Shown here one piece after another: positions 1 to 64,000 of a DNA stretch of 64,000 nucleotides. A model generated the notes under the pieces. That model made no database searches. It was given only the letters and a program-made list of their open reading frames with translations, and had not been told where the DNA came from. Source of the DNA: Roseovarius sp. (GTDB lineage Bacteria > Pseudomonadota > Alphaproteobacteria > Rhodobacterales > Rhodobacteraceae); contig NZ_JBLXFE010000017.1 in assembly GCF_048262375.1 (NCBI RefSeq), positions 581 through 64,580 of the forward strand. Direction: 5' to 3'. Within the stretch, counting starts at the first letter, position 1; each line of letters begins with the position of its first letter. The position numbers and the translations under genes are program-made.

Positions 1-255
1 GCCGATCAGTTCCTCGCTGAAATCAATCGTGGCCCCGGACAGGAAGGGCAGGGACACGGAATCCACCACCACCTTTTGCCCCGCGCCTTCGAGAATCAGA
101 TCATCCTGCGCCGGTTGATCCAGCCGGATATCGTATTGAAAACCGGAACAGCCACCGCCCTCGACCGCGATGCGCAGGGCCTGACCCTGATTGCCTGCGC
201 CGATTTCGGCCAGACGGGCAAAGGCACGGGATGTTACCTTGGGCGGCAGTTGCAT
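1..255 (-). CDS. HesB/IscA-family Fe-S cluster insertion protein (ErpA-like); 3' end runs off the window
   Basis: Not in the ORF track. Manual translation from ATG at 255 gives MQLPPKVTSRAFARLAEIGAGNQGQALRIAVEGGGCSGFQYDIRLD...VVVDSVSLPFLSGATIDFSEELIG, containing the GGCSGFQY motif. GGAG RBS upstream. Confidence 0.9.
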   Translation of the reverse strand, partial: MQLPPKVTSRAFARLAEIGAGNQGQALRIAVEGGGCSGFQYDIRLDQPAQDDLILEGAGQKVVVDSVSLPFLSGATIDFSEELIG

Positions 256-334
256 GACGGGCTCCGGGGTGTTTTACGTTTCTGTTCAACTGCAATATAT
301 GGTCCATGGCCTCTGGCGACAAGGATATCCCGCA

Positions 335-1504
335 ATGACCGCTCTCTATGCCTCTGATCCTACTGTGATCCGGGGACGTCTTGTGCCCGAGGAGGAGAGT
401 GTGTTTCGCTCGCCCTTTCAGCGTGACCGTGACCGGATCATTCATTCCAGTGCCTTTCGCCGCCTGAAACACAAAACGCAGGTCTTTGTCGCGCATGAGG
501 GCGATTATTTTCGCACGCGGCTGACGCATTCCATCGAGGTGGCGCAGGTGGCGCGCACCATCGCCGGGGCGCTTGGGCTGAATGGCGAGTTGACCGAGGC
601 GGTGGCGCTGGCGCATGATCTGGGGCATCCGCCCTTTGCCCATGCCGGTGAGGATACGCTGAATGGGTTGATGGCGCCTTATGGCGGATTTGATCACAAC
701 GCTCAGGCGGTGCGGATCGTGACGGCGCTGGAGCGACATTACGCGGCGTTCGACGGGCTCAACCTGACATGGGAGACGTTGGAGGGGCTGGCCAAGCACA
801 ATGGCCCGGTGACGGGCGCGCTGCCTTATGCCTTGGCGGATTACAATGCGCGCCATGATCTTGAACTGCACACCCATGCCAGCGCCGAGGCGCAGGTGGC
901 GGCGCTCTCGGATGATATTGCCTATAACAACCACGATCTGCACGATGGATTGCGCGCGCGCCTGTTTACCGATGACGAAATCGCGAAGCTGCCCATCGTC
1001 GGGGACAGTTACGCCGAGGTGGATCGGCTCTATCCCGGTCTTGATCCCAAACGGCGCCGGCATGAGGCGTTGCGCCGGGTGTTCGGTGTGATGGTGGGGG
1101 ATGTGATTGACTGCTCACGCCGTGCCTTGCAAGAGGCCCGGCCAACCAGTGCCGCCGAAGTGCGTTACCTGGGCCGCCCGGTAATCCGCTTTTCGACGGG
1201 GCTGTGGGAGGATCTCAAGCAGATCCGGGCCTTTTTGTTCGCCCGGATGTACCGCGCCCCCGAAGTCAATGCGGTGCGGACGCGTGTTCACCGTGTGGTG
1301 ACGGACCTCTTTCCGCATTACCTGAATGCGCCGCAACATCTGCCAGAGGAATGGCGCAAGGATGTGGCGCAGGCTAGGGATCAAACCGCGCTCGCACGAT
1401 TGGTGAGCGATTATATTGCCGGGATGACAGATCGTTTCGCGCTGCAGGAACATGCGCGCCTGACGGGCAATCCCGATCTGATGCCCGACGCAGAAGGGCT
1501 TTGA
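335..1504 (+). CDS. dgt: Deoxyguanosinetriphosphate triphosphohydrolase (HD-domain dGTPase)
   Basis: Motifs RSPFQRDRDRIIHSSAFRRL, RTRLTHSIEV, AHDLGHPPFAH and DYIAGMTDRFA. Start moved from the track's 191 to ATG 335 (MTALYASDP). Confidence 0.93.
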   Translation: MTALYASDPTVIRGRLVPEEESVFRSPFQRDRDRIIHSSAFRRLKHKTQVFVAHEGDYFRTRLTHSIEVAQVARTIAGALGLNGELTEAVALAHDLGHPPFAHAGEDTLNGLMAPYGGFDHNAQAVRIVTALERHYAAFDGLNLTWETLEGLAKHNGPVTGALPYALADYNARHDLELHTHASAEAQVAALSDDIAYNNHDLHDGLRARLFTDDEIAKLPIVGDSYAEVDRLYPGLDPKRRRHEALRRVFGVMVGDVIDCSRRALQEARPTSAAEVRYLGRPVIRFSTGLWEDLKQIRAFLFARMYRAPEVNAVRTRVHRVVTDLFPHYLNAPQHLPEEWRKDVAQARDQTALARLVSDYIAGMTDRFALQEHARLTGNPDLMPDAEGL

Positions 1505-1550
1505 CGCTCTGTGATCGGGTCTTTGTGTCGAGGGCGCGCGCGGCTTGTGA

Positions 1551-1581
1551 TTGACGCGCCTCTCGCCAGTGGGTAACCCAC
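1551..1581 (+). promoter_or_regulatory. Putative sigma70 promoter of argS, overlapped by a 13-bp palindrome
   Basis: TTGACG (1551-1556), 17-bp spacer, TAACCC (1574-1579). GTGGGT-A-ACCCAC at 1569-1581. Confidence 0.4.
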
Positions 1582-1605
1582 CGCAATGCAGCAAGGATAG
1601 CTTTT

Positions 1606-3351
1606 ATGAACCTTTTTACCGATATTCGCGACCTCGTGCTGGAAACGTTGGCTGCGATGCAGGCCGGGGGCCAGTTGCCAGAGGGGCTGGATCTGGCCAA
1701 TGTCACGGTCGAGCCACCGCGCGACCCTGCGCATGGCGACATGGCAACCAACGCGGCGATGGTGCTGGCCAAGCCTGCCGGGCTGAAGCCGCGCGATATC
1801 GCCGATGCGCTGGCGGCACGGCTGGCGGATGATCCTCGGATCGACAGCGCCGACGTGGCGGGACCGGGGTTTCTCAATCTGCGGCTGTCGCCGGTGCTCT
1901 GGCAAAGTGTGACGCAGGCCGCCCTGAAAGAAGGCGTGAATTTCGGCCGCTCGACAATGGGGAAGGGCAAGCGCGTCAATGTGGAATATGTCAGCGCCAA
2001 TCCCACCGGTCCGCTGCATGTGGGGCACACCCGCGGTGCGGTTTTTGGCGACGCTTTGGCGAGCCTCTTGGATTTCGTCGGCTATGAGGTCACGCGGGAA
2101 TATTACATCAACGACGGCGGCGCACAGGTCGACGTGCTCGCGCGGTCGGTCTATCTGCGCTATCTTGAAGCGCATGGGCAGGCGGTGGCCTTTGCCGATG
2201 GCACCTATCCCGGCGATTATCTGATCGAGGTGGGCGAGGCTCTTAAGGCCGAGGTCGGGGATGCCTATCTGGACGAGCCTGAGAATGTCTGGCTGGAACC
2301 GATCCGCGACTTTGCCACGGATCGTATGATGGCGCTCATCCGCGAGGATCTGGCGGCGCTTGGCGTCAAGATGGACGTGTTCTATTCGGAAAAATCGCTC
2401 TATGGCACGGGCCGGATCGAAGCGGCCATTGAGGATTTGCGGGGCAAGGGCCTGATCTATCGCGGTGTGCTGGAGCCCCCCAAGGGCAAGATGCCCGAGG
2501 ACTGGGAGCCGCGCGAACAGACGCTGTTCAAATCAACCGAACATGGCGATGACGTGGATCGCCCGATCATGAAATCTGACGGCGGATGGACCTATTTCGC
2601 GCCCGATATCGCCTATCATTATGACAAGATCAGCCGGGGTTTTGACCTGCTGATCGACGTGTTCGGCGCGGATCATGGCGGCTATGTCAAACGGATGAAG
2701 GCGGCGGTCTCGGCGCTGTCCAATGGGCGGGTGCCGGTCGATATAAAGCTTTGCCAATTGGTCAAGCTCTACAAGAATGGCGAGCCGTTCAAGATGTCAA
2801 AGCGGGCGGGCACCTTTGTCACGCTGCGCGACGTGGTGGATCTGGTCGGTGCGGATGTGACGCGCTTTGTGATGCTCACGCGCAAGAATGACGCGCCCTT
2901 GGATTTCGATTTCGACAAGGTGCTGGAGCAATCCAAGGACAATCCGGTGTTCTATGTGCAATATGCCAATGCGCGGGTGAATTCGGTGCTGCGCAAGGCG
3001 TCGGAGGCCGGGATTGCGGTGGACGATGCCACGCTGGCGCAGGCTGATTTGTCGGGGCTGAGCCACGAGGCAGAACTCAACGTCGCGCGCAAGATCGCCG
3101 AATGGCCACGTCTGGTTGAGATTGCTGGCCGCACCAACGAGCCGCACCGCGTGGCGTTCTATCTCTATGATCTGGCGTCTGATCTGCACAGCCTGTGGAA
3201 CCGGGGCAATGACGATCCGTCCTTGCGCTTCATCCAAGAGGGCGACTTTGCCACGTCACAGGCGAAAATCGCCCTCGCGCGTGCTGTAACCGTTGTTATT
3301 TCCTCTGGTCTTGGTATTCTGGGCGTAACTCCGGCGGAAGAGATGCGTTAA
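1606..3351 (+). CDS. argS: Arginine--tRNA ligase
   Basis: 581 aa. VEYVSANPTGPLHVGH (HIGH motif), KMSKR (KMSKS-type motif), GILGV C-terminus. Confidence 0.98.
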   Translation: MNLFTDIRDLVLETLAAMQAGGQLPEGLDLANVTVEPPRDPAHGDMATNAAMVLAKPAGLKPRDIADALAARLADDPRIDSADVAGPGFLNLRLSPVLWQSVTQAALKEGVNFGRSTMGKGKRVNVEYVSANPTGPLHVGHTRGAVFGDALASLLDFVGYEVTREYYINDGGAQVDVLARSVYLRYLEAHGQAVAFADGTYPGDYLIEVGEALKAEVGDAYLDEPENVWLEPIRDFATDRMMALIREDLAALGVKMDVFYSEKSLYGTGRIEAAIEDLRGKGLIYRGVLEPPKGKMPEDWEPREQTLFKSTEHGDDVDRPIMKSDGGWTYFAPDIAYHYDKISRGFDLLIDVFGADHGGYVKRMKAAVSALSNGRVPVDIKLCQLVKLYKNGEPFKMSKRAGTFVTLRDVVDLVGADVTRFVMLTRKNDAPLDFDFDKVLEQSKDNPVFYVQYANARVNSVLRKASEAGIAVDDATLAQADLSGLSHEAELNVARKIAEWPRLVEIAGRTNEPHRVAFYLYDLASDLHSLWNRGNDDPSLRFIQEGDFATSQAKIALARAVTVVISSGLGILGVTPAEEMR

Positions 3352-3426
3352 CGCACCAAAGCCGGGGGTGAGGCGGATCACGACATCCCCGGCGGCCATA
3401 CACCGCCGGAGAGCAAGAGGCGGACA

Positions 3427-4368
3427 ATGGCAGACAGGCACTATGCACGGCCCGAGGCAGGGCCTGAGCGGGCGAATTTTATTGTCAGGCTGACAAATCT
3501 GACCGGGGCGGTTCTATCACTCGCGCTTGTCGCGGGGGTGGGTGTCTGGGGTTACAAGATGATTATGCGTGACGTGTCCGGCGTGCCGGTGGTGCGCGCC
3601 ACGCAAGGACCGATGCGCGAGGCCCCCGCCGATCCCGGAGGGGACGCCGCCGCCCATCAGGGGCTGGCGGTCAATGCGGTTGCGGCCGAAGGCACCGCGG
3701 CGGCTCCTGCGGACAGGCTGGTTCTGGCGCCACCGCCGCTCGAATTGTCGTTGGACGATGTGATGCCGCTGACACAAGCGTCTGCTGTGATCGACGCGCG
3801 GCCCACGGCAGAGGCGGCGGAGCGTGATCCATCGGCCGCCCCAGAACAGATACGCAAAGCCTCTGTTCTGGCGCTCGCGGATCAGATCGCAGCCGGTGTC
3901 GCGCCGATTGCTCCGCTAAAAGAAGACGTGACTGAGCCTGATGCGGCGGAATCCCCGGAGGCTGAGATTGAAGCCGTGGCGACCCGGAGCGCAGCCCCGG
4001 TGACGCGCCCGCGCGCGCGCCCGGCCTCGCTGACCTCTGTATCGGATGCCGTTGCCTATGCCGTGGCGGCCGCGCGATCCGCCCCATTGGACGAGGTGGA
4101 TGCGGCAACAATTCCGCTTGGCACGCGTCTGGCCCAGCTTGGGGCGTTTGATTCCGCCGAGGTGGCGCGTGCGGAATGGGACCGGCTTTCTGGTCGGTTT
4201 GGGGATTTCATGGAAGGCAAACAGCGTGTGATCCAGCGCGCGGAAAGCGGCGGGCGCACCTTTTACCGGTTGCGCGCCATGGGCTTTGCCGATCTGGGCG
4301 ACGCGCGGCGGTTTTGTTCGGCGCTGGTGGCGGAACGGGCCGAGTGTATCCCTGTGGTTACGCGGTGA
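3427..4368 (+). CDS. SPOR-domain cell-division protein
   Basis: N-terminal TM segment, low-complexity linker, C-terminal QLGAFDSAEVARAEW...FYRLRAMGF SPOR domain. Conserved argS-SPOR-nagZ-scpAB order. Confidence 0.88.
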   Translation: MADRHYARPEAGPERANFIVRLTNLTGAVLSLALVAGVGVWGYKMIMRDVSGVPVVRATQGPMREAPADPGGDAAAHQGLAVNAVAAEGTAAAPADRLVLAPPPLELSLDDVMPLTQASAVIDARPTAEAAERDPSAAPEQIRKASVLALADQIAAGVAPIAPLKEDVTEPDAAESPEAEIEAVATRSAAPVTRPRARPASLTSVSDAVAYAVAAARSAPLDEVDAATIPLGTRLAQLGAFDSAEVARAEWDRLSGRFGDFMEGKQRVIQRAESGGRTFYRLRAMGFADLGDARRFCSALVAERAECIPVVTR

Positions 4369-5372
4369 CGCGGTTCGGTGCGACGATCCTCGATGCCGAG
4401 GGTCTGCGGCTTAGCTCAGAGGAAAAAGCGTTCTTTCGCGATACGCGGCCGTTTGGCTTTATTCTCTTTGCCCGTAACATCGACAGCCCGGATCAGGTGC
4501 GCGCGCTCTGCGCCGAGATGCGCGAGGCGGTTGGGCACAATGCGCTGATCACCATTGATCAGGAAGGTGGCCGCGTGCAGCGTTTGCGCGCACCGCTCTG
4601 GCGCGAATGGCCAGCCCCTCTGGATCACGCCGAGATGGCGGGCGCGCAGGCGAAAACCGCGATGTATCTGCGATACCGGCTGATTGCGGCAGAGTTGCAC
4701 GACCTTGGCATCGACAGCAATTGTGCGCCGCTGGTTGACGTGGCGGGGCCTGCGACGCATCCATTTCTGCGCAACCGGTGTTATGGAACTGATCCCCATA
4801 CGGTGGCGCAGCTTGGCCGTGCGGTGGCGCATGGGCTTCTGGACGGTGGCGTATTGCCGGTGGTGAAACATATCCCCGGCCACGGTCGCGCCGAGGCTGA
4901 CAGCCACCATGATCTGCCGGTGGTTACAGCCCCGCATTCCGTGCTGAGCGAGAGCGATTTTGCGCCGTTTCGCGCGTTGAACAACCTGCCGTTGGGTATG
5001 ACCGCGCATTTGGTCTATTCGGCGATTGACCCTGAGCCGGCGACGTTGTCGCGGCGCATGATGCAGGTGATCCGCGACGAGATCGGCTTTGACGGGGTGA
5101 TCATGACCGATGACATTTCGATGAAAGCGTTGCATGGCAGCTTGTCCGACCTGTCGCGCGCAGCGCTTGCGGCGGGCTGTGATGTGATCCTGCACTGCAA
5201 TGGCACGCTGGCCGAGCGACAAGCGGTGGCTGAGGCGGCGGGCGAGATGACCGACGCGGCACAGGTACGGGCAATCCGTGCGCTGACATGGCGCAAGACC
5301 CCCGATGCGATTGACATTTCCGCCCTCTCGGCACAGCTTGATGCGCTGACGGGCGGGTGTGCGCATGGCTGA
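4365..5372 (+). CDS. nagZ: Beta-N-acetylhexosaminidase (GH3)
   Basis: IDQEGGRVQRL, KHIPGHGRAEADSH and MTDDISM motifs. GTG start at 4365 overlaps the SPOR gene stop. Confidence 0.93.
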   Translation: MTRFGATILDAEGLRLSSEEKAFFRDTRPFGFILFARNIDSPDQVRALCAEMREAVGHNALITIDQEGGRVQRLRAPLWREWPAPLDHAEMAGAQAKTAMYLRYRLIAAELHDLGIDSNCAPLVDVAGPATHPFLRNRCYGTDPHTVAQLGRAVAHGLLDGGVLPVVKHIPGHGRAEADSHHDLPVVTAPHSVLSESDFAPFRALNNLPLGMTAHLVYSAIDPEPATLSRRMMQVIRDEIGFDGVIMTDDISMKALHGSLSDLSRAALAAGCDVILHCNGTLAERQAVAEAAGEMTDAAQVRAIRALTWRKTPDAIDISALSAQLDALTGGCAHG

Positions 5373-6153
5373 GGACGATTTCGAGAACACAGACAAGCCC
5401 GCGCGCGTGGCCGAACGGTTGGCGGCTGAGGCGCTGATCGTCGATGTTGACGGGTTTGAAGGGCCGCTGGACCTGCTGTTGACGCTGAGCCGGACCCAAA
5501 AGGTGGACTTGCGCAAAATTTCGGTGCTGGATCTGGCGCGGCAATATCTGGCATTTGTCGAACAGGCCAAGGCGCTGCGGCTGGAATTGGCGGCGGATTA
5601 TCTGGTGATGGCGGCGTGGCTCGCCTTTCTTAAGTCACGGCTGTTGTTGCCGCCTGATCCCTCTGAAGAGGGGCCATCGGGCGAGGATCTTGCCGCGCAT
5701 CTGGCGTTTCAGCTTGAGCGCCTGCAGGCGATGCGCGATTGCGCGGCGCGGCTGATGGGCCGTGACCGGCTGGGGCGGGATTTCTTTGCGCGCGGTATTC
5801 CCGAAGATGTGGCACGGCTGCGGCGGGTCACCTATACGGCGACGCTGCTCGATCTCATGCAGGGCTATGCGCGCATTCGGACGCGGGATGAGTTTCGTCC
5901 ATTTGTCATGGATCGTGACGCGCTGTTCACCATGGAACAAGCGCTGGAGCGGATGCGCGGGCTGATCGGTTTTGCCGGCACATGGACGGATATCGTGAGC
6001 TATCTGCCCGATGGATTTACCCGCGATCCGGTGCGGCGGCGTTCGGCCACGGCTTCGACCTTTGCGGCGGCGCTGGAACTGGTCAAGGAAGGGCGCGCAG
6101 AGCTAAGACAAGCAGAGGTTTTCGCGCCGATCGAGCTGCGCCGCAAGGATTAA
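5365..6153 (+). CDS. scpA: Segregation and condensation protein A
   Basis: FEGPLDLLL, AADYLVMAAWLAFLKSRLLLP and TFAAALEL motifs. Confidence 0.95.
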   Translation: MAEDDFENTDKPARVAERLAAEALIVDVDGFEGPLDLLLTLSRTQKVDLRKISVLDLARQYLAFVEQAKALRLELAADYLVMAAWLAFLKSRLLLPPDPSEEGPSGEDLAAHLAFQLERLQAMRDCAARLMGRDRLGRDFFARGIPEDVARLRRVTYTATLLDLMQGYARIRTRDEFRPFVMDRDALFTMEQALERMRGLIGFAGTWTDIVSYLPDGFTRDPVRRRSATASTFAAALELVKEGRAELRQAEVFAPIELRRKD

Positions 6154-6157
6154 GAGA

Positions 6158-6817
6158 ATGTCGGAAGCACCTGTAGAAAAAGAAAAAAGCCTGTTTGAGG
6201 CCCCGCCAATTGCGGAGCAGGAGCGCATGATTGAGGCGATGCTCTTTGCGAGCGCGGAGCCGCTCACGACCCGTGACATGGCCGAGCGCATGCCGCATGG
6301 CAGCGACCCCGCCGAGGCATTGGTGCATCTGCGCAAACGTTACGAAGGGCGCGGCGTGCGGGTGGTCAAGGTCGGCGATGCCTGGGCGATGCGCACAGCG
6401 CCGGACCTTGGTTATCTGATGAGCCGTGAGACGATCGAGACCCGCAAGCTGAGCCGGGCCGCCATCGAGACTCTGGCGATCATCGCCTATCATCAGCCGG
6501 TAACCCGCGCGGAAATCGAAGAGATCCGTGGTGTTGCGGTCAGTCGGGGCACGGTTGATCAACTGCTGGAGATGGAGTGGATCCGGTTTGGACGGCGCAA
6601 GATGACGCCGGGGCGACCGGTGACATTTGTCGTGACGCAAGAATTTCTGGATCATTTCGGGCTGGAGAGTGCGCGCGATCTGCCCGGGCTCAAGGAATTG
6701 CGGGCCGCCGGTCTCTTGGACAATCGTCCGCCGCCGGGAACCATGCCTCAGATGGGCAGTGGGGATAGCGACGAGGACGAAGGTGCGCCGGGACAGAACG
6801 AGCTCTTTGAGGATTGA
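6158..6817 (+). CDS. scpB: Segregation and condensation protein B
   Basis: LSRAAIETLAIIAYHQPVTRAEIEEIRGV; FLDHFGLESARDLP. Confidence 0.96.
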   Translation: MSEAPVEKEKSLFEAPPIAEQERMIEAMLFASAEPLTTRDMAERMPHGSDPAEALVHLRKRYEGRGVRVVKVGDAWAMRTAPDLGYLMSRETIETRKLSRAAIETLAIIAYHQPVTRAEIEEIRGVAVSRGTVDQLLEMEWIRFGRRKMTPGRPVTFVVTQEFLDHFGLESARDLPGLKELRAAGLLDNRPPPGTMPQMGSGDSDEDEGAPGQNELFED

Positions 6818-6953
6818 GCGTGGCGTGTCGCAACCTACGACGCGCGTAATTGCGTCAAGGACAAGCGGTTTGAGCGAAAATTGTCAGTTTGCCCTGAAAT
6901 GGGCATGGTTTGATGATATCGATCGCCCGGAGGCAGCAAGAGGGAGCAGCAAA

Positions 6954-7136
6954 ATGAACGCCAATCAGATGATCAATATGGTCGTTCGCATGATCCTCCG
7001 GCAGGTTATGCGCAGCGGCATGAATGCAGTGAGCAAGCGCATGAACACTGGCAGAGGTCCCGCGCCCGATGTCCAGAAAACCGTGCAGCGCGGCCGTCAG
7101 ACGATGAAACCGGGGCGTAAAACCGGTCTGTTCTGA
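6954..7136 (+). CDS. Small basic hypothetical protein (60 aa)
   Basis: MNANQMINMVVRMILRQVMRSGMNAVSKRM...; ATG preceded by AGGGAG at a plausible RBS distance; fills the scpB-dcd gap. Confidence 0.65.
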   Translation: MNANQMINMVVRMILRQVMRSGMNAVSKRMNTGRGPAPDVQKTVQRGRQTMKPGRKTGLF

Positions 7137-7141
7137 GGTCG

Positions 7142-8215
7142 TTACGCCTTGAAATGTTTGGAAAGTTTCAGGCCCTGACCCTGATAGTTCGAGGCAATAC
7201 CCGCACCATAGAGTTGATCGGGCACGCGGTCCATGTGTTCATAGACAAGCCGTCCCACGATCTGGCCGTGTTCCAGCACGAAGGGTGCCTCGTGGCAGCG
7301 CACTTCGAGCACGCCGCGTGAGCCGGTGCCACCGGCGGCGGCATGGCCGAATCCGGGATCGAAGAAACCGGCGTAATGCACCCGGAATTCCCCAACCATG
7401 GCCACATAGGGGGCCATTTCTGCGGCACATTCGGGCGGGATATGCACCGCCTCGCGGCTGACGAGAATATAGAAGGCACCGGGATCGAGAATGATCTGGC
7501 CGTTGTCGGAATGCACCTCTTCCCAATAGGCGGCGGGATCGTAATACCCGATCCGGTCAAGGTCGATCACGCCGGTATGTGGTTTGGCGCGGTAGCCGAC
7601 GAGCGTGCCGGACGCAGGGCGCAGATCAACCGAGAAGCCGAGCCCCTCATCAATCACGGCGGTCCCATCCACCAAAGGCGTCTGCGCGTGCAGCGCGCGC
7701 AAGCCGTCATCCGAAAGCACCGCTTGCCCGGCACGAAAGCGGATCTGATTGAGGCGCATGCCGGGACGCACCAGCACCGAGAATGATCTGGGGCAAATTT
7801 CGGCGTAGAGTGGCCCCGTATAGCCGGGGGCCACGCGGTCAAATTCGACGCCGCCATCGGTTATGAGTCGGGTCAGAAGATCAAGCCGTCCGGTTGAGGA
7901 TTTGGCATTGGCGACCGCCTGCACGCCCAAGGGTAGGGCGAGGGATTCCATGAGCGGCACAACGTAGACACAGCCTTTTTCCAGCACCGCACCGGCGCTG
8001 AGATCGATCCTGTGCATTTCGAATTCTGACAACCGGCTGGACACGGTCCGTCCGGCCCCGGTGAGGAAAGAGGCACGCACCCGATAGGCCATTTGCCCGA
8101 GGCGCAAATCGAGGCTGGCGGGTTGTACCTGTTCGTTCAGGATCGCTGGGTCAGCCGTCAACTGGCGGCCCGCGATCATATCGCGAATTTGCTGGCTGGA
8201 AAGAACCCCGGTCAT
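7142..8215 (-). CDS. dcd: dCTP deaminase (long alphaproteobacterial form)
   Basis: QPASLDLRLG, NAKSSTGRLD, HYAGFFDPGFG and YQGQGLKLSKHF. Start at ATG 8215 (MTGVLSSQQIRDMI). Confidence 0.92.
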   Translation of the reverse strand: MTGVLSSQQIRDMIAGRQLTADPAILNEQVQPASLDLRLGQMAYRVRASFLTGAGRTVSSRLSEFEMHRIDLSAGAVLEKGCVYVVPLMESLALPLGVQAVANAKSSTGRLDLLTRLITDGGVEFDRVAPGYTGPLYAEICPRSFSVLVRPGMRLNQIRFRAGQAVLSDDGLRALHAQTPLVDGTAVIDEGLGFSVDLRPASGTLVGYRAKPHTGVIDLDRIGYYDPAAYWEEVHSDNGQIILDPGAFYILVSREAVHIPPECAAEMAPYVAMVGEFRVHYAGFFDPGFGHAAAGGTGSRGVLEVRCHEAPFVLEHGQIVGRLVYEHMDRVPDQLYGAGIASNYQGQGLKLSKHFKA

Positions 8216-8289
8216 CACTGCCCCCTTGCTGCCCCGCATCCGGGACAGGGTGCCCGAGGGGCCCAGGCGGGCGGGATCGTCGGTAGATT

Positions 8290-8366
8290 TGGTCGGGCTA
8301 GCAGGACTTGAACCTGCGACCTTCCGTCCCCCAGACGGACGCGCTACCAGGCTGCGCTATAGCCCG
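8290..8366 (-). tRNA. tRNA-Pro(GGG)
   Basis: Reverse complement CGGGCTATAGCGCAGCCTGGTAGCGCGTCCGTCTGGGGGACGGAAGGTCGCAGGTTCAAGTCCTGCTAGCCCGACCA forms a cloverleaf with anticodon GGG, a GTTCAAG T-loop and encoded CCA. Confidence 0.97.
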
Positions 8367-8433
8367 ACGATGGGCTGTTCATAGCGATTTTGACCGGCGG
8401 GGCAAGAGGTAAATCCCGAATTTTGGTAGGGAT

Positions 8434-9300
8434 TTACCGCTCTCTCGTGTTGGGGGCTGTCTGTGCCTTGAGCGCCGCAACAAGCGGCGCGAGGCGGGCG
8501 GCGATTTCCGGTGAAATCGGCCGGGGCAGAGCGCTGAGGGCTGTCAGCAATCCGGGTGGGGTGTCGAGGCTATCGGCGGGATCCTCGGGCAAATCAGGCT
8601 GTGTCAGGGGGGCTGGTCCAGCCTGTTCCACCGGTTCTGACGCGTCGGCTGGGACAGGCGGCTGATCTGGAGCTGACACTATGACGGGACTATCTTCTCG
8701 GTCCGGTGTTGGCTCGGCCTCTGGTTCCGGAGAGCCGGTGGGGGCGTCATCCGCAGGTGACAGAGCCTCTGGCTTAGCTTCGGGCGCGGCGAGCGGAGCA
8801 TCCTCATCAGTGTCCTGAGGCGTCTGTGGGGGGGGATTCTCGATCGCGGCATCGTCAAGGGCGATACTGTCGTCAGTCGTGACCGGGGCGGTTGTCTCGG
8901 CGTCGTCTGGTTCAGGACCCGATCCCGAGGTGTCAGACCGTGCGAAGGCCAGCACGTCGGCAGGGCGCGCCGGATCTGTGGCTACATCAAGCGCGATACC
9001 ACTTAGCTCTTCGTGGGATTCGTCGTCCAAGGATGGCGACAGGCGACATACCTCCTGAATACCATGCTCGCGCAGATACTTTTGCGCACCCTTGATTGTC
9101 ATGCCCTGATCGTGCAGCAGCACCTTGATGCCACCCAAGAGTGACATGTCCGCCGGGCGGTAGTAACGCCGCCCGCCGGCGCGTTTGACCGGCTTGATCT
9201 GAGTGAACTTGCTTTCCCAGAATCTCAGAACATGCGCCGGGACTTCAAGCCATTCCGCGACTTCGCTAATGGTTCGAAAGGCGTCGGCGGCTTTGCCCAT
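8434..9300 (-). CDS. MerR-family HTH regulator with a long acidic Pro-rich C-terminal tail
   Basis: [25 protein letters not shown]...GGRRYYRP. Usual position downstream of ihfA. Confidence 0.9.
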
Positions 9301-9314
9301 AAGCGGCGGTATCC

Positions 9315-9617
9315 TCAGCTTTTGGTGCCGTCGGCGACGCGGTCTTTCATCAGGTGGGAGGGCCGAAAGGTCAAAACCCGACGCGGGTTGATCGGCACTT
9401 CTTCGCCCGTCTTGGGATTGCGCCCTACACGGGCGGTTTTGTCACGCACCGAGAAGGTGCCAAAGGACGATATCTTGACCTGCTCGCCGCGCACCAGAGC
9501 GTCGGACATATGGTCCAGAACACTCTCAACCAGTTGGGCCGCATCGTTGCGCGACAATCCAACTTCGCGAAAAACAGCCTCGCTCAAATCCATCCGTGTC
9601 AACGTTTTGTCGGTCAT
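9315..9617 (-). CDS. ihfA: Integration host factor subunit alpha
   Basis: [11 protein letters not shown]...[41 protein letters not shown]. Confidence 0.97.
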
Positions 9618-9727
9618 CACATCCCCGCGATTTTTTTCAACACATTGCGGCGAAGAGATTTCCGAGTCAATCTCAACAACTTACAGGCAGAGATTAACCT
9701 GCATATTTCCGCGCATTTTGGCGGAAA

Positions 9728-10702
9728 TCACCAGCGAAGAGCCACCGCACCCCAAGCCAGACCGCCGCCGATCGCTTCTGCAAGCAGCAGATCACCGGGT
9801 TTGATCTTGCCCGTGGCAACCCCGACCGAGAGCGCCAATGGGATGGATGCGGCCGAGGTGTTGCCATGATCCTGCACGGTGACGATGACGCGCTCCATCG
9901 GCAGGCCGAGTTTTTTGGCGGTGCCTTGGATGATACGGATATTGGCCTGATGAGGGACGATCCAATCGACATCTGCGCCCGTCAGCCCGATTTTCTCAAG
10001 GGCTGTCTCAGCGGTCGAGGCGAGCTTTTCCACAGCCTGACGAAACAGCGGATTGCCCTGCATGCGCAATTTACCGGCCTCGCCGGTGCTTGATACGCCG
10101 CCATCGACATAAAGCATATCACGGTAGCGCCCGTCGGAATTGAGGTCCGAGGCGAGAATGCCGCGATCCGCCGAGGTGCCTGCGCCATCCTGAGCCTCAA
10201 GCACCAGCGCGCCTGCGCCATCGCCAAAAAGCACGCAGGTCGACCGGTCAGTCCAGTCCATGATGCGACTAAAGGTTTCCGCGCCAATCACCAGCATGCG
10301 CCGGGCCTGACCCGAGAGGATGAGCGCATTGGCGGTCGTCAGCGCATAGATAAATCCCGCGCAGACGGCCTGAACGTCAAACCCGAACCCGCGTGTCATG
10401 CCGAGGTCTTTTTGCACCATGGTCGCCACAGAGGGAAAGGTCAGGTCCGGGGTCGAGGTGGCCACGATGATCCCGTCGATGTCATCGGGCAAAAGACCTG
10501 CATTCTCGAGCGCTGCACGGGCTGCACGCACGGCGAGATCCGAAGTGGTCTGGTCGTCGGCGGCAAAATGACGACGCTCGATTCCAGACCGGGTACGGAT
10601 CCACTCGTCAGACGTATCCAGAGTCTTTTCAAACTCCGAATTGGGGACAATCCGGTCTGGTAGGTAATGTCCGATTCCTTGGACAACGGCGCGCAATGTC
10701 AT
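9728..10702 (-). CDS. fabH: Beta-ketoacyl-ACP synthase III
   Basis: AVCAGF (catalytic Cys), PHQAN, HGNTSAAS and GGGLAWG. Confidence 0.97.
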   Translation of the reverse strand: MTLRAVVQGIGHYLPDRIVPNSEFEKTLDTSDEWIRTRSGIERRHFAADDQTTSDLAVRAARAALENAGLLPDDIDGIIVATSTPDLTFPSVATMVQKDLGMTRGFGFDVQAVCAGFIYALTTANALILSGQARRMLVIGAETFSRIMDWTDRSTCVLFGDGAGALVLEAQDGAGTSADRGILASDLNSDGRYRDMLYVDGGVSSTGEAGKLRMQGNPLFRQAVEKLASTAETALEKIGLTGADVDWIVPHQANIRIIQGTAKKLGLPMERVIVTVQDHGNTSAASIPLALSVGVATGKIKPGDLLLAEAIGGGLAWGAVALRW

Positions 10703-11805
10703 TCAGTATCAGCCTCTGGTTGGGGCTCTGGAAGGGCATCCTGATCCAGCAGGGCCGCAGAGGCAACCCGCGCGGCCAGCCTGTCAGAAAAGCCCGATTG
10801 TGCCAGCTCGAACGCCAGCTTGATAGCCGAGGAAACGCCTGTAGAATCGGCCGCGCCGTGGGATTTGACCACGGTGCCATTGAGTCCAAGGAACACGCCA
10901 CCGTTGGCGCGGCTCGGGTCGATTCGCTTTTTCAGGCGTCTGAGCGACGTTAAGGCCAAAACCGAGGCCAGCCGCGACAGGAAGGAATAGGCAAAGGCCT
11001 CGCGCAGCAGGTCTGCGATCAGCTTGGCGATGCCTTCGCCAGTCTTGAGCGCGACATTGCCGGTAAAGCCGTCGGTCACGATCACATCGCATTTGGTGCC
11101 GGGCAGGTCGCGCCCTTCAACAAAGCCCACAAAGTCGAAATCCGCGATTCGCGCATTGGCTGCGATCAGATCGTATGCTTCCTTGAGTTCGGCGCGGCCC
11201 TTGTGCTCTTCTGTGCCGACATTCAGCAGGCCGATGCGCGGGCGCGCGAGGCCAAAGCCGTTGCGCGCGTAGGACGCCCCCATCAGCGCGTATTGCATCA
11301 GGTCTTTGGCGTCGGCGCGAATATCGGCCCCGCCGTCCAGCATGATATTGTGCTTTTGGGGGTTCCTTGAGGGCCACATCACTGCGATAGCCGGGCGGTA
11401 GATACCGGGAAGCTTGCGCAGGCGCATCACTGACATGAGCATCAGTGCGCCGGTGTTGCCGCAAGAGACGCAAACAGTCGCCTCGCCCATGCGCACCGAT
11501 TCCAGCGCGGACCACATCGACGTGTTACGGCCATGCCGCACCACATGCGATGGCTTGTCGTCCATTGTGACGACTTCGGGCGCGTGCCGGATTTCGCACC
11601 GATCAGCCAGACCGCGCCGACGCGCAATCAGACGTTCCAGTTCTTCACGGGGGCCGTGGACGATGAATCCGATGTCGGGGTTCTTGGACGCAGAATAGGC
11701 GATGCCGGCAACAACCGTTGCCGGCCCCTGATCTCCGCCCATGGCGTCAACCGAGATTATGGTGCGTCCTGCACCCGCCTTGGAATGATCCGTGCGAGCG
11801 GTCAT
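10699..11805 (-). CDS. plsX: Phosphate acyltransferase
   Basis: SVDAMGGD, GNTGAL, LLNVGTEEHKG and DGFTGNVALKT. Confidence 0.97.
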   Translation of the reverse strand: MTARTDHSKAGAGRTIISVDAMGGDQGPATVVAGIAYSASKNPDIGFIVHGPREELERLIARRRGLADRCEIRHAPEVVTMDDKPSHVVRHGRNTSMWSALESVRMGEATVCVSCGNTGALMLMSVMRLRKLPGIYRPAIAVMWPSRNPQKHNIMLDGGADIRADAKDLMQYALMGASYARNGFGLARPRIGLLNVGTEEHKGRAELKEAYDLIAANARIADFDFVGFVEGRDLPGTKCDVIVTDGFTGNVALKTGEGIAKLIADLLREAFAYSFLSRLASVLALTSLRRLKKRIDPSRANGGVFLGLNGTVVKSHGAADSTGVSSAIKLAFELAQSGFSDRLAARVASAALLDQDALPEPQPEADTE

Positions 11806-11828
11806 GCAGCAAATCGCCTATCGCGGGT

Positions 11829-12035
11829 TCAGGCCGCGTCGTCTTCCAGGTCGATTTCTTCTACCAGCGCCACAACCTCGCGGTCGGCATAGTGTCCGCA
11901 CGCGGAGCACACATGATGCGGGCGCTTCAGTTCGCCGCAGTTGGTGCATTCGTTTGGATTGCCTGCAACCAGCGCGTCATGGGCGCGGCGATTGTTGCGG
12001 CGCGATTTCGATACTTTGTTCTGTTGGACGGCCAT
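11829..12035 (-). CDS. rpmF: 50S ribosomal protein L32
   Basis: [19 protein letters not shown]...[18 protein letters not shown] (zinc-ribbon form). Confidence 0.98.
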
Positions 12036-12198
12036 GTCGCAACCTCAATTCCTGTGGGCCTGTATGGCCCTGTTTCACGGGTGTTCGCGGCTCTTAATAT
12101 GTTACGAGCCGCCGGTTCAACCCCAAATTCCGGTGAGAGCGGGAAAATACAGAGATTTGATGCAGGGGCAAGCGATTCTTGGGGGTATCCTGCAATGC

Positions 12199-12762
12199 TC
12201 AGGCGTCATCTTCGTTTCGTAGCTTGTCGCGCAGGCTGGCGAGACCGGCAAAGGGCTTGGTCTCTTCGTCCTGCATGGGGGCTATGCCGTCTTCGGCTAC
12301 TGCGAGACTGCCAAGCTCTGCACCCTCGCGGCGGGGATAGGGCGGAAGGGCCAAGGCCAGAGCCTCGATCATCACTCGGGCGATGTCAATTTCCGCCCCA
12401 AGGGGTTCCAGCGTGTCATCACCGGGCATTTCGATTTCGCTACCGGGATCTGCGGTCTCCAGAACCGCCTCTGGCGAAAACCGTCGGGTGACTTTCTCAT
12501 CAATGCGGGTCTGAACGGGCTCTAGCGTGACCACGCAGGGCTGTGTCACCGTTGCCCCCAGATCGGCCTGCAACAGCCAATCCTTGCGCCCCTCAGCGGT
12601 GAGCGTGCCGCGAAAGCGCAGTTTGCGCAGAGCCAGCAGATCAAGGTCGCTGGCGATAGCCTCTGACTGTGCCGAATTTGGGGTCAGATCAAAGGTCACC
12701 GGACGTCGGCTTGAGAGATCGGCAACGCGGATCACCTCGGTCTTTTGCGGGTGTTGTGCCAT
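12199..12762 (-). CDS. DUF177/YceD-family protein
   Basis: ATVTQPCVVTLEPV, EALALALPPYPR and KPFAGLASLRDKL. Located upstream of rpmF as usual. Confidence 0.9.
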   Translation of the reverse strand: MAQHPQKTEVIRVADLSSRRPVTFDLTPNSAQSEAIASDLDLLALRKLRFRGTLTAEGRKDWLLQADLGATVTQPCVVTLEPVQTRIDEKVTRRFSPEAVLETADPGSEIEMPGDDTLEPLGAEIDIARVMIEALALALPPYPRREGAELGSLAVAEDGIAPMQDEETKPFAGLASLRDKLRNEDDA

Positions 12763-12850
12763 CTTTCCCCTCGCTTCCTTTCTTGAACCATTGCATCACC
12801 TTGCTGTAAGCGGGATAAAAGCCGAAGGCGGCCAAGACAAGAGGGCAGAA

Positions 12851-13309
12851 ATGACAGCGATCCGAAACCGAGTGATCAGCGCTTTGGCGCTTTGCTGTCT
12901 GATGGTCGTGACCGGCTGTTCTGCCACCTACCGCAATCACGGATATATGCCGCCAGAAGAGGACCTGCAAAACCTCGTGGTGGGGGTCGATACCCGTGCC
13001 ACGGTGGACGATGTTGTCGGACCGCCGTCTTTGTCGGGCGTGTTGGCGGATGGCGATTACTATTATGTCCGCAGCCGGGTGCGCGAATACGGGATGTACC
13101 GCCCTCAGGTCGTTGAACGCAGAGTGCTGGCGATTTCCTTTAACGACGATGACACAATCGCCAATATCGAGGAATTCGGGCTGGAGGACGGTCAGGTTGT
13201 GCCGATTGCACGCCGCGTGACCGAATCCTCGGTGGTCAGCAACGGGTTCCTGCGTCAAATCCTGAGCAATATCGGCAATCTCAATCCGGCGTCTGCCTTT
13301 GAGAACTAA
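12851..13309 (+). CDS. bamE: Outer-membrane assembly lipoprotein BamE/SmpA
   Basis: Lipobox VTGC, then NHGYMP, 'VDDVVGPPS' and 'VLAISFNDDDTIANIE'. Start at ATG 12851. Confidence 0.9.
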   Translation: MTAIRNRVISALALCCLMVVTGCSATYRNHGYMPPEEDLQNLVVGVDTRATVDDVVGPPSLSGVLADGDYYYVRSRVREYGMYRPQVVERRVLAISFNDDDTIANIEEFGLEDGQVVPIARRVTESSVVSNGFLRQILSNIGNLNPASAFEN

Positions 13310-13382
13310 GCACTGCGCCTGAGGGGGATCACACCCGCGTCATAACTTGCGTGCATGAACGGGCAGGATTAGGGTTGCGCTG

Positions 13383-13398
13383 TGCAATCGGGATTGCA
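13383..13398. promoter_or_regulatory. Perfect inverted repeat TGCAATC-GG-GATTGCA ending 2 nt before the glsB-like start codon
   Basis: Read directly from sequence 13383-13398. ATG is at 13401. Confidence 0.45.
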
Positions 13399-13400
13399 GC

Positions 13401-14138
13401 ATGCCAGAGCTTCGGGAACACCGCTACACGGCGCGAATTGGTCGCACGTCAGAGGATTGCCATGCAGCACAGCGCCTGCGCGCGCTGACGTTTCTTGGAG
13501 ATGCGCGCGGGCTGGATCAGGACGCGTTCGACGATATCTGCACCCATATTCTCATCGAAGAGACCAGGACCGGTGATCTGGTCTGCTGCTTCAGGATGCT
13601 GTTGCTGACTGGCGGGGCTGAGATCGCTCAGAGTTATTCGGCGCAGTTCTACGAATTGTCGGCCTTGGCCGTGTTCGAGGGAAAGATGGCTGAATTGGGC
13701 CGGTTTTGCATCGCGCCGGGGCGACTTGATCCGGATATTCTGCGGATGGCTTGGGCGGCGATGACGCGGTTCGTGGATGACAACAGGGTCGAGATGCTGT
13801 TCGGTTGTTCGTCCTTTCACGGCACCGAGACCGAGACCTATGTTGATGCCTTTGCCATGTTGCGCGAGCGGCATCTGGCCCCGCAGCATTGGTGGCCGCG
13901 GGTCAAGGCCCCCAGCGTGTTTCGCTTTGGCCAGAGTCTGCGGTGGCACAAACCCGATCTGAAACTGGCAATGCGGCACATGCCGCCGCTTCTGCGCACC
14001 TATCTGATGATGGGAGGCTGGGTCAGCGATCATGCGGTGATCGACCGGAGCCTCAATACGTTACATGTTTTCACTGGCGTCGAGATCAGAGCGATTCCCG
14101 CCACGCGAAAGCGGTTGTTGCGGGCACTGGCAGGCTGA
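13401..14138 (+). CDS. glsB: OlsB-family GNAT aminolipid N-acyltransferase, most likely glutamine-lipid synthase GlsB
   Basis: DQDAFDDICTHILI, ELGRFCI, LFGCSSFHG, MPPLLRTYLMMGGWVSDHAVID and HVFTG. The bamE-GNAT-ABC-F order next to rpmF-plsX-fabH is the context I recall for glsB in Rhodobacteraceae. Confidence 0.75.
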   Translation: MPELREHRYTARIGRTSEDCHAAQRLRALTFLGDARGLDQDAFDDICTHILIEETRTGDLVCCFRMLLLTGGAEIAQSYSAQFYELSALAVFEGKMAELGRFCIAPGRLDPDILRMAWAAMTRFVDDNRVEMLFGCSSFHGTETETYVDAFAMLRERHLAPQHWWPRVKAPSVFRFGQSLRWHKPDLKLAMRHMPPLLRTYLMMGGWVSDHAVIDRSLNTLHVFTGVEIRAIPATRKRLLRALAG

Positions 14139-14144
14139 CATCCC

Positions 14145-14182
14145 TTGACGGTGCCGGGGCGGCAGGATAGCCCGCGCACATG
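14145..14182 (+). promoter_or_regulatory. Putative sigma70 promoter giving a leaderless uup mRNA
   Basis: TTGACG (14145-14150), 17-bp spacer, TAGCCC (14168-14173). Predicted +1 is 14180, the A of ATG. No Shine-Dalgarno sequence. Confidence 0.5.
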
Positions 14183-15997
14183 GCACGCGCACCCCTTTTA
14201 CAACTCACCGACATTTCGCTCACCTTTGGCGGTGAGCCTGTGTTTCATAACCTCTCGCTCGTGGTGCCACCCGGTGACCGGGTGGCGCTTGTGGGGCGCA
14301 ACGGGTCGGGAAAATCCACGCTGATGAAGGTGATGGCCGGCTTGGTTGAGCCGGATCGTGGCACACGGGTCGTCACGCCGGGGATTAGCGTAGGCTATAT
14401 GGAGCAGGAACCCGACATGGCCGGGTTTGCCACGCTGGGGGACTATGCCGCGAGCGCGTTGGACGTGAGCGAGATGTACCGGGTCGAGATGGCTGGCGAG
14501 GGTCTGAAATTCGATCCTGCGCGGCCGGTCAGCACCGCCTCGGGGGGCGAGCGGCGACGCGCGGCCTTGGCCAAGCTGATGGCCGAGTCGCCCGATCTGA
14601 TGCTGCTTGATGAGCCGACCAACCATCTTGATGTCGAGGCGATTGCCTGGCTGGAAACGGAGCTGCGTGAGACGCGCAAGGGATTCGTTCTGATCAGCCA
14701 CGACCGCGCGTTTTTGCGTGAACTGACGCGTGCAACCCTCTGGATTGACAGGGGAATGACGCGGCGACAGGAAAAGGGATTCGAGCATTTCGAGACGTGG
14801 CGCGACAAGGTCTGGGAAGAAGAGGATCAGCAGCGCCACAAGCTCGACCGCAAGATCAAATCCGAAGCTCGCTGGGCGGTCGAAGGCATCAGCGCGCGGC
14901 GCAAGCGCAATCAGGGACGGGTACGCGCCCTGGCCGAACTGCGCGCCGAGCGCAGCAGTCAAATTCGGCGTCAGGGCACGGCGGCGATGGCGCTCGATTC
15001 GGGCCCGTCTTCTGGGCGCAAGGTGATTGAGGCTGTCGATATTTCAAAAGCTTACGGCGACAAGCTCATCTTGCAGAAATTCAGTATCAAGATTCTGCGC
15101 GGCGACCGTGTGGCCTTTGTCGGCCCCAATGGTGTGGGCAAGACGACGCTGCTCAAGATGCTGCTCAAGGAAATCGAACCTGACAGCGGCAGCGTGAGCC
15201 AAGGCACCAATCTGTTGCCAGCCGTATTTGATCAGGCGCGCGCCCAACTGGACCCGGAAATGAGTCTATGGGAGAGCCTGACTGGCGATGTTGATATGCG
15301 CGTCTCGGGGCAAGCCGATCAGGTTCTGGTGCGTGGCCAGCCGCGGCATGTGGTGGGCTATCTCAAGGATTTCCTGTTTGATGAGCGGCAGGTGCGTGCA
15401 CCGGTCAAGTCCTTGTCCGGCGGTGAGAAAGCGCGGCTTTTGCTGGCCAAGCTGATGGCGCGCGAGAGCAATCTGCTGGTGCTCGACGAGCCCACGAATG
15501 ATCTCGATATCGAGACGCTCGATCTCTTGCAGGAATTGCTTGACGATTACGATGGCACCGTCCTGCTGGTCAGCCATGACCGCGATTTTCTGGACCGGGT
15601 TGCGACCACCACCATCGCGATGGAGGGCGACGGGCGCGCCACAACCTATGCCGGGGGCTGGTCGGATTACCGGGCGCAGCGGACGGTGGAAGCCACCACT
15701 GATGTGGATAAAAAATCAGATAAAACAGAAGCTAAAAAGCCAGAATTAAAGCAATCAAAACCTGCTGCGACACGACTTAGCTTTACTGAAAAGCATCGGT
15801 TCGAAGAATTGCCAGGGGTGATCGAGCGGCTTGGCGCAGAGATTGCCAAGCTCGAAGAGCTGCTGGCCGATCCCGCGCTTTTCACTCGCGAGCCGGTGAA
15901 GTTCAAAAAAGCTACCGAAGCGCTGAGCACCCGTCAGCAAGCCCTGATGGATGCCGAAGAGGAGTGGCTGTCACTGGCGGAACGCGCCGAGGGCTGA
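14180..15997 (+). CDS. uup: ABC-F family ATPase (Uup-like)
   Basis: Two ABC domains ([13 protein letters not shown] and [14 protein letters not shown]), no TM segments, C-terminal coiled coil ([18 protein letters not shown]). Confidence 0.9.
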
Positions 15998-16039
15998 TTT
16001 CCGCTGTAGCCGGGACGGGATCAACGCTAGGCTGAGACC

Positions 16040-16822
16040 ATGGCGACGACCAAGGCTGGCATCAAGACCCGAATTCGGCTTCTGTATCAGGGGCGCAGCA
16101 CGCGTGCGACGCGGTTTCGTTACGCTCTGCTGATTTTTGACGCGCTGAGCATCTTTTTCTTTCTTGCGACAGCGCCTTTGCCACTCAGCCCGATGCTGAT
16201 TCTGGCGGATATGCTGATTGCAACGCTGATTCTGGCGGACTTCATTTGCCGGCTCTGGCTTGCCGAGAATCGATTACGGCATCTTTGCCAGATCTTTGTG
16301 TGGGTTGATCTTGTGGTGATCGCCTCTTTGCTGGCGGTGCCGTTCATGGGGCAGGGATGGGCCGCCTTGCGTCTCTTGCGGGCGTTGCGGCTGCTGCATT
16401 CCTATCATCTGCTTCGGGATCTGCGACGCGATGTGCGAATATTCCGGCTGCATGAGGATGCGATTGTCGCGGCGGTGAATCTGCTGGTGTTCATCTTTAC
16501 CATGACCGCGCTTGTGCTGCTGTTGCGCGGCGGTAAAGAGCCGGGGTTGGAGACCTATGTTGACGCGCTCTATTTCACGGTGACGACCCTGACCACCACC
16601 GGTTTTGGCGATATCATCATGACCAGCGGCGAGGGGCGTCTCTTGGCGGTGGGAATCATGGTGGTTGGCGTCGGCCTGTTTCTCGGGCTGGTGCGTGCGA
16701 TCTTTATGCCCTCAAAGGTGCGCTATAAATGCGAGGGTTGCGGGCTGTTGAAACACGACCCCGACGCCATTCATTGCAAGCATTGTGGCCGCGAATTACA
16801 GATCGAGACCGAGGGCGCCTGA
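16040..16822 (+). CDS. 6-TM potassium-channel-family protein with C-terminal zinc ribbon
   Basis: S4-like LRLLRALRLLHSYHLLRDLRR, pore motif TTLTTTGFGDI, C-terminal CEGCG...CKHCG. Confidence 0.88.
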   Translation: MATTKAGIKTRIRLLYQGRSTRATRFRYALLIFDALSIFFFLATAPLPLSPMLILADMLIATLILADFICRLWLAENRLRHLCQIFVWVDLVVIASLLAVPFMGQGWAALRLLRALRLLHSYHLLRDLRRDVRIFRLHEDAIVAAVNLLVFIFTMTALVLLLRGGKEPGLETYVDALYFTVTTLTTTGFGDIIMTSGEGRLLAVGIMVVGVGLFLGLVRAIFMPSKVRYKCEGCGLLKHDPDAIHCKHCGRELQIETEGA

Positions 16823-16829
16823 CGGCGCC

Positions 16830-17585
16830 TTACTGCATGCGCAGCGCCCCGTCGAGGCGGATCACCTCGCCGTTGAGATAGCCGCATTCAATGATGAACC
16901 GGGCGAGGGCGCCATATTCCGCGGGATCGCCAAGGCGCTTGGGGCAGGTGACCTCGGCGGCAAGCGTGTCTTGCACGTCTTGTGGCAGGCCGCGCAGCAT
17001 CGGGGTGGCAAAGATCCCCGGTGCGATGGCCATCACGCGGATTCCCTCGCGGGCCAGATCGCGCGCCATCGGCAGCGAGAGGCCGACGATCCCGCCCTTT
17101 GACGCGGCATAGGCGGCCTGACCCTTTTGTCCGTCAAAGGCAGCAATCGAGGCGGTGTTGATGATCACGCCGCGTGCGCCATCGCTGTCCGGTGTGTTGC
17201 TGGCCATTTCCGCCGCTGCCAGACGGGCCACGTTGAACGTGCCCACGAGATTGATATCGAGCGTGCGGCGAAAGGCGTCGAGCGGGTGCGGGCCATCGCG
17301 ACCCAGCACCTTGGCGCCGGTGGCGATGCCCGCGCAATTGACCGCCGCAGTGATCCGGCCCATGGCGGATTTGGCACTTGCGATGGCTGAGGCGACCGAG
17401 GCCTCATCGGTCACGTCGGTTTGCGCAAAATGCGCGCCGATGTCTTCGGCCACGGCCTGACCCCGGTCTGCATCGCGGTCGAGCAGCGTTACCTGTGCTC
17501 CCATCTCGCGGAAATGCCGGGCGGTCGCCTCGCCAAGGCCCGAGGCCCCGCCGGTGATGATCGCGGCTGTATCCTGAATGCGCAT
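16830..17585 (-). CDS. SDR, 3-hydroxyacyl-CoA dehydrogenase type 2 (HSD17B10-like)
   Basis: TGGASGLG, NCAG, YAASKGG and YLNGEVIRLDGALRM. Confidence 0.92.
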   Translation of the reverse strand: MRIQDTAAIITGGASGLGEATARHFREMGAQVTLLDRDADRGQAVAEDIGAHFAQTDVTDEASVASAIASAKSAMGRITAAVNCAGIATGAKVLGRDGPHPLDAFRRTLDINLVGTFNVARLAAAEMASNTPDSDGARGVIINTASIAAFDGQKGQAAYAASKGGIVGLSLPMARDLAREGIRVMAIAPGIFATPMLRGLPQDVQDTLAAEVTCPKRLGDPAEYGALARFIIECGYLNGEVIRLDGALRMQ

Positions 17586-17702
17586 GCTGCCCTCCCGAGG
17601 TTAAATGAACATACGTTCAAATATCGATTGCCATCTGTTCTGTCAAAGCCTCTCTCAGGCAGTGGGGCGTTTCTTCGGGGCTCAAACACTCAAATTCACT
17701 GC

Positions 17703-18761
17703 TCACCTCCGGCGCTGGCGCTGGCGCAGACGGGTGACAACCCCAAGCGTCAATACCGTGAGCACGATACGGTAGATGTGGTGGAGGGTGACAAAGGCCG
17801 GATTGGCGTTCAGGCTGAGCGCCACAAGCGCCATTTCGGTGACGCCGCCGGGGGCAAGGGTGATCAAGAGCACATCCACCGCCTCGCCTGTCGCTATGTG
17901 CAGCAAGAACGCCAGCAACACCCCGAGCGTCAGCATCGCCCCGACTGAGGTCATGGCGAGCGCCGCCCCGCGCAGCAAGAGGCCGCGACTGAGCCCGGTG
18001 AACCGCATGCCAAGCGTCGTGCCAAGCACGATTTGCGCCATGTTTACAAGCCATTGTGGAATATCAAAGCTGAGCCAGCCGGTCAGCGACAGCGCCGCCG
18101 CAAGCGCCATGGGCCCGGTCATCTGACCGGCGGGCAGGCGCAGCACATGACCCAGCCCCAGTCCGCCCAGACCCGCCAGCACGATCAGGGGCAGGTCCGA
18201 CCAAGGCACTTCGGCGCGGGCAAGCGTCATGCCGCCGGAACTGCCGACCGGAGCGCCCAACCAGAGCGAGAGGCCAAGCGGCACCGCTGTCACCACCACG
18301 ATGATGCGCAGGAATTGCTGCATCATCAGCCGGGTCATGTCGGCACCGGCGGCCTCGCCCATCTCGATGCTTTCATAAAGACCTCCGGGGGTGCTGGCAT
18401 AGAATGCCGTGGTGCTGTCATACCCGCCGATCTGGCGAAAGATGGCATAGCCTGTGGCATGTGCCAGACCGACAAAAACTGTGACTGCAGCGAAGGTTAG
18501 CAGATAATGATGGGCCTCGGTAAAGAGCGCGGGCGTGACCTGTGACCCGATCATCAATCCGATGATGGCGATAAACATCAATCTTAGTTTTTGAGGAAAG
18601 CGATAGCCTGTGGGCAAGCGCTCGGGCAGGGCGGTCGCGATGAGTGCAGAGCTTGCCAATGGGCCCAGCATGAACGGCAGGGGCAAGCCGATGGCTTGGC
18701 CCAGAAAACCTGAAAAGCCTGAGAGCGCCAGAAGCGCGAGGGTGGTTGCGTGGATTGGCAT
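17703..18761 (-). CDS. AbrB-family membrane protein
   Basis: Duplicated hydrophobic halves with STPGGLYE and APGGVTEM, plus GQMTGPM. Confidence 0.85.
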   Translation of the reverse strand: MPIHATTLALLALSGFSGFLGQAIGLPLPFMLGPLASSALIATALPERLPTGYRFPQKLRLMFIAIIGLMIGSQVTPALFTEAHHYLLTFAAVTVFVGLAHATGYAIFRQIGGYDSTTAFYASTPGGLYESIEMGEAAGADMTRLMMQQFLRIIVVVTAVPLGLSLWLGAPVGSSGGMTLARAEVPWSDLPLIVLAGLGGLGLGHVLRLPAGQMTGPMALAAALSLTGWLSFDIPQWLVNMAQIVLGTTLGMRFTGLSRGLLLRGAALAMTSVGAMLTLGVLLAFLLHIATGEAVDVLLITLAPGGVTEMALVALSLNANPAFVTLHHIYRIVLTVLTLGVVTRLRQRQRRR

Positions 18762-18803
18762 GACGCCTGTTCAAGCACCAGGCGCAGGCAGGGGCAAGGG
18801 GGG

Positions 18804-21044
18804 TCAGAGAAAGGTCACGAATTTATCGAACGGCATTTCGCGCAGGCGTTGGCCGGTGGCGGCAAAGATCGCATTGGCCAGCGCCGGGGCGGCGGGGGGC
18901 ACCGGTGGCTCTCCGATGCCTCTGATTTTGGGGCCGTTTTCCAGACCGCGCACGATGATTTCGGGGCATTGATAGAGGCGAAGGCTTTGGAATGTATCGA
19001 AATTCTGTTGCGCCGCCACGCCATCTGCATAGGTGATTTGCGCATGTATCGCATGTCCCAGACCAAAGATCACGCCGCCTTTGACGAGCCCCTCAAAGTT
19101 GACAGGATCAATGATTCGGCCCACCTCGGCGGCGACAAAGACGCGGTCGAGCCGCAGGCCGTCTTGGGTGTCGGTCACGTCGATCACTTGGGCGCAGGGC
19201 ACGCCGAAGGACAGGCAAAAGGCCAGACCCCGGCCTTGGCCGGGGGCAGGCGGGCCGCCCCAGTTCGACATCTCGCCCACCGCTTCCAGCACCTTGCGGG
19301 AGGGGGCGTGGTTGCACAGGCGCAGGCGCTCGGCCAAGGGATCGGCCCCTGCGGCGTGGATCAGCTCGTCGAACAGGCTCTCATGAAAAAACCCGTTTGA
19401 GGACGCCCCGACCGAGCGCCAGGACGAGATCGGCATCAGCTCCGGCGCGCGGTAGCCGGTGACGCGATAATCTGGAATATCAAAGGGTTGATCCCAGGCC
19501 CCGGCCACGATTTGCAGATCCGGCCCCGGAGTTGGAATGCCCTGACGCCCCATCTGCGAGGCGAGGATTGACGGCATGGCGATACCGAGGTCATAGGCCG
19601 CGACCTGTCCATCCACCACGCGCCCTCGCCCCCGCGCCATGGCAATCTGGCGGGGAAAATCGTGGGTCATGTCCTCTTCACGGGAATACGTCAGTTTCAC
19701 CGGCCTGCCGGGCAATTCCATCGCGATGCGGGTGGCGTGGCGTGTCACCTCATCTTCGAGCCGGTGGCCAAAGCTGCCGCCGATCATCTGGGCGTGAACG
19801 TGAATGGCGCTGACCTCGAGGTTTGTAAGGTTTGCCACGTTGTTTTGTACAAAACGCGGCACCTGCGTTCCGGTCCAGATATCGACGCGCTCGGGCATGT
19901 AGAGCACGGTGGCGTTGAGCGGCTCCAAGGGCGCATGCGCGAGGTAGGGCGCGCGGTATTCGACCTCAAGATCGGCGCCGTTCTTGAGAGCGGAGTCCAC
20001 ATCGCCCTCGTTGCGGAATTGGCTGTCGCGCCGGTCGTGGGTGAAGCTGTCGGCGAGGGTCTGCCAATGGGCATCCATCTTGGGGGGATAGGGGGCGGGG
20101 CCCCAGTCAACGGTGATGGCTGCAACCGCCTGCATGGCGCGCCATGTGGTGTCGGCGATGACCGCAACGCCGTCGGGCAATTCGACCACCTTGATCACGC
20201 CGCGCATGGCGCGGGCCTCGGTCGCGTCATGGCTGAGGCGTGTGCCGCCAATCGCCGGGTTGAGGCGCAGCGCGGCATAGGCCATGTCGGGCAGGGTTAC
20301 GTCGATGCCATAGGTCTGCGTGCCGGTGGATTTGGCGGAAATGTCGATTCGCTGCATCGGTTGGCCGATCAAGCGCCAGTCCGACGGGGCACGCAAGGTC
20401 ACGTCGGTGATGGGATCGGTGCGGGCCGCCTCGGCGGCAAGGCTCTGATAGCTGAGGCGGGTGCCATCGGGCAGGATCACCGCGCCGTGTTCGGTGCGCA
20501 GGTCCGCGCGCGCAACACCGTGCAGCCGGGCGGCGGTCGCCTTGAGCGTTTCACGCGCCACCGCCCCGGCATGGCGGAGTTTGTCAAAGCCATCCGGTAC
20601 AGTGGTGGAGCCGCCGGTGATCTGCAGGCCCAGAAACTTTACCGGGGCATCGGCAAGGCTGCGGGTGGTTTCGGCCAGCCAGCTGTCATCGGTGGCACGG
20701 AAGGGCACAGCATCGCCCGACAGGGCAGTGTTGTAATAGGCGGGGCTGGGAGGGCCGGGGTCGGTTTCGATCTGGTCGAGATCCACATCGAGCTCCTCGG
20801 CGATCAATGCGGCCTGCACCGAGGTGGCCCCTTGGCCCTTGTCGGCGCGCGGCGTGATTAGGGTGATCGTGTCGGCGGTTATCAGCACATAAGGGGTAAG
20901 CGCCGCCGCCCCTTGGGGCAGGTGATCCAACAGGGGATTGGCATAGGGTGTCTTGTAGCGCCAGACGCCAAAGGCCACGCCCCCTGCGATGGCGACAGAG
21001 CCGGCAAGGAAACTGCGGCGGGCGATGGTTTTTGCGCGCCCCAT
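18804..21044 (-). CDS. Molybdopterin-binding subunit, isoquinoline 1-oxidoreductase beta (IorB)-like
   Basis: N-terminal Tat-like IARRSFL, DKGQGATS, HAPLEPLNAT, GGSFGHR, WRSVG and GIGEPPVPP. Start at ATG 21044. Confidence 0.9.
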   Translation of the reverse strand: MGRAKTIARRSFLAGSVAIAGGVAFGVWRYKTPYANPLLDHLPQGAAALTPYVLITADTITLITPRADKGQGATSVQAALIAEELDVDLDQIETDPGPPSPAYYNTALSGDAVPFRATDDSWLAETTRSLADAPVKFLGLQITGGSTTVPDGFDKLRHAGAVARETLKATAARLHGVARADLRTEHGAVILPDGTRLSYQSLAAEAARTDPITDVTLRAPSDWRLIGQPMQRIDISAKSTGTQTYGIDVTLPDMAYAALRLNPAIGGTRLSHDATEARAMRGVIKVVELPDGVAVIADTTWRAMQAVAAITVDWGPAPYPPKMDAHWQTLADSFTHDRRDSQFRNEGDVDSALKNGADLEVEYRAPYLAHAPLEPLNATVLYMPERVDIWTGTQVPRFVQNNVANLTNLEVSAIHVHAQMIGGSFGHRLEDEVTRHATRIAMELPGRPVKLTYSREEDMTHDFPRQIAMARGRGRVVDGQVAAYDLGIAMPSILASQMGRQGIPTPGPDLQIVAGAWDQPFDIPDYRVTGYRAPELMPISSWRSVGASSNGFFHESLFDELIHAAGADPLAERLRLCNHAPSRKVLEAVGEMSNWGGPPAPGQGRGLAFCLSFGVPCAQVIDVTDTQDGLRLDRVFVAAEVGRIIDPVNFEGLVKGGVIFGLGHAIHAQITYADGVAAQQNFDTFQSLRLYQCPEIIVRGLENGPKIRGIGEPPVPPAAPALANAIFAATGQRLREMPFDKFVTFL

Positions 21045-21046
21045 GA

Positions 21047-21508
21047 TCAGGTGCCTTTCAGGCTGCGCGCGGCGGTTTTCACCGCCTCGCGGATCCGCGG
21101 GTAGGTGCCGCATCGGCAGAGGTTGCCAGACATGGCCTCGTCAATCTCGGTGTCGGAGGGATCGGGAGTGTCGGATAAAAGGCTGACGGCCTGCATGATC
21201 TGGCCAGACTGGCAATAGCCGCATTGCGCCACCTGATGCGCGATCCATGCCGCCTGAACGGGATGCGGCGCATCGGGCGTGCCCAGCCCCTCGATGGTGG
21301 TCACAGCCCCCCAGACATCGCCCACGGTCACCTGACAGGAACGGGTGGCGATCCCGTCGATATGCACCGTGCAGGCACCGCATTGGCCAATGCCGCAGCC
21401 GTATTTCGAACCCGTGAGCCCCAGCACATCGCGCAGCGCCCACAGGAGCGGCATGTCGGGTTCGAGATCTTCGAGAGCATGGTCGATTCCGTTGACGGTG
21501 AGTTGCAC
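21047..21508 (-). CDS. (2Fe-2S)-binding subunit, IorA-like
   Basis: [25 protein letters not shown] and NLCRCGTY. Confidence 0.95.
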
Positions 21509-21545
21509 GCGCAGCCCTTTTTGCAGCCTCTAGGGGAGAATAATA

Positions 21546-21562
21546 AACTGAACGGTTCACTT
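21546..21562. promoter_or_regulatory. Palindrome AAcTGAAC-G-GTTCAcTT upstream of the iorA-like gene (TetR-type operator candidate)
   Basis: Perfect core TGAAC-N-GTTCA at 21549-21559, in an AT-rich patch of the divergent intergenic region. Confidence 0.45.
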
Positions 21563-21646
21563 GTCCAGATGGCATGGCAATTGCTGTTTCACTCGGGCGT
21601 AAAGACCGTATAGTGGGGGGCAATGATCCAAGAGGCCGGGAAACGG

Positions 21647-22522
21647 ATGCAGGTTGTCATTCACGCAGGCGCCCATCACACCGACGAGGACAGGCTGATC
21701 AATTGCCTGTTCGCAAATCGCAAGATGTTGGCCGACCATGGCACCAATGTGCCCGATCCGCAGCGCTATCGCCGTCTTGTGCGGGATATTCTGCATCAGG
21801 CGCAGGATACTGGTCTGGCGCCGGATGCGCGCGACATATTGGTCGATGCGATCAGCAACGAAGGGGCGGTGGATCGCCTTGTGCTGTCCAATCCGGGATT
21901 TTTTGGGACGCCCAAGATGGCGGTGGGCGGCGGTGTGTTCTATGGGGCGGCCGAACATCGGCTCAATCTCTTTCGACAACTGTTTCCGGATGATCATCTC
22001 GAACTTTTCATCGGGGTGGTCAGTCCCGCAACTTTTCTGCCTCCGCTGCTCAAGCAGACGGAATTCGATACCGTCGAGGCTCTGTTGCGGGGGTATGAGG
22101 CGATCCATCTGCGCTGGTCCGAGTTGATCACGCGCGTTCGCACCCATCACCCCGACATTCCTGTCACAGTCTGGTGCAACGAGGATACGCCCCTGATCTG
22201 GAGCCAGGTGGTGCGCGAATTGGCCGGGATCGACCCCACGGTGCAATTCGAGGGTGAATTCAGCCTGATCCAAGAAATCATGACCCCGACGGGACAGGAG
22301 CGGTTTCGCAGCTATCTGGCCTCACGCCCCGGTCTGACCGAGGTGCAGAAACGTCGCGTTGTGGCCGCGTTCCTTGGTAAATTCGCCGATGAGGCCGCCA
22401 TTGAGGAAGAACTGGACGTGCCCGGCTGGACCGATGCGGTGGTGGGTACGCTGACCGAGCTCTATGACGAGGACATGTTTGCGATAGAGCGGTTGGAAGG
22501 TGTGCAGGTCATTACCCCCTGA
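21647..22522 (+). CDS. Hypothetical protein with a degenerate sulfotransferase/P-loop-like N-terminus
   Basis: MQVVIHAGAHHTDEDRL resembles the H[AI]GxHKTG[ST] start of bacterial sulfotransferase-like proteins. ATG 21647 has an RBS; the track start is 21623. Confidence 0.65.
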   Translation: MQVVIHAGAHHTDEDRLINCLFANRKMLADHGTNVPDPQRYRRLVRDILHQAQDTGLAPDARDILVDAISNEGAVDRLVLSNPGFFGTPKMAVGGGVFYGAAEHRLNLFRQLFPDDHLELFIGVVSPATFLPPLLKQTEFDTVEALLRGYEAIHLRWSELITRVRTHHPDIPVTVWCNEDTPLIWSQVVRELAGIDPTVQFEGEFSLIQEIMTPTGQERFRSYLASRPGLTEVQKRRVVAAFLGKFADEAAIEEELDVPGWTDAVVGTLTELYDEDMFAIERLEGVQVITP

Positions 22523-22549
22523 ACGGGCGCGATCGGGTGAGAATTTCGC

Positions 22550-22578
22550 TTGCAGTGCCGGAGCAGCTTGGCTAATCA
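22550..22578 (+). promoter_or_regulatory. Putative sigma70 promoter of tRNA-Thr
   Basis: TTGCAG (22550-22555), 17-bp spacer, TAATCA (22573-22578), then a GC-rich discriminator before the tRNA. Confidence 0.55.
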
Positions 22579-22587
22579 GGCGCCCAA

Positions 22588-22663
22588 GCCCCTATAGCTC
22601 AGCTGGTAGAGCAACTGATTTGTAATCAGTAGGTCCGCGGTTCGAGTCCGTGTGGGGGCACCA
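22588..22663 (+). tRNA. tRNA-Thr(TGT)
   Basis: GCCCCTATAGCTCAGCTGGTAGAGCAACTGATTTGTAATCAGTAGGTCCGCGGTTCGAGTCCGTGTGGGGGCACCA: anticodon TGT, GTTCGAG T-loop, encoded CCA. Confidence 0.97.
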
Positions 22664-22729
22664 TTGGATTTCTCAGATACCTAAGTTTCGTTGGCTTTCA
22701 GGCTCTTAGCTCCTCGCGATGTTGCGATT

Positions 22730-22750
22730 TCGCACACATTATCGCACACA
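22730..22750 (+). repeat. Direct repeat TCGCACACA x2 (12-bp period), candidate integrase arm-type sites
   Basis: Copies at 22730-22738 and 22742-22750, between the tRNA and the integrase-like ORF. Confidence 0.55.
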
Positions 22751-22776
22751 GGACGCTCATATTCACAGCCATCACA

Positions 22777-23304
22777 ATGAAACTCAAGCACCTCACCGCC
22801 CTCAAGAACGGCTCAATCAAGTTCCGCAGAAGGTTCCCTATCGACGTCTATCAGGCGTCCGGGAAACAGTTCTTCGCGATCACGATGAAGAACTCGGACG
22901 CGGCGACTGTCAATTTCCACAAGGAATATGAAGCGCTGATGCGCGAGTGGCAGTCCTTGGTTGACACCTATAGGGCGCGAAAGGGTTCCGAGGTTAGGTC
23001 ACTCGAAGAACGATACAGGGACGCCCTTAGGCAACGCACAGAGTTTCTGACCGGGGTGACGGGTCCCGAAGAAAGCGAGGCGCGCGACCTCATGCTCGAA
23101 CAGATGGGACCGACGCTGGCCCCTTTGGTCCGTAGCGTCCTGAACCTCCGATTACCTCGATCGCGAAGCATCCACATTTCGTGCATCGGGGCCTATCCGG
23201 CGCATGAGTTCCCAACCTCTCAATCTCTGGAAATAGATAGCGAAAACAGGGAAGTCGGTTATGGGGCTGGAAGGGGTAGGAATGGGCAGGAATGGGCAGG
23301 TTAG
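22777..23304 (+). pseudogene. Truncated tyrosine-recombinase/integrase (N-terminal domain only)
   Basis: MKLKHLTALKNGSIKFRRRFPIDV... resembles the N-terminal 'YxYRRRVP' DNA-binding domain of tRNA-associated integrases (DUF6538-like). After about residue 123 the frame becomes non-protein-like. No catalytic R-H-R-Y residues. Confidence 0.55.
23263..23300 (+). repeat. G-rich tract with tandem GGAATGGGCA x2; matches the canonical G-quadruplex pattern
   Basis: GGGG-CTGGAA-GGGG-TAGGAAT-GGG-CAGGAAT-GGG at 23263-23296. Confidence 0.4.
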
Positions 23305-23394
23305 CGGTTTTGGTTCTGAAACTCTGCACTTTCGCGGGCATATGACTTATGCTTCACCTAGCCAGAGTGCTGAATCATCAAACGAGAGGGTCCG

Positions 23395-25641
23395 ATGGCC
23401 GAGGGATTCACAAGAAAGACGGGCGTAACGTCAAGCCATTGGGGGGCGTTCGAGGTCGATGTCGAGGGCAATCGCATCGTTGCGACCCGCCCGTTTTCGC
23501 AAGATCCCCACCCCACGTCGATCCCGGATATCCTGCCTGCGGCGGTCCATCACCATACCCGGGTTCTGCGCCCCTCCATTCGGCGCGGCTGGCTAGAGGG
23601 CGGCGACCGCAAGGGGCGGGGGGCCGATAGCTTTGTAGAACTGCCTTGGGATGAGGCGCTTGATATTGCAGCGACCGAGATCGACCGGGTGCGCACCCGC
23701 CATGGCAACGAAGCGATGTTCGGCGGCTCTTACGGCTGGAGCTCGGCCGGGCGATTTCACCATGCACAAAGTCAGGTCCATCGGTTCTTGAATACGATTG
23801 GCGGCTATGTGGCCTCGTTTGGAAGCTATTCCACCGGCTGCGCTCAGGCGATCATGCCGCATGTCTTTGGCGTGAACTTTCTTAACCTTGTCTATGAGCA
23901 TCAGGACAGCTGGCAAACGCTTTGCGATCATACCGAAACTCTGGTCATGTTCGGGGGGATCAACCCAAAGAACGCTCAGGTGAGCATGGGCGGCATCACC
24001 GAACACGATACGGCGGGATGGTTTGACAGGTTCGCGCAAAAGGGCATGCGCTGTATCAATATCGGGCCGCAACGCACGGATGCACCAGACGGGTGTGAGT
24101 GGCTTGCCCTGCGCCCGGCTTCGGACACCGCGCTGATGCTGGCCTTGGCATATGTGCTTGAGGATGAGGCGTTGACCGACAAGGCGTTCCTGTCGCGCTG
24201 CACGGTCGGGTTTGAACAGTTTCGCCCCTACCTGATGGGGCAGGTGGACGGCCATCCCAAAACGCCGGACTGGGCAAGCCCGCTGTGCGGGGTGGACGCA
24301 GAGACCATCCGGACCCTTGCACGCCGTATGGCGCGCACCCGTACGCTGATTACCGTGGCGTGGTCGCTGCAACGGGGCCAGCATGGTGAACAGCCCTATT
24401 GGATGTCCGCCGTGTTGGCCGCGATGCTGGGTCAGATCGGGCTGCCGGGGGGTGGGGTCGGCTATGGCTACGGCGCTATTGGCGGGGTCGGAAAATCCCT
24501 GATGGGGCTCAGGGGTATGACGTTCTCACAACATCAAAACCCGGTCGGCACGGTGATCCCGGTGGCGCGGATCGGGGACATGCTGCGCAGTCCCGGGCAG
24601 CTTTATGATTTCAACGGCAAACGCGCGCCATACCCGGATATCAGGCTGATCTATTGGGCCGGTGGCAATCCGTTCCACCATCATCAGGACCTCAACAGCC
24701 TGCATGACGCGTGGCAAAAGCCCGAGACGATCATTGTCAACGAGCCGTGGTGGACTGCGACCGCCAAGCGCGCCGATATCGTATTTCCTGCGACAACCCC
24801 CTATGAGCGCGAAGATATCGGGCGCTCGAACCTCGACGACTATCTGTTCTACATGCCGCAGCTGATTCCGCCCGTGGGCGAGGCTCGTGATGATTACGAC
24901 ATCTTCACAGGGCTGGCGCGCCGCCTTGGATGTGAAGATGCCTATACCGAAGGCCGCAGGGCGCAAGAGTGGATAGAGCATCTTTACTCGGACTATCGGC
25001 GCAGCGCTGCCGAGCAGGGGGTGGAGCTTCCCGAGCTTGAAACTCTGAAAGAGCGGAACTGGGTCCGGCTGCCTATCCAGATTGAAGGGCCAAACCGAAC
25101 CCTGTTCGCGCCGTTTCGCGAAGATCCGGACGGCGCGCCACTGGCAACGCCATCCGGCAAGATCGAAATCTTTTCCCAGACGATTGCAGGTTTCGGATAT
25201 GACGATTGTCGCGGCCATCCGGTCTGGCTTCCGCCAGACGAATGGCTTGGTACGGCAAGCGCGGCTTCTCCGTTGCATCTCGTGTCACCACAGCCGGGCG
25301 ACAAGTTGCACAGCCAGATGGAAAGCGCGCTTGCGGATGTTCCGGGCGCGCGGCCGGTCGAGATCGTGATTCATCCCGACACGGCCTCACAGCGGGGCAT
25401 CCAGAGCGGCGACCTCGTGCGCGTCTTTAATGCGCGAGGCGCATGCCGGGCGCGCGCTCGGGTTTCAGAGGATATCGGGCCGGGTGTAGTGGCCTTGCCA
25501 ACGGGGGCTTGGTTTGGAGATCCCGGCCTTAACATTGATCCGCATGGGAATCCCAATGTCCTGACCCTTGATGTTGGCACCTCGCGGCTGGGGCAGGGGT
25601 GCAGCGCGCACACCGCCTTGGTTGAGGTGGCACGCCTCTAG
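23395..25641 (+). CDS. Cytoplasmic DMSO-reductase-family molybdoenzyme (BisC-like S-/N-oxide reductase)
   Basis: SSHWGAF, GGSYGWSSAGRFHH, SYSTGCAQ (Ser Mo ligand), YWAGGNPF, TAKRADIVFPATT, LHSQ and GNPNVLT. No Tat signal and no N-terminal Fe-S cysteines. Confidence 0.9.
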   Translation: MAEGFTRKTGVTSSHWGAFEVDVEGNRIVATRPFSQDPHPTSIPDILPAAVHHHTRVLRPSIRRGWLEGGDRKGRGADSFVELPWDEALDIAATEIDRVRTRHGNEAMFGGSYGWSSAGRFHHAQSQVHRFLNTIGGYVASFGSYSTGCAQAIMPHVFGVNFLNLVYEHQDSWQTLCDHTETLVMFGGINPKNAQVSMGGITEHDTAGWFDRFAQKGMRCINIGPQRTDAPDGCEWLALRPASDTALMLALAYVLEDEALTDKAFLSRCTVGFEQFRPYLMGQVDGHPKTPDWASPLCGVDAETIRTLARRMARTRTLITVAWSLQRGQHGEQPYWMSAVLAAMLGQIGLPGGGVGYGYGAIGGVGKSLMGLRGMTFSQHQNPVGTVIPVARIGDMLRSPGQLYDFNGKRAPYPDIRLIYWAGGNPFHHHQDLNSLHDAWQKPETIIVNEPWWTATAKRADIVFPATTPYEREDIGRSNLDDYLFYMPQLIPPVGEARDDYDIFTGLARRLGCEDAYTEGRRAQEWIEHLYSDYRRSAAEQGVELPELETLKERNWVRLPIQIEGPNRTLFAPFREDPDGAPLATPSGKIEIFSQTIAGFGYDDCRGHPVWLPPDEWLGTASAASPLHLVSPQPGDKLHSQMESALADVPGARPVEIVIHPDTASQRGIQSGDLVRVFNARGACRARARVSEDIGPGVVALPTGAWFGDPGLNIDPHGNPNVLTLDVGTSRLGQGCSAHTALVEVARL

Positions 25642-25762
25642 CCGGGGGAGACGGTCAAAGACGCTGGAAACGGGCGGTGAAAAATGCTTTCATGACGCCG
25701 AGACTGGATATCGCGCGTGGCTTTCATTCTAAGTATCGCGCCGCCCCCATCGGAAAGTGACA

Positions 25763-26290
25763 ATGAACAAGACCCTCGATATGCGCGCCATACCCTATCA
25801 AAAGCCGCAGCCGACTGCGATGATCCCGGATGTGCTAGTCGGTGGTGCATTGGATCTTGACGCAAATCCCGAGAGCTGGATTCCGCAGGCCGAAAACGTC
25901 TGGTTCCGCCCGCTGCTGCTGAATGTGTCGGCTGGTTACTATGTCAATCTACTCAAGGTCCGCAAATCGGGAATCCTGTCGCGCCATCGCCATTCCGGAC
26001 CCGTTCATGCCTTTACGCTGCGCGGGGAATGGCATTATCTCGAGCATGACTGGGTGGCCCGGCCCGGCGACTATGCCTTTGAACCGCCGGGAGAAACCCA
26101 CACCCTGATCGTGCCCGAAGGCGTTGAGGAAATGGTCACGCTGTTTCACGTCACCGGCGGATATACCTATGTCGATCCCGAAGGCAACGCGCTTGGCTAT
26201 GAGGATGTTTTCACGAAACTCGACAAGGTGATCGAGCATTACGAGGCCTGCGGACTCGAGCGCAGCGGGGTTGACGCGCTGTTGCGCTGA
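25763..26290 (+). CDS. 2,4'-dihydroxyacetophenone dioxygenase-family cupin
   Basis: WIPQAENVWFRPLLL, SRHRHSGPVHAFTLRGEWHYLEHDW and EPPGETHTL (HxH...H cupin metal site). Confidence 0.85.
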   Translation: MNKTLDMRAIPYQKPQPTAMIPDVLVGGALDLDANPESWIPQAENVWFRPLLLNVSAGYYVNLLKVRKSGILSRHRHSGPVHAFTLRGEWHYLEHDWVARPGDYAFEPPGETHTLIVPEGVEEMVTLFHVTGGYTYVDPEGNALGYEDVFTKLDKVIEHYEACGLERSGVDALLR

Positions 26291-26394
26291 ACCGGCCAAA
26301 CCGACCGATATCGGCGCGGGATATCTTGGAGACAGTCGTGCGCCCGGCCGCAGGCGACGGGGTTGTTTTGTCTCGACTCTGAGCCTGATTTTAA

Positions 26395-26406
26395 TACCAT
26401 TTGGTA
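26395..26406. promoter_or_regulatory. Palindrome TACCA-TT-TGGTA upstream of marR (candidate auto-operator)
   Basis: Overlaps the putative -10 of TTGTCT(26368)-N18-TAATAC. A related site lies upstream of the SBP gene. Confidence 0.55.
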
Positions 26407-26433
26407 CTCTTAACGAATCATGTGGTTTTTAGA

Positions 26434-26955
26434 ATGAACATGTCGTCCGGTCAGGATTTTCAAGACGGAACAGCACCGCTTGAGCAACGGTTGATGCATC
26501 TTCTGGCCTGCAACGCGCTGGAAGAGATGTGGAGTTCCTTCTATCTTTCCAACATATTCCTGTTTCCGATCTATGCGCGATTTGAAGCCGAATATCAGAT
26601 CACGCGGCCGGAATTCGTGACCCTGTATTGCCTTCACCACCTCGGGCCACTCATCGCGCAAGAGGTCTCGGAATTGGCCGGTTTGCCTAAGAATTCGATA
26701 AGCAGGGGCGTGAAAAGGCTACTGTCCAAGGGGCTGATCGAAATGTCGCGCGACAGCGAAGATCGTCGGCGCAACAACCTGAAAATGTCGGCTGAGGGAC
26801 AGGGTCTTTTTGATACTCTGGTCGATTCGGCCAAGTGTCGACGCGCCAAGCTGATTGAACCGCTGACGTCGGCTGAACGGGCGATGCTGCACGAGTTGCT
26901 GATGAAGTTGTCCCGCGGGGCGCGCGCGCGGTTGCAGGATGAGACCGGGTTCTAA
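26434..26955 (+). CDS. MarR-family transcriptional regulator
   Basis: ITRPEFVTLYCL, ISRGVKRLLSKGLIEMSRDSEDRRRNNLKMSAEG (winged helix with DRR). Start at ATG 26434; the track uses TTG 26401. Confidence 0.92.
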   Translation: MNMSSGQDFQDGTAPLEQRLMHLLACNALEEMWSSFYLSNIFLFPIYARFEAEYQITRPEFVTLYCLHHLGPLIAQEVSELAGLPKNSISRGVKRLLSKGLIEMSRDSEDRRRNNLKMSAEGQGLFDTLVDSAKCRRAKLIEPLTSAERAMLHELLMKLSRGARARLQDETGF

Positions 26956-26985
26956 GGAGGCTTGACGGTTGATTTGTTTTCGAGG

Positions 26986-27005
26986 ATCGTACCACCTGGA
27001 ACGAT
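26986..27005. promoter_or_regulatory. 20-bp near-perfect palindrome ATCGTACCA-CC-TGGAACGAT upstream of the ABC operon
   Basis: One mismatch. Shares the TACCA-N2-TGG(T/A)A core with 26395-26406. Lies downstream of a TTGACG -35 at 26962. Confidence 0.6.
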
Positions 27006-27040
27006 AGGCGCGATAAGCGTCATCAACAGAGGAGGAAGAT

Positions 27041-28273
27041 ATGAGGAAACATTTGAAGAGAACGGTATTCGCTGCGACCGCGCTTGGTTTTGCGACCGCA
27101 TTCACCTTGCCGCAACAAGCGGTGGCGGCCGATGATATTCCGGTCGGCATCTTGTTGCCATTGTCGGGCTCGGTTGCCCCAATCGGTATCAACAACCGCC
27201 GTGGACACGAGCTTGCGATCGAGGAGATCAATGCCGACGGCGGGATCAAGTCGCTCGGCGGGGCCAAGCTGGTGATGGTGGACGGTGATACGCAAGGCAA
27301 CCCGAATGTGGGGATTTCCGAGGTCGAGAAACTGGCGCAACGGGGAGTTGTTGCGATCATGGGCGCCTATCAATCTGGCGTGACCTTTCCCACCACCCAG
27401 ATGTCCGAGCGCCTTGGCGTGCCGTTCATTGATCCGGTCGCAATTGCGGACTCGATCACAGAGGGCCGTGGTTTCAAATATACATTCAAGGTTTCGCCGC
27501 TGGCCTCTTGGTATGCGCGTGACCAAATCCGCTTTGTCATTGACGCCTCGACCGCCGCAGGCTCGCCTGCCAAGAGTATCGTTCTGTTGCATGAGGATAC
27601 GCTGTTCGGCACCTCAACCGCAGAAGGGCAAATCGCAGCGGCCAAGGAATTCGGGCTCGAAGTGTTGGCGGATATTTCCTATGGCAAAGATACGCCTGAC
27701 ATGACGTCGACCGTGGCGCAGATCAAGCATTTGAACCCGGATGCACTGTTGATGGTGTCCTATATCAACGACGCGGTTCTGGTCACCAAGACCATGAAAG
27801 AACTGGATGTGAACATTCCGATTATTGGCACATCTGCGGGCCATATCGACCCGGCCTATATCTCGAACCTGGGTGCGGATGCCGATCTCACCCTTACGGT
27901 CGGAGAGTGGAATACAGACCTTTCTAAAACCGGGGTCGCGGAGGTGGCGAAACGCTTTGAAGAAAAGTTCGGCGTTCCCATGAATGGCCATGCCGCCGAA
28001 ACCTACATGTCGACAATGGTTCTGCGCGCCGCTCTTGAAAAGACCGGGTCCACCGACCGCGACGCGCTGCGCGACGCGATCGCCGAAACCGAGATCTGCG
28101 GCGATGCGAACATCCTGCCCTATGACTGCATCCGTTTCGGTGAAAGCGGCCAGTCGCCCGAGGCGCAGCTGATCGTGCTTCAGATCATCGACGGCAAGCA
28201 CCAGACGGTGTGGCCTGCGGATGTGGCGGCGCAAAGCCCGGTCTGGCCCGTGCCAGCCTGGAGTGATCGCTGA
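27041..28273 (+). CDS. ABC transporter substrate-binding protein, LivK/LivJ (HAAT) family
   Basis: Sec signal ending AVA-A; VGILLPLSGSVAPIG, DTQGNP, IMGAYQSG and HEDTLFG. Confidence 0.93.
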   Translation: MRKHLKRTVFAATALGFATAFTLPQQAVAADDIPVGILLPLSGSVAPIGINNRRGHELAIEEINADGGIKSLGGAKLVMVDGDTQGNPNVGISEVEKLAQRGVVAIMGAYQSGVTFPTTQMSERLGVPFIDPVAIADSITEGRGFKYTFKVSPLASWYARDQIRFVIDASTAAGSPAKSIVLLHEDTLFGTSTAEGQIAAAKEFGLEVLADISYGKDTPDMTSTVAQIKHLNPDALLMVSYINDAVLVTKTMKELDVNIPIIGTSAGHIDPAYISNLGADADLTLTVGEWNTDLSKTGVAEVAKRFEEKFGVPMNGHAAETYMSTMVLRAALEKTGSTDRDALRDAIAETEICGDANILPYDCIRFGESGQSPEAQLIVLQIIDGKHQTVWPADVAAQSPVWPVPAWSDR

Positions 28274-28301
28274 GACGACCTGACGGCTTAAAACCAAGCA
28301 C

Positions 28302-28325
28302 GGCGCGCCCAACGAGGGGCGCGCC
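28302..28325. terminator. Intercistronic stem-loop after the SBP gene
   Basis: GGCGCGCCC-AACGAG-GGGCGCGCC (9-bp stem) with no U-tract, typical of an mRNA-stabilising hairpin. Confidence 0.6.
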
Positions 28326-28363
28326 ACGTCTGATCCGGATCTTTCCAGTGGTGGGGAACCTAT

Positions 28364-29236
28364 ATGTATGAGGTCTATCTTCAGGCCCTGATCAGCGGAT
28401 TGCTGATAGGGGGGGTCTATGCACTTGTGGCTGTCGGCCTGACGTTGATTTTCGGTGTCATGGACATCATCAATTTTGCGCATGGTGAGTTCCTGATGTT
28501 CGGGATGTATTCGGCGTTTTTTGCCTCGGTCTTGCTGGGCATTGATCCCTACATCATCATTCCGATCGCTCTACCGTTGTTTTTCGGGGTGGGCTGGTTT
28601 GTGCATGGCATCCTGATCCGGCCTGTGGTCGGAAAGAGTCACGCCATCCAAATCCTGCTGACGCTTGGTCTGTCGCTCTTCATGCAGGCCCTGGCGCAGT
28701 TTCTGTTCTCTGCCGATTTCCAGAGCCTTCAACTTGATTACGGTTCGTCCACCTTTGAGCTATTAGGCGCACGTGTCAGCTATACCAAGCTGGCGGCCTT
28801 TGTGATCTCGGTCGGTATGTGCGGTGCGCTCTGGATGTTTCTTCAGGGCACCGATACTGGCAAGGCTCTGCGCGCCTGCGCGGAAGAACACGAAGGCGCT
28901 CAGGCTGTCGGTATCGACCTCAACCGGATGTACAAGGTCGCCTTTGGCCTCGGCATTGCCTGTGTGGCTATCGCGGGCATCGCGATGACACCGTTTTTCT
29001 ATGTCGCGCCGCTGGTCGGGCCAAAGTTTACGCTGGTGGCCTTTGTGATCGTGGTTCTTGGTGGTCTCGGTAATATTCCGGGTGCGGTCGCCGGGGCGCT
29101 GATCGTGGGGGTGGTTGAGAGCGTTGGCGCGCTGGTCATGCCCTCGCCCTCGCTCAAGGACCTCGCGGTTTACGTTTTGTTCATCATGGTACTGCTCTTC
29201 CGGCCCCAGGGTCTATTCGGCGGAAAGGGGGCCTGA
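28364..29236 (+). CDS. Branched-chain-amino-acid-type ABC permease (LivH-like)
   Basis: GLTLIFGVMDIINFAHGEF, TDTGKALRA and VVLGGLGNIPGA. Confidence 0.93.
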   Translation: MYEVYLQALISGLLIGGVYALVAVGLTLIFGVMDIINFAHGEFLMFGMYSAFFASVLLGIDPYIIIPIALPLFFGVGWFVHGILIRPVVGKSHAIQILLTLGLSLFMQALAQFLFSADFQSLQLDYGSSTFELLGARVSYTKLAAFVISVGMCGALWMFLQGTDTGKALRACAEEHEGAQAVGIDLNRMYKVAFGLGIACVAIAGIAMTPFFYVAPLVGPKFTLVAFVIVVLGGLGNIPGAVAGALIVGVVESVGALVMPSPSLKDLAVYVLFIMVLLFRPQGLFGGKGA

Positions 29237-29237
29237 A

Positions 29238-30359
29238 ATGATACGCTTGCGTGACCATTGGTTCTATCTGCTCGTTCTGGCCGGTCTTCTGGTTCTGCCG
29301 TTGTTTACCGACTCGGATGCCATCAAGGCGGTGATGCCGAGCGGTCTGACCGGATCAGCCCTGTTGCACGTCTTTATCCTGATGTTCTTTTTCGCCTTCA
29401 TGAGCCAGAGCTGGAACATCATCGGCGGCTTTGCCGGGCAACTGTCGATTGGCCATGCCGCCTTTTTCGGGATAGGGGCCTATACATCGACGATCTGCTA
29501 TATCCATCTCGGGCTGTCGCCTTGGCTTGGCATGGTCGTGGCTGCCGGCTTTACCGCCATGATCGGGGCCGTGCTGGGCTTGATCAGCTTTCACTACGGG
29601 CTCAGGGGGCCATTCTTTACGCTGGTGACGGTCGCCTTCGCCGAGATCACCCGCCTGATTCTGCTGCATTGGGAATTTGTCGGCGCGGCGAATGGCATTC
29701 TGTTGCCCTATTCGCGTGACGCCAGTTTCTGGGATTTTCAGTTCAACGGCAAAGAGCCCTATTATTACATCGCCTTGCTGATGATGTTGTGCTCGATTGC
29801 CCTTGTGGCCTGGATGGCGCGCTCGCGCTTTGGCTATTACCTGCATGCGATCCGCCAAGACGAGGATGCCGCCGAGGCGGTGGGCGTGCCCACCAAACGC
29901 TGCAAGATTCAGGCGATCGCGCTTTCTGCGGCCCTCGCCGGGTTGGGCGGGACGTTTTACGCGCAATACACCCAGTATATCGTGCCCGATGATATGGTCG
30001 TCGGACGGGTCTCTGTCGAGATTCTGCTTGGCACGGTGATCGGTGGTGCGGGCACGATCATGGGCCCCATCGTCGGTGCCTTCATCCTGATCCCTGTCGG
30101 TGAGGCGACCCGCGTGATCTTTGAGGGCGGCGGTACTGGAATATCGCTGACCACGCTCATTCAGAGCGATGTCGGGCTGGCCGAGAAATTTTCCGGCTAT
30201 CTCGCCTATCTGATGGGCGGCGGCGGCGGCGGTCTTGCTGTCTTGCTGTACGGTATTTTGCTGATTGCCGTGGTCCTGGGCATGCCGGGTGGCGTCTTGC
30301 CCTGGTTAACCAGAAAGCGGAAGAGCTTTGCCAACTCTGACAAGAAGGGTGGATCATGA
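29238..30359 (+). CDS. Branched-chain-amino-acid-type ABC permease (LivM-like)
   Basis: WNIIGGFAGQLSIGHAAFFGIGAY, SRFGYYLHAIRQDEDAAEAVG and IGGAGTIMGP. Start at ATG 29238. Confidence 0.92.
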   Translation: MIRLRDHWFYLLVLAGLLVLPLFTDSDAIKAVMPSGLTGSALLHVFILMFFFAFMSQSWNIIGGFAGQLSIGHAAFFGIGAYTSTICYIHLGLSPWLGMVVAAGFTAMIGAVLGLISFHYGLRGPFFTLVTVAFAEITRLILLHWEFVGAANGILLPYSRDASFWDFQFNGKEPYYYIALLMMLCSIALVAWMARSRFGYYLHAIRQDEDAAEAVGVPTKRCKIQAIALSAALAGLGGTFYAQYTQYIVPDDMVVGRVSVEILLGTVIGGAGTIMGPIVGAFILIPVGEATRVIFEGGGTGISLTTLIQSDVGLAEKFSGYLAYLMGGGGGGLAVLLYGILLIAVVLGMPGGVLPWLTRKRKSFANSDKKGGS

Positions 30360-31098
30360 GCTTGTTCGAAGCCAGACAGGTAACCAAGAGGTTCGGTGGT
30401 TTGACAGCGGTCAACGCTGTGGATTTCAATGTCGAGCAGGGCGAGATTGTCGGCCTGATCGGACCGAATGGCGCTGGAAAGACGACGTTTTTCAACGTGA
30501 TTTCGGGGTTCATGAAGCCAGACGAGGGCGATGTGCGCTTTCTGGGCGAAAGCATCGTAGGCCACAAACCGTCCGATATCTGTAAACGCGGCATGACGCG
30601 CACCTTTCAGATCGTCAAACCTTTTCCGGAAATGACCGTCACGGACAACATCCTTGTGGGGGCGTTCAACCATCACCGTGATGCCGCCACGGCCAATAAG
30701 AAGGCGCGAGAAGTGATGGAACTGGTCGGTCTCGGCACGCAATCCGAAAAGCTGGGCCGCGAACTTACTGTGGCGGGGCGCAAGCGTGTGGAGCTTGCCA
30801 AGGCGCTGGCGACCGAGCCAAAGCTGATGCTGCTTGATGAAGTCATGGCAGGGTTAACGCCCTCCGAGGTGACCGGCATGATCGAAGTGCTCGGCCGGGT
30901 GCGCGATTCCGGTGTCACGATGGTGATCGTCGAGCATGTGATGCAGGTCATCATGAACCTGTCCGACCGGATTTATGTATTGCACCACGGCGAAGCCATC
31001 GCCGAGGGCTCACCAAAATCCATCACCAGTGATCCGAGAGTCATGGAAGCCTATCTCGGCGAAAGTTTTGTCGCAGAGGCTGGAGGAGAGCACGCAAC

Positions 31099-31102
<4 letters not shown>
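30356..31102 (+). CDS. ABC ATP-binding protein (LivG-like)
   Basis: KRFGGLTAV, GPNGAGKTT, LDEVMAG and AYLG. Confidence 0.95.
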
Positions 31103-31809
<707 letters not shown>

Positions 31810-31814
31810 TGGCC

Positions 31815-31842
31815 CTGCGGGGCGCCAATTGTCGCCCCGCAG
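31815..31842. terminator. Bidirectional hairpin between the convergent livF-like and qor genes
   Basis: CTGCGGGGCG-CCAATTGT-CGCCCCGCAG (10-bp perfect stem). Confidence 0.7.
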
Positions 31843-31863
31843 TCCTTGTGCATCGCTTTGGCT

Positions 31864-32868
31864 TTACTGACAGTCGAGCATGATTTTCCCGATATGTTTG
31901 CTCGAATCCATCAAGGCATGGGCATCGCATGTCTTTTCCAGCGGGAAGGTTTCATAGATCAGTGGCTTGACCTTGCCTGATTCAAGCAGCGGCCAGACAT
32001 GCGTGTGCAAGGCCTGCGCGATTGCCGCCTTCTGTTCCACACTGCGCGGGCGCAAGGTGGAACCGGTCAGCGTCAGCCGCTTGAGCATCATCGGCAAAAA
32101 GTCGAATTCCATTTTCGACGGTTTCTGAAATGCGATCTGAACCAGACGCCCTTCGATCGCCAAAGCCTCGATGTCGCGGGGGATATAATCGCCCCCGACC
32201 ATGTCGAGGATCAGATCGACGCCCTTGCCGTCGGTCAACTCTTTGACGACCGAGACATAATCTTCGTCGCGGTAATTGATCGCCCGCTCGGCACCAAGAT
32301 CAAGACAGGCCTGCGCCTTTTCGGAATTGCCGACAGTGGTGAAAATCCGCGCGCCAAATTCCCGTGCAAGCTGGATCGCGGTGGTCCCGATCCCGCTGGA
32401 ACCGCCATGGATCAGAATGGTCTCGCCTGCTTTCAGTCCGCCGCGCTCGAACACATTGGTCCAGACGGTGAAATAATTCTCGGGCAGGGCGGCAGCTTCG
32501 AGCAGGCTCAGCCCTTTGGGAACCGGCAGGCATTGAAGGCTGGGCGCGACACAATACTGGGCATAGCCCCCGCCGCCGACAAGGGCACAAACCTTGTCAC
32601 CCAGCTGCAAATCGCTCACCCCATCCCCGAGCGCGACCACTTCACCGGCGATTTCAAGTCCGGGAACCGGCGAGGCACCCGGTGGCGGATTATAGTTTCC
32701 CTCGCGCTGCATGACGTCGGGGCGGTTCACACCCGCGGCCGCGACCTTGATCAAAACCTCACCTGCGGCAGGCCGTGGAAGAGGGCCGCGCGCGGGCACC
32801 AGAGCATCTGGTCCGCCAAAGCTGGGCAGGTCGATATAGGTCATTTCGTCAGGCAGGCTACCGGTCAT
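31864..32868 (-). CDS. NAD(P)H:quinone oxidoreductase, zeta-crystallin/PIG3 family
   Basis: AAGVNRPD, GLEIAGEV, HGGSSGIG, GSTLRPR and HIGKI. Confidence 0.93.
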   Translation of the reverse strand: MTGSLPDEMTYIDLPSFGGPDALVPARGPLPRPAAGEVLIKVAAAGVNRPDVMQREGNYNPPPGASPVPGLEIAGEVVALGDGVSDLQLGDKVCALVGGGGYAQYCVAPSLQCLPVPKGLSLLEAAALPENYFTVWTNVFERGGLKAGETILIHGGSSGIGTTAIQLAREFGARIFTTVGNSEKAQACLDLGAERAINYRDEDYVSVVKELTDGKGVDLILDMVGGDYIPRDIEALAIEGRLVQIAFQKPSKMEFDFLPMMLKRLTLTGSTLRPRSVEQKAAIAQALHTHVWPLLESGKVKPLIYETFPLEKTCDAHALMDSSKHIGKIMLDCQ

Positions 32869-32971
32869 CAGATTGTCTCCTGTTATCTGGGTAGAGGGCC
32901 GAATTTTTGTTCGATTATCGTGGGTTAACTGTTATACATAAGGCATGTTGAAGCAAGGTCTAAGGTGGAAA

Positions 32972-33940
32972 ATGGGCAAGGTTTTCAGGGTGGGAATCAT
33001 CGGGTTGGGAGTGATCGGACGCCGGATGCTCGACAACATGCCCGCGCAGGGGCGACTTGTGGTTGCGGCGGGCTGGGACAGCGATAAAACGGTCTGCGAG
33101 ATGGCCCAAAAGGAGTACCCATGGCTGTCGCTTGCGGCCAGTGCAGAGGCGATGATCAGCGATCCCGCTATTGATCTGATCTATATCGGTGTGCCGCCCC
33201 GTGCGCATGGCCTTTATGCCCGCGCCGCGATCAAGGCCGGAAAAGCGGTATTTTGCGAAAAGCCGCTTGGTGTCGATCTCGCTGACAGCGCGGCGCTTGT
33301 CGCATTTGCCGCCGAGCATTCGGCCCGTCAAGCGATCAACCTCTCGCTGGCTGCCGCGCGCGGGGTTCAACATATGCGCAAAGCAATCGCCAATAACGAT
33401 ATGGGCCGGATTTCAGGGGCCGAAATTCGCCTGCATTTTTCCCAATGGCCGCGCGGCTGGCAGGCAAACGCCACGTGGCTCGCCCGGCGCGAAGAGGGTG
33501 GATTTGTGCGAGAGGTCGCAACCCATTTCCTGTATCTCGCTGAAACCTTGCTGGGCAGCGGGCGGCTTGTCTCATCGGGCGTGCGCTATCCCGATGAAGC
33601 CGGCGCGGCGGAAATCCTTGCCTTGGCCGAGCTTGAATGTGAGGGCGTTCCGGTCACGCTTGCCGGAACGGTTGGCGGGGCCGGGCCCGACCTCATAGAA
33701 TTCACGGTCTGGGGCGACAAGATATCGTTTCGCTTGACCGATTTCTATCGGCTGTGGTCGACGCAAGGCGGCGAATGGCAACAGGTTTTCCCCGCGATCG
33801 AGAACTTGGCGCGTGATGCCTATATGCTTCAGTTGGACGAGCTGGTGCTGATGCTCGAAGGCAAATCCCATGTTTTGCCGGGCTTTCAGGCCGCGTTCGA
33901 TGTGCAGGCCCATGTCGAGGCAATCCTTGCAGAGCGGTGA
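32972..33940 (+). CDS. Gfo/Idh/MocA-family oxidoreductase
   Basis: GIIGLGVIG, FCEKPL and GGFVREVATH. Start at ATG 32972. Confidence 0.9.
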   Translation: MGKVFRVGIIGLGVIGRRMLDNMPAQGRLVVAAGWDSDKTVCEMAQKEYPWLSLAASAEAMISDPAIDLIYIGVPPRAHGLYARAAIKAGKAVFCEKPLGVDLADSAALVAFAAEHSARQAINLSLAAARGVQHMRKAIANNDMGRISGAEIRLHFSQWPRGWQANATWLARREEGGFVREVATHFLYLAETLLGSGRLVSSGVRYPDEAGAAEILALAELECEGVPVTLAGTVGGAGPDLIEFTVWGDKISFRLTDFYRLWSTQGGEWQQVFPAIENLARDAYMLQLDELVLMLEGKSHVLPGFQAAFDVQAHVEAILAER

Positions 33941-33942
33941 AT

Positions 33943-35244
33943 TCAGACCGGTGAAACCCCAAGGCCAAGTCCAAGCCGCTCTGCGATGACGCCAACATCA
34001 TCCAAAAACGCCGCGTCGCCGTTGCGCGGACCAACAAGCTGAATCCCGACAGGAAGTCCGGTCGGGCCGGTCGCGCTTGGCAATGTGGCGCAGGGACCAA
34101 GCATCAGTGTCCATGTCCGGTTGAACAGCGGGTCGCCCGTGGCCGCAAGGCCATGCGGGGCCTCGCCGGGTGCGGCGGGGGTCAGAATGAGGTCAACCTC
34201 CTGAAACAAGCCCTCAAGCACGCGCCGACATGCGGCGGCGGTTTTCTCCGCCTCGGCAAGAACGCTGTCAGAAATGCTGTCCCCATAGGCAAGCACTTGG
34301 ACAAGTTGCGGTGACAAGGCTCCGCGGTGGTCTGCCCATTCTTGCGCAAGGGCCACCCGCGCGCCCCGTGAAAAGACGATGTTCTGACATTCTACCAAGG
34401 TGTTGAAGGCCTCGGGCAAGACCGGCTCTGTCACCGAAATGCCCGCATGTCTGAGTGTTGCGGCAGCGGATTCGACTGCCGTGCGGCTTTCGGCGCGTGC
34501 CTCGTGCCATTGCGCGCTGCGGACCATGGCCACCTTCGGCAGGCGCGTGCGCCGGGGGGCGGGGGCGTGTCCGGACTGAACCGAAAACCACAGTGCGGCA
34601 TCGCGCACCGACCGGGTGAAACAGCCAAGTGAATCAAGGGAAGAGGCCAGTGGTTTCACACCTGTGAGCTCAAGCAGGCCCTGCGTTGCCTTGAATCCGA
34701 CCGTGCCGCAAAAGGCCGCCGGGCGGATGACTGAACCGACGGTCTGTGTGCCAAGCGCGATCGGGGCCATGCCCGAGGCCACCGCCGCCGCAGAGCCGCT
34801 TGAGGATCCGCCGGGCGTGTGCGCGTAATTATGGGGATTGTGCGTCTTGCCCGGACGGAAGGTCGCGAACTCGGTTGTCACGGTCTTACCCATGATAACG
34901 GCCCCGGCCGCACGCAGCGCGCTGACACAGTTTGCATCCGCAGCGGGGCGGTGGCCGCTGTAGATCAAGGAGCCATAGCCGGTTGGCATCTCGGCGGTAT
35001 CAATGATGTCCTTGATCGCCACCGGCACGCCATGCAGCGGGCCCTTGGCGGGGGCGGCGTCGCAGGCGCGGGCCGCCGCGAGCGCCATGTTGGGGTCAAG
35101 AAATTCCCAAGCCGCAATCGACGGATCACGCTCGGCTATCCGTTCAAGACAGGCCCGCATCAGGGCTTCGCTGGTGGTGGCACCGGTCCGCACCAACTGT
35201 GCCATCGCGGTTGCGTCATACGCCCACAAATTTTCTGACACCAT
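33943..35244 (-). CDS. Amidase-signature-family enzyme
   Basis: GPLHGVPVAIKDII (Lys), HTPGGSSSGSAAAVA and GTQTVGSVIRPAAFCG. Confidence 0.92.
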   Translation of the reverse strand: MVSENLWAYDATAMAQLVRTGATTSEALMRACLERIAERDPSIAAWEFLDPNMALAAARACDAAPAKGPLHGVPVAIKDIIDTAEMPTGYGSLIYSGHRPAADANCVSALRAAGAVIMGKTVTTEFATFRPGKTHNPHNYAHTPGGSSSGSAAAVASGMAPIALGTQTVGSVIRPAAFCGTVGFKATQGLLELTGVKPLASSLDSLGCFTRSVRDAALWFSVQSGHAPAPRRTRLPKVAMVRSAQWHEARAESRTAVESAAATLRHAGISVTEPVLPEAFNTLVECQNIVFSRGARVALAQEWADHRGALSPQLVQVLAYGDSISDSVLAEAEKTAAACRRVLEGLFQEVDLILTPAAPGEAPHGLAATGDPLFNRTWTLMLGPCATLPSATGPTGLPVGIQLVGPRNGDAAFLDDVGVIAERLGLGLGVSPV

Positions 35245-35256
35245 AATTTCCCCTTG

Positions 35257-35286
35257 TTTAACAATATAATGCAGGGCATTGTTAAA
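35257..35286. promoter_or_regulatory. Imperfect inverted repeat TTTAACAAT...ATTGTTAAA just upstream of the amidase RBS
   Basis: Arms at 35257-35265 and 35278-35286, with an inner AATGC-AGG-GCATT. Confidence 0.45.
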
Positions 35287-36034
35287 GCTTCTTTGAACGC
35301 AGTCGTGCCGCAGTTTAGGTCAAATGCCCTGAGGCGTGTCTTGGCAGCAAGACCATAATCCGCGTCCCACATAGCACGAGGCGCAGCGGGTCGCTGCGAA
35401 AAAATGGGGGCTGCGCGACCCGCGTCGCGGGCTTGTTGGTAAATGCACCGGTGACAAGGTCAAAAGGCTCGGACGTCTACTTGGTTGCTGCGCCGAAAGG
35501 ACAGGGTTTTACACGCATGGTCATACGCTTGACAGGTCCAGTCATGCACGTCACGCCCTGCAATGCCAACGGGTGTGACCCGTCTGATACTGTGCACCGG
35601 CACCCGAGCGGTGTCAGAAATAACCACATCGGCCCTTCAGTCGGAGCGTGGCGTTTCAATGAGTTATAAATTGTAATAATACATGAATAACAACATGATG
35701 TGGATCACTCTTCAGGTTCTGAAATCGCTCATTATGGCGGGCCGGGCGTATTTGTAGCGGTCGAACCTGAGCCAACCTGATCCATTTCGCTGTCTCAGAA
35801 CGCGCTCCGAGATGATCCGCCCGGCAATGATCTGATCAACACAATCGTGACTGCAACGTTATCATAAGCGCGTTAGCAATGGGCCGATCAGGGGGGCAAA
35901 GGCCCGACACGCTCAATCGACGATATTGCACGAACGGGTATTTAGGATCATGAAGGCATGTAGTTTTACCCGGTTCGGCCTTTTTTGACGTTTCAGGGCG
36001 CGTCGGGCGGGATCAATTCACTGGAAAGGCCATC

Positions 36035-37705
36035 GTGCAACAACCCAATATTCTTCTCTTCATTCTCCAAGTGGCTGGCGCGGCTTCGCTGCTCATTTGG
36101 TCCGTGCGTCTTGTGCGGACCGGGGTGGAACGTGGGTTCTCCGTGCAATTACGGCAATGGCTTCGCCGGTCGTCCAAGAGCCGACTCTTGGCGATGTCCA
36201 CCGGAACCGGGACGGCTATTTTCCTGCAAAGTTCGACCGCTGTCGCGATCATGGTGTCGAATTTCGTATCCAAGGGCAGTATTTCCACTCTGGTCGGGCT
36301 CGCAATTTTGCTGGGCGCGGATCTGGGTTCGGCGATTGTCGCGCAGTTGCTCTTGGTCCGGCAGACGTTTTTGGTACCGTTGCTCTTGGTGGTCGGTGTC
36401 GCCCTGTTTTTACGCAGTGAGCATGGGCGCACGCGCAAAATGGGCCGTATACTGATAGGGCTATCGCTCATTTTCGTATCTCTGGACATGATCCGCAGTG
36501 CGGCAACCCCCCTGATCGACAGTCCCGGCACTGTTGCGGCCATGCAGTATCTTGGCAACGATCTTATGGCGGCATTCGCAATCGGGGCGGTCTTTGCGTG
36601 GGCGGTGCATTCCAGCGTTGCGGCGATCTTGCTGTTTGTGACCCTTGTGGCGCAGGGCTTGCTGCCCGCGACAGGGGCGGCAGCGATGGTGCTTGGCGCC
36701 AATCTCGGTGGTGCATTCATCGCCTATATTCTGACGCTGTCGTCGCCCGTTCCCGCCCGTCAGATGGTGGTGGCAAACCTTGTGCTTCGCGGCGGTGGCG
36801 CGGCTGTGGTGCTGATCATGTTTTCGCGTCTGGATGATCCTCTGTCATGGCTCGGGACCAGCCCGAGCCAGCAGACGATTAACCTTCACCTCGCGTTCAA
36901 TTTTTGCTTGGCGCTGGTGGCGATGCCCTTTCTTGGTCCGTTCGCGCGGTTGGCGGAAACCTTCTTGCCGGACCGGCCTGACCCTCTTGCTGAAATGGAG
37001 GGGGCCACTGCGCTTGAAACAACCGCCATTGATAATCCTCGCAGTGCGCTGACCGCTTCAGCGCGCGAAGTTCTGCACATCGGCGAGATGATCGAAACGA
37101 TGTTGCGCGCAACCGGGCCGCTGTTTCACCGATGGGATGATGGAACGGCAGACGCGATCAGAAAGAAGGACGCTCAGGTCAAGAATAGACATCAAAAGCT
37201 GAAACTCTTCCTTGCACAGATGAACCGTGGTGGGCTCGATGAGGACAACAGTCGAAAATTACATGAACTTGCCAACATAGCGGCCAATCTTGAGGCCGCG
37301 TCTGACTCGATTTCCCGTAATCTGACCGACCTGGCCAGAAGGTTGAACGCAGAAGGGGTGACGTTTTCTGAACAGGGTAGCCAAGAGATCAGCGATTTTC
37401 ATGACCGCGTCCTGACCAATGTGCAACTTGGCCTCAATGTCCTCATGACACAGAATCCGGATGCAGCCCGCGAGCTTGTCGCGGCAAAGGAGAAAGTTCG
37501 TTCGGTTGAACAAAACCTCCAACGCGAGCACCTTGGGCGGTTGCGGCAGGGATTGGTCGAAAGCATCGAGACAAGCAGCATTCACCAAGAAACGTTGAGA
37601 GTGCTCAAGCAGATCAACACCTCGTTCTCTATAATCGGTTACCCAATCCTGTCTGAGACAGGGGATTTGCTGGCAAGCAGGCTGGCACGTGAAGACGTCA
37701 AATAA
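36035..37705 (+). CDS. Na/Pi cotransporter family (NptA/YjbB-like) with C-terminal PhoU-like domain
   Basis: Two repeats (LQSSTA...LGADLG and VHSSVA...LGANLG), helical C-terminus (ETSSIHQETLRVLKQIN). Confidence 0.9.
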   Translation: MQQPNILLFILQVAGAASLLIWSVRLVRTGVERGFSVQLRQWLRRSSKSRLLAMSTGTGTAIFLQSSTAVAIMVSNFVSKGSISTLVGLAILLGADLGSAIVAQLLLVRQTFLVPLLLVVGVALFLRSEHGRTRKMGRILIGLSLIFVSLDMIRSAATPLIDSPGTVAAMQYLGNDLMAAFAIGAVFAWAVHSSVAAILLFVTLVAQGLLPATGAAAMVLGANLGGAFIAYILTLSSPVPARQMVVANLVLRGGGAAVVLIMFSRLDDPLSWLGTSPSQQTINLHLAFNFCLALVAMPFLGPFARLAETFLPDRPDPLAEMEGATALETTAIDNPRSALTASAREVLHIGEMIETMLRATGPLFHRWDDGTADAIRKKDAQVKNRHQKLKLFLAQMNRGGLDEDNSRKLHELANIAANLEAASDSISRNLTDLARRLNAEGVTFSEQGSQEISDFHDRVLTNVQLGLNVLMTQNPDAARELVAAKEKVRSVEQNLQREHLGRLRQGLVESIETSSIHQETLRVLKQINTSFSIIGYPILSETGDLLASRLAREDVK

Positions 37706-38636
37706 TTGCACTGTCTGATAAAAAAGTGGCGTGCGGGGCATAACGGCTGACATGGCGGTCAGAACGGCCTCATGTCCGAGCGAACTCCGGGTTTGCAGGG
37801 CGCGGGGTCACTATGGGTGATCAGTGGCGCGTGTGCAGGTCAGACAGGGGGGGCATGCAGAGGGCAGCATCGGCCGGGGTGATTCAGACAGTGCCGCGCA
37901 GGTGGCGCAAAAAGCACGCCGGGATCGCAGATTCAGCGTGTCTCGTGAACATGTTACGGCTTGGAAACCAATTGTTACATCAAGAGCGAGATGTTGCCGA
38001 CGTGGTTTTGCAAGGGTTTCGGGCGGCATTCCCCCGCCTCACACAAGGCGCAGCGGTACTGTTTTGGCAGAGAATGCGCAAGATGATCTGCGGCACTCTG
38101 CCGGGGCGGTTCGTGTGACGTCATCCTGAAAACTGGCCCTGATGCCATCCTTGGTCAGAGGGCTGCGGCCGTAAATCCCAGTTTCCGGGCGGCGATTGAG
38201 GGCGCAATGCCTCTGGCAGCTCCTTTAATCGTTGCATAGCAAGCTGTTTTAAAACCATTTTTTGTCAATCATTGCGAAAAATATCCGCAACCGGATATGA
38301 AATCCCGCACGGGCAGAGAACGTAACGATGCGTCGCATGGGTCTCGGCGTCCACCGCCATGTCCGCCGCGGTTTGGGAGAGGCAAAGCCGAAGCATCCAT
38401 TGCGGGTGCGACAATGGCGCTGGTGAACGCCTCGCACGGAAACTGCGAAACAATGTCCGATTGGATCGCGCCCAGCAGAATCGGGCCATTTTACGGCTCG
38501 GAATGGCCCATGCCCGACCTGTGCCACACTCTTGACGTGAAACGCTAGCTTGTGCCAGTAGAGGCCCAGTTACAATATACTTGGTATGACTAAGCTCAAA
38601 CCGAAAGCATTCGGAACCGAAATAAGGATAATTGAG

Positions 38637-40445
38637 ATGCAGGCGACAGGCAGTTCGCAACCCCTCGCGTTGCGGCGGGCAGACTTCCCGACTCTTATTG
38701 AGGCTCTCGACTATGCAGCCAAGGGTGAGACCGGGGTCAATTTCTATAACGCCCGCGGAGAACTGTACGCAAGCTCCACCTATGCCGATCTTCAGGCTGA
38801 TGTGATCGAACTTGCACATCGTCTTCTGAGCTTGGGTGTCGAGCCGGGTGGGCGGGTTGGCCTTGTTGCAGAAACCTCACCGCATTTCGTACGGTTCTTC
38901 TGGGCCTGCCAGTATGCCGGGCTTGTTCCGGTTCCGTTGCCCGCCACGATGCACATTGGGGGCCATGCGGGCTATGTCGCGCAATTGCGGGGGCTGATCC
39001 AAAACTGTGGTGCGACGGTTGCGATGGCCCCGACCGAGTGGATGAGCTTTCTTGAGGAAGCCACGGCAGGCTCTGATCTGACCTTTGTTGGCACGCCCGA
39101 GGATTTCGACAGTCTTGCGCCTTCGGCACAAGACCTGCCACCGGTATCGCCCGACAGCATCGCCTATATTCAATATACCTCGGGCAGCACCCGCTTTCCG
39201 CGCGGCGTGGTCATCGACCATGCGACCGTGCTCGCCAACATCAATGATATGGCGACCCACGGGCTCAAGATGAATGACCGGGATCGGTTTGGATCATGGC
39301 TGCCATTTTACCACGATATGGGCCTTGTCGCCTTTATCATGATGCCGATGGCCACTCAGCGTTCCGTCGATTTTCTGGGAACGCAGGATTTCGCCATGCG
39401 TCCGCGCAAATGGCTCGAGATGATGTCGACCAATCAGACAACCATCACCTCCGGACCTCCCTTTGGCTATGATCTCGCCGCGATGCGGGTGCGTCCGAGC
39501 GATGCCGAACAGTGGGATTTGAGCGCGCTGCGCGTTGCCTGCGTCGGTGCTGAAATGATCAATCCCGAGCCGCTGAAACGCTTTGCCGAAGCGCTCGCGC
39601 CGTCGGGGTTCAAATCGACCGCGTTTCTGCCCTGTTACGGCATGGCTGAATGTTCTCTTGGCATCAGCTTTGCCGGTCTGGATGAAGAGTTGAACATCGA
39701 CTATGTCGATGCGGAACAGATGCAGCAAGACAGCGTTGCCCAACCGCTCGATCCGCAGGACGCCGTCAAATCCAAGCGCCGCGTTGCGCGTTATGTGGAT
39801 TGCGGTGCGCTATTGCCCAGCTTTGAAGTGTCGGTTCGTGATGAAAACGGCACGCCGCTTCCTGAACGTCAGGCCGGGGTCATTCATCTGCGCGGTCCAA
39901 GCGTGATGAGCCGGTATTTCCAGGACGAGGCCACCACTCAGGAATGCCTGAGCGCGGATGGCTGGCTCGACACCGGCGATATTGGATACATGGCGGACGG
40001 GCGGCTGTTTTTGACCGGGCGTCAAAAGGACATGATCATCATCCACGGCCGTAACATCTGGCCCGAGGATCTGGAATATCTGGCAAAAACTCAGCCGGGC
40101 GTCAATTACACCGACGCCGCAGCCTTCTCGGTGCCCTCCGAAGTGGACCAGCAGGAAACGGCGGTTCTGGTGGTGCAATGCCGTGAGCGCGACGAGATCA
40201 AGCGCGCGCGTCTGAGCAAAACCATCGCGTCCTTGGTGCGCTCCGAATTCGGTATTGATTGCGTCATCGAACTGGTGCCGACACGCACGTTGCCCCGCAC
40301 ATCTTCGGGCAAGCTGGCACGGGCTCGGGCGCGGCTCGACTTCCTTGACAGACGCCGTGCCGCCAAAATCCAAGTCCAGCCGGAACCTATCGAAAGCCTG
40401 CCTGTAGAGCAGCAGGGCAGGGCGCCGATCCGTTACATCGCATGA
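38637..40445 (+). CDS. Fatty acyl-AMP ligase / acyl-ACP synthetase for sphingolipid synthesis (AasR-like)
   Basis: QYTSGSTRFPRGV, SWLPFYHDMG, CYGMAE, DTGDIG, GRQKDMIIIHGRNIWPEDLE and PRTSSGK. First gene of the aas-epimerase-acp-spt operon. ATG 38637 has an AAGGA RBS; the track start is 38586. Confidence 0.85.
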   Translation: MQATGSSQPLALRRADFPTLIEALDYAAKGETGVNFYNARGELYASSTYADLQADVIELAHRLLSLGVEPGGRVGLVAETSPHFVRFFWACQYAGLVPVPLPATMHIGGHAGYVAQLRGLIQNCGATVAMAPTEWMSFLEEATAGSDLTFVGTPEDFDSLAPSAQDLPPVSPDSIAYIQYTSGSTRFPRGVVIDHATVLANINDMATHGLKMNDRDRFGSWLPFYHDMGLVAFIMMPMATQRSVDFLGTQDFAMRPRKWLEMMSTNQTTITSGPPFGYDLAAMRVRPSDAEQWDLSALRVACVGAEMINPEPLKRFAEALAPSGFKSTAFLPCYGMAECSLGISFAGLDEELNIDYVDAEQMQQDSVAQPLDPQDAVKSKRRVARYVDCGALLPSFEVSVRDENGTPLPERQAGVIHLRGPSVMSRYFQDEATTQECLSADGWLDTGDIGYMADGRLFLTGRQKDMIIIHGRNIWPEDLEYLAKTQPGVNYTDAAAFSVPSEVDQQETAVLVVQCRERDEIKRARLSKTIASLVRSEFGIDCVIELVPTRTLPRTSSGKLARARARLDFLDRRRAAKIQVQPEPIESLPVEQQGRAPIRYIA

Positions 40446-41404
40446 ATGGACCCGTTGCGGTAACGGGTGCATCAGGCTTTGTCGGGCAGGCCCTGATCGG
40501 GCAGCTACTTGCTGCGGGTCGATCGGTGCGCGCGCTGGTTCACCGGCAGCCGCTGACAATCAGCCACCCGGATCTGGAAACGGTTACGGGTGGTTTGTCG
40601 GACGAGCGCGCCGTGGCGCGGTTGCTGGACGGGGCAGGGGCGGTGGTCCATGTCGCAGGACGGGTGCGTGGCCGCACCGATGCCGATTTTCTTGTGGTGA
40701 ATGCCAAGGGCGTGTCTACGGTCGCGCGGGCTGCATTGGCCTCTCAGTCCGTGACCCGGCTGATCCTGATTTCCTCATTGGCCGCGCGCGCGCCGCACCT
40801 GTCGCCCTACGCCGCCAGCAAACGCGCGGGCGAAGACCGGCTGTCGGCGGCAACCATGACCACAGATCTGTCCACGGCCGTATTGCGCCCGCCGGCAGTC
40901 TATGGTCCCGGTGACCGTGAACTGGTGCCGCTCTTTCTGATGATGGCGCGTGGCCTCAGTCCGATGCCAAGCGTACCGAATGCGCGCGCCTCATTGCTGC
41001 ATGTGGATGACCTTGCGCAAGCGATTGTCAAACTTCTGGACAGCACCGCGCAGGGTACTTATGAACTCCACGACGGGCATGGATTGGGGTATAGCTGGGA
41101 CGAGATTGCTACCATCGTCGAAGGCGTCGCAGGGCGGGGTCGCGGCTGGCGTTTCAGGATACCCGAGACCGCACTAAGATCCGTCGCCATGGTCAATATG
41201 CTTGGCGCGCGCCTGTTTGGGTACATGCCGATGCTGACACCCGGCAAGGTTAACGAATTACGCCATCCGGATTGGGTGTGCGACAACACCGAAATTAGCC
41301 GCGCCACAGGCTGGCAGCCGCTGATTCCTCTGGAGGACGGGCTATCTTCTTTGGTTAAGAGGGTGCCGTCGAAATCTGATAAGGGCATATCGAATGTCAC
41401 ATGA
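40442..41404 (+). CDS. NAD(P)-dependent extended SDR, CerR-like ceramide/3-keto reductase
   Basis: TGASGFVG, SSLAA, YAASK (YxxxK) and LRPPAVYGPGD. Overlaps aas upstream and acp downstream. Confidence 0.8.
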   Translation: MNGPVAVTGASGFVGQALIGQLLAAGRSVRALVHRQPLTISHPDLETVTGGLSDERAVARLLDGAGAVVHVAGRVRGRTDADFLVVNAKGVSTVARAALASQSVTRLILISSLAARAPHLSPYAASKRAGEDRLSAATMTTDLSTAVLRPPAVYGPGDRELVPLFLMMARGLSPMPSVPNARASLLHVDDLAQAIVKLLDSTAQGTYELHDGHGLGYSWDEIATIVEGVAGRGRGWRFRIPETALRSVAMVNMLGARLFGYMPMLTPGKVNELRHPDWVCDNTEISRATGWQPLIPLEDGLSSLVKRVPSKSDKGISNVT

Positions 41405-41660
41405 GACCCAAGACCTCGAACAAGAGATCATGCAGACGCTGTTTCAGCGCCTTGCCAAGTTTCCGATCAAATCTGGCGAATTGACCGCAGAAACAAGCCT
41501 TGTGGCCGATATGAGCCTCGACTCGATCAACATGATGGAACTGCTGATGGAGGTGGAAGACACCTTTGACGTCAGTTTCCCGTTGAACATGATGGCCAAT
41601 GTCACCACGGTCCAAAACCTCGCCGATCAAATCAAACAACTCGTTGAAAACAAATCATGA
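41394..41660 (+). CDS. Dedicated acyl carrier protein (AcpR-like)
   Basis: 88 aa acidic protein with LDSINMMEL (phosphopantetheine Ser) and FPLN. Stop overlaps the spt start. Confidence 0.9.
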   Translation: MSHETQDLEQEIMQTLFQRLAKFPIKSGELTAETSLVADMSLDSINMMELLMEVEDTFDVSFPLNMMANVTTVQNLADQIKQLVENKS

Positions 41661-42874
41661 GCATTTCAGAACGCTTCGCCGAACTGGCGCATCTGCGTGA
41701 CGCATTGGGCGCCGTCGAGGCAGACCCGAGCCGGATCGTCATGCAAAAAATCCTGTCCTCAACCGAGGCGGTGATTGGCAACCGTCCCACGATCCTCGTT
41801 GGCACCAACAACTATCTTGGCCTGACCTTTGATCCAACAGTCCTTGAGGCGGCCACGTTGGCCATGCACGAGCAGGGCAGTGGCACCACCGGATCGCGCA
41901 TGGCCAATGGCAGTTTTGCTGGCCATGCCGCTCTAGAGCGCGAATTTGCAGAGTTCTATGGCGTTCCGTCGGCCATGATCTTTTCAACCGGTTACCAGAC
42001 CAACCTTGGCCTTTTGATGGCCATTCTCCGACCGGGCGACAAGGTGGTTCTCGACTCCCACAGCCATGCCTGTATCTATGACGGCTGCCGCATCAGTGGC
42101 GCGGATTTTATGGCTTTCCGGCACAATGATCCCGACGATCTGCGCAAGCGGCTCAGACGCCTCGGAGCCGAGGCCAAAGGCGCGCTCGTGATTGCAGAGG
42201 GACTCTACAGCATGCTGGGTGACGTGGCCCCGCTGGCGGAACTCTGTGCCATTGCCAAGGAATACGGCGCATGGTTCATGGTCGATGAGGCCCATTCCTT
42301 TGGGGTTTATGGTGATAGGGGGCTGGGGCTCTGTGAAGAGGCTGGCATTCTGGATCAGGTCGATTTCATCACCGGCACATTCAGCAAGAGCCTTGCCTCT
42401 CTCGGCGGCTTCTGTGTGAGCCGCCATCCCGAGATGCAATTGCTACGCTATGGCAGCCGCCCGTATATCTTTACTGCCTCATCCAGCCCGGCCAACATCG
42501 CCGCCGCCGATGCCGCGCTCCGGGCGATCCGTACCCGGCCAGAGCTCAAGGCAAAGCTCTGGGCCAATGCCGAACGCCTCTATGACGGCCTGAAGGCCGC
42601 AGGCTATGAGCTGGCCGCCTCGGTCAGCCCGGTTATCGCGGTGCGCGTGCCATCAAGAGAAGAGGGTGCGCGGATATGGAACGCGCTTTTGGCCGAAGGT
42701 GTCTATGTCAATCTGGTATTGCCACCGGCAGCGCCCGAAGGTGAGGCGTTGCTCCGTTGCAGCATGAGTGCCGCGCATAGCTTTGAGCAGATCGACACGA
42801 TTGTGGCGGCGTTCAAGCATGTCTCGGCCAGTGCCGAAATCCCCACCACCAGCCAGAGTGCCGGCGCGCATTAG
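41657..42874 (+). CDS. spt: Serine palmitoyltransferase (bacterial homodimeric type)
   Basis: GTNNYLGLTFDP, GSGTTGSRMANG, FSTGYQTNLG, SHACIYDG, EGLYSMLGDVAPL, DEAHS, GTFSKS (PLP Lys), RPYIFTAS and YVNLVLPPAAPEG..LLRCS. Collinear with my recollection of Sphingomonas SPT, and adjacent to an ACP gene. Confidence 0.88.
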   Translation: MSISERFAELAHLRDALGAVEADPSRIVMQKILSSTEAVIGNRPTILVGTNNYLGLTFDPTVLEAATLAMHEQGSGTTGSRMANGSFAGHAALEREFAEFYGVPSAMIFSTGYQTNLGLLMAILRPGDKVVLDSHSHACIYDGCRISGADFMAFRHNDPDDLRKRLRRLGAEAKGALVIAEGLYSMLGDVAPLAELCAIAKEYGAWFMVDEAHSFGVYGDRGLGLCEEAGILDQVDFITGTFSKSLASLGGFCVSRHPEMQLLRYGSRPYIFTASSSPANIAAADAALRAIRTRPELKAKLWANAERLYDGLKAAGYELAASVSPVIAVRVPSREEGARIWNALLAEGVYVNLVLPPAAPEGEALLRCSMSAAHSFEQIDTIVAAFKHVSASAEIPTTSQSAGAH

Positions 42875-42879
42875 GCATT

Positions 42880-42904
42880 CGGGCCGGGATAAATCCCCGG
42901 CCCG
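42880..42904. terminator. Intercistronic hairpin directly after spt
   Basis: CGGGCCGGG-ATAAATC-CCCGGCCCG (9-bp stem), 8 nt before the next ATG. Confidence 0.55.
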
Positions 42905-42912
42905 TAGACCCC

Positions 42913-43890
42913 ATGACGGTAAGTATGGCAATGGCAATGCAGGCCCCCAAAGACCCCAAGTCGCGAGCAGGGGCAATGCTGGCGCATCTGTCGGACCCGC
43001 ACCTGCCGTTGTCCGGTGGCGTGCCGCTGCGCGCCGTGCTGAACAAGCGCCTGCTTGGCCTCTTGTCGTGGCATTTGAAACGGCACCGCCGCCATCGGCC
43101 TGAAACACTGACTCGGCTGATCGCAGACCTGCGGTGCCAGTCCCCTGATCTGATCGCGGTGACCGGGGATCTGACCAACCTTGGCCTGGACAGTGAATAC
43201 CGCGCGGCCCGCACTTGGCTAGAAGGGCTGGGCGATCCACGCCATGTCATGGTCATTCCCGGCAATCACGAGGCGCTGATTGACGGCGCCTGGGACCGTG
43301 GGGCGGCATCTTGGCAACCCTATTGGCAAGGCGATGAGGCCCTTCGGACCACGGATGTTGCACAGGCCTTTCCCGTCTTGCGCCGACGGGGCCCGCTGGC
43401 CCTGATTGGCACCTCAAGTGCCATTGCCACGCCCTTGGGGTTTGCCTCAGGCGAAATGGGCAAGGCTCAGCTTGATCGGCTTGCTGCCTTGCTACGGCGC
43501 ACCCGCAGCGAGGGGCTGTTTCGGGTGCTCATGATCCATCACCCACCGCTCGACGGGACGGTCGTGGCGCGCAAACATCTGCGCGACGGCGCAGCCCTCC
43601 GAGCCTTGCTGCAAACCGAGGGCGTCGAGCTGGTCCTGCATGGCCACAGCCACAGAAGCCATCAGCAGAGCTTGACAACGCGCGACGGGTCTGTGCCGGT
43701 GATCGGGGTTCCTTCGGCCTCTTCGATGCACCACGAGGCGGCGGCCTATAACCTTTACAATATTGTTCCTACAGATACGGGATGGAGCGTGACCCTCACA
43801 ACCCGACGTTTGGGCGAGGGTCAGAAAATGGAGACGGGTCGATGCGTCAGTTTGACAATACCGCGCCCGCACGCGGCATGCGCGTCATGA
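42913..43890 (+). CDS. Calcineurin-like metallophosphoesterase
   Basis: All five motifs are present: HLSDPH, TGDLTN, PGNHE, HHP and LHGHSH. Confidence 0.9.
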   Translation: MTVSMAMAMQAPKDPKSRAGAMLAHLSDPHLPLSGGVPLRAVLNKRLLGLLSWHLKRHRRHRPETLTRLIADLRCQSPDLIAVTGDLTNLGLDSEYRAARTWLEGLGDPRHVMVIPGNHEALIDGAWDRGAASWQPYWQGDEALRTTDVAQAFPVLRRRGPLALIGTSSAIATPLGFASGEMGKAQLDRLAALLRRTRSEGLFRVLMIHHPPLDGTVVARKHLRDGAALRALLQTEGVELVLHGHSHRSHQQSLTTRDGSVPVIGVPSASSMHHEAAAYNLYNIVPTDTGWSVTLTTRRLGEGQKMETGRCVSLTIPRPHAACAS

Positions 43891-44011
43891 CACGGCCCCT
43901 CGATACCGGTTCAAGACCGATTGCGGCAGGCAGTTTGACCGCATGCCGCAACTACAGGATAACTGTGCATCCGGTGCGCAATTCGTCCGACCAAGACACG
44001 AAAGTCCTCTC

Positions 44012-45715
44012 ATGCGTTTGATGCTGAACCTTTTCCGCGCCTATCCGATGGCCAGTTTCCTCATGGTGCTGGCCCTGTTCTTTTCGGGTTTGGCCGAGGG
44101 GCTGGGTGTTTCCGCGATGCTGCCCATGCTCAAGATCGCGCTCTATTCCGACCAGTCTGCGGCCACGGCGGAACCTCCGGGCGCGATGGAGCAGGTGGTG
44201 CTGGATGCCCTCGCTTGGGCCGGAATTCCCGCCACGCTGGGTGCTTTGCTGATATTGATCGTGGTTGCGGCTTGTTTCAAGGCGGTCTTGCTCTTGGTCG
44301 CACAGCGTCAGGTCGGCTATACCGCCGCGCAGGTCGGAACCGATCTGCGGCTGCAAATCCTGCGCAACATGATGCGCAGCCGCTGGCACTTTTTCCTGCA
44401 CCAGCCGACGGGCAAGCTGACCAACGCGCTCGCAACCGAGGCACAACGCGCGGCAGATGGCTATATGTTCGGTGCCACTGCACTCACCTTCTTCATTCAG
44501 GCGCTTGTGTATGCCTCTGTCGCCGTTTTGATATCGTGGAAGGCGACACTGCTTAGCCTGATTGGCGGGATCGTGATCATCGGACTGTCGCATTTTCTGG
44601 TGCGCATGACCCGCAAGGCGGGCAAGAAACAAACCGATCTGATGGTCTCGTTGATGTCGCATCTGACAGACACCCTGCAATCGGTCAAACCGCTCAAGGC
44701 AATGGCGCGTGAACATCTCGCGGATGAATTGCTGAAGCACGAGACCAACCGGCTGAACAAGGCGCTGCGCCGTCAGGTGCTGGCAAGTGCCGCTCTCAAT
44801 TCCGGTCAGGACCTGATGTTCGTGATGATCATCGCCTTTGGCGTTTATCTGGCCTTGGGCGTCCTCTCGATGGATTTTGCCACCGTGCTCATTCTTGCGG
44901 TGACCTTGGGGCGGGCCTACAATTTTTTAGGCAAGGTTCAAAAACAGTATCAGAAACTCGTCCAATGTGAGAGCGCCTATTGGTCGCTGAAGGAAACCAA
45001 CAGCCGCGCTGAAGCCGAACAAGAGCACCTTGGCGGGCATATAGCACCCGCGCTGAATACCGGAATATCGCTGCGCGACATCGCATTTTCCTATGACGGG
45101 CATTCGGTGTTTGCCGGTCTCGAACTAGACATTCCGGCGCATCAGATCACCACGCTGGTTGGCCCTTCGGGTTCTGGCAAAACCACGGTTATTGATCTTG
45201 TCATCGGTCTGTTGCGGCCCGGTGGCGGGGAAATCACCGTGGATGGCGTTCCGTTTGAGGAAATAGACCTTAAGGCGTGGCGGCGGATGGTGGGATATGT
45301 GCCACAAGAAACCGTGTTGCTCCACGACAGCATCCTTCACAATGTCTCGCTTGGGGACCCCAAGATTTCGACGGCGCGGGTCGAGCAAGCCTTGAAAAAG
45401 GCCGGGGCATGGGAGTTCGTGAACGATCTGCCCGAGGGCGTTCATACTGTAGTCGGAGAACGCGGCGGACGGCTATCCGGTGGACAGCGTCAAAGGGTTG
45501 CCATTGCACGCGCCTTGATCAACGAGCCGCAACTTCTGATCCTTGATGAGGCCACCAGCGCCCTCGATCCAGAGAGCGAGGCCGCAATCATCGAGACCCT
45601 GCGCGCGCTCCGCGAACACCTCACGATCCTTGCGATCACGCATAACAGTAGCCTCTCGGACGCGGCGGATATCGTGCACCGTCTTGCCCCTTCGGCGGGG
45701 ATCAGGGCTGGGTAA
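44012..45715 (+). CDS. ABC exporter half-transporter (TMD+NBD), MsbA/PglK-like lipid or glycolipid flippase
   Basis: Six-TM N-terminal half; GPSGSGKT, LSGGQRQR and LILDEATSALD. Start at ATG 44012 (MRLMLNLFRAYP). Confidence 0.88.
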   Translation: MRLMLNLFRAYPMASFLMVLALFFSGLAEGLGVSAMLPMLKIALYSDQSAATAEPPGAMEQVVLDALAWAGIPATLGALLILIVVAACFKAVLLLVAQRQVGYTAAQVGTDLRLQILRNMMRSRWHFFLHQPTGKLTNALATEAQRAADGYMFGATALTFFIQALVYASVAVLISWKATLLSLIGGIVIIGLSHFLVRMTRKAGKKQTDLMVSLMSHLTDTLQSVKPLKAMAREHLADELLKHETNRLNKALRRQVLASAALNSGQDLMFVMIIAFGVYLALGVLSMDFATVLILAVTLGRAYNFLGKVQKQYQKLVQCESAYWSLKETNSRAEAEQEHLGGHIAPALNTGISLRDIAFSYDGHSVFAGLELDIPAHQITTLVGPSGSGKTTVIDLVIGLLRPGGGEITVDGVPFEEIDLKAWRRMVGYVPQETVLLHDSILHNVSLGDPKISTARVEQALKKAGAWEFVNDLPEGVHTVVGERGGRLSGGQRQRVAIARALINEPQLLILDEATSALDPESEAAIIETLRALREHLTILAITHNSSLSDAADIVHRLAPSAGIRAG

Positions 45716-46880
45716 TCGGCTCTGAGGCCAGCGTCTGCGCGCCCTCCTCGGGCGGCGCCAACCCCATGAGCGCATTGATCCGCGCGACGGCGCGCGCCAT
45801 GTCGCTTGGCGGTGGCGTCCCTTGGGGCGCCGCCACCGGCTCTCCCAGCCAGTTCATTCTGCCCGAACGCACCAGCCTGAGATGCATCTGGCTGATATCG
45901 CGTGACAGATGTTTCCAACCCCATCGCATCAGCCCCCGGTATGCCAAGGCGCCAAGGGTCAAATCGGGCCGGTCCGTGTCCTGTCGGCGCAGGGCCTCCG
46001 CCTGTTGCGTCTCTCCGAGCGCCAACAGCGTATCGCGGCGCATGCTGAAAGAGCCCGCGCTCAGATCGAACATATGCACGGGTTTCCCGGTGGCATAGGC
46101 CTCTGACAACATCGAGATGCTGTCGGCCGTCACGATGATCTCATCGGCGAGGGCGAGAAACCCGAGATAGGGGTTATCTGGATCACCGGGTGTCCAGCGA
46201 TACAGATGCATGGGCACCTCTTGCTGCGCGGCAAAGGCGTCAATCGCTTGGTGCGGGGTTCGCGCGCTCGAGCTGACCAAGAGCGATCCACCACGCTTGC
46301 GCGCCAGATCCAGCGTATCGCGCAAGAGCCGCTGCGCCGCCCGTGAACCAAAGGCATAGGGGCCGCTTGATCCACCGATATTCACGGTCAGATAGGGCCG
46401 CGGCAGATGGGCAAGATCTTGGGCCCAGCGGGCCTTGGCCTCGGCCAGACGACGCGGTCCCAGCGGATGCAGGGGCAGGGCGTTGCGCAGAACATTCGGC
46501 CCGTCGGGGACCCGGTATTGCGGTGTGGTGATCACCAGATCGAACAGCGCTGGATCGGCCCACAGACGTCCCAGAAACACCAGCCGGGTGCGACCGCCCG
46601 ATTGATCGCGGATCCACCGGCACACAGGTTCGTTGCGCATTGCCATGGACAGCACAAGATCGGGCCATGGCGGCGCAAGCGCATCAGAGGCCGGCACATC
46701 GATGCCCCGCAGATCCTTGCCGCGCAACAGGTTGGTGCGCATCTCGAATTTGCGGTATTTGAGGGTTTTGATCTCATAGGGCCAACCCAGCCCGTCGGCC
46801 AAGGCGCGCAATTGGGTTTTCTCGCCCGATCTGTAGGCATCCACCACCCAGACACGCGGGCTCATTATTGGCTCAGACAT
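45702..46880 (-). CDS. ELM1/GtrOC1-family putative glycosyltransferase (paralog 1)
   Basis: RSGEKTQLRALADGLG, AMRNEP, ITTPQY, IGGSSG, SSSARTP, NPYLGFLALADEIIVTADSISMLSEA. Confidence 0.8.
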   Translation of the reverse strand: MSEPIMSPRVWVVDAYRSGEKTQLRALADGLGWPYEIKTLKYRKFEMRTNLLRGKDLRGIDVPASDALAPPWPDLVLSMAMRNEPVCRWIRDQSGGRTRLVFLGRLWADPALFDLVITTPQYRVPDGPNVLRNALPLHPLGPRRLAEAKARWAQDLAHLPRPYLTVNIGGSSGPYAFGSRAAQRLLRDTLDLARKRGGSLLVSSSARTPHQAIDAFAAQQEVPMHLYRWTPGDPDNPYLGFLALADEIIVTADSISMLSEAYATGKPVHMFDLSAGSFSMRRDTLLALGETQQAEALRRQDTDRPDLTLGALAYRGLMRWGWKHLSRDISQMHLRLVRSGRMNWLGEPVAAPQGTPPPSDMARAVARINALMGLAPPEEGAQTLASEPITQP

Positions 46881-47826
46881 CAGGCGCTTTTGCCGCCGCA
46901 GGATCTGGCTTGGGCCAGCGTCGCTTCATACAGACCCATTCGCCCGGATATTCGCGGATCCAGCTTTCAAACAACGCATTCAATTGGCGGGTCAGATCAA
47001 GTATCCGCTCCGTGCGCGGGGCGTCCGGCGCGCTCGGGCTGAGCGGGGCCAATACCTCGATCCGATACCGACAGTTTGGCAAGCGCACTGCCCGGATGGG
47101 CACAAGGGTATAGCCCCGCTGGGCGAGCATGGCCGGCAAGGTGCTGGTGGGCGTCGGCACGCCGAACAACGGCACCATCTCTCCCTGATCAATCCGGGTA
47201 TCAAACGCGGCGCCAACAGAACGCCCCGCCGCCAGTTCCCGCATAAGCTCGCGCGCGCCCCCCGTGCTTGGCACAAGCGGGCCACCAAATGCGCGACGTC
47301 TGGCAAGAAAGAACTTATGTAGCCACGGATTGGGCTCTTGGGTGTAAATGACGGAAATCGTCAACCCATATTCCCGCCCGATCAGGTTGCACAGTTGCCA
47401 TGCGCCGACATGGGCCGTGGCAAAAACAATCGCCTCTTTGCGGTCAAAGGCGGCCTGAGCCTCTGGGTGGATCGAAAACTCCAGATGCCGCGCGCGTCGT
47501 CGCCACAGGCGACCGAGCAGAAACAACTCCGCCGCCGCAAGGCCGGTGGACCGAAAGATTTGCCGCACCACGTCCTCGCGCGCGGTTTCGCTGGCGTCTG
47601 GCAAAACAAAGGACACATTGCGCCGCACCACACGGCGCTTTTTCTCATTATAATAGCCAAACTTTCCCAGCAGACGCGAAAAGACCACGGCCGCCACCCG
47701 AAACGGGACGATCCGGGCAAATCCAAGCAAGAGATAGAAAACCGAAGCTTCCAGAAGCCAGACAGGGGTTTGGATCCAGCCAATCCGCTCAACCAGCCCC
47801 TTGGGCATCAAATAGTATTTGGCCAT
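46873..47826 (-). CDS. LpxL/HtrB-family lysophospholipid acyltransferase with a non-canonical HX4Q motif
   Basis: TAHVGAWQL, AFDTRIDQG, PLFG, TLPAMLA, WIREYPGEWVCMKRRW. Confidence 0.82.
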   Translation of the reverse strand: MAKYYLMPKGLVERIGWIQTPVWLLEASVFYLLLGFARIVPFRVAAVVFSRLLGKFGYYNEKKRRVVRRNVSFVLPDASETAREDVVRQIFRSTGLAAAELFLLGRLWRRRARHLEFSIHPEAQAAFDRKEAIVFATAHVGAWQLCNLIGREYGLTISVIYTQEPNPWLHKFFLARRRAFGGPLVPSTGGARELMRELAAGRSVGAAFDTRIDQGEMVPLFGVPTPTSTLPAMLAQRGYTLVPIRAVRLPNCRYRIEVLAPLSPSAPDAPRTERILDLTRQLNALFESWIREYPGEWVCMKRRWPKPDPAAAKAPDV

Positions 47827-47880
47827 AGCAGGATCCCATCCCGGATCGGCGGCGCGGATATGAGGTCACGCAGCCTGCGC

Positions 47881-48528
47881 CTAGTCTCGACCAGACCGCT
47901 CTGTCTTGGACGGGTATGTGCGGAATATCCAGTCCCAAAAGGGAGAGCTTACCCCATATCTGCCATCCTCATTCGAAAAGTGATGACGCATGTGGTAATG
48001 CTTGAGGAACTTCAGCAGGGGGTGACGCATCGGAAAATGGTGCGTCGCATAGTGGATGTAATCATAGACCAGATAACCGATGATGAAAAACCCGGTGAAC
48101 GGCTCGGCCCAAGGATAGGGCAGGACCGTGTAAAACAAGAGGTAAAGCACGGCAATGATCGGCAGCGCCCCGGCGGGCGGCATCAGCAGGCGGGTCTTGT
48201 CCTGCGGCGTGTCGTGGTGGACCCCGTGGAACAGATAGATAAACCGCTTGCCCGCGTCGGTCTTGGGCTCAAAATGGAACAGATAGCGGTGCAACAGATA
48301 CTCTGCCAGCGTCCATGTCGCCAAACCGGCCACCCCGATCAACAGCAGTCCGGAAAATCCGATCCCATGCACGCTAACCGCGCGCACCAACAGCCAGATC
48401 GCCACCGGGCCCCAGACCAGCAACGGAACGATCGGATGGACATGGCTCAGCTTTTCCAGAATTGGATTGTCGAACAAGCGCACCGACTCGTCGACACGGT
48501 GGGTGCGACTGGGCTGATGATTAGACAT
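47881..48528 (-). CDS. Fatty-acid hydroxylase superfamily, FA2H/Scs7-like sphingolipid alpha-hydroxylase (no cytochrome b5 domain)
   Basis: Four His boxes: EYLLHRYLFH, HGVHHD, YDYIHYATHH and HMRHH. Also RLLMPP and YGVSSPFWDWIFRT. Confidence 0.85.
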   Translation of the reverse strand: MSNHQPSRTHRVDESVRLFDNPILEKLSHVHPIVPLLVWGPVAIWLLVRAVSVHGIGFSGLLLIGVAGLATWTLAEYLLHRYLFHFEPKTDAGKRFIYLFHGVHHDTPQDKTRLLMPPAGALPIIAVLYLLFYTVLPYPWAEPFTGFFIIGYLVYDYIHYATHHFPMRHPLLKFLKHYHMRHHFSNEDGRYGVSSPFWDWIFRTYPSKTERSGRD

Positions 48529-48554
48529 GGGGGCACTCCTGATATGCGCCGAAC

Positions 48555-49523
48555 TTACCCGTCTTCATATACATCGGTCTTGGCCCGAAGAACAGTAGAC
48601 GGCCATATTTTGCTCGTACAAAGCCATTCTCCGGGCTTTGCCGTTATCCATTGCTCGAACTTTTCGTTGATCTGATTGGCGAGGTCAACCGCCTGATTGT
48701 CGCGGTCAAGGCCGGGGTCCCTGGGGACCAGCGGGGCATGGAAACGCACCCGAAACCGCGCCCCCGGCAAACGTTCTGCCTGCACTGGCACCAGCGGCAC
48801 GCCAGACCGCAGAGCCAGTCGGGCGGGCAGGATAGAGGTCTCTTTCCCCTCGCCAAAAAACGGGAGCGATTTGCCCCCTTCGATGCGCCTGTCAGTGATC
48901 ATCATCGGAGAACGGCCTGATTTCAACGCATCCATAAAGGCGCGCAGCCCGTCATCACGCGACACCAGATCGCATCCCAGAACGCTGCGATAGTTCAGCA
49001 TCAGCCGGTCGAGCCAAGGATTGGACAGCGGCGCGTACATCGCGCGCGCCGGAATGCCAAGCCGGGTAATCGCAAGCGCGATCACTTCCCAATTGGCCAA
49101 ATGCGCCGCAACAAACACCGCAGGTGGGTGCGGCGCAGTATAGGCGGGAATTTGCTCGAGTATTTCAATACTGATACAATTCCGCCGAATATCACCAATC
49201 TTGTGAAGATTGGGATACTCCGCCAAAACCGAGCCCGCATTGCCCCAGACCTCATCCGCGAGTCGGCTGATCTCAGCGGGGGATTTCTCTGGCAAAACAA
49301 GCGAGAGGTTGGCGCGCACATGCTGGGATCGCCGATAGGCGATTTTGCCAAAGAGCGTCCCAAGACGCCTCCCAAGCCCCGAGGCCCAAGCCAAGGGCAA
49401 AACCCTGAAAAGCCCCATGAACGTGGAGACAAGAACATAATCGACGAACCACAGGATGTTTCGAACGAAAGCATTGTTGAATGCTCTGTGACGTTGCGCA
49501 TTCGCGAGAATGAATTTGGCCAA
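48555..49523 (-). CDS. LpxL/HtrB-family lysophospholipid acyltransferase (canonical HX4E)
   Basis: AAHLANWEV, YAPLSNP, ITDRR, PFFG, LPARLA, WITAKPGEWL. Confidence 0.85.
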   Translation of the reverse strand: MAKFILANAQRHRAFNNAFVRNILWFVDYVLVSTFMGLFRVLPLAWASGLGRRLGTLFGKIAYRRSQHVRANLSLVLPEKSPAEISRLADEVWGNAGSVLAEYPNLHKIGDIRRNCISIEILEQIPAYTAPHPPAVFVAAHLANWEVIALAITRLGIPARAMYAPLSNPWLDRLMLNYRSVLGCDLVSRDDGLRAFMDALKSGRSPMMITDRRIEGGKSLPFFGEGKETSILPARLALRSGVPLVPVQAERLPGARFRVRFHAPLVPRDPGLDRDNQAVDLANQINEKFEQWITAKPGEWLCTSKIWPSTVLRAKTDVYEDG

Positions 49524-49761
49524 TGTGACTCGACTTCTTCATGTGCAGTGTGGATACTCGCCACGTTATTTGAGGCTAGGTGCTGGAATTGCAAGCAGTT
49601 TCCGTGATTTGTCCAGCCCGTGCGCCTCTGGGGTCAGGGATGGGTATGCGCCGCCACCTCAGGTTGCCGTCAGGGTGGGGCGTGGACAGTCTCATGGTAT
49701 CTGTTATCTGCCATCCGCGCATATCAAGGGCAGGATCCATTCACTGCAAGAAAGGCACTTC

Positions 49762-50913
49762 ATGTCAGTAGCAAAGTCTGATCGCAATCAGATCAGCTTG
49801 GTCGAAGCCAAGAGCGGTCAAACGATACAGGATTTCCTGCATCTGCCCGATCGCATTTACGCCAATGATCCGGCATGGATTGCGCCGCTGATGTTCGAGC
49901 AGAAAGAGCGCGTATTCAACAACAAGCCGCTGTTTGAGCATTGCGACGTCGCCTGCTGGGTGGCCTATCGGGATGGTGCGCCGGTGGGACGGATTACCGC
50001 GCAGCTTGACCAGCTTCAGCCGGAAGAGGACGGCGGCGGCAAGATCGGCTATTTCGGCATGTTCGAAGCCATTGATGACACCGCCGTATGCGACGCGCTG
50101 TTCGAGACCGCGCAAAACTGGCTGCGCACAAAAGGCGCGGCCTTTATGCGCGGGCCCTACAACCTGACGATCAACGAAGATCTCGGGCTCTTGGTCGAGA
50201 ATTTCGACGATCCCCCGTTTATCATGATGGGCCATGCGCCGCGCTATTATCAGCAGCGCTTTGAGGATCAGGGGCTGATAAAGATCAAGGATTTGCTTAC
50301 CTACAAGGTGCGCCCGGATTTTGTCGCCCCCGACGTCATGTTGAAACTGGCCGCGCGGGCCAGCCGGACGGTGACCATCCGGCCGCTCAATCCCAAGGCA
50401 AAAGCCGCCGATTTTGAGGCCATGCGTGATATCTTCAACGATGCATGGTCCGACAACTGGGGGTTTGTCCCCTTTACGCAGGCGGAATTCGCTGAAACTG
50501 CCAAGGTTCTATCTCTGCTCTTGTCCGATGATTACATTCAGTTTGCGGAAATCGACGGGCGGCCGGTGGCCTTTATCACCGCCTTCCCCAATGTCAACGA
50601 ATTGATCGGTGATCTGCGCGGTCGGCTCTTGCCGTTTGGCTGGGCGAAACTGCTCTGGCGGCTCAAGGTCAAAGGCCCCCGCAGCGCGCGCGTCGCCCTG
50701 ATGGGGGTGCGCAAGGAATACCAGAATTCGCGCCTTGGCCCGACCCTTGCCTTTCTGGTGATCGACGCCGTGCGCAAGGCCATGCAGCAAAGAAACGTCA
50801 CGTCGGTCGAGATGGGCTGGATACTAGAAGATAATCATGGCATGCGACACATCATCGAAGCAATCGGCAGCACGATCTACAAGCGCTATCGCGTTTACCA
50901 AAAACCATTGTAG
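49762..50913 (+). CDS. Bacterial ceramide synthase-like GNAT N-acyltransferase (bCerS-like)
   Basis: IYANDPAWIAPL, VGRITAQ, GYFGMFE, MRGPYNLTINE.LGLLVENFDDPPFIMMGHAPRYY, FNDAWSDNWGFVPF, MGVRKEYQ, EMGWILEDN and YKRYRVY, the pattern I recognise for this family. Start at ATG 49762. Confidence 0.82.
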   Translation: MSVAKSDRNQISLVEAKSGQTIQDFLHLPDRIYANDPAWIAPLMFEQKERVFNNKPLFEHCDVACWVAYRDGAPVGRITAQLDQLQPEEDGGGKIGYFGMFEAIDDTAVCDALFETAQNWLRTKGAAFMRGPYNLTINEDLGLLVENFDDPPFIMMGHAPRYYQQRFEDQGLIKIKDLLTYKVRPDFVAPDVMLKLAARASRTVTIRPLNPKAKAADFEAMRDIFNDAWSDNWGFVPFTQAEFAETAKVLSLLLSDDYIQFAEIDGRPVAFITAFPNVNELIGDLRGRLLPFGWAKLLWRLKVKGPRSARVALMGVRKEYQNSRLGPTLAFLVIDAVRKAMQQRNVTSVEMGWILEDNHGMRHIIEAIGSTIYKRYRVYQKPL

Positions 50914-50961
50914 ACCGGCCGAGAGCAGATCAGGAAATCAAGGCGCTGAGAAAGTGAGACC

Positions 50962-51783
50962 GTGAAAGACTTTACTTCCGTAATTCTCGCTGGTGAGCGG
51001 GCAGACCGTGATGCTCTGCGTGATGAAACCGGCGTGGCCTGCAAGGCGCTGCTTGACATAGATGGAACGATCATGATCCGCCGCGTGATAAACGCGCTCG
51101 AGCAGGCCTCCTCTATTGCCTCGATCCACCTGAGCGGCCCCACCGAAGCCTGCGTCAAAAGCGATGCCGGGCTGACGGAACTCATGGCGCAGAACCGGGT
51201 GGACTGGACCGCTCCCGGTGTCTCTCCCAGCACCAGCGCGCATGAGATGCTCAGCCGGTTTCCCGCAACACAGCCGGTGTTGATCACCACCGCCGACCAT
51301 CCTTTGCTGACGGGTGAAATTGTCGATCACTTCTGCCGTGGCAGCGCCAAGAGCGGCTGTGACGTGGTGATCGGTCTGGCCCCCTATGATCTGGTCAGAG
51401 ATACCTATCCCGACCTGAAGAAAACTGTGCTTCAGTTCCGTGACGGTGGCTATTGCGGCTGCAACCTCTTCGCCTTCATGACGCAAGAAGGGCGTGGCGT
51501 GGCCGATTTCTGGCGACGTGTCGAAAAGGACCGTAAAAAGCCGCTCGTGGTGATCCGGCTCTTGGGGCTCTGGGCCTTGCTGCGCTACAGGCTTGGCTGG
51601 CTCAGTCTCGATCAGGCGCTTGCGGGCCTGTCCCGCCGCGTCGGCCTGCGCATTGGCGTCGTGATCCTGCCCTTTGCGCATGCCTCAGTGGATGTGGATT
51701 CGGTGTCTGACTATCTGCTGGTGCAACGCTACAGCAAGGAGGCGGCAGAGCGTAGCAAAGCCGAGTCCAGCCCCGCGGGCTAA
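50962..51783 (+). CDS. MobA-like NTP transferase (CpgD-like cytidylyltransferase candidate)
   Basis: VILAGER, KALLDIDG, ITTADHPLL, GCNLFAF and VDVDS. Directly follows the bCerS-like gene. Confidence 0.78.
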   Translation: MKDFTSVILAGERADRDALRDETGVACKALLDIDGTIMIRRVINALEQASSIASIHLSGPTEACVKSDAGLTELMAQNRVDWTAPGVSPSTSAHEMLSRFPATQPVLITTADHPLLTGEIVDHFCRGSAKSGCDVVIGLAPYDLVRDTYPDLKKTVLQFRDGGYCGCNLFAFMTQEGRGVADFWRRVEKDRKKPLVVIRLLGLWALLRYRLGWLSLDQALAGLSRRVGLRIGVVILPFAHASVDVDSVSDYLLVQRYSKEAAERSKAESSPAG

Positions 51784-51819
51784 GCCCTTGAGTGGGCAAG
51801 GGGCAATGACGTGCCCGGC

Positions 51820-52794
51820 TCAGCCGCCACTGTAGCCAAAGACCGGGTCAAGCACGTCCTCGACCATCCTATCAACCACGCGCAATTGCTCGGGTGTGAA
51901 ATAGTCGCGATAACCGCCGACCTTGCCGCGCCGCACTTTGAACGAGTCGGGATTGCTCTCGTCGCCCGGCTTGACCCGTTGACCGCTGGCCCGCATCCCC
52001 TCGTTTTTTGCCTCGCGTTTTTTCATATTCTCATAGGCGGCATAGTCCTTGGCCGCTTCGATATGGGCGGGGTCCGGTGTGGTGCCGGTGAATGTCACCA
52101 CTTGGCGCAGAACCTCTGCCGGATCGCTGCGCAAATCCTCATAGCGCACCACCAGCACGTCATCCCCCAACTCTGGCACTGACCGGGCCCAGACGTTGAA
52201 CGCCTCGACAATGCGCGGGATGCCGCAATCGGGATTGCACACGAAATCAAAAATATCGACCTCGGTGCCATGCGGCGGATAGGAATTCAGCGCCTTTTTC
52301 CGGGGCAACATGCGATAACGCCATTGAAAATACTGCGACACCGCGACATCGCGCGGATCACGCACCAACAGCACCAGCTTCTTGCCGCGATAATACGCAA
52401 GATTGTCCCATTGGCCGAGATAATCACGGATGTAATTGTTATGACTGAACAATACCTTCGGCGCATTTGGATTGAGCCGGTGAAAATTGTCGAACTCCAG
52501 CATATACTCGGTGTCGAGGTTGAAATGCAGCTGATAGAACCGCGACAGCATGACCCGGAACCATGTGCGTCCGCTCTTGCCCCATGACACCAGCGCCCAG
52601 TCCGCCTGTTGCAGCTTGGCATATTCCTGTTTGCCGCGCAGACGACGTTCCAGAGAGATCTTCTTGGCCTTGGGCAAGAAGAACAGAGCTGTGAGTGTCA
52701 GGTGACGCGAGGCCACCTCCCATATCTCGCGGTAGGATGTGTTGGTCATATTCAGGCAATCCAGTAAGGGATCAGGGTTTCGTGCCTTGCTCAT
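51820..52794 (-). CDS. PAPS-dependent sulfotransferase (Sulfotransfer_1 family), paralog 1
   Basis: 5'-PSB SWGKSGRTW, 3'-PB VRDPRDVAVS, RYEDL, YENMKKRE and RRGKVGGYRDYF. Start chosen at ATG 52794 by alignment with paralog 2. Confidence 0.9.
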   Translation of the reverse strand: MSKARNPDPLLDCLNMTNTSYREIWEVASRHLTLTALFFLPKAKKISLERRLRGKQEYAKLQQADWALVSWGKSGRTWFRVMLSRFYQLHFNLDTEYMLEFDNFHRLNPNAPKVLFSHNNYIRDYLGQWDNLAYYRGKKLVLLVRDPRDVAVSQYFQWRYRMLPRKKALNSYPPHGTEVDIFDFVCNPDCGIPRIVEAFNVWARSVPELGDDVLVVRYEDLRSDPAEVLRQVVTFTGTTPDPAHIEAAKDYAAYENMKKREAKNEGMRASGQRVKPGDESNPDSFKVRRGKVGGYRDYFTPEQLRVVDRMVEDVLDPVFGYSGG

Positions 52795-52866
52795 AGAGGG
52801 TATCGCTCGGTCTTTGTATGGGTAATTTTGTCCGGATGGGGTACAGGTGCCAGTCTGTGACATGGA

Positions 52867-54000
52867 ATGTGCAACATCGCGCGCAGAGAAAGGGAATCGT
52901 CGTTGGATCACAACAACGCATCGCCACATGGCAGGGTCTGGTGCCTTCTGGGGCGCAAGGCGGGTGACAATACGCAGGTGCTGGCACTGGCCGAGGCTTT
53001 GGGATGGCCGTTTGAGAGCAAGACGATCCTTGCCCGCAGCTGGGAATTGCTGCCGCATCTCGTGTTGGGGGCCACCCTCATGGGCATCAACCGGCAGACC
53101 TCCAGCGCATTGGCCCCGCCTTGGCCGGATTTGGTGATCAGCGCCGGACGCCGCAACGAACCCGTGGCACGGTGGATTCGTCAGCAATCGGGTGGCCTCA
53201 CGCGCCTTGTGCATATCGGCCGTCCTTGGGCGCCGCCTGAGTGTTATGACCTGATTGTCAGCACGCCACAGTATTTCCTGACACCGGGGCCCAAGGTGCT
53301 GATCAATCCGCTGCCCATGCACCAGTTTACCCGCGCAGGCGTGGATGCGGCTGCACAGAAGGCGTCACCCGGCCTTGCACATCTGCCGCGCCCTTTTACC
53401 ACCGTGCTGATTGGCGGCGATAGCGGCCCCTTCGTGTTTACCGCTGAAAAAGGCCGTCGTCTGGCCGAAGGCATCAACCGCCTGGTGCGCCAAACCGGTG
53501 GGACGGCTTTGGTCACCGGTAGCCCCCGCACACCTCGCGCTGTGGCAGAGGCGGTGCGCGCGACCCTCAATGTTCCCGCCGAAACCTATTGGTGGCATCA
53601 GCGCGACACCACAAACGCCAATCCCTATTCCGCCTTTCTTGGCTTGGCGGACCGGTTCGTCGTGACCGGAGAAAGCATGTCGATGCTGGCAGAGGCCGCA
53701 AGCCTTGGGCGGCCGCTCTATCTCTTTGATCCCAGCGACCCTCCGGGATGCTGGGCATGCTCTGCGCATAATTTCCGCCACAAGCCGCTCAGTCACGCCT
53801 TGGCCATGCGCTTTGCGCCGGTCCGCATGCGCCGCGACATTTCACGGATACAGAATGCGCTGGTGCAAGAGGGGCGCGCCCGCTGGATCGAGAATGCCCC
53901 TGACCTCATCGCGCAGGGGGAGACTTGGACAGAAAAAATGCGCTCCGGCCCATTGGACGGAGCGCATAAAGCGGCGGCACGGGTCCGCGCACTGTTCTAA
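52867..54000 (+). CDS. ELM1/GtrOC1-family putative glycosyltransferase (paralog 2)
   Basis: RKAGDNTQVLALAEALG, AGRRNEP, VSTPQY, IGGDSG, TGSPRTP, NPYSAFLGLADRFVVTGESMSMLAEA. TTG 52903 is an alternative start. Confidence 0.8.
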   Translation: MCNIARRERESSLDHNNASPHGRVWCLLGRKAGDNTQVLALAEALGWPFESKTILARSWELLPHLVLGATLMGINRQTSSALAPPWPDLVISAGRRNEPVARWIRQQSGGLTRLVHIGRPWAPPECYDLIVSTPQYFLTPGPKVLINPLPMHQFTRAGVDAAAQKASPGLAHLPRPFTTVLIGGDSGPFVFTAEKGRRLAEGINRLVRQTGGTALVTGSPRTPRAVAEAVRATLNVPAETYWWHQRDTTNANPYSAFLGLADRFVVTGESMSMLAEAASLGRPLYLFDPSDPPGCWACSAHNFRHKPLSHALAMRFAPVRMRRDISRIQNALVQEGRARWIENAPDLIAQGETWTEKMRSGPLDGAHKAAARVRALF

Positions 54001-54002
54001 CC

Positions 54003-54023
54003 GGCGCGGCCTTGGGCCGCGCC
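54003..54023. terminator. Bidirectional hairpin between convergent genes
   Basis: GGCGCGGCC-TTG-GGCCGCGCC. Confidence 0.6.
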
Positions 54024-54032
54024 ATATATCAC

Positions 54033-54983
54033 TCAGGCCGCGCGGGCGAGATTGCCGGTGCTCAGGGGATGCGCCGGGGCAGGGGGCAGGCTGGGCACGC
54101 GCGCCAGCACTTCAAGCGCATCGTGGCGGACATGGTTTTCTTCCATTTCCTTGCGCAGGAACTCTTCCGTGAGCTTGCCTTGCTCAACACATTCCTTGAC
54201 CAGACCCCAGAAGAAATTCTCCTGGTTCTTGTCCGGATGCTCTTTGTAATTGCCCATCAGGCCATACTCGCCGAAAATCTTGCGGCGCAAGCGTAGAATC
54301 CAAGCGGCTGGCGGGAACAGGCGGAACCGCTCTGCGGGGCGCCAATCCACCGGCAGGCCGGTTTTCCACGGCTGCGTCTTGCGGCGGGTGGTATGCAGCA
54401 TTTTGGTGTCGGTGGTGAATTTATCGAAATCATTCCATTCGGTTTCAATAAATTCGAGAGTTTCAGGGTTTTCGTCGCGCAGACCAATCCAGCGCGAATA
54501 GTCGTGATCGCCGTCGAACATGGCGTTGAATTGCTCTTCAACCTTCCAATGCTTCAACTGCGCGCAATCGAGCAGCATTACAGAGCTGGCATAGGCCTTG
54601 TCGATCAGGCCCTTGGTGCCAGAGCGCATGCGCGCCATGACGGCCTTGCCCTTCATGTCGCGGCTCAGCAATTCCCAGATGTCGGCGCAGGCAAACACGT
54701 CCGGGTCAATGACCACGGCGCGGCCTTCATAGCCCATCAGTTCGGGGGGCATAAAGCGGGTCGGGGTAAAGGATTGAAGATCCTCGTTCAGCCAGACGCG
54801 CTTGACGCCGTCGCGCATATATTCCTGACCTTCGCGGGCCATGAAGAACGGGTAATTCCGGCTGTTGACTATATGCACGTCAAATTTATCATTATTGGTA
54901 GAGTAGCGGCGCAGCGCATGTTCTGCGACAATGGCGCCGACGATCTGCTTGTGGTTCGTCTGGATGAATACTGCGTGTTTCAT
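54033..54983 (-). CDS. GT-A-fold nucleotide-diphospho-sugar transferase (GT8/CDI-like)
   Basis: SFTPTRFMPP, AVVIDPDVF (DxD), SSVMLLDC, EWNDFD and HTTRRKTQPWK. Confidence 0.72.
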   Translation of the reverse strand: MKHAVFIQTNHKQIVGAIVAEHALRRYSTNNDKFDVHIVNSRNYPFFMAREGQEYMRDGVKRVWLNEDLQSFTPTRFMPPELMGYEGRAVVIDPDVFACADIWELLSRDMKGKAVMARMRSGTKGLIDKAYASSVMLLDCAQLKHWKVEEQFNAMFDGDHDYSRWIGLRDENPETLEFIETEWNDFDKFTTDTKMLHTTRRKTQPWKTGLPVDWRPAERFRLFPPAAWILRLRRKIFGEYGLMGNYKEHPDKNQENFFWGLVKECVEQGKLTEEFLRKEMEENHVRHDALEVLARVPSLPPAPAHPLSTGNLARAA

Positions 54984-55173
54984 GGTGGGGGATCCGCAAC
55001 CTCGGTTTTTTTGTTCTGAGCGGCTCTATACAGGAGTTTTTTCTGAGACGCCATGTCCAGAAACACAATTAAAACTGTCGTGTATTGATCTGGATCAGAG
55101 ATTGGGCCGAATGCTACGCTTTTGTAACCAAAACGTGGCCTGATACGCGGGTTCCCGCCCATGCACAGGGCCT

Positions 55174-56133
55174 TTAGCGAAACACCCCGCGCCGGTAGAG
55201 ATGGCGCATGAATCCCCAGATATGGATCAGTGGACGCCGGCGGACCTTATCGGGGATTTCAACCACCTGCCCGGAATGACGCGAGAGTTTCCACGCAAGG
55301 TAATCCAGCCCGCCCTCAAAGGTGAACAGCCCCTTGATCAACCGCGCCACCGAGAGCGCCTTGCCCTGAATGCGTCGCACCGCCCATAGCGCCGGGGCCA
55401 GACGACGTGCCCAAACTCCGGCGCGGCTGTGGTAAACCAGCGTGCCGTCACGCTCTTCAATCTGCAGAACGCCACCAAGGCGCGGCAACAGTCCCCGCGT
55501 CAGAGATTCGAAAAACGCGCGCCCATGTCCCGCCAGTTCAGCGGCCCGGCCCTGCCGCTCGGCGCGCAATTCGGTGGCATAGCTCAACGCCAGCGCACCT
55601 TGCCATAAATCATCGAGCCCGCCTTCGGGGGGCAATGCCGGAACCGCGCGGCGCAAGAGGGTTTCTCCCGCCTGAAAAAATGCCGCGTGCAAACGCTGCC
55701 GGGTCGCCTCAGAGTCGCACCAGACCGGTTTGACCGGCTGTGCGAACCGCCCCCAAAGATACGAGTGAAACCAGCCGGGGCCAGTGCCGCGCTCAAATTG
55801 CGACAGGCTGAGCACCGCGTATTTGCAACGCACCGTCTGAGAACCCAGTGAAGTTTCCAGATAATAGACATTCGGCGGCAGCAACCGCCCCCCGAGACGC
55901 AGCCAAAGCCGCGGCTCGGCACGGGGTGTGCTCTCGACCAAGACATAGAAATCAACCAACCCTTCCATTAGCTCGGTGCTGCGCAGACAGGACCCATACA
56001 GAATCACGGCCTGCAATCCAGCCCCAAACCGGCATTCCAACGCGGTCATCAACGCGCGCAGCGCCGGAGAACTCTCCAGCGTGGGGCCTTCGGGGGTAGG
56101 ATATTCAGCCGGAAAGGGCTGCACGCCGGTCAT
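55174..56133 (-). CDS. Tam41/Mmp37-like nucleotidyltransferase (CDP-lipid synthase candidate; CpgC-like)
   Basis: AVILYGSC...GLVDFYVLV (Pol-beta-type NTase motif), PPNVYY, KYAV, WGRFAQP, SYATELRAE and FTFEGGLDYLAWKLSRHSG. Directly downstream of the DAGK gene. Confidence 0.7.
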   Translation of the reverse strand: MTGVQPFPAEYPTPEGPTLESSPALRALMTALECRFGAGLQAVILYGSCLRSTELMEGLVDFYVLVESTPRAEPRLWLRLGGRLLPPNVYYLETSLGSQTVRCKYAVLSLSQFERGTGPGWFHSYLWGRFAQPVKPVWCDSEATRQRLHAAFFQAGETLLRRAVPALPPEGGLDDLWQGALALSYATELRAERQGRAAELAGHGRAFFESLTRGLLPRLGGVLQIEERDGTLVYHSRAGVWARRLAPALWAVRRIQGKALSVARLIKGLFTFEGGLDYLAWKLSRHSGQVVEIPDKVRRRPLIHIWGFMRHLYRRGVFR

Positions 56134-56210
56134 GGATCAGATACGCCTCGAATGAATACTCTGCTGCCCGTGTTATATGCCCGCGCCACCGGGGCAAACA
56201 AGCGCTGCGC

Positions 56211-57197
56211 CTAGCGGGGCCGCAAGAACCGGATCGGGCCCTCTGCGGTAATCACCAGCGGAGCAGCGTCACCAGCGGTGGCGAACAGCTCGCCATCAAG
56301 ATTGATCTCGCCTTCAAAGCTCAGCGCGATGCGCTCCGCGTGAAAACTCTCATAGCCATTCTGCGCGGTCACATGCCGGTTCGGATGTCCGCGCAGGATC
56401 GACGGAAAGGCGCGGGCAAATCGCAGCGCGCCGCCCCGGATTGCGGTCACTCCGATAGGCGCATCCGCCTTGGCCCAAAACGGCCTGATCCCAAGAAACA
56501 GCCGCCCTAGCGTGCTCGCGACAAGGATCAGCATCGGGGCTTCCTCGCGTGTCACCGGCGCGTCTTTGGCCCCCTGCAAGGTCATCGCCACATGGGTGGG
56601 TTGATAAAACCGGGGGTCTTGACGGATCAGGCCCCAGACCGAACGGATCAGGATCATCCCAAGGCTGATTTCGCCGCCCAAACCCCGTGAATGCACTTCT
56701 TTATGTGCAAATTTTGTGGCCTGCATGATGGCCCCGGTGCCCAGAAACATGCCATAGCGCGCATGCCCATCGGCCGCGCCCTCAACCCGCATGATGTGGC
56801 GTTCGCGAATGTCGCCGTTCAGCGGCGCCCCCCGATCAAGCCACCTGAAAAACCGCTGCAAGGCGCGCCGATGTGTTGACGCGGTGCCAATATCACCCGC
56901 CGTCATATTGGCGGTGCCGCCGGGCAGGATGATGATCAGCGGCAGATTGTCAGCGCACCAGTGGTTGAGGATCATGCCCAACGCGGCAGCAATCGTGCCG
57001 TCCCCCCCGTTGATCGCTACCACGTCGGGCCGCATTGCGGCCAACTGCGGAACAATCTCCTCTGCCTCTTGCGGCGAGCGGGTAACATAATGGCGGACCT
57101 GAGGATAGGCTGACAACCGCGCCTCGATCCGGGCCTGCCATTTGCGGTTATTGCCGCTGGTTGGATTGCTGATCACACAGACGCGCGTCTGGCTCAT
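56211..57197 (-). CDS. Diacylglycerol/sphingosine kinase-family lipid kinase (ceramide kinase CpgB-like)
   Basis: SNPTSG, INGGDGT, LPGGTANMTA and NLDGE. Start at ATG 57197. Confidence 0.87.
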   Translation of the reverse strand: MSQTRVCVISNPTSGNNRKWQARIEARLSAYPQVRHYVTRSPQEAEEIVPQLAAMRPDVVAINGGDGTIAAALGMILNHWCADNLPLIIILPGGTANMTAGDIGTASTHRRALQRFFRWLDRGAPLNGDIRERHIMRVEGAADGHARYGMFLGTGAIMQATKFAHKEVHSRGLGGEISLGMILIRSVWGLIRQDPRFYQPTHVAMTLQGAKDAPVTREEAPMLILVASTLGRLFLGIRPFWAKADAPIGVTAIRGGALRFARAFPSILRGHPNRHVTAQNGYESFHAERIALSFEGEINLDGELFATAGDAAPLVITAEGPIRFLRPR

Positions 57198-57198
57198 G

Positions 57199-58350
57199 TC
57201 AAACCCTCGACAAAAGCTGATCAATTCGGCCTAGGATGCGCGCGACGTCCTCATCCGTGGCCGACAGCGCGGGACGCGTCGTAGACGGGCGCTCCTTGTC
57301 GTCACCCATCCAACTGGCCAGACCTCGATCCACAAGAATCTGGTGAAACCGCGGGAAATGCCGGGTTTGTTGCATCAATCGCAGGTGATAGAGCCCCCGT
57401 GCAAACGCAAGGCGAAGAGACTCGGCAAGCCCCGTATTCCGGCGGGGTTGAAACATCCAAGCCGCCGCGCGGCGGCGCGCATCATCCAGCGTGCCCAGCC
57501 AGCCAAACGGCAGTGGCAAAATTTCGAGCGGTTTGCCAAGACGGGCCACCTCGACCTGCATCGAGATACTGTCGCCGGTTACAATGAACCGATCCGCCAG
57601 CGCCAAAAGACCGGTATACGGGTTCTCGCTCTCGGGTTGGCCCCAGTCAAACACCCGCAGCGCGTCGGGAAACCCTGCACAGATCCGGTTTAGAAATCCG
57701 TCAGGGGTGCGCCGTGATCCGACGACATAGGGCGTCCCGCCTGTCTCCAGGACCTGCGCAATCCGGGCGCGCAATCGCTCTTCCAACTCGGCGTTGTAGA
57801 CAAACGGGCTGGTCGGACCGCCAATCAGAAAAACCACCAATGGACGCGGCAGATCAGCCCAGGCCGCCTGCCAGTTTTTGCGCCCCGACTCGAGCCGTTC
57901 CGGGCTGATCTTCATCAGGGGCAGATCAATCTGCATCACATTCTCAAAGGGTGCGGGCAGGGTCTCGGCGCTGGTCACGATCAGATCGAATTTCGCCATC
58001 TGATGCGAAAACCACCCGGCAGGTTTGCCCACCAGCACGATCCGCGTGCGCCCGCCCGATTGCTTCTTGATCCAGAGCGCCACATTTGCCGGGCGCCGTC
58101 CCCGCGTCAGGATCAGATCCGGCCAAGGCGGCTCAATAGGATCGCTGAGGCTCAGATCGACATGATGCAGGGTCGCGCCGACGCGCGGCTTGCCATGCAC
58201 ATAGCGCGGCAGCATCTCCAGATGCCGCAATTCCGAGGTCCAGCCGCGCTGCTGCGCCAGGGCCTCGGCGACAATATCGACCTGCGCATTATCGCCACGC
58301 TTGTCACTCAGAACCCGCCAGATGCGGGGGGGGGCCTTGGGCTGGCTCAT
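57199..58350 (-). CDS. ELM1/GtrOC1-family putative glycosyltransferase (paralog 3)
   Basis: DKRGDNAQVDIVAEALA, RGRRPAN, IGGPTSP, GSRRTP, NPYTGLLALADRFIVTGDSISMQVEV. Confidence 0.8.
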   Translation of the reverse strand: MSQPKAPPRIWRVLSDKRGDNAQVDIVAEALAQQRGWTSELRHLEMLPRYVHGKPRVGATLHHVDLSLSDPIEPPWPDLILTRGRRPANVALWIKKQSGGRTRIVLVGKPAGWFSHQMAKFDLIVTSAETLPAPFENVMQIDLPLMKISPERLESGRKNWQAAWADLPRPLVVFLIGGPTSPFVYNAELEERLRARIAQVLETGGTPYVVGSRRTPDGFLNRICAGFPDALRVFDWGQPESENPYTGLLALADRFIVTGDSISMQVEVARLGKPLEILPLPFGWLGTLDDARRRAAAWMFQPRRNTGLAESLRLAFARGLYHLRLMQQTRHFPRFHQILVDRGLASWMGDDKERPSTTRPALSATDEDVARILGRIDQLLSRV

Positions 58351-59330
58351 TCTGCCGTTTTATCCGCGGATGCAGCCGGCCCATAGCCGTAGACCGGGTC
58401 CAGCCGTTCGGCCACCAGCGCGTCGATCACCTCGATCTGCGCATCCTCGAAATAATCCCGGTAGCCGCCCACCTTGGCGCGGCGCGTCTTGTAGCTGTCG
58501 GGGTTGCTCTGATCGCCGGGGGCCATGCGCGCGCCACTGAGGCGAAAACTGTTCTCGGCCTCTTTCTTTTTCATGTTTTCGAAATCGGCGTAGTTCACCG
58601 CCTCTTGAATGACGGTGGCATCGGCCGGAATATCAAGAAACCGGGCGACCTGTGTCAGGGTCTCATGCGGATTCGCGCGCATATCCTCGTAACGAATGAG
58701 GCTCAGCGCGCGCACCTTGTCGGTCTCACGCGCCCAGATGTTCATAAAGTCGATAATCTTGGGCAGCCCGCCCCCCTCGTGCAGCACAAAGTCATAGATC
58801 GAACTGTCGTCGCCATGCGGCAGGTATTCGTTCAAGAGCTTCTTCTCGGAGGGCATCCGAAAGCGCCACTGGAAAAACTGCGACACCGCCACATCGCGCG
58901 GATCGCGCATCATCAACAGCACTTTCTTGTCGTAGAAATCGACCTTGCTGTCGGTGTGGCCTGTGTAATCGCCGATATAATTGTCATGCGTAAAGAACAG
59001 CCTCGGCACCCGGCTGTCCATGTTGTGGAAATTGTCGAACCCGATCAGAATATCCTCGGGCAGGTCATAAACCTGCTGATAAAGCCGCGAAATCATCACC
59101 CGCAGCCATGTGCGCCCGCTTTTGCCAAATGAGACCACCACGGCATCGGCCCGTTGCAGGCTGGCATATTGCTCGCGCCCGCGCATCTGCCGCTCGGCGC
59201 GGATGCGTTCGGCCTGATCGGCCCCCTTCAGATCCATCTTCAACTTGAGAAGACGCCGACTGGCCTTGCGCCAGACGACCTTGCTTGCCTCAGGAAACGA
59301 CGCACGCAAAAGACGAAATGTATCGCTCAT
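58347..59330 (-). CDS. PAPS-dependent sulfotransferase (Sulfotransfer_1 family), paralog 2
   Basis: SFGKSGRTW, MRDPRDVAVS, RYEDM, FENMKKKE and RRAKVGGYRDYF. ATGA overlap with ELM1 paralog 3. Confidence 0.9.
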   Translation of the reverse strand: MSDTFRLLRASFPEASKVVWRKASRRLLKLKMDLKGADQAERIRAERQMRGREQYASLQRADAVVVSFGKSGRTWLRVMISRLYQQVYDLPEDILIGFDNFHNMDSRVPRLFFTHDNYIGDYTGHTDSKVDFYDKKVLLMMRDPRDVAVSQFFQWRFRMPSEKKLLNEYLPHGDDSSIYDFVLHEGGGLPKIIDFMNIWARETDKVRALSLIRYEDMRANPHETLTQVARFLDIPADATVIQEAVNYADFENMKKKEAENSFRLSGARMAPGDQSNPDSYKTRRAKVGGYRDYFEDAQIEVIDALVAERLDPVYGYGPAASADKTAE

Positions 59331-59545
59331 ATGCTTATCCGGACCTGTCCAGCCCCGATTGTTCGGGCTGCGGTCTTGCCTTTTTCAAACACATCAAAGG
59401 GTGACCTGGCCAGTTTGTGATCATCTGTTCGGACTGCGTCACGCATGGGCATGGCCTTTTTTTCCGTTCTCACGAAATCCATCCGGCTCGTGATTGGTTC
59501 TCGGTCGCTTACTCATTTTAGCCGAATATTGCCATATCAAAAGCA

Positions 59546-61510
59546 TCACAGCCTGTTGGACAGCGGCCCCGCCAACGCAGCCGCAATTGTTGGTCCGAAC
59601 AGATGCTCGCCGCAGGGGCTCAGATGGTCCACATCCCAGAATGTCAGACAGTCCTGCTGCACCAGCGTATCCGCGTCAAACGCCAGCGCGTCAAACAGCG
59701 AAACGTAGCGATAGGCTGACTGGTCAGCCGCCAGCGCCTTGATCTCGTCTTCCAGCAGCGAAAAGTGATCAAGCGCGACCGGGTTGAACCGCAAACGATC
59801 CGGGCTGTAGTTTTCCGGGTTGTTGAGATCCAGACGCGCCTCGGCAAATGGGCCAAGCCACACCACGTCCAACTCCTCGTGAAACTTGGCAAGATATTCC
59901 GAAGTTTTCGCGATATTGTCTTGCGCAAAGCGCGCTCTGACGCCTGTCTCGAACGCCGCATCACTGTCGCCCTCATTGCGATGATCTAGGATGTAATGCG
60001 ATCCGGAGACGTGAAAAATCACTTGAGAGATGGCGGCGCGGTGCTGTTCCAGAAACGGCACTACCGCATCATAAGAGCATTTGGCCTTGTGCTGATAGGG
60101 GCGGCACCCGCCGCGCGTGAGGCCCACAAGAAACGGCAGACGTTCGGTGCTCCGCAGCGCGTTATAGATGTTCTCGGCATGGGAATCGCCCAGCACGAAC
60201 ACCGCTGGCCCGTGTTCCGCAGCGCAGGTTTCCAGCCGACTGGTAAAGTCATCATCCAGCTCTTCGGCCCGGAACCGGCATCCATCATCCGCAACACGGG
60301 ATCTGGTGGCCTGCGGGCTGAACTGTTCGAAATTGGCGCGCGCCGCCGCATCAAGCCTGTGCTCAAGATAAAAGGCGCGGAAACCCTCGGTTTGCAGGCC
60401 TGTCAGCCCGATACCGCCCAGAATCGCCATGCAGAGCGCCGCCGCCCCAAAAAGACGGCGCGGCGCTAGATCATGCATACGCCGAAACGGTCGCTCGACA
60501 TAGCGCCAGCTCAGACAGGCGATCACAAAGGCCAACACGCAGACGCCGAACAACAGCGTCGCATCATCGCGCCCGGTTCCGATCCGGGTAAACACCAAGA
60601 GCGGCACATGCCACAGATAAAGCGAGTAGCTGACCAGTCCGACAAAGACCACCGGACGCCAGCCAAGGATCTGGCCCGCAAGGCTCTGGGGGGTGGCAAA
60701 GGCGATGATCAGAACCGCGCCCAAGCAGGGCAAAAGCGCCGCCACCCCCGGAAACGCGGTCTCGTTGTCATAGGCAAAGACCGCCGTCAGGATCATTGCC
60801 AACCCCAACAATGCGGCAAGGCGAAAGCGTCCGCTGTCGCGCAGGTCCGTGCCACGCGCGCTGGTCAGCCAATAGGCCGTGAGCGCCCCCGCCATCAGCT
60901 CCCAGAGCCGCGTGTGCAGCAGGAAAAACGCGCGCGCACCCTCGCCGCGCCCAATATGCCACTGTGCAAATCCAAGACTGACAAGCGCGAGCGCAAAAAA
61001 CAGGGCCGCCTGACCCTTTGGTCCCGCCCGCCAGCTCAGCAGCACCGCCATTGGAAAGAGCAGATAGAACTGTTCCTCGACCGAGAGGCTCCAATTGTGC
61101 AAAAGCGGCTTCAACTCGGCTGCTGTCGCGAAATATCCGCTCACCTCCAGAAAATAGGTATTCGCAAAGAACACCGTCGAGGCCGCGATACTGCCCGAAA
61201 ACTCCTTCATCGCCGAAGGATCAAGCAAGGCCCAAGCGATTGGATAACTCACCGCCATCATCACAAACAGCGCCGGAAAGATCCGGCGAATCCGACGGCC
61301 ATAGAATCCGGTCAGGGTGAAATTACCGGCCCGCCGCTCGCTCAGGATAATCGAGGTGATGAGATAGCCGGAAATGACAAAGAACACGTCTACCCCGACA
61401 AACCCACCGGGAAAGCCCGCAATCCCGGCATGGTATAGCACCACGGGCAGGATCGCGATCGCGCGCAGACCATCGACTTCGGGCCTGTATTTCATCATCG
61501 TAATGCTCAT
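59546..61510 (-). CDS. OafA-type O-acyltransferase (Acyltransferase_3 TM domain plus periplasmic SGNH domain)
   Basis: YRPEVDGLRAIA, GGFVGVDVFFVISGYLI, HNWSLSVEEQFY, SYSLYLWH; SGNH motifs LGDSHA and DVDHLS. Confidence 0.92.
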   Translation of the reverse strand: MSITMMKYRPEVDGLRAIAILPVVLYHAGIAGFPGGFVGVDVFFVISGYLITSIILSERRAGNFTLTGFYGRRIRRIFPALFVMMAVSYPIAWALLDPSAMKEFSGSIAASTVFFANTYFLEVSGYFATAAELKPLLHNWSLSVEEQFYLLFPMAVLLSWRAGPKGQAALFFALALVSLGFAQWHIGRGEGARAFFLLHTRLWELMAGALTAYWLTSARGTDLRDSGRFRLAALLGLAMILTAVFAYDNETAFPGVAALLPCLGAVLIIAFATPQSLAGQILGWRPVVFVGLVSYSLYLWHVPLLVFTRIGTGRDDATLLFGVCVLAFVIACLSWRYVERPFRRMHDLAPRRLFGAAALCMAILGGIGLTGLQTEGFRAFYLEHRLDAAARANFEQFSPQATRSRVADDGCRFRAEELDDDFTSRLETCAAEHGPAVFVLGDSHAENIYNALRSTERLPFLVGLTRGGCRPYQHKAKCSYDAVVPFLEQHRAAISQVIFHVSGSHYILDHRNEGDSDAAFETGVRARFAQDNIAKTSEYLAKFHEELDVVWLGPFAEARLDLNNPENYSPDRLRFNPVALDHFSLLEDEIKALAADQSAYRYVSLFDALAFDADTLVQQDCLTFWDVDHLSPCGEHLFGPTIAAALAGPLSNRL

Positions 61511-61544
61511 GTTACCTGTCTGGTGCCCGCTCAGCCGACGCGGA

Positions 61545-62222
61545 TCACGCCATCCGTTCTACGGTCTGATAGGCCTTCTTGCGGTTCTTCGCGAAGCCAA
61601 ACTTCTTGCGCCGCCCCGTGGCGGTCGAGGTGATGAGCCGAAAGGACACATCCGTGTGCCGCATCGAAATGGCATGAAACAGCCCCGCCCACCAATCCGG
61701 CGACCGGACCGTGCAATGCACATTCTGCCCATTGGGCAGAACCTTGACCGCCGGGTAACAGGCAACATTGGCGTAGAGAAACTTGCGCGCGTAGCTGAAC
61801 ATCTCATCGACGATCCAAGGCACATCCGGGGTGGTGATATGTTCCAGAACATCGGTGCAGATCACACCGTCATACTGGCAATCCGGCAATTCCTTGAATG
61901 GCTCATGCCCCGGATCGTAACAGCGGATGTCCACACCCCCCCAATATTCCTGAACACTGGGCACCACGACACCCTTTGAGATCGGAACATCGCGCAAGGT
62001 ATAGCCCACACCTTTGCCCGCTCCATAATCAAGAATGCTGGTCGCGCCGGTGCGCTCGATCATCTCTTTGATACCGGGGGCATGCCGGATCAGCATCTTG
62101 CCCGGAAAGGTCTGTTTGCCGGATTTTCCGGCAGACGCCTCACCGTCTTCGTGCAGCGTCTCATACATGGCAACCATGTCGAGGTATTCGGGGCTGGGAT
62201 TGCCGCGCGTATATGACGTCAT
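61545..62222 (-). CDS. Class I SAM-dependent methyltransferase
   Basis: ILDYGAGKG, CYDPG and ICTDVLEHI. Start at ATG 62222 (MTSYTRGNPSPEY). Confidence 0.85.
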   Translation of the reverse strand: MTSYTRGNPSPEYLDMVAMYETLHEDGEASAGKSGKQTFPGKMLIRHAPGIKEMIERTGATSILDYGAGKGVGYTLRDVPISKGVVVPSVQEYWGGVDIRCYDPGHEPFKELPDCQYDGVICTDVLEHITTPDVPWIVDEMFSYARKFLYANVACYPAVKVLPNGQNVHCTVRSPDWWAGLFHAISMRHTDVSFRLITSTATGRRKKFGFAKNRKKAYQTVERMA

Positions 62223-62518
62223 TGGGGCTTCCATTCTCGCAAAGATGTGGTCCGTCGCCCGGACTGCCGACCTCATAGTGGCTAAAGCGCGGCGTTTCGA
62301 TACGAAAAATGCCTCTGCCCCCCTGAAAGCGGCAAAAGAACGCACAAAACCCGCCGTGGGCGTCGCAAGACATGTCTCCAAAACTTTAATTTTTGCTGCG
62401 CCGAACTTTGTACGGTTCTTGCACGTCGATCATGTGAATGGTACGGATCGCAAAAGAGCACAATTTTATCGGTACCTATACTTACACGTTAACGGCTCTA
62501 GGTAGAGATAGGACCAAT

Positions 62519-64000
62519 ATGATTGTCATCTTTAATCAAGAGACACTAAACTCGCAGACTACGGTCACCCCAGAGATGTTTGGTGCCAATCTGACGGTCG
62601 CGACAGACATTTCCTTGCGAGATGAGGTGATTGGTCGGTTTGACGAGGCTGGCATCACCGGATTGAGATTTCCCGGCGGCTCCATCACCGAAAGCCATTT
62701 CGACATTTCGGATATTGCGGGCGGCAGTCACAATCGGACGGTCGGATCTTTTCAGAATGCGCCTGACCTTGATCTGATTGCCTTTTCCGACTTCATTGAT
62801 CTGGCTGCCAGCGTTGGCGCCCGCGCGACTCTGGTCGTTCCCACTGCTGTTGGGTTCACACAGACAGCAGGCGAGGCGCTTTTGGCCGGAACCTACGGCA
62901 ACCGGAGCGTATCAACCGAATATATTGCTGATGTGGTCGATTTCGTGACCGTGGCGATGCAAGAGGCGGAACAGGCCGGTGTGACCATCAAAGCCTTTGA
63001 GATCGGCAATGAATTCTGGGGCTCGGGCCGGATGACCGCACATGAATACGGCAATCTGGCAGCCGTCGTGTCCCAGACCATTGAAACCACGCTGCTGGGG
63101 CTGGGGATTGCGCGCGCCGACCAACCGGACATCGTTGTTCAAACCCTCAGCTCGGCCGGGTTGTTTTCCCCCAACGGTCACAGCACGGTCTATGTCGATG
63201 CAAGCACAGGTTTTGTCTATGAGCCTAACCAAATCGGTGGCGCCGACACACCTCCGCTCAGCCAGTTGACAGAGATGGTCGTGCCCGAGCAGGGCAATGC
63301 CCGCGTCCAGAACCTTGTTGTCATCTCCGCCTTCGAACAGAACAACGTTATCGCCCAGACAGACACCGGCGCGTTCCTTTCCATCGACACGCGAGAGGCC
63401 GCCAATGCGATCGACGGGGTGAGCGATCACTACTATGTCAGCGGCGGATTCGACTCCGTAAATACCGAGGAACAATTCGGCTTTAATCAACTCAGGCTCT
63501 GGCGTGAGAGCTTGGGGGGGCGAAACCTGACCCTGCCGGAGTTGGACTTCTACATCACCGAATGGAACTCGATCCGAAACGGAGATGTCGACATTGCCAA
63601 TAACCGTGGTCTCCAGCAGGCCGCAATGAATGTCGAGATGCTCTTCGAAATGGTCTCCCAAGATGTGACCTCCGCAAATTTCTGGCCGTCTCTGTTCGAT
63701 TTCAGCCGCTCGGTAACCTTGGTTTGCACCTGCCGCATGCATCTCACCATCGCCGGTGAGGCCTATTCGCAGTTGTCCCAAACCATCGGCATGACACCCG
63801 TGCTGGACTTCCGTGACGCAAACAATCTGTCCATCCACGGATTTGAATCCGGCCCGGAGTCCCTCTTCATCCTGTCAGAGCGCAGCGGCGCCGAGAACGC
63901 TTTGACGCTCGACTTCAGCACGGTGCTTCAGCCCGATGCAACCCTGTACCGGATTTCATGGACGGAGCTTTGGGATGGCGGGGCCGGAGGTCAGGATGAA
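62519..64000 (+). CDS. Large clan GH-A glycoside-hydrolase-like protein (GH44/51/79-like TIM barrel); runs off the window
   Basis: Not in the ORF track. Manual translation from ATG 62519 is open to the end of the window: MIVIFNQE...EMFGANL...GLRFPGGS...FEIGNEFWG...DHYY...YITEWN. No signal peptide. Confidence 0.8.
   Translation, partial: MIVIFNQETLNSQTTVTPEMFGANLTVATDISLRDEVIGRFDEAGITGLRFPGGSITESHFDISDIAGGSHNRTVGSFQNAPDLDLIAFSDFIDLAASVGARATLVVPTAVGFTQTAGEALLAGTYGNRSVSTEYIADVVDFVTVAMQEAEQAGVTIKAFEIGNEFWGSGRMTAHEYGNLAAVVSQTIETTLLGLGIARADQPDIVVQTLSSAGLFSPNGHSTVYVDASTGFVYEPNQIGGADTPPLSQLTEMVVPEQGNARVQNLVVISAFEQNNVIAQTDTGAFLSIDTREAANAIDGVSDHYYVSGGFDSVNTEEQFGFNQLRLWRESLGGRNLTLPELDFYITEWNSIRNGDVDIANNRGLQQAAMNVEMLFEMVSQDVTSANFWPSLFDFSRSVTLVCTCRMHLTIAGEAYSQLSQTIGMTPVLDFRDANNLSIHGFESGPESLFILSERSGAENALTLDFSTVLQPDATLYRISWTELWDGGAGGQDE

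What the first reader, a model, noticed from the sequence alone, without database searches (positions are those of the whole stretch)
50962..57197. Kinase, Tam41-like and MobA-like nucleotidyltransferases but no CDP-alcohol phosphotransferase: a rewired anionic head-group route
The pair DAGK (56211-57197) to Tam41-like (55174-56133) and a MobA-like NTase beside bCerS mirror my recollection of Caulobacter ceramide-phosphoglycerate genes (cpgB CCNA_01218, cpgC CCNA_01219, cpgD CCNA_01210). I see no CDP-alcohol phosphotransferase (DG..AR..G...D motif; cpgA-like) anywhere in the window. A GT-A transferase follows the Tam41-like gene instead, and ELM1 and sulfotransferase genes precede the kinase. 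Inference: CDP-activated ceramide or head group is transferred by a different enzyme class, producing a new head group.
Basis: partly seen in the sequence, partly recalled or inferred. Interest (0 to 1): 0.68.

Follow-up and report, generated by a model that had tools for sequence, protein, structure and literature searches.

The report
Sphingolipid head-group genes without CpgA
A marine Roseovarius carries the first two enzymes of the Caulobacter anionic-sphingolipid pathway and lacks CpgA, but CpgA is an optional add-on that most carriers lack; here sugar- and sulfate-adding enzymes are attached instead, in a gene cassette found mostly in bacteria that have lost lipid A genes.

Summary
No CDP-alcohol phosphotransferase lies in the window. 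The whole assembly has only three, best read as PgsA, PssA and Pcs.

- The MobA-like nucleotidyltransferase is not CpgD. It is the CC_1153/CCNA_01211 type, which sits directly downstream of bCerS in 24 of 24 strong hits and occurs in 28 of 28 tested genomes that lack cpgA.
- In Caulobacter, CpgA adds only the second phosphoglycerate.
- Of 31 alphaproteobacterial genomes with CpgC, 12 have cpgA, and the same 12 have cpgD. The other 19, this one included, have neither. No missing transferase needs explaining.

What is unusual is the cassette cpgB–cpgC–GT8-like transferase–ELM1–sulfotransferase.
- Its CpgC forms a separate clade (100/100 support), and the Roseovarius copies nest among gammaproteobacterial ones.
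- The cassette's marker gene, the GT8-like transferase, was found at 536 or more places in public genomes, and 0 of 18 carriers have cpgA.
- LpxC and LpxB are both absent from all 7 Roseovarius carriers and from 7 of 14 gammaproteobacterial carriers.

Most likely the route is ceramide to ceramide-1-phosphate to a CpgC product, which is then glycosylated and sulfated. The product is unknown. I class this as a new variant of a known kind.

The parts
38586..42874 (+). Ceramide core: acyl-ACP synthetase (38586-40445), CerR-type reductase (40442-41404), small ACP (about 41394-41660) and serine palmitoyltransferase (41657-42874)
   Evidence: Pfam AMP-binding, Epimerase and Aminotran_1_2. ACP reading frame seen. 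42-53% identical to the same genes in 20 alphaproteobacterial loci.
42913..43890 (+). Metallophosphoesterase of the CC_1158 type
   Evidence: NCBIfam phosphoesterase matches. 37-45% identical to the phosphoesterase beside cpgA/cpgB in alphaproteobacterial loci. Lies next to spt or the NTase in gammaproteobacteria.
43943..45715 (+). MsbA-like ABC exporter
   Evidence: Pfam ABC_membrane plus ABC_tran.
45702..46880 (-). ELM1-family (PF06258) protein a
   Evidence: Pfam E 1.1e-56.
49762..50913 (+). bCerS (GNAT). The likely start is the ATG at 49762, not the 467-aa ORF start at 49510
   Evidence: Pfam GNAT. 39-46% identical to bCerS of other loci. The relative's gene is called at 383 aa. Internal ATG found.
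50962..51783 (+). CC_1153/CCNA_01211-type MobA-like nucleotidyltransferase. It is not CpgD
51820..52749 (-). PAPS-type sulfotransferase 1 (309 aa). The 500-aa ORF listed for this frame is too long
   Evidence: Pfam Sulfotransfer_1 E 8.9e-24. The relative's gene is 309 aa. ATG start. GKSGRTW and RDPRDVAVS motifs.
52867..54000 (+). ELM1-family protein b, divergent from the GT8-like gene
   Evidence: Pfam E 7.8e-60. A neighbour of the GT8-like gene in 76 of 80 loci.
54033..54983 (-). GT8-like GT-A glycosyltransferase ('p316')
   Evidence: Invariant DPD at 93-95 and LHTTRRKTQPWK at 196-207.
55174..56133 (-). CpgC-like protein with a Tam41 fold
56211..57197 (-). CpgB-like ceramide kinase
   Evidence: Pfam DAGK_cat. 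GGDG motif and no transmembrane segment. Adjacent to cpgC in 17 of 20 alphaproteobacterial loci and within 10 kb of the GT8-like gene in 69 of 80 cassette loci.
57199..58350 (-). ELM1-family protein c, ending 1 nt before the kinase start
   Evidence: Pfam E 7.1e-46. Spacing.
58347..59330 (-). PAPS-type sulfotransferase 2, overlapping ELM1c by 4 nt
   Evidence: Pfam E 1.2e-25. Motifs. Overlap.
59546..61510 (-). AT3 plus SGNH O-acyltransferase
   Evidence: Pfam Acyl_transf_3 plus SGNH. Conserved in Roseovarius relatives.

Best explanation
This is the head-group half of a horizontally acquired sphingolipid island. It is a variant of the Caulobacter ceramide-phosphoglycerate (CPG) system that works without CpgA and CpgD.

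Shown here:
- The genes and their families.
- The genome-wide absence of cpgA and cpgD.
- The strict cpgA-cpgD co-occurrence elsewhere.
- The fixed bCerS-NTase gene pair.
- The separate CpgC clade.
- The conserved cassette and its link with absence of lpxC and lpxB.

Inferred by orthology:
- CpgB phosphorylates ceramide to ceramide-1-phosphate.
- The Tam41-fold CpgC converts that into the first phosphodiester head group. This is CPG in Caulobacter, possibly via a CDP-ceramide intermediate.

Inferred from context:
- The soluble GT8-like transferase and three ELM1-type GT-B enzymes add sugars on the cytoplasmic face.
- Two PAPS sulfotransferases supply negative charge in place of the second phosphoglycerate.
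- The AT3-SGNH enzyme O-acylates the product, and the MsbA-like pump exports it.
- The CC_1153-type NTase makes an NDP-activated small phospho-compound. Its consumer is unknown, but it cannot be a CpgA-type enzyme.
- The finished lipid probably takes over the role of lipid A in the outer membrane.
For: Gene identities.

No cpgA or cpgD:
- PF01066 finds only PgsA/PssA/Pcs-like genes.
- tblastn with CpgA and CpgD references finds nothing.
- A CpgA profile finds 0 true hits in this genome and in 18 cassette genomes, at most 48 bits against 430-640 bits for real CpgA.

cpgA and cpgD occur in the same 12 of 31 CpgC genomes.

Published genetics: cpgB and cpgC suffice for CPG, and cpgA and cpgD are needed only for CPG2.

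NTase: found in 28 of 28 genomes lacking cpgA, and directly after bCerS in 24 of 24 strong hits.

Cassette: in 80 loci holding the GT8-like gene, cpgC is present in 71, cpgB in 69, ELM1 in 76 and a sulfotransferase in 71. None holds a CDP-alcohol motif ORF.

Operon coupling: sulfoT-ELM1-cpgB are spaced by -4 and +1 nt.

CpgC clade: 100/100 support with a stem of 1.5 changes per site. Family-invariant residues (G47 S48 D61 R102 K104 E188 R190 E192 K282 H286) are kept in both clades.

Sulfotransferase motifs are intact and an APS kinase gene is present.

LpxC and LpxB are both absent in exactly the island-bearing Roseovarius genomes (7 of 7, against LpxC present in all 13 genus genomes without this island type; LpxB was checked in 4 of those 13 and is present) and in 7 of 14 gammaproteobacterial carriers.
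Against: - No lipid has been measured, so the product and the order of steps are inference.
- CpgC's reaction is unknown even in Caulobacter.
- The long stem of the cassette's CpgC clade could mean a changed substrate.
- In Caulobacter, CC_1153 is genetically tied to the CPG2 step, which does not exist here, so its role in this lineage is unexplained.
- Seven gammaproteobacterial carriers keep lpxC and lpxB, so the cassette does not require loss of lipid A.
- The GT8 and ELM1 enzymes could act on a non-sphingolipid acceptor.
- The assembly is 93% complete.
Confidence: 0.6

Rival explanations
1. A CDP-activated ceramide or head-group precursor, made by the Tam41-like enzyme or the MobA-like NTase, is transferred by a non-CDP-alcohol-phosphotransferase enzyme such as the GT8-like or an ELM1 GT-B protein. 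That enzyme functionally replaces CpgA and makes a new phosphodiester head group.
For: - The NTase is kept in 19 of 19 cassette genomes that have no CpgA, so its activated product needs some other consumer.
- The GT8-like gene is a near-obligate neighbour of cpgC in this clade (71 of 80 loci).
- From my own knowledge: GT-B enzymes such as TagF transfer polyol phosphates from CDP donors.
Against: - CpgA is not needed for the first head group.
- The NTase is not CpgD. It also occurs in alphaproteobacteria that have neither cpgA, nor GT8, nor ELM1 within 10 kb of cpgC, for example G091, G158, G027 and G207, so its consumer is not specific to this cassette.
- The GT8-like/ELM1 pair coexists with cpgA in G034 and G036.
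- GT8 enzymes are sugar transferases.
Confidence: 0.15
2. Plain CPG only. CpgB and CpgC make ordinary ceramide phosphoglycerate, as predicted for Zymomonas. The glycosyl- and sulfotransferases decorate some other envelope polymer.
For: - The cpgB+cpgC-only state is common (19 of 31 genomes).
- Z. mobilis lacks CC_1159 and is predicted to make only CPG.
Against: - The sulfotransferase and ELM1 genes are translationally coupled to cpgB.
- The cassette travels as one unit across two proteobacterial classes.
- These Roseovarius genomes lack lpxC and lpxB, so there is no LOS core to decorate.
Confidence: 0.15
3. Housekeeping moonlighting. CpgC makes CDP-ceramide, and the genome's PgsA, PssA or Pcs converts it to ceramide phosphoglycerol, phosphoserine or phosphocholine.
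For: - These are the only three CDP-alcohol phosphotransferases in the genome.
- CpgC has the Tam41 (CDP-DAG synthase) fold.
Against: - There is no linkage to the island.
- This does not explain the conserved glycosyl/sulfo cassette.
- It is untested.
Confidence: 0.05
4. Assembly artefact. cpgA and cpgD exist in the unassembled 7% of the genome.
For: Completeness is 93% over 59 contigs.
Against: - 0 of 18 other cassette genomes have CpgA, including four named Roseovarius and complete chromosomes.
- The relatives' islands have the same gene order and end at the same RTX gene.
Confidence: 0.03

Closest known systems
Caulobacter crescentus CPG/CPG2 pathway (CpgA-D; CC_1152-CC_1161 / CCNA_01210-01219)
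   Same: It has the ceramide core (aasR, cerR, acpR, spt, bCerS), the CpgB-type kinase, the Tam41-like CpgC, the CC_1153-type NTase right after bCerS and the CC_1158-type phosphoesterase.
   Different: - It has no CpgA (CDP-alcohol phosphotransferase), no CpgD (CTP:phosphoglycerate cytidylyltransferase) and no LptF2/G2 in the island.
- It adds a GT8-like transferase, three ELM1 proteins, two sulfotransferases, two LpxL-like acyltransferases, an AT3-SGNH enzyme and an MsbA-like pump.
- Its CpgC is at most 43% identical to alphaproteobacterial CpgC and falls in a separate clade.
Zymomonas mobilis and other cpgB+cpgC-only proteobacteria (predicted to make CPG only; Olea-Ozuna 2024)
   Same: They lack CC_1159 (cpgA) while keeping cpgB and cpgC.
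   Different: They have no GT8-like/ELM1/sulfotransferase cassette attached. No loss of lipid A genes is reported for them in the papers read here.
Sphingomonas glycosphingolipids that replace LPS
   Same: A ceramide-anchored glycolipid in a bacterium without lipid A genes.
   Different: From my own knowledge: the Sphingomonas lipid is ceramide with glucuronic acid attached directly, with no kinase or Tam41-like step and no sulfotransferases.
Tam41/Mmp37 mitochondrial CDP-diacylglycerol synthase (PDB 6IG2/6IG4, 7ECD)
   Same: Full-length fold match (TM 0.50-0.58) and a profile-level sequence match.
   Different: The window protein is below the Pfam cut-off. The likely substrate is ceramide-1-phosphate, not phosphatidate. 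The reaction has never been assayed.
Acinetobacter baumannii outer-core locus GtrOC proteins of the Mito_fiss_Elm1 family
   Same: Proteins of the same Pfam family are annotated as lipooligosaccharide core glycosyltransferases.
   Different: Their acceptor is the lipid A core. Here lipid A genes are absent and the neighbouring genes are sphingolipid enzymes.

Membership tests
Caulobacter-type CPG2 pathway | CpgB: soluble DAGK/LCB5-type ceramide kinase with a GGDG motif, encoded next to cpgC | tested here: met
   Pfam DAGK_cat E 2.4e-15. GGDG at residue 73 and no transmembrane segment. Adjacent to cpgC. Defining features taken from the CpgB paper. Kinase activity was not assayed.
Caulobacter-type CPG2 pathway | CpgC: Tam41-like protein required to convert ceramide-1-phosphate to CPG | tested here: met
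   Homology to CpgC-position genes in 20 loci (30-42% identity). Tam41 match by profile and by fold. The function itself is not testable here.
Caulobacter-type CPG2 pathway | CpgA: a CDP-alcohol phosphotransferase (PF01066) of about 380 aa that adds the second phosphoglycerate | tested here: not met
   The genome has only PgsA/PssA/Pcs-like PF01066 genes. No tblastn hit. No hit to the CpgA profile.
Caulobacter-type CPG2 pathway | CpgD: CTP:phosphoglycerate cytidylyltransferase (PF00483/PF12804) | tested here: not met
   No hit in the genome at E 1e-15 or better. tblastn finds only a 53-aa fragment match. The window NTase is unrelated to a CpgD reference (E 7.2).
Caulobacter-type CPG2 pathway | CC_1153-type MobA/CofC-like NTase directly after bCerS | tested here: met
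   (adjacent in 24 of 24 strong hits).
Caulobacter-type CPG2 pathway | The product is ceramide (di)phosphoglycerate | not testable with these tools
   This needs lipidomics.
Tam41/Mmp37 (PF09139) | Pfam gathering score | tested here: not met
   16.8 bits against a cut-off of 24 for the window protein. 8 of 21 family members match, with a best E of 2e-8.
Tam41/Mmp37 (PF09139) | Tam41 fold over the full length | tested here: met
   Foldseek 6IG4 E 9e-10 with TM 0.50/0.56, and 7ECD E 1e-7 with TM 0.51/0.58. The next-best matches are ANT(4') enzymes at TM about 0.3.
GT8 retaining glycosyltransferases (GT-A) | GT-A fold most similar to LgtC, glycogenin and the LARGE1 xylosyltransferase domain | tested here: met
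   Foldseek E 5e-9 to 1e-5, TM 0.35-0.53, from a model with pLDDT 77.
GT8 retaining glycosyltransferases (GT-A) | DxD metal/nucleotide motif and the C-terminal H...KPW-like motif | tested here: inconclusive
   D93-P-D95, H197 and QPWK are invariant. Their equivalence to the GT8 motifs was not checked by superposition.
GT8 retaining glycosyltransferases (GT-A) | Pfam PF01501 gathering score | tested here: not met
   No Pfam hit for the window protein. A 47%-identical homolog hits at E 0.008, below the cut-off.
PAPS-dependent sulfotransferases (PF00685) | Domain match plus the 5'-PSB and 3'-PB loops | tested here: met
   E 8.9e-24 and 1.2e-25. GKSGRTW and RDPRDVAVS are present in both. An APS kinase gene is in the genome.

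The most novel reading that the evidence does not exclude
Roseovarius, Halieaceae and related marine bacteria build a ceramide-anchored counterpart of lipooligosaccharide. CpgB and CpgC make a ceramide-phosphate anchor. A GT8-like enzyme (perhaps glycosylating a glycerate or phosphate-linked unit) and ELM1 enzymes add an inner core. Sulfation makes it anionic. This lipid has allowed repeated, independent loss of the lipid A pathway. The universal bCerS-linked NTase would be the true donor-activating enzyme of the first head-group step, which Caulobacter genetics may have masked through partial redundancy with CpgD.
Probability: 0.35. Interest if true: 0.85.

Novelty: new variant of a known kind. 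Interest (0 to 1): 0.6.

Why it matters
- It separates what is core from what is optional in bacterial phosphosphingolipid synthesis. Core: cpgB, cpgC and the bCerS-linked NTase. Optional: cpgA plus cpgD.
- It corrects a gene assignment that is easy to get wrong, CC_1153 versus CpgD.
- It points to culturable strains, such as Roseovarius mucosus DSM 17069, Roseovarius sp. 217 and Halioglobus sp. Uisw_031. In these, an undescribed sulfated, glycosylated ceramide lipid and natural absence of lipid A genes can be tested directly.
- That bears on how Gram-negative outer membranes can be built without LPS.

Tried and rejected
- Is the NTase CpgD? Rejected.
- Is one of the genome's PF01066 genes a cpgA? 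Rejected. They are housekeeping types of 221-249 aa. True CpgA proteins are about 380 aa and score over 430 bits on their own profile.
- Does cpgA lie beyond the window? Rejected. The contig ends 0.9 kb further on, relatives have an RTX gene there, and the genome-wide searches are negative.
- A phylum-wide sample of 400 genomes for the GT8-like gene gave only one further hit. It was uninformative, and I replaced it with the genome-contig scan.
- PDB sequence searches for the GT8-like protein and the ELM1 proteins found nothing useful.
- APS kinase does not track the island. It is found in 19 of the 20 genus genomes checked, and the one without it is only 73% complete.
- Promoter and terminator scans were near background and I did not use them.
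- Literature searches found no paper on sphingolipids or lipid A loss in Roseovarius or Halioglobus.

Full report
**What is in the window**

The window is contig C17:581-64580 of a 4.13-Mb, 59-contig assembly (93% complete). The contig is 65,468 bases long. Named homologs place the genome in Roseovarius.

Genes from 38.6 to 62.4 kb form one sphingolipid island:
- aasR, cerR, acp and spt (38586-42874)
- a CC_1158-type metallophosphoesterase (42913-43890)
- an MsbA-like exporter (43943-45715)
- ELM1a (45702-46880)
- LpxL-like, fatty-acid hydroxylase and LpxL-like genes (46873-49523)
- bCerS (49762-50913)
- a MobA-like NTase (50962-51783)
- sulfotransferase 1 (51820-52749)
- ELM1b (52867-54000)
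- a 316-aa protein with no Pfam match (54033-54983)
- a Tam41-like protein (55174-56133)
- a DAGK-type kinase (56211-57197)
- ELM1c (57199-58350)
- sulfotransferase 2 (58347-59330)
- an AT3-SGNH acyltransferase (59546-61510)

Genes upstream of 38 kb are unrelated housekeeping genes. In relatives the island ends at an RTX protein, which corresponds to the open frame at 62438-64000.

- The kinase has the GGDG ATP motif and no membrane segment, like CpgB.
- The Tam41 assignment is weak by Pfam for this protein alone (16.8 bits against a cut-off of 24). It is firm at family level:
  - A profile of 21 homologs hits only Tam41 among solved structures (6IG2, E 6e-4).
  - 8 of 21 members hit PF09139.
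  - An AlphaFold model (pLDDT 85.8, pTM 0.85) matches Tam41 over its full length: 6IG4 at E 9e-10 and TM 0.50/0.56, and 7ECD at E 1e-7. The next-best matches are far behind.
  - Its model (pLDDT 77, pTM 0.82) matches GT8-type transferases such as LARGE1, WbbM, GlyE, LgtC and glycogenin (E 5e-9 to 1e-5).
  - It carries an invariant DPD and an LHTT...QPWK stretch.
- No CDP-alcohol phosphotransferase lies in the window. A six-frame PF01066 search of the whole genome finds three genes on other contigs. Their best NCBIfam models are PgsA, PssA and Pcs.

**What the literature says about the Caulobacter genes**

- CpgB (CCNA_01218) is a ceramide kinase.
- CpgC (CCNA_01219/CC_1161) carries a Tam41 signature. 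It is needed to turn ceramide-1-phosphate into CPG.
- CpgA (CCNA_01217/CC_1159) has a PgsA domain and is needed only for CPG to CPG2. ΔcpgA keeps CPG, and CC_1160 alone restores CPG in a ΔCC_1159/1160 mutant.
- CpgD (CCNA_01210/CC_1152) makes CDP-glycerate, proposed to be CpgA's donor.
- CC_1153 (CCNA_01211) is a separate MobA/CofC-like NTase next to bCerS. CC_1158 is a calcineurin-like phosphoesterase.
- Z. mobilis lacks CC_1159 and is predicted to make only CPG.

**The NTase is CC_1153-type, not CpgD**

I fetched 20-kb regions around CpgC homologs in 20 alphaproteobacterial genomes.
- The common order in these loci is aasR-cerR-spt / cpgC-cpgB-(cpgA)-phosphoesterase / hydroxylase-bCerS-NTase.
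- One locus (L047) has every part, including a 256-aa PF12804+PF00483 protein that fits CpgD and a 390-aa PF01066-motif protein that fits CpgA.
- The window NTase is 34% identical over 256 residues (E 1e-48) to that locus's bCerS-adjacent NTase. It has no detectable similarity to that locus's CpgD (E 7.2).
- tblastn of CpgA and CpgD references against this genome finds only PssA and a 53-residue fragment.
- The NTase family's nearest solved relative is the uncharacterised TTHA0179 (2DPW, E 1e-37). IspD, TarI, CobY and KdsB-type cytidylyl/guanylyl-transferases follow.

**cpgA and cpgD are an optional module**

- Of 301 alphaproteobacterial genomes sampled, 31 have CpgC.
- A CpgA-specific profile finds true CpgA (430-640 bits) in 12 of those 31.
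- CpgD (E 1e-58 or better) is found in exactly the same 12.
- The other 19, this genome included, have neither. This fits the published CpgD-to-CpgA donor relation. Lacking both is the majority state, not a gap that needs a substitute enzyme.
- On the CpgC tree, presence or absence of cpgA is scattered (7 changes).
- The CC_1153-type NTase is present in 28 of 28 tested genomes that lack cpgA. It lies directly downstream of bCerS in all 24 strong hits. It belongs to the conserved core, independent of CpgA and CpgD.

**What is distinctive here**

- The window's CpgC is 48-85% identical to Roseovarius and gammaproteobacterial homologs, but at most 43% identical to alphaproteobacterial ones.
- The GT8-like protein is 69-95% identical across the 120 best database hits, which include Halieaceae, Porticoccaceae, Chromatiales and Thiohalobacter. 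It matched at 536 or more places in the species-genome collection.
- In the 80 best loci (±10 kb), cpgC is present in 71, cpgB in 69, an ELM1 in 76 and a sulfotransferase in 71. None has a CDP-alcohol motif ORF, a cpgA or a cpgD.
- Genome-wide, 0 of 18 cassette carriers have CpgA.
- CpgC proteins linked to the GT8-like gene form one clade (100/100, stem of 1.5 changes per site). The Roseovarius copies nest among gammaproteobacterial ones, which indicates horizontal transfer.
- Thiohalobacter thiocyanaticus shares almost the whole Roseovarius gene order.
- Residues invariant across the whole CpgC family are kept in both clades, so the same type of chemistry is likely.
- Two alphaproteobacteria (G034, G036) have the GT8-like gene as well as cpgA. 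The GT8-like enzyme is therefore an addition rather than a replacement for CpgA.

**Link with lipid A loss**

- In the genus, LpxC is missing from exactly the three genomes that carry this island type (G000, G307, G309). It is present in the 13 that do not. Two of those 13 have a distant, 36%-identical CpgC.
- Four further island-bearing Roseovarius (mucosus DSM 17069, sp. 217, ramblicola, autotrophicus) also lack LpxC. So do 7 of 14 gammaproteobacterial carriers, including the complete Halioglobus sp. Uisw_031 genome.
- LpxB shows the identical pattern of presence and absence in the 25 genomes checked for it: the 21 carriers and four genus genomes without this island type.
- I found no paper on this in the library.

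**Mechanism**

- The head-group enzymes all lack membrane segments, so assembly is on the cytoplasmic face.
- The order sulfotransferase 2, ELM1c, kinase is translationally coupled (-4 and +1 nt). CpgC follows after 77 nt and the GT8-like gene after 190 nt.
- The sulfotransferases have intact PAPS loops, and the genome has an APS kinase gene.
- Most likely route: ceramide to ceramide-1-phosphate (CpgB), then to the CpgC product, then glycosylation, sulfation and O-acylation, then export.
- The first step rests on orthology to an assayed enzyme. The rest is inference from family and context.
- ELM1-family proteins are annotated as LOS-core glycosyltransferases in Acinetobacter. No solved relative was found.

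**Earlier notes and limits**

- Other AI notes in this scan describe the same cassette in Halieaceae and Porticoccus genomes. They agree with this reading, but they are not independent evidence.
- The verdict on the product is a prediction.

Noticed in passing
whole genome; genus and cassette genomes (G000, G307, G309, G698-G715): LpxC and LpxB are both absent from all 7 Roseovarius genomes with this island type and from 7 of 14 gammaproteobacterial carriers, including a complete Halioglobus genome. LpxC is present in the 13 Roseovarius genomes without this island type, and LpxB in the 4 of those that were checked.
   Followed up: partly
L115 (Thiohalobacter thiocyanaticus Hrh1), 1-20933: This gammaproteobacterium shares nearly the whole Roseovarius gene order, from sulfotransferase through cpgB-cpgC-GT8 to NTase-bCerS-LpxL-hydroxylase-LpxL-ELM1-ABC. 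That points to transfer of the entire island between classes. This carrier keeps LpxC and LpxB.
   Followed up: partly
L040:3527-4909, L042:2775-3986, L045:16126-17337, L050:1961-3127: A second, uncharacterised PF01066 paralog (388-460 aa, about 200 bits on the CpgA profile) sits next to the hydroxylase and bCerS genes in several alphaproteobacterial loci that also have cpgA.
   Followed up: no
window 51820-53322 and 49510-50913: Two mechanical ORFs are too long. The sulfotransferase starts at the ATG at 52749 (309 aa). The 500-aa frame runs antisense into ELM1b. bCerS most likely starts at the ATG at 49762 (about 384 aa), as in relatives.
   Followed up: yes
L122, L117, L132, L137 (Halieaceae loci): Gammaproteobacterial cassettes carry two or three extra paralogs of the GT8-like protein and more sulfotransferases than Roseovarius. 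They also have a Wzy_C-type ligase/polymerase and a GT2 gene (L055, L056). This suggests a longer glycan there.
   Followed up: no
table (G124, G278, G213, G036, G244) and (G263): Several CpgD and CpgA matches in alphaproteobacteria are reported with one in-frame stop. This may only be read-through at gene ends, but it was not examined.
   Followed up: no
L121: One cassette-bearing contig is labelled as a Bacteroidia MAG, but its CpgC nests inside Halieaceae sequences. This is probably a binning error.
   Followed up: no
window 62438-64000: The open frame at the right end corresponds to a roughly 970-aa RTX (HemolysinCabind) protein in relatives. It marks the island's border.
   Followed up: partly

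What the first reader, a model, noticed from the sequence alone, without database searches (positions are those of the whole stretch)
51820..59330. Two paralogous PAPS sulfotransferases inside the sphingolipid cluster: candidate bacterial sulfatide-like lipid
Both ORFs (51820-52794 and 58347-59330) keep the SULT motifs 5'-PSB S[WF]GKSGRTW, 3'-PB RDPRDVAVS and a C-terminal RR[GA]KVGGYRDYF. Paralog 2 is coupled by an ATGA overlap to an ELM1 gene, which ends 1 nt before the ceramide-kinase-like gene, so sulfation is genetically tied to the lipid pathway. Inference: two distinct sulfation sites on a ceramide head group or backbone, giving an anionic sulfo-sphingolipid. This would be an analogue of animal sulfatide, made by an unrelated enzyme family. 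No PAPS-synthesis genes (cysDNC) are in the window, so the host must supply PAPS.
Basis: partly seen in the sequence, partly recalled or inferred. Interest (0 to 1): 0.82.

Follow-up and report, generated by a model that had tools for sequence, protein, structure and literature searches.

The report
Sulfotransferase pair inside Roseovarius sphingolipid island
Two intact sulfate-adding enzymes sit among sugar-adding enzymes in the gene island that makes the published 'roseoceramide' lipids of Roseovarius, which predicts a sulfated, sugar-bearing bacterial sphingolipid that I found described nowhere in the papers I could search and that can be tested in strains already in culture.

Summary
Both ORFs are full-length PAPS-type sulfotransferases (Pfam PF00685, E 1e-24 and 1e-25), 47% identical, with every cofactor and catalytic motif kept. 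The ATGA overlap and the 1-nt gap before the kinase gene are real.

They lie in a ~24-kb accessory island (38586-62381). Its core is the published Roseovarius 'rcc' roseoceramide cluster. That paper does not mention the tailoring half of the island.

In 81 loci from many bacterial lineages, this sulfotransferase family travels with:
- ELM1-like glycosyltransferases (67 of 81);
- a conserved 316-aa protein that I show to be GT8-like (66 of 81);
- the ceramide kinase/CpgC pair (32-35 of 81).

Where no kinase lies within 10 kb, 19 of 21 genomes still carry bCerS elsewhere, against 30 of 400 in a phylum sample.

The most likely function is sulfation of sugars on a glyco-phospho-sphingolipid at the cytoplasmic face, followed by export through the MsbA-like pump.

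The ATGA coupling it relied on is lineage-specific, and the acceptor is more likely a sugar than the ceramide itself. No chemistry exists yet. The genome supplies PAPS through a fused ATP-sulfurylase/APS-kinase.

The parts
58347..59330 (-). ST2, PAPS-type sulfotransferase (327 aa), orthogroup A
   Evidence: PF00685 E 1.2e-25. AF2 model pLDDT 85.2, with best Foldseek matches to cytosolic SULT and plant SOT structures. Sits in tree clade A, n=68. No TM segment or signal peptide; N-terminal 60 residues are basic (net +9) and predicted as two long helices.
51820..52794 (-). ST1, PAPS-type sulfotransferase (324 aa), orthogroup B; monocistronic, divergent from ELM1b
   Evidence: PF00685 E 2.5e-24. 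47% identical to ST2. Tree clade B, n=50, support 98.
57199..58350 (-). ELM1c, ELM1-like (GT-B clan) putative glycosyltransferase, overlapping ST2 by ATGA
   Evidence: PF06258 E 7e-46; junction read. A. baumannii ELM1-like 2903/GtrOC1 is required for LOS core extension (PMC10936431).
56211..57197 (-). Ceramide-kinase-like lipid kinase (CpgB-like)
   Evidence: DAGK_cat E 2.4e-15. Adjacent to the Tam41-like gene in 31 loci, as CC_1160/CC_1161 are in Caulobacter.
55174..56133 (-). Tam41-like protein (CpgC/CC_1161-like)
   Evidence: Weak Pfam Tam41_Mmp37 hit, E 0.0047, below cut-off. CC_1161 is described with the same domain. Homologues found in 17 of 21 sulfotransferase-bearing genomes.
54033..54983 (-). 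U316, GT8-like GT-A glycosyltransferase with no Pfam family; the most conserved gene of the module
   Evidence: No Pfam or NCBIfam hit. AF2 pLDDT 86.6. Top 50 Foldseek PDB hits are almost all GT8-type enzymes: XXYLT1, GlyE, LARGE1, LgtC, glycogenin (E about 3e-9). Invariant D93-P94-D95. Present in 66 of 81 loci at 52-95% identity.
52867..54000 (+). ELM1b, ELM1-like putative glycosyltransferase, divergent from ST1
   Evidence: PF06258 E 7.8e-60.
50962..51783 (+). MobA-like nucleotidyltransferase (CpgD/CC_1153-like)
   Evidence: NTP_transf_3 E 3.7e-15. CpgD makes CDP-glycerate in Caulobacter (PMC12275187).
49762..50913 (+). bCerS, GNAT-type bacterial ceramide synthase (the ORF could start at 49510)
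   Evidence: Acetyltransf_1. Homologues align from about residue 80-105. The R. mucosus gene is called at 383 aa. Internal Met at residue 85.
45702..49523 (-). LpxL-like b, fatty-acid hydroxylase, LpxL-like a and ELM1a (co-oriented tailoring genes)
   Evidence: PF03279 twice, PF04116 and PF06258. A third LpxL homologue lies elsewhere in the genome.
38586..45715 (+). rcc core: AasR, CerR, AcpR, Spt, RccE-like phosphoesterase, RccF-like MsbA-type exporter
   Evidence: Pfam. Spt passes NCBIfam serine palmitoyltransferase equivalog NF047599 (579.8 bits against cut-off 500). rcc cluster described in PMC11789144.
59546..61510 (-). AT3-SGNH membrane O-acyltransferase at the island edge
   Evidence: PF01757 plus PF19040. 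Same position in R. mucosus.

Best explanation
ST1 and ST2 are active, cytoplasmic, PAPS-dependent O-sulfotransferases. They belong to the head-group tailoring machinery of a sphingolipid island.

The island makes a short-chain dihydroceramide, known from R. tolerans and R. mucosus as roseoceramide A. The proposed route from there is:
1. The CpgB-like kinase phosphorylates the ceramide, and the CpgC-like and MobA-like enzymes extend it.
2. Three ELM1-like enzymes and one GT8-like enzyme add sugars.
3. ST1 and ST2 sulfate hydroxyls of those sugars, all at the cytoplasmic face of the inner membrane.
4. The hydroxylase and the two LpxL-like enzymes may add extra acyl chains.
5. The MsbA-like RccF pump exports the finished anionic lipid towards the outer membrane.

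Shown here: domain identities, intact catalytic motifs, gene order, comparative linkage, PAPS supply, and absence of export signals. Shown by others: ceramide production by the island's core. Inferred: the acceptor, the order of steps and the final structure.
For: 1. Both enzymes look intact. PF00685 passes its cut-off and the PSB-loop Lys, catalytic His and 3'-PB Arg/Ser are invariant. The fold matches SULT/SOT structures.

2. The family keeps the same neighbours in 81 loci: ELM1 in 67, GT8-like in 66, Tam41-like in 35, CerK in 32, ABC exporter in 28.

3. Adjacency patterns pair sulfotransferases with glycosyltransferases. Clade A lies next to the GT8-like gene in 38 of 68 cases. Clade D lies directly upstream of ELM1c in 35 of 37.

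4. Where no CerK lies within 10 kb, bCerS is elsewhere in the genome in 19 of 21 cases and the CpgC-like gene in 17 of 21. The background rate of bCerS is 30 of 400. Fisher p = 9e-18, which ignores shared ancestry.

5. Within the genus, the sulfotransferases, all three ELM1 genes and the orthologous bCerS are present together in 3 of 25 genomes and absent together in the other 22.

6. R. mucosus, in which roseoceramide A was measured, has the same gene order with the sulfotransferases inside (PMC11789144).

7. The genome has a PUA_2/ATP-sulfurylase/APS-kinase fusion, so PAPS is available.

8. The sulfotransferases, ELM1 proteins, GT8-like protein, kinase and CpgC-like protein have no TM segment or signal peptide. 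An ABC exporter is encoded in the island.
Against: - No sulfated lipid has been reported. The published Roseovarius lipidomics found only free dihydroceramides.
- Two sulfotransferase-bearing genomes (G053, G054) have neither bCerS nor a CpgC-like gene. There the module sits with AsmA, GT4 and a hydroxylase. The module can therefore exist without this ceramide pathway.
- In Thiohalobacter a family member lies next to a Wzy_C/O-antigen-ligase-type gene.
- The nearest solved structures are small-molecule and steroid sulfotransferases, which does not indicate a sugar acceptor.
- The co-occurrence statistics ignore phylogenetic non-independence.
Confidence: 0.6

Rival explanations
1. The sulfotransferases sulfate the lipid part or a non-sugar head group directly. 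Candidate acceptors are the ceramide C1 or C3 hydroxyl, the hydroxyl introduced by the fatty-acid hydroxylase, or a glycerate. The product would be a ceramide sulfate, as the first reader partly proposed.
For: The closest solved structures are hydroxysteroid, cholesterol and bile-acid SULTs and plant SOTs, which act on small or lipid-like alcohols. A hydroxylase is in the island. Ceramide 1-sulfates exist in marine invertebrates, and the review that describes them gives no biosynthetic enzyme.
Against: The conserved neighbours of the sulfotransferases are glycosyltransferases, not the hydroxylase (5 of 81 loci), bCerS (5 of 81) or even the kinase. The C1 hydroxyl is the expected kinase target.
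Confidence: 0.15
2. The ST/ELM1/GT8-like module decorates a non-sphingolipid envelope glycoconjugate such as LPS core, lipid A or a capsule. It is clustered with the sphingolipid genes only because both serve the outer membrane.
For: The A. baumannii ELM1-like protein works on LOS core. Thiohalobacter has a family member beside a Wzy_C-type gene. G053 and G054 carry the module without bCerS or CpgC. LpxL-like genes accompany the module in 16 loci.
Against: In this genus, 22 genomes lack ELM1 and these sulfotransferases altogether, so the module is not part of the housekeeping LPS pathway. The genome has a separate LpxL homologue outside the island. The module is enriched in bCerS-positive genomes. 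Here it is translationally coupled to the lipid kinase.
Confidence: 0.15
3. The sulfotransferases modify a soluble small molecule unrelated to envelope lipids, or they are no longer functional.
For: They are SULT-like in fold. Some sources annotate relatives as 'alcohol sulfotransferase'.
Against: The motifs are invariant and identity stays at 50% or more across bacterial classes and phyla, which argues for purifying selection. Synteny with lipid and glycan enzymes is consistent.
Confidence: 0.04

Closest known systems
Roseovarius 'rcc' roseoceramide cluster (R. tolerans EL-164, R. mucosus DSM 17069; Ganley & Seyedsayamdost, PNAS 2025, PMC11789144)
   Same: Same genus. The core is the same: aas, cerR, acp, spt, RccE phosphoesterase, RccF MsbA-like exporter, with bCerS nearby. 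The R. mucosus locus has the same gene order as the window, and its ST2 is 85% identical.
   Different: The paper defines the cluster as the five ceramide genes plus RccE and RccF, and reports only free dihydroceramides. A text search found no mention of the sulfotransferases, ELM1 or head groups, and the outline and the five sections I read say nothing of a lipid kinase, GT8-like, LpxL-like or hydroxylase gene.
Caulobacter crescentus anionic sphingolipid pathway (ceramide phosphoglycerate CPG/CPG2; CpgA-D, CC_1152-CC_1168)
   Same: Both have the ceramide core, a DAGK-type ceramide kinase next to a Tam41-like gene, a MobA-like or other nucleotidyltransferase, and a calcineurin-type phosphoesterase. 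Both would yield an anionic head group for the outer membrane.
   Different: The island has no CDP-alcohol phosphotransferase (CpgA) and no LptF2/G2/C2. It has an MsbA-type exporter instead. It adds three ELM1-like genes, a GT8-like gene, two sulfotransferases, two LpxL-like genes and a hydroxylase. Sulfotransferase, ELM1 and DUF1022 are mentioned in neither the Zik nor the PLoS Pathogens paper; the CpgD paper names no sulfotransferase or ELM1 either.
Animal sulfatide (3-O-sulfogalactosylceramide; made by CGT/UGT8 and cerebroside sulfotransferase GAL3ST1)
   Same: The predicted logic is the same: ceramide, then glycosylation, then PAPS-dependent sulfation of the sugar to give an anionic glycosphingolipid.
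   Different: The sulfotransferase family differs: PF00685 SULT-like here, with no other sulfotransferase family hit. The glycosyltransferases differ, a phosphate-containing linker is likely, and the reaction is cytoplasmic rather than in the Golgi lumen. That GAL3ST1 belongs to a separate Pfam family is from my own knowledge.
Acinetobacter baumannii LOS core ELM1-like protein (A1S_2903 / GtrOC1)
   Same: PF06258, GT-B clan. It is genetically required to extend a lipid-anchored glycan at the cytoplasmic face.
   Different: It acts on Kdo2-lipid A, not on a ceramide, and no sulfotransferase partner is reported.
Cytosolic SULTs and plant SOTs (for example mouse SULT7A1 5x2b, Arabidopsis SOT16/18, human SULT2A1/2B1)
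   Same: Same fold and the same PAPS-binding and catalytic residues.
   Different: About 16-22% identity. The bacterial family has an extra basic two-helix N-terminal extension of about 60 residues and a different, unknown acceptor.
Ceramide 1-sulfates and sulfated ceramide glycosides of marine and freshwater invertebrates (calyceramides, Watersipora ceramide sulfates, syriacin)
   Same: They are sulfated ceramide-based lipids from aquatic sources.
   Different: They were isolated from sponges and bryozoans and have long chains. The papers I read name no biosynthetic genes. A bacterial origin is only a speculation of mine.

Membership tests
PAPS-dependent sulfotransferase, Pfam PF00685 (Sulfotransfer_1) | Profile match above the gathering score | tested here: met
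   86.5 and 90.8 bits against a cut-off of 22.
PAPS-dependent sulfotransferase, Pfam PF00685 (Sulfotransfer_1) | 5'-PSB loop Lys, catalytic His, 3'-PB Arg/Ser and the C-terminal GxxGxxK/R-type motif | tested here: met
   K70, H115, R142, S150, R283/R284 and G288/G289 are invariant in 20 members. They align to KSG, TH(L)NY and RNPKDxxVS of 5x2b.
PAPS-dependent sulfotransferase, Pfam PF00685 (Sulfotransfer_1) | SULT fold | tested here: met
   AF2 pLDDT 85.2. Foldseek probability 1.0 to more than 50 SULT/SOT chains, TM about 0.5-0.6.
PAPS-dependent sulfotransferase, Pfam PF00685 (Sulfotransfer_1) | Sulfate transfer from PAPS to an acceptor | not testable with these tools
   Needs an enzyme assay.
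Animal cerebroside (galactosylceramide) sulfotransferase family | Sequence membership in the Gal-3-O-sulfotransferase family | tested here: not met
   A Pfam-A scan at E <= 0.01 returns only PF00685 and PF13469.
Bacterial (Caulobacter/Roseovarius rcc-type) ceramide synthesis cluster | Spt, a dedicated ACP, an acyl-ACP synthetase, CerR reductase and GNAT bCerS | tested here: met
   All five are present by Pfam. Spt passes NCBIfam equivalog NF047599. The same layout occurs in R. mucosus, a roseoceramide producer.
Caulobacter CPG2 head-group pathway (CpgA-D) | DAGK-type ceramide kinase (CpgB) adjacent to a Tam41-like CpgC | tested here: inconclusive
   The kinase has DAGK_cat at E 2.4e-15. The Tam41 hit is only E 0.0047, below cut-off. 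The pair is conserved in 31 loci. No direct alignment to the Caulobacter proteins was possible.
Caulobacter CPG2 head-group pathway (CpgA-D) | CDP-alcohol phosphotransferase CpgA (PF01066) | tested here: not met
   None of the 20 island proteins scanned hits PF01066.
ELM1-like bacterial glycosyltransferases (PF06258; GtrOC1/2903 type) | PF06258 match | tested here: met
   Three paralogs, E 7e-46 to 8e-60.
ELM1-like bacterial glycosyltransferases (PF06258; GtrOC1/2903 type) | Glycosyl transfer to a lipid-linked acceptor | not testable with these tools
   Only genetic evidence exists, and only for A. baumannii.
GT8 retaining glycosyltransferases | GT-A fold with a DxD motif resembling LgtC and glycogenin | tested here: met
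   The top Foldseek hits are almost all GT8-type enzymes, E about 3e-9. D93-P-D95 is invariant.
GT8 retaining glycosyltransferases | Sequence-profile membership (Pfam Glyco_transf_8) | tested here: not met
   No Pfam or NCBIfam hit at E <= 0.01. It is GT8-like by fold only.
Rhizobial LPS/capsule sulfotransferases (for example S. meliloti LpsS) | Sulfation of LPS or K-antigen | not tested
   Recalled from memory only. No sequence was compared.

The most novel reading that the evidence does not exclude
Roseoceramide A is not the end product of the Roseovarius island. It is the precursor of an LPS-like lipid that is hydroxylated, multiply acylated, phosphorylated, glycosylated and doubly sulfated, and that is exported by RccF.

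On this reading, the published roughly 20-fold 'induction' of roseoceramide A happens because tailoring stalls. That induction occurs under iron and oxygen limitation, the two effects are additive, and transcription does not change. The island's hydroxylase (PF04116) belongs to a family I recall as di-iron and O2-dependent. The kinase and PAPS steps need ATP.

The ST/ELM1/GT8-like triad would then define a widespread 'sphingo-LOS' in marine Proteobacteria.
Probability: 0.3. Interest if true: 0.85.

Novelty: new variant of a known kind. Interest (0 to 1): 0.72.

Why it matters
Bacterial sphingolipids are a young field. The known anionic head groups are phosphoglycerate (Caulobacter) and uronic acids (Sphingomonas). 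My searches of PubMed Central and bioRxiv found no sulfated bacterial sphingolipid and no enzyme for one.

Here the prediction falls in culturable strains, R. mucosus DSM 17069 and R. tolerans EL-164. These strains already have published lipidomics and RNA-seq for the same island, and R. nubinhibens is a natural negative control. One negative-ion MS or 35S-labelling experiment could settle the question.

If confirmed, four things would follow:
- A function for a large sulfotransferase family that is 50% or more identical across bacterial classes and phyla.
- A function for the unannotated GT8-like family, which has more than 4,900 members.
- A function for bacterial ELM1 proteins.
- A different reading of the published iron-limitation response.

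Tried and rejected
- **Promoter and terminator scan, 51600-59700.** It found 6 and 10 sites against 2.8±2.0 and 6.8±3.1 in shuffles. None lies at an expected junction, so it gives no operon evidence.
- **NCBIfam.** It gave no name for the sulfotransferases, ELM1 proteins, GT8-like protein, CpgC-like protein or bCerS.
- **Residues that distinguish ST1-type from ST2-type.** Only one column is diagnostic at the 85% threshold (F/W68, beside the PSB loop). Sequence alone therefore does not show different regiospecificity.
- **The ATGA overlap as a conserved coupling.** I considered and rejected this. It occurs in 2 of 68 clade-A genes.
- **The two LpxL-like genes as the genome's housekeeping lipid A acyltransferases.** Rejected, because a third copy lies on contig C6.
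- **Literature searches.** I searched for sulfotransferase with bacterial sphingolipid or Caulobacter, and for sulfated ceramides. They returned only animal sulfatide papers and invertebrate natural products.
- **Direct alignment to Caulobacter CpgB/CpgC.** Not possible, because I had no way to fetch those sequences.


Full report
**1. Observation**

The two ORFs exist as described: 51820-52794(-) and 58347-59330(-).
- Both pass the Pfam Sulfotransfer_1 gathering score (E 2.5e-24 and 1.2e-25).
- They are 47% identical over 318 residues.
- In an alignment of 20 family members, the PSB-loop Lys (K70), H115 in FFTHDNY, R142 and S150 of RDPRDVAVS, and the RRxKVGGYRDYF block are invariant.
- A profile search of solved structures aligns these to the KSG, TH(L)NY and RNPKDxxVS elements of mouse SULT7A1 (5x2b) and many other SULTs.
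- An AlphaFold model of ST2 (pLDDT 85.2) finds SULT and SOT structures as best matches (Foldseek probability 1.0).
- The ATGA overlap of ST2 with the next gene, and the single base between that gene's stop and the kinase ATG, are read directly in the sequence.

**2. Surroundings**

Pfam places the two genes in a block of about 24 kb, from 38586 to about 62381.
- Plus strand, 38586-45715: acyl-ACP synthetase, CerR-type reductase, ACP, Spt, a calcineurin-type phosphoesterase and an MsbA-type ABC exporter.
- Minus strand, 45702-49523: ELM1a, LpxL-like a, a fatty-acid hydroxylase and LpxL-like b.
- Then bCerS (GNAT) and a MobA-like nucleotidyltransferase on the plus strand.
- Then ST1(-), ELM1b(+), a 316-aa protein without a family(-), a Tam41-like protein(-), a DAGK-type lipid kinase(-), ELM1c(-), ST2(-) and an AT3-SGNH acyltransferase(-).

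Spt passes an NCBIfam serine palmitoyltransferase equivalog (579.8 bits against a cut-off of 500). It passes the betaproteobacterial-type model, not the alphaproteobacterial one. Upstream of 38586 are ordinary transport and metabolism genes.

**3. What is already known about this island**

The best relatives of ST2 are Roseovarius proteins, for example R. mucosus at 85% identity.

A 2025 PNAS paper (PMC11789144) describes the 'rcc' roseoceramide cluster of R. tolerans EL-164 and R. mucosus DSM 17069.
- It defines the cluster as five ceramide genes plus a phosphodiesterase (RccE) and an MsbA-like transporter (RccF).
- It validates the Spt in vitro.
- The product is roseoceramide A, a 14:0/12:0 dihydroceramide.
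- The cluster is absent from R. nubinhibens.

The R. mucosus contig carrying the ST2 orthologue has the same order as the window: AT3-SGNH, ST2, ELM1c, kinase, Tam41-like, 316-aa protein, ELM1b, ST1, nucleotidyltransferase, bCerS, LpxL, hydroxylase. The ceramide-making part of the island is therefore experimentally established in a sister species.

A text search of the paper found no mention of sulfotransferases, ELM1, head groups or phosphoglycerate. The outline and the five sections I read mention no lipid kinase.

The Caulobacter literature supplies the likely roles of three other genes.
- The kinase resembles CpgB, the ceramide kinase.
- The Tam41-like protein resembles CpgC.
- The nucleotidyltransferase resembles CpgD or CC_1153.

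A text search found sulfotransferases and ELM1 mentioned in none of those Caulobacter papers.

**4. The unnamed 316-aa protein**

It has no Pfam or NCBIfam match. It is nevertheless the most conserved gene of the neighbourhood, with more than 4,900 homologues, all listed as 'hypothetical'.
- A model built on 23 sequences has pLDDT 86.6.
- Its best 50 PDB matches are almost all GT8-type glycosyltransferases: XXYLT1, GlyE, LARGE1, LgtC and glycogenin (E about 3e-9).
- D93-P94-D95 is invariant.

It is a GT8-like GT-A enzyme by fold.

Bacterial ELM1-like proteins belong to the GT-B clan. One is genetically required for LOS core extension in A. baumannii.

**5. Comparative test of the link to sphingolipids**

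A scan of one genome per species found at least 423 relatives of the sulfotransferases. I analysed 81 loci: the 80 best from that scan plus the Thiohalobacter locus L021. They come from Halieaceae, Porticoccaceae, Thiogranum, Methylococcales, several alphaproteobacterial orders, Myxococcota, a deltaproteobacterial lineage and Spirochaetaceae.

A tblastn search with the window's proteins gave these counts:

| Neighbour | Loci of 81 |
|---|---|
| ELM1 | 67 |
| GT8-like | 66 |
| Tam41-like | 35 |
| Lipid kinase | 32 |
| ABC exporter | 28 |
| LpxL-like | 16 |
| Spt | 7 |
| bCerS | 5 |

The flanks were only 10 kb, which limits the last two rows.

For 21 genomes whose sulfotransferase locus has no kinase nearby:
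- bCerS is found elsewhere in 19;
- a CpgC-like gene is found in 17.

In a 400-genome sample of the phylum, bCerS occurs in 30 and the sulfotransferase family in 1, which is also bCerS-positive. Fisher p is 9e-18. This number treats genomes as independent, which they are not.

Within the genus, ST orthologues, all three ELM1 genes and the orthologous bCerS occur together in 3 of 25 genomes and are absent together from the other 22.

The genome has a third LpxL homologue outside the island. It has no ELM1 outside the island. The module is therefore not part of the genus's ordinary LPS pathway.

**6. Relationship of the two paralogs**

In a tree of 179 sulfotransferases from these loci:
- ST2 falls in clade A (68 members);
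- ST1 falls in clade B (50 members, support 98);
- there is also a clade C (24 members) and a distant clade D (37 members).

Clades A and B occur together in 40 of 81 loci, often as a B-then-A tandem (26 loci). The duplication is therefore old and both copies are kept.

Clade D is the usual gene directly upstream of ELM1c (35 of 37). The window lacks clade D. Another Roseovarius genome (L024) still has a GT8-like gene and a clade-D sulfotransferase between ST2 and ELM1c. Only 2 of 68 clade-A genes abut ELM1c.

The conserved neighbour of clade A is the GT8-like gene (38 of 68).

Only one alignment column separates A from B at the 85% level. Different regiospecificity is plausible but not shown.

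**7. Mechanism**

The sulfotransferases, ELM1 proteins, GT8-like protein, kinase and Tam41-like protein have no TM segment or signal peptide. PAPS is cytoplasmic. The genome encodes a PUA_2/ATP-sulfurylase/APS-kinase fusion on contig C2.

ST2 has a basic N-terminal extension (net +9 in the first 60 residues), predicted as two long helices. This would suit a peripheral membrane enzyme, but that is inference.

I therefore propose the following route.
1. Ceramide is phosphorylated.
2. It is extended by the CpgC-like and nucleotidyltransferase steps.
3. It is glycosylated by the ELM1-like and GT8-like enzymes.
4. It is sulfated by ST1 and ST2 on sugar hydroxyls.
5. It may be further acylated after hydroxylation.
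6. It is flipped by the RccF-type exporter.

The sulfotransferase-glycosyltransferase adjacency patterns are the reason for preferring sugar acceptors. The acceptor and the order of steps are inferred, not shown.

**8. Caveats and rivals**

- No sulfated lipid has been seen. The published Roseovarius work detected only free dihydroceramides in the m/z 414-456 range.
- Two genomes (G053, G054) carry the ST/ELM1/GT8-like module without bCerS or CpgC. There it sits beside a hydroxylase, an AsmA-family protein and a GT4.
- In Thiohalobacter, one family member lies next to a Wzy_C-type gene.
- A non-sphingolipid acceptor is therefore possible in some lineages. I give that rival about 0.15 here.
- Direct sulfation of the lipid part also gets about 0.15. 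The nearest structures are steroid and alcohol sulfotransferases.

**9. A lead noticed on the way**

The PNAS paper reports that roseoceramide A rises about 20-fold with essentially no transcriptional change. It also reports that accumulation is inversely related to both iron and oxygen, additively. The authors were unable to delete the cluster.

The island contains a PF04116 fatty-acid hydroxylase. From my own knowledge, this family is di-iron and O2-dependent. The island also contains ATP- and PAPS-consuming steps.

An alternative reading is that the free ceramide piles up because tailoring stalls. This is speculation, but it is directly testable.

**10. Novelty and verdict**

The enzymes belong to a known superfamily, and the ceramide core is published. 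The new element is a conserved sulfation-plus-glycosylation module attached to it. My literature searches found no bacterial sulfated sphingolipid and no enzyme for one. Sulfated ceramides are known only from invertebrates.

Earlier notes of this scan reach similar readings for other genomes. They are not independent evidence, and I re-derived the linkage here.

I rate the finding a new variant of a known kind. Interest is 0.72, raised by the fact that this instance lies in cultured, already-studied strains.

Noticed in passing
window 47881-48528 (with PMC11789144): The island's PF04116 fatty-acid hydroxylase belongs to a family I recall as di-iron and O2-dependent. The published accumulation of roseoceramide A is triggered additively by iron and oxygen limitation, without transcriptional change. 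The free ceramide may be a stalled intermediate rather than an induced end product.
   Followed up: partly
window 41657-42874: The Spt passes the NCBIfam betaproteobacterial-type serine palmitoyltransferase equivalog (579.8 against cut-off 500) but not the alphaproteobacterial one (447 against 670). Only 3 of 25 genus genomes carry the island. Together these suggest horizontal acquisition from a beta- or gammaproteobacterial lineage.
   Followed up: partly
L024 (Roseovarius sp. UBA6167), about 10950-13500, versus window 58347-58350: Another Roseovarius keeps a second GT8-like gene and a distant clade-D sulfotransferase between ST2 and ELM1c. The window and R. mucosus lack both. The ATGA junction therefore looks like the scar of a two-gene deletion.
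   Followed up: partly
L086 and L088 (genomes G053, G054; Rhodovibrionaceae / Rhodospirillales): Three sulfotransferases, one GT8-like gene and one ELM1c-like gene sit beside a fatty-acid hydroxylase, a 1365-aa AsmA-family protein, a GT4, two 2OG-Fe oxygenases and GlmU/GlmS-like genes. These genomes have no detectable bCerS or CpgC-like gene. This may be the same module on a different lipid anchor.
   Followed up: partly
window 49510-50913: The bCerS ORF is open from 49510 (467 aa). Homologues align only from about residue 80-105, and the R. mucosus gene is called at 383 aa. The real start is probably the ATG at 49762.
   Followed up: yes
own genome G000: C1:225182-226812, C49:1617-4219, C3:265605-266270: Five further PF00685 sulfotransferase hits lie outside the window (two tandem pairs and a weak single). 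The organism therefore uses PAPS for other sulfations too.
   Followed up: no
window 61545-62381: A 278-aa protein without any Pfam family follows the AT3-SGNH gene. It is conserved at the same position in two other Roseovarius loci (77-80% identity) and once in Algihabitans (47%). Its function is unknown.
   Followed up: no
L021 (Thiohalobacter sp. COW1, AP024239.1 1422369-1443373): A gammaproteobacterial ST2 relative at 72% identity flanks a Wzy_C-type gene. A separate ST-ELM1 pair and a GT8-like gene lie about 7 kb away, interrupted by TonB/ExbBD genes. The genome was not held, so I could not check for sphingolipid genes.
   Followed up: no
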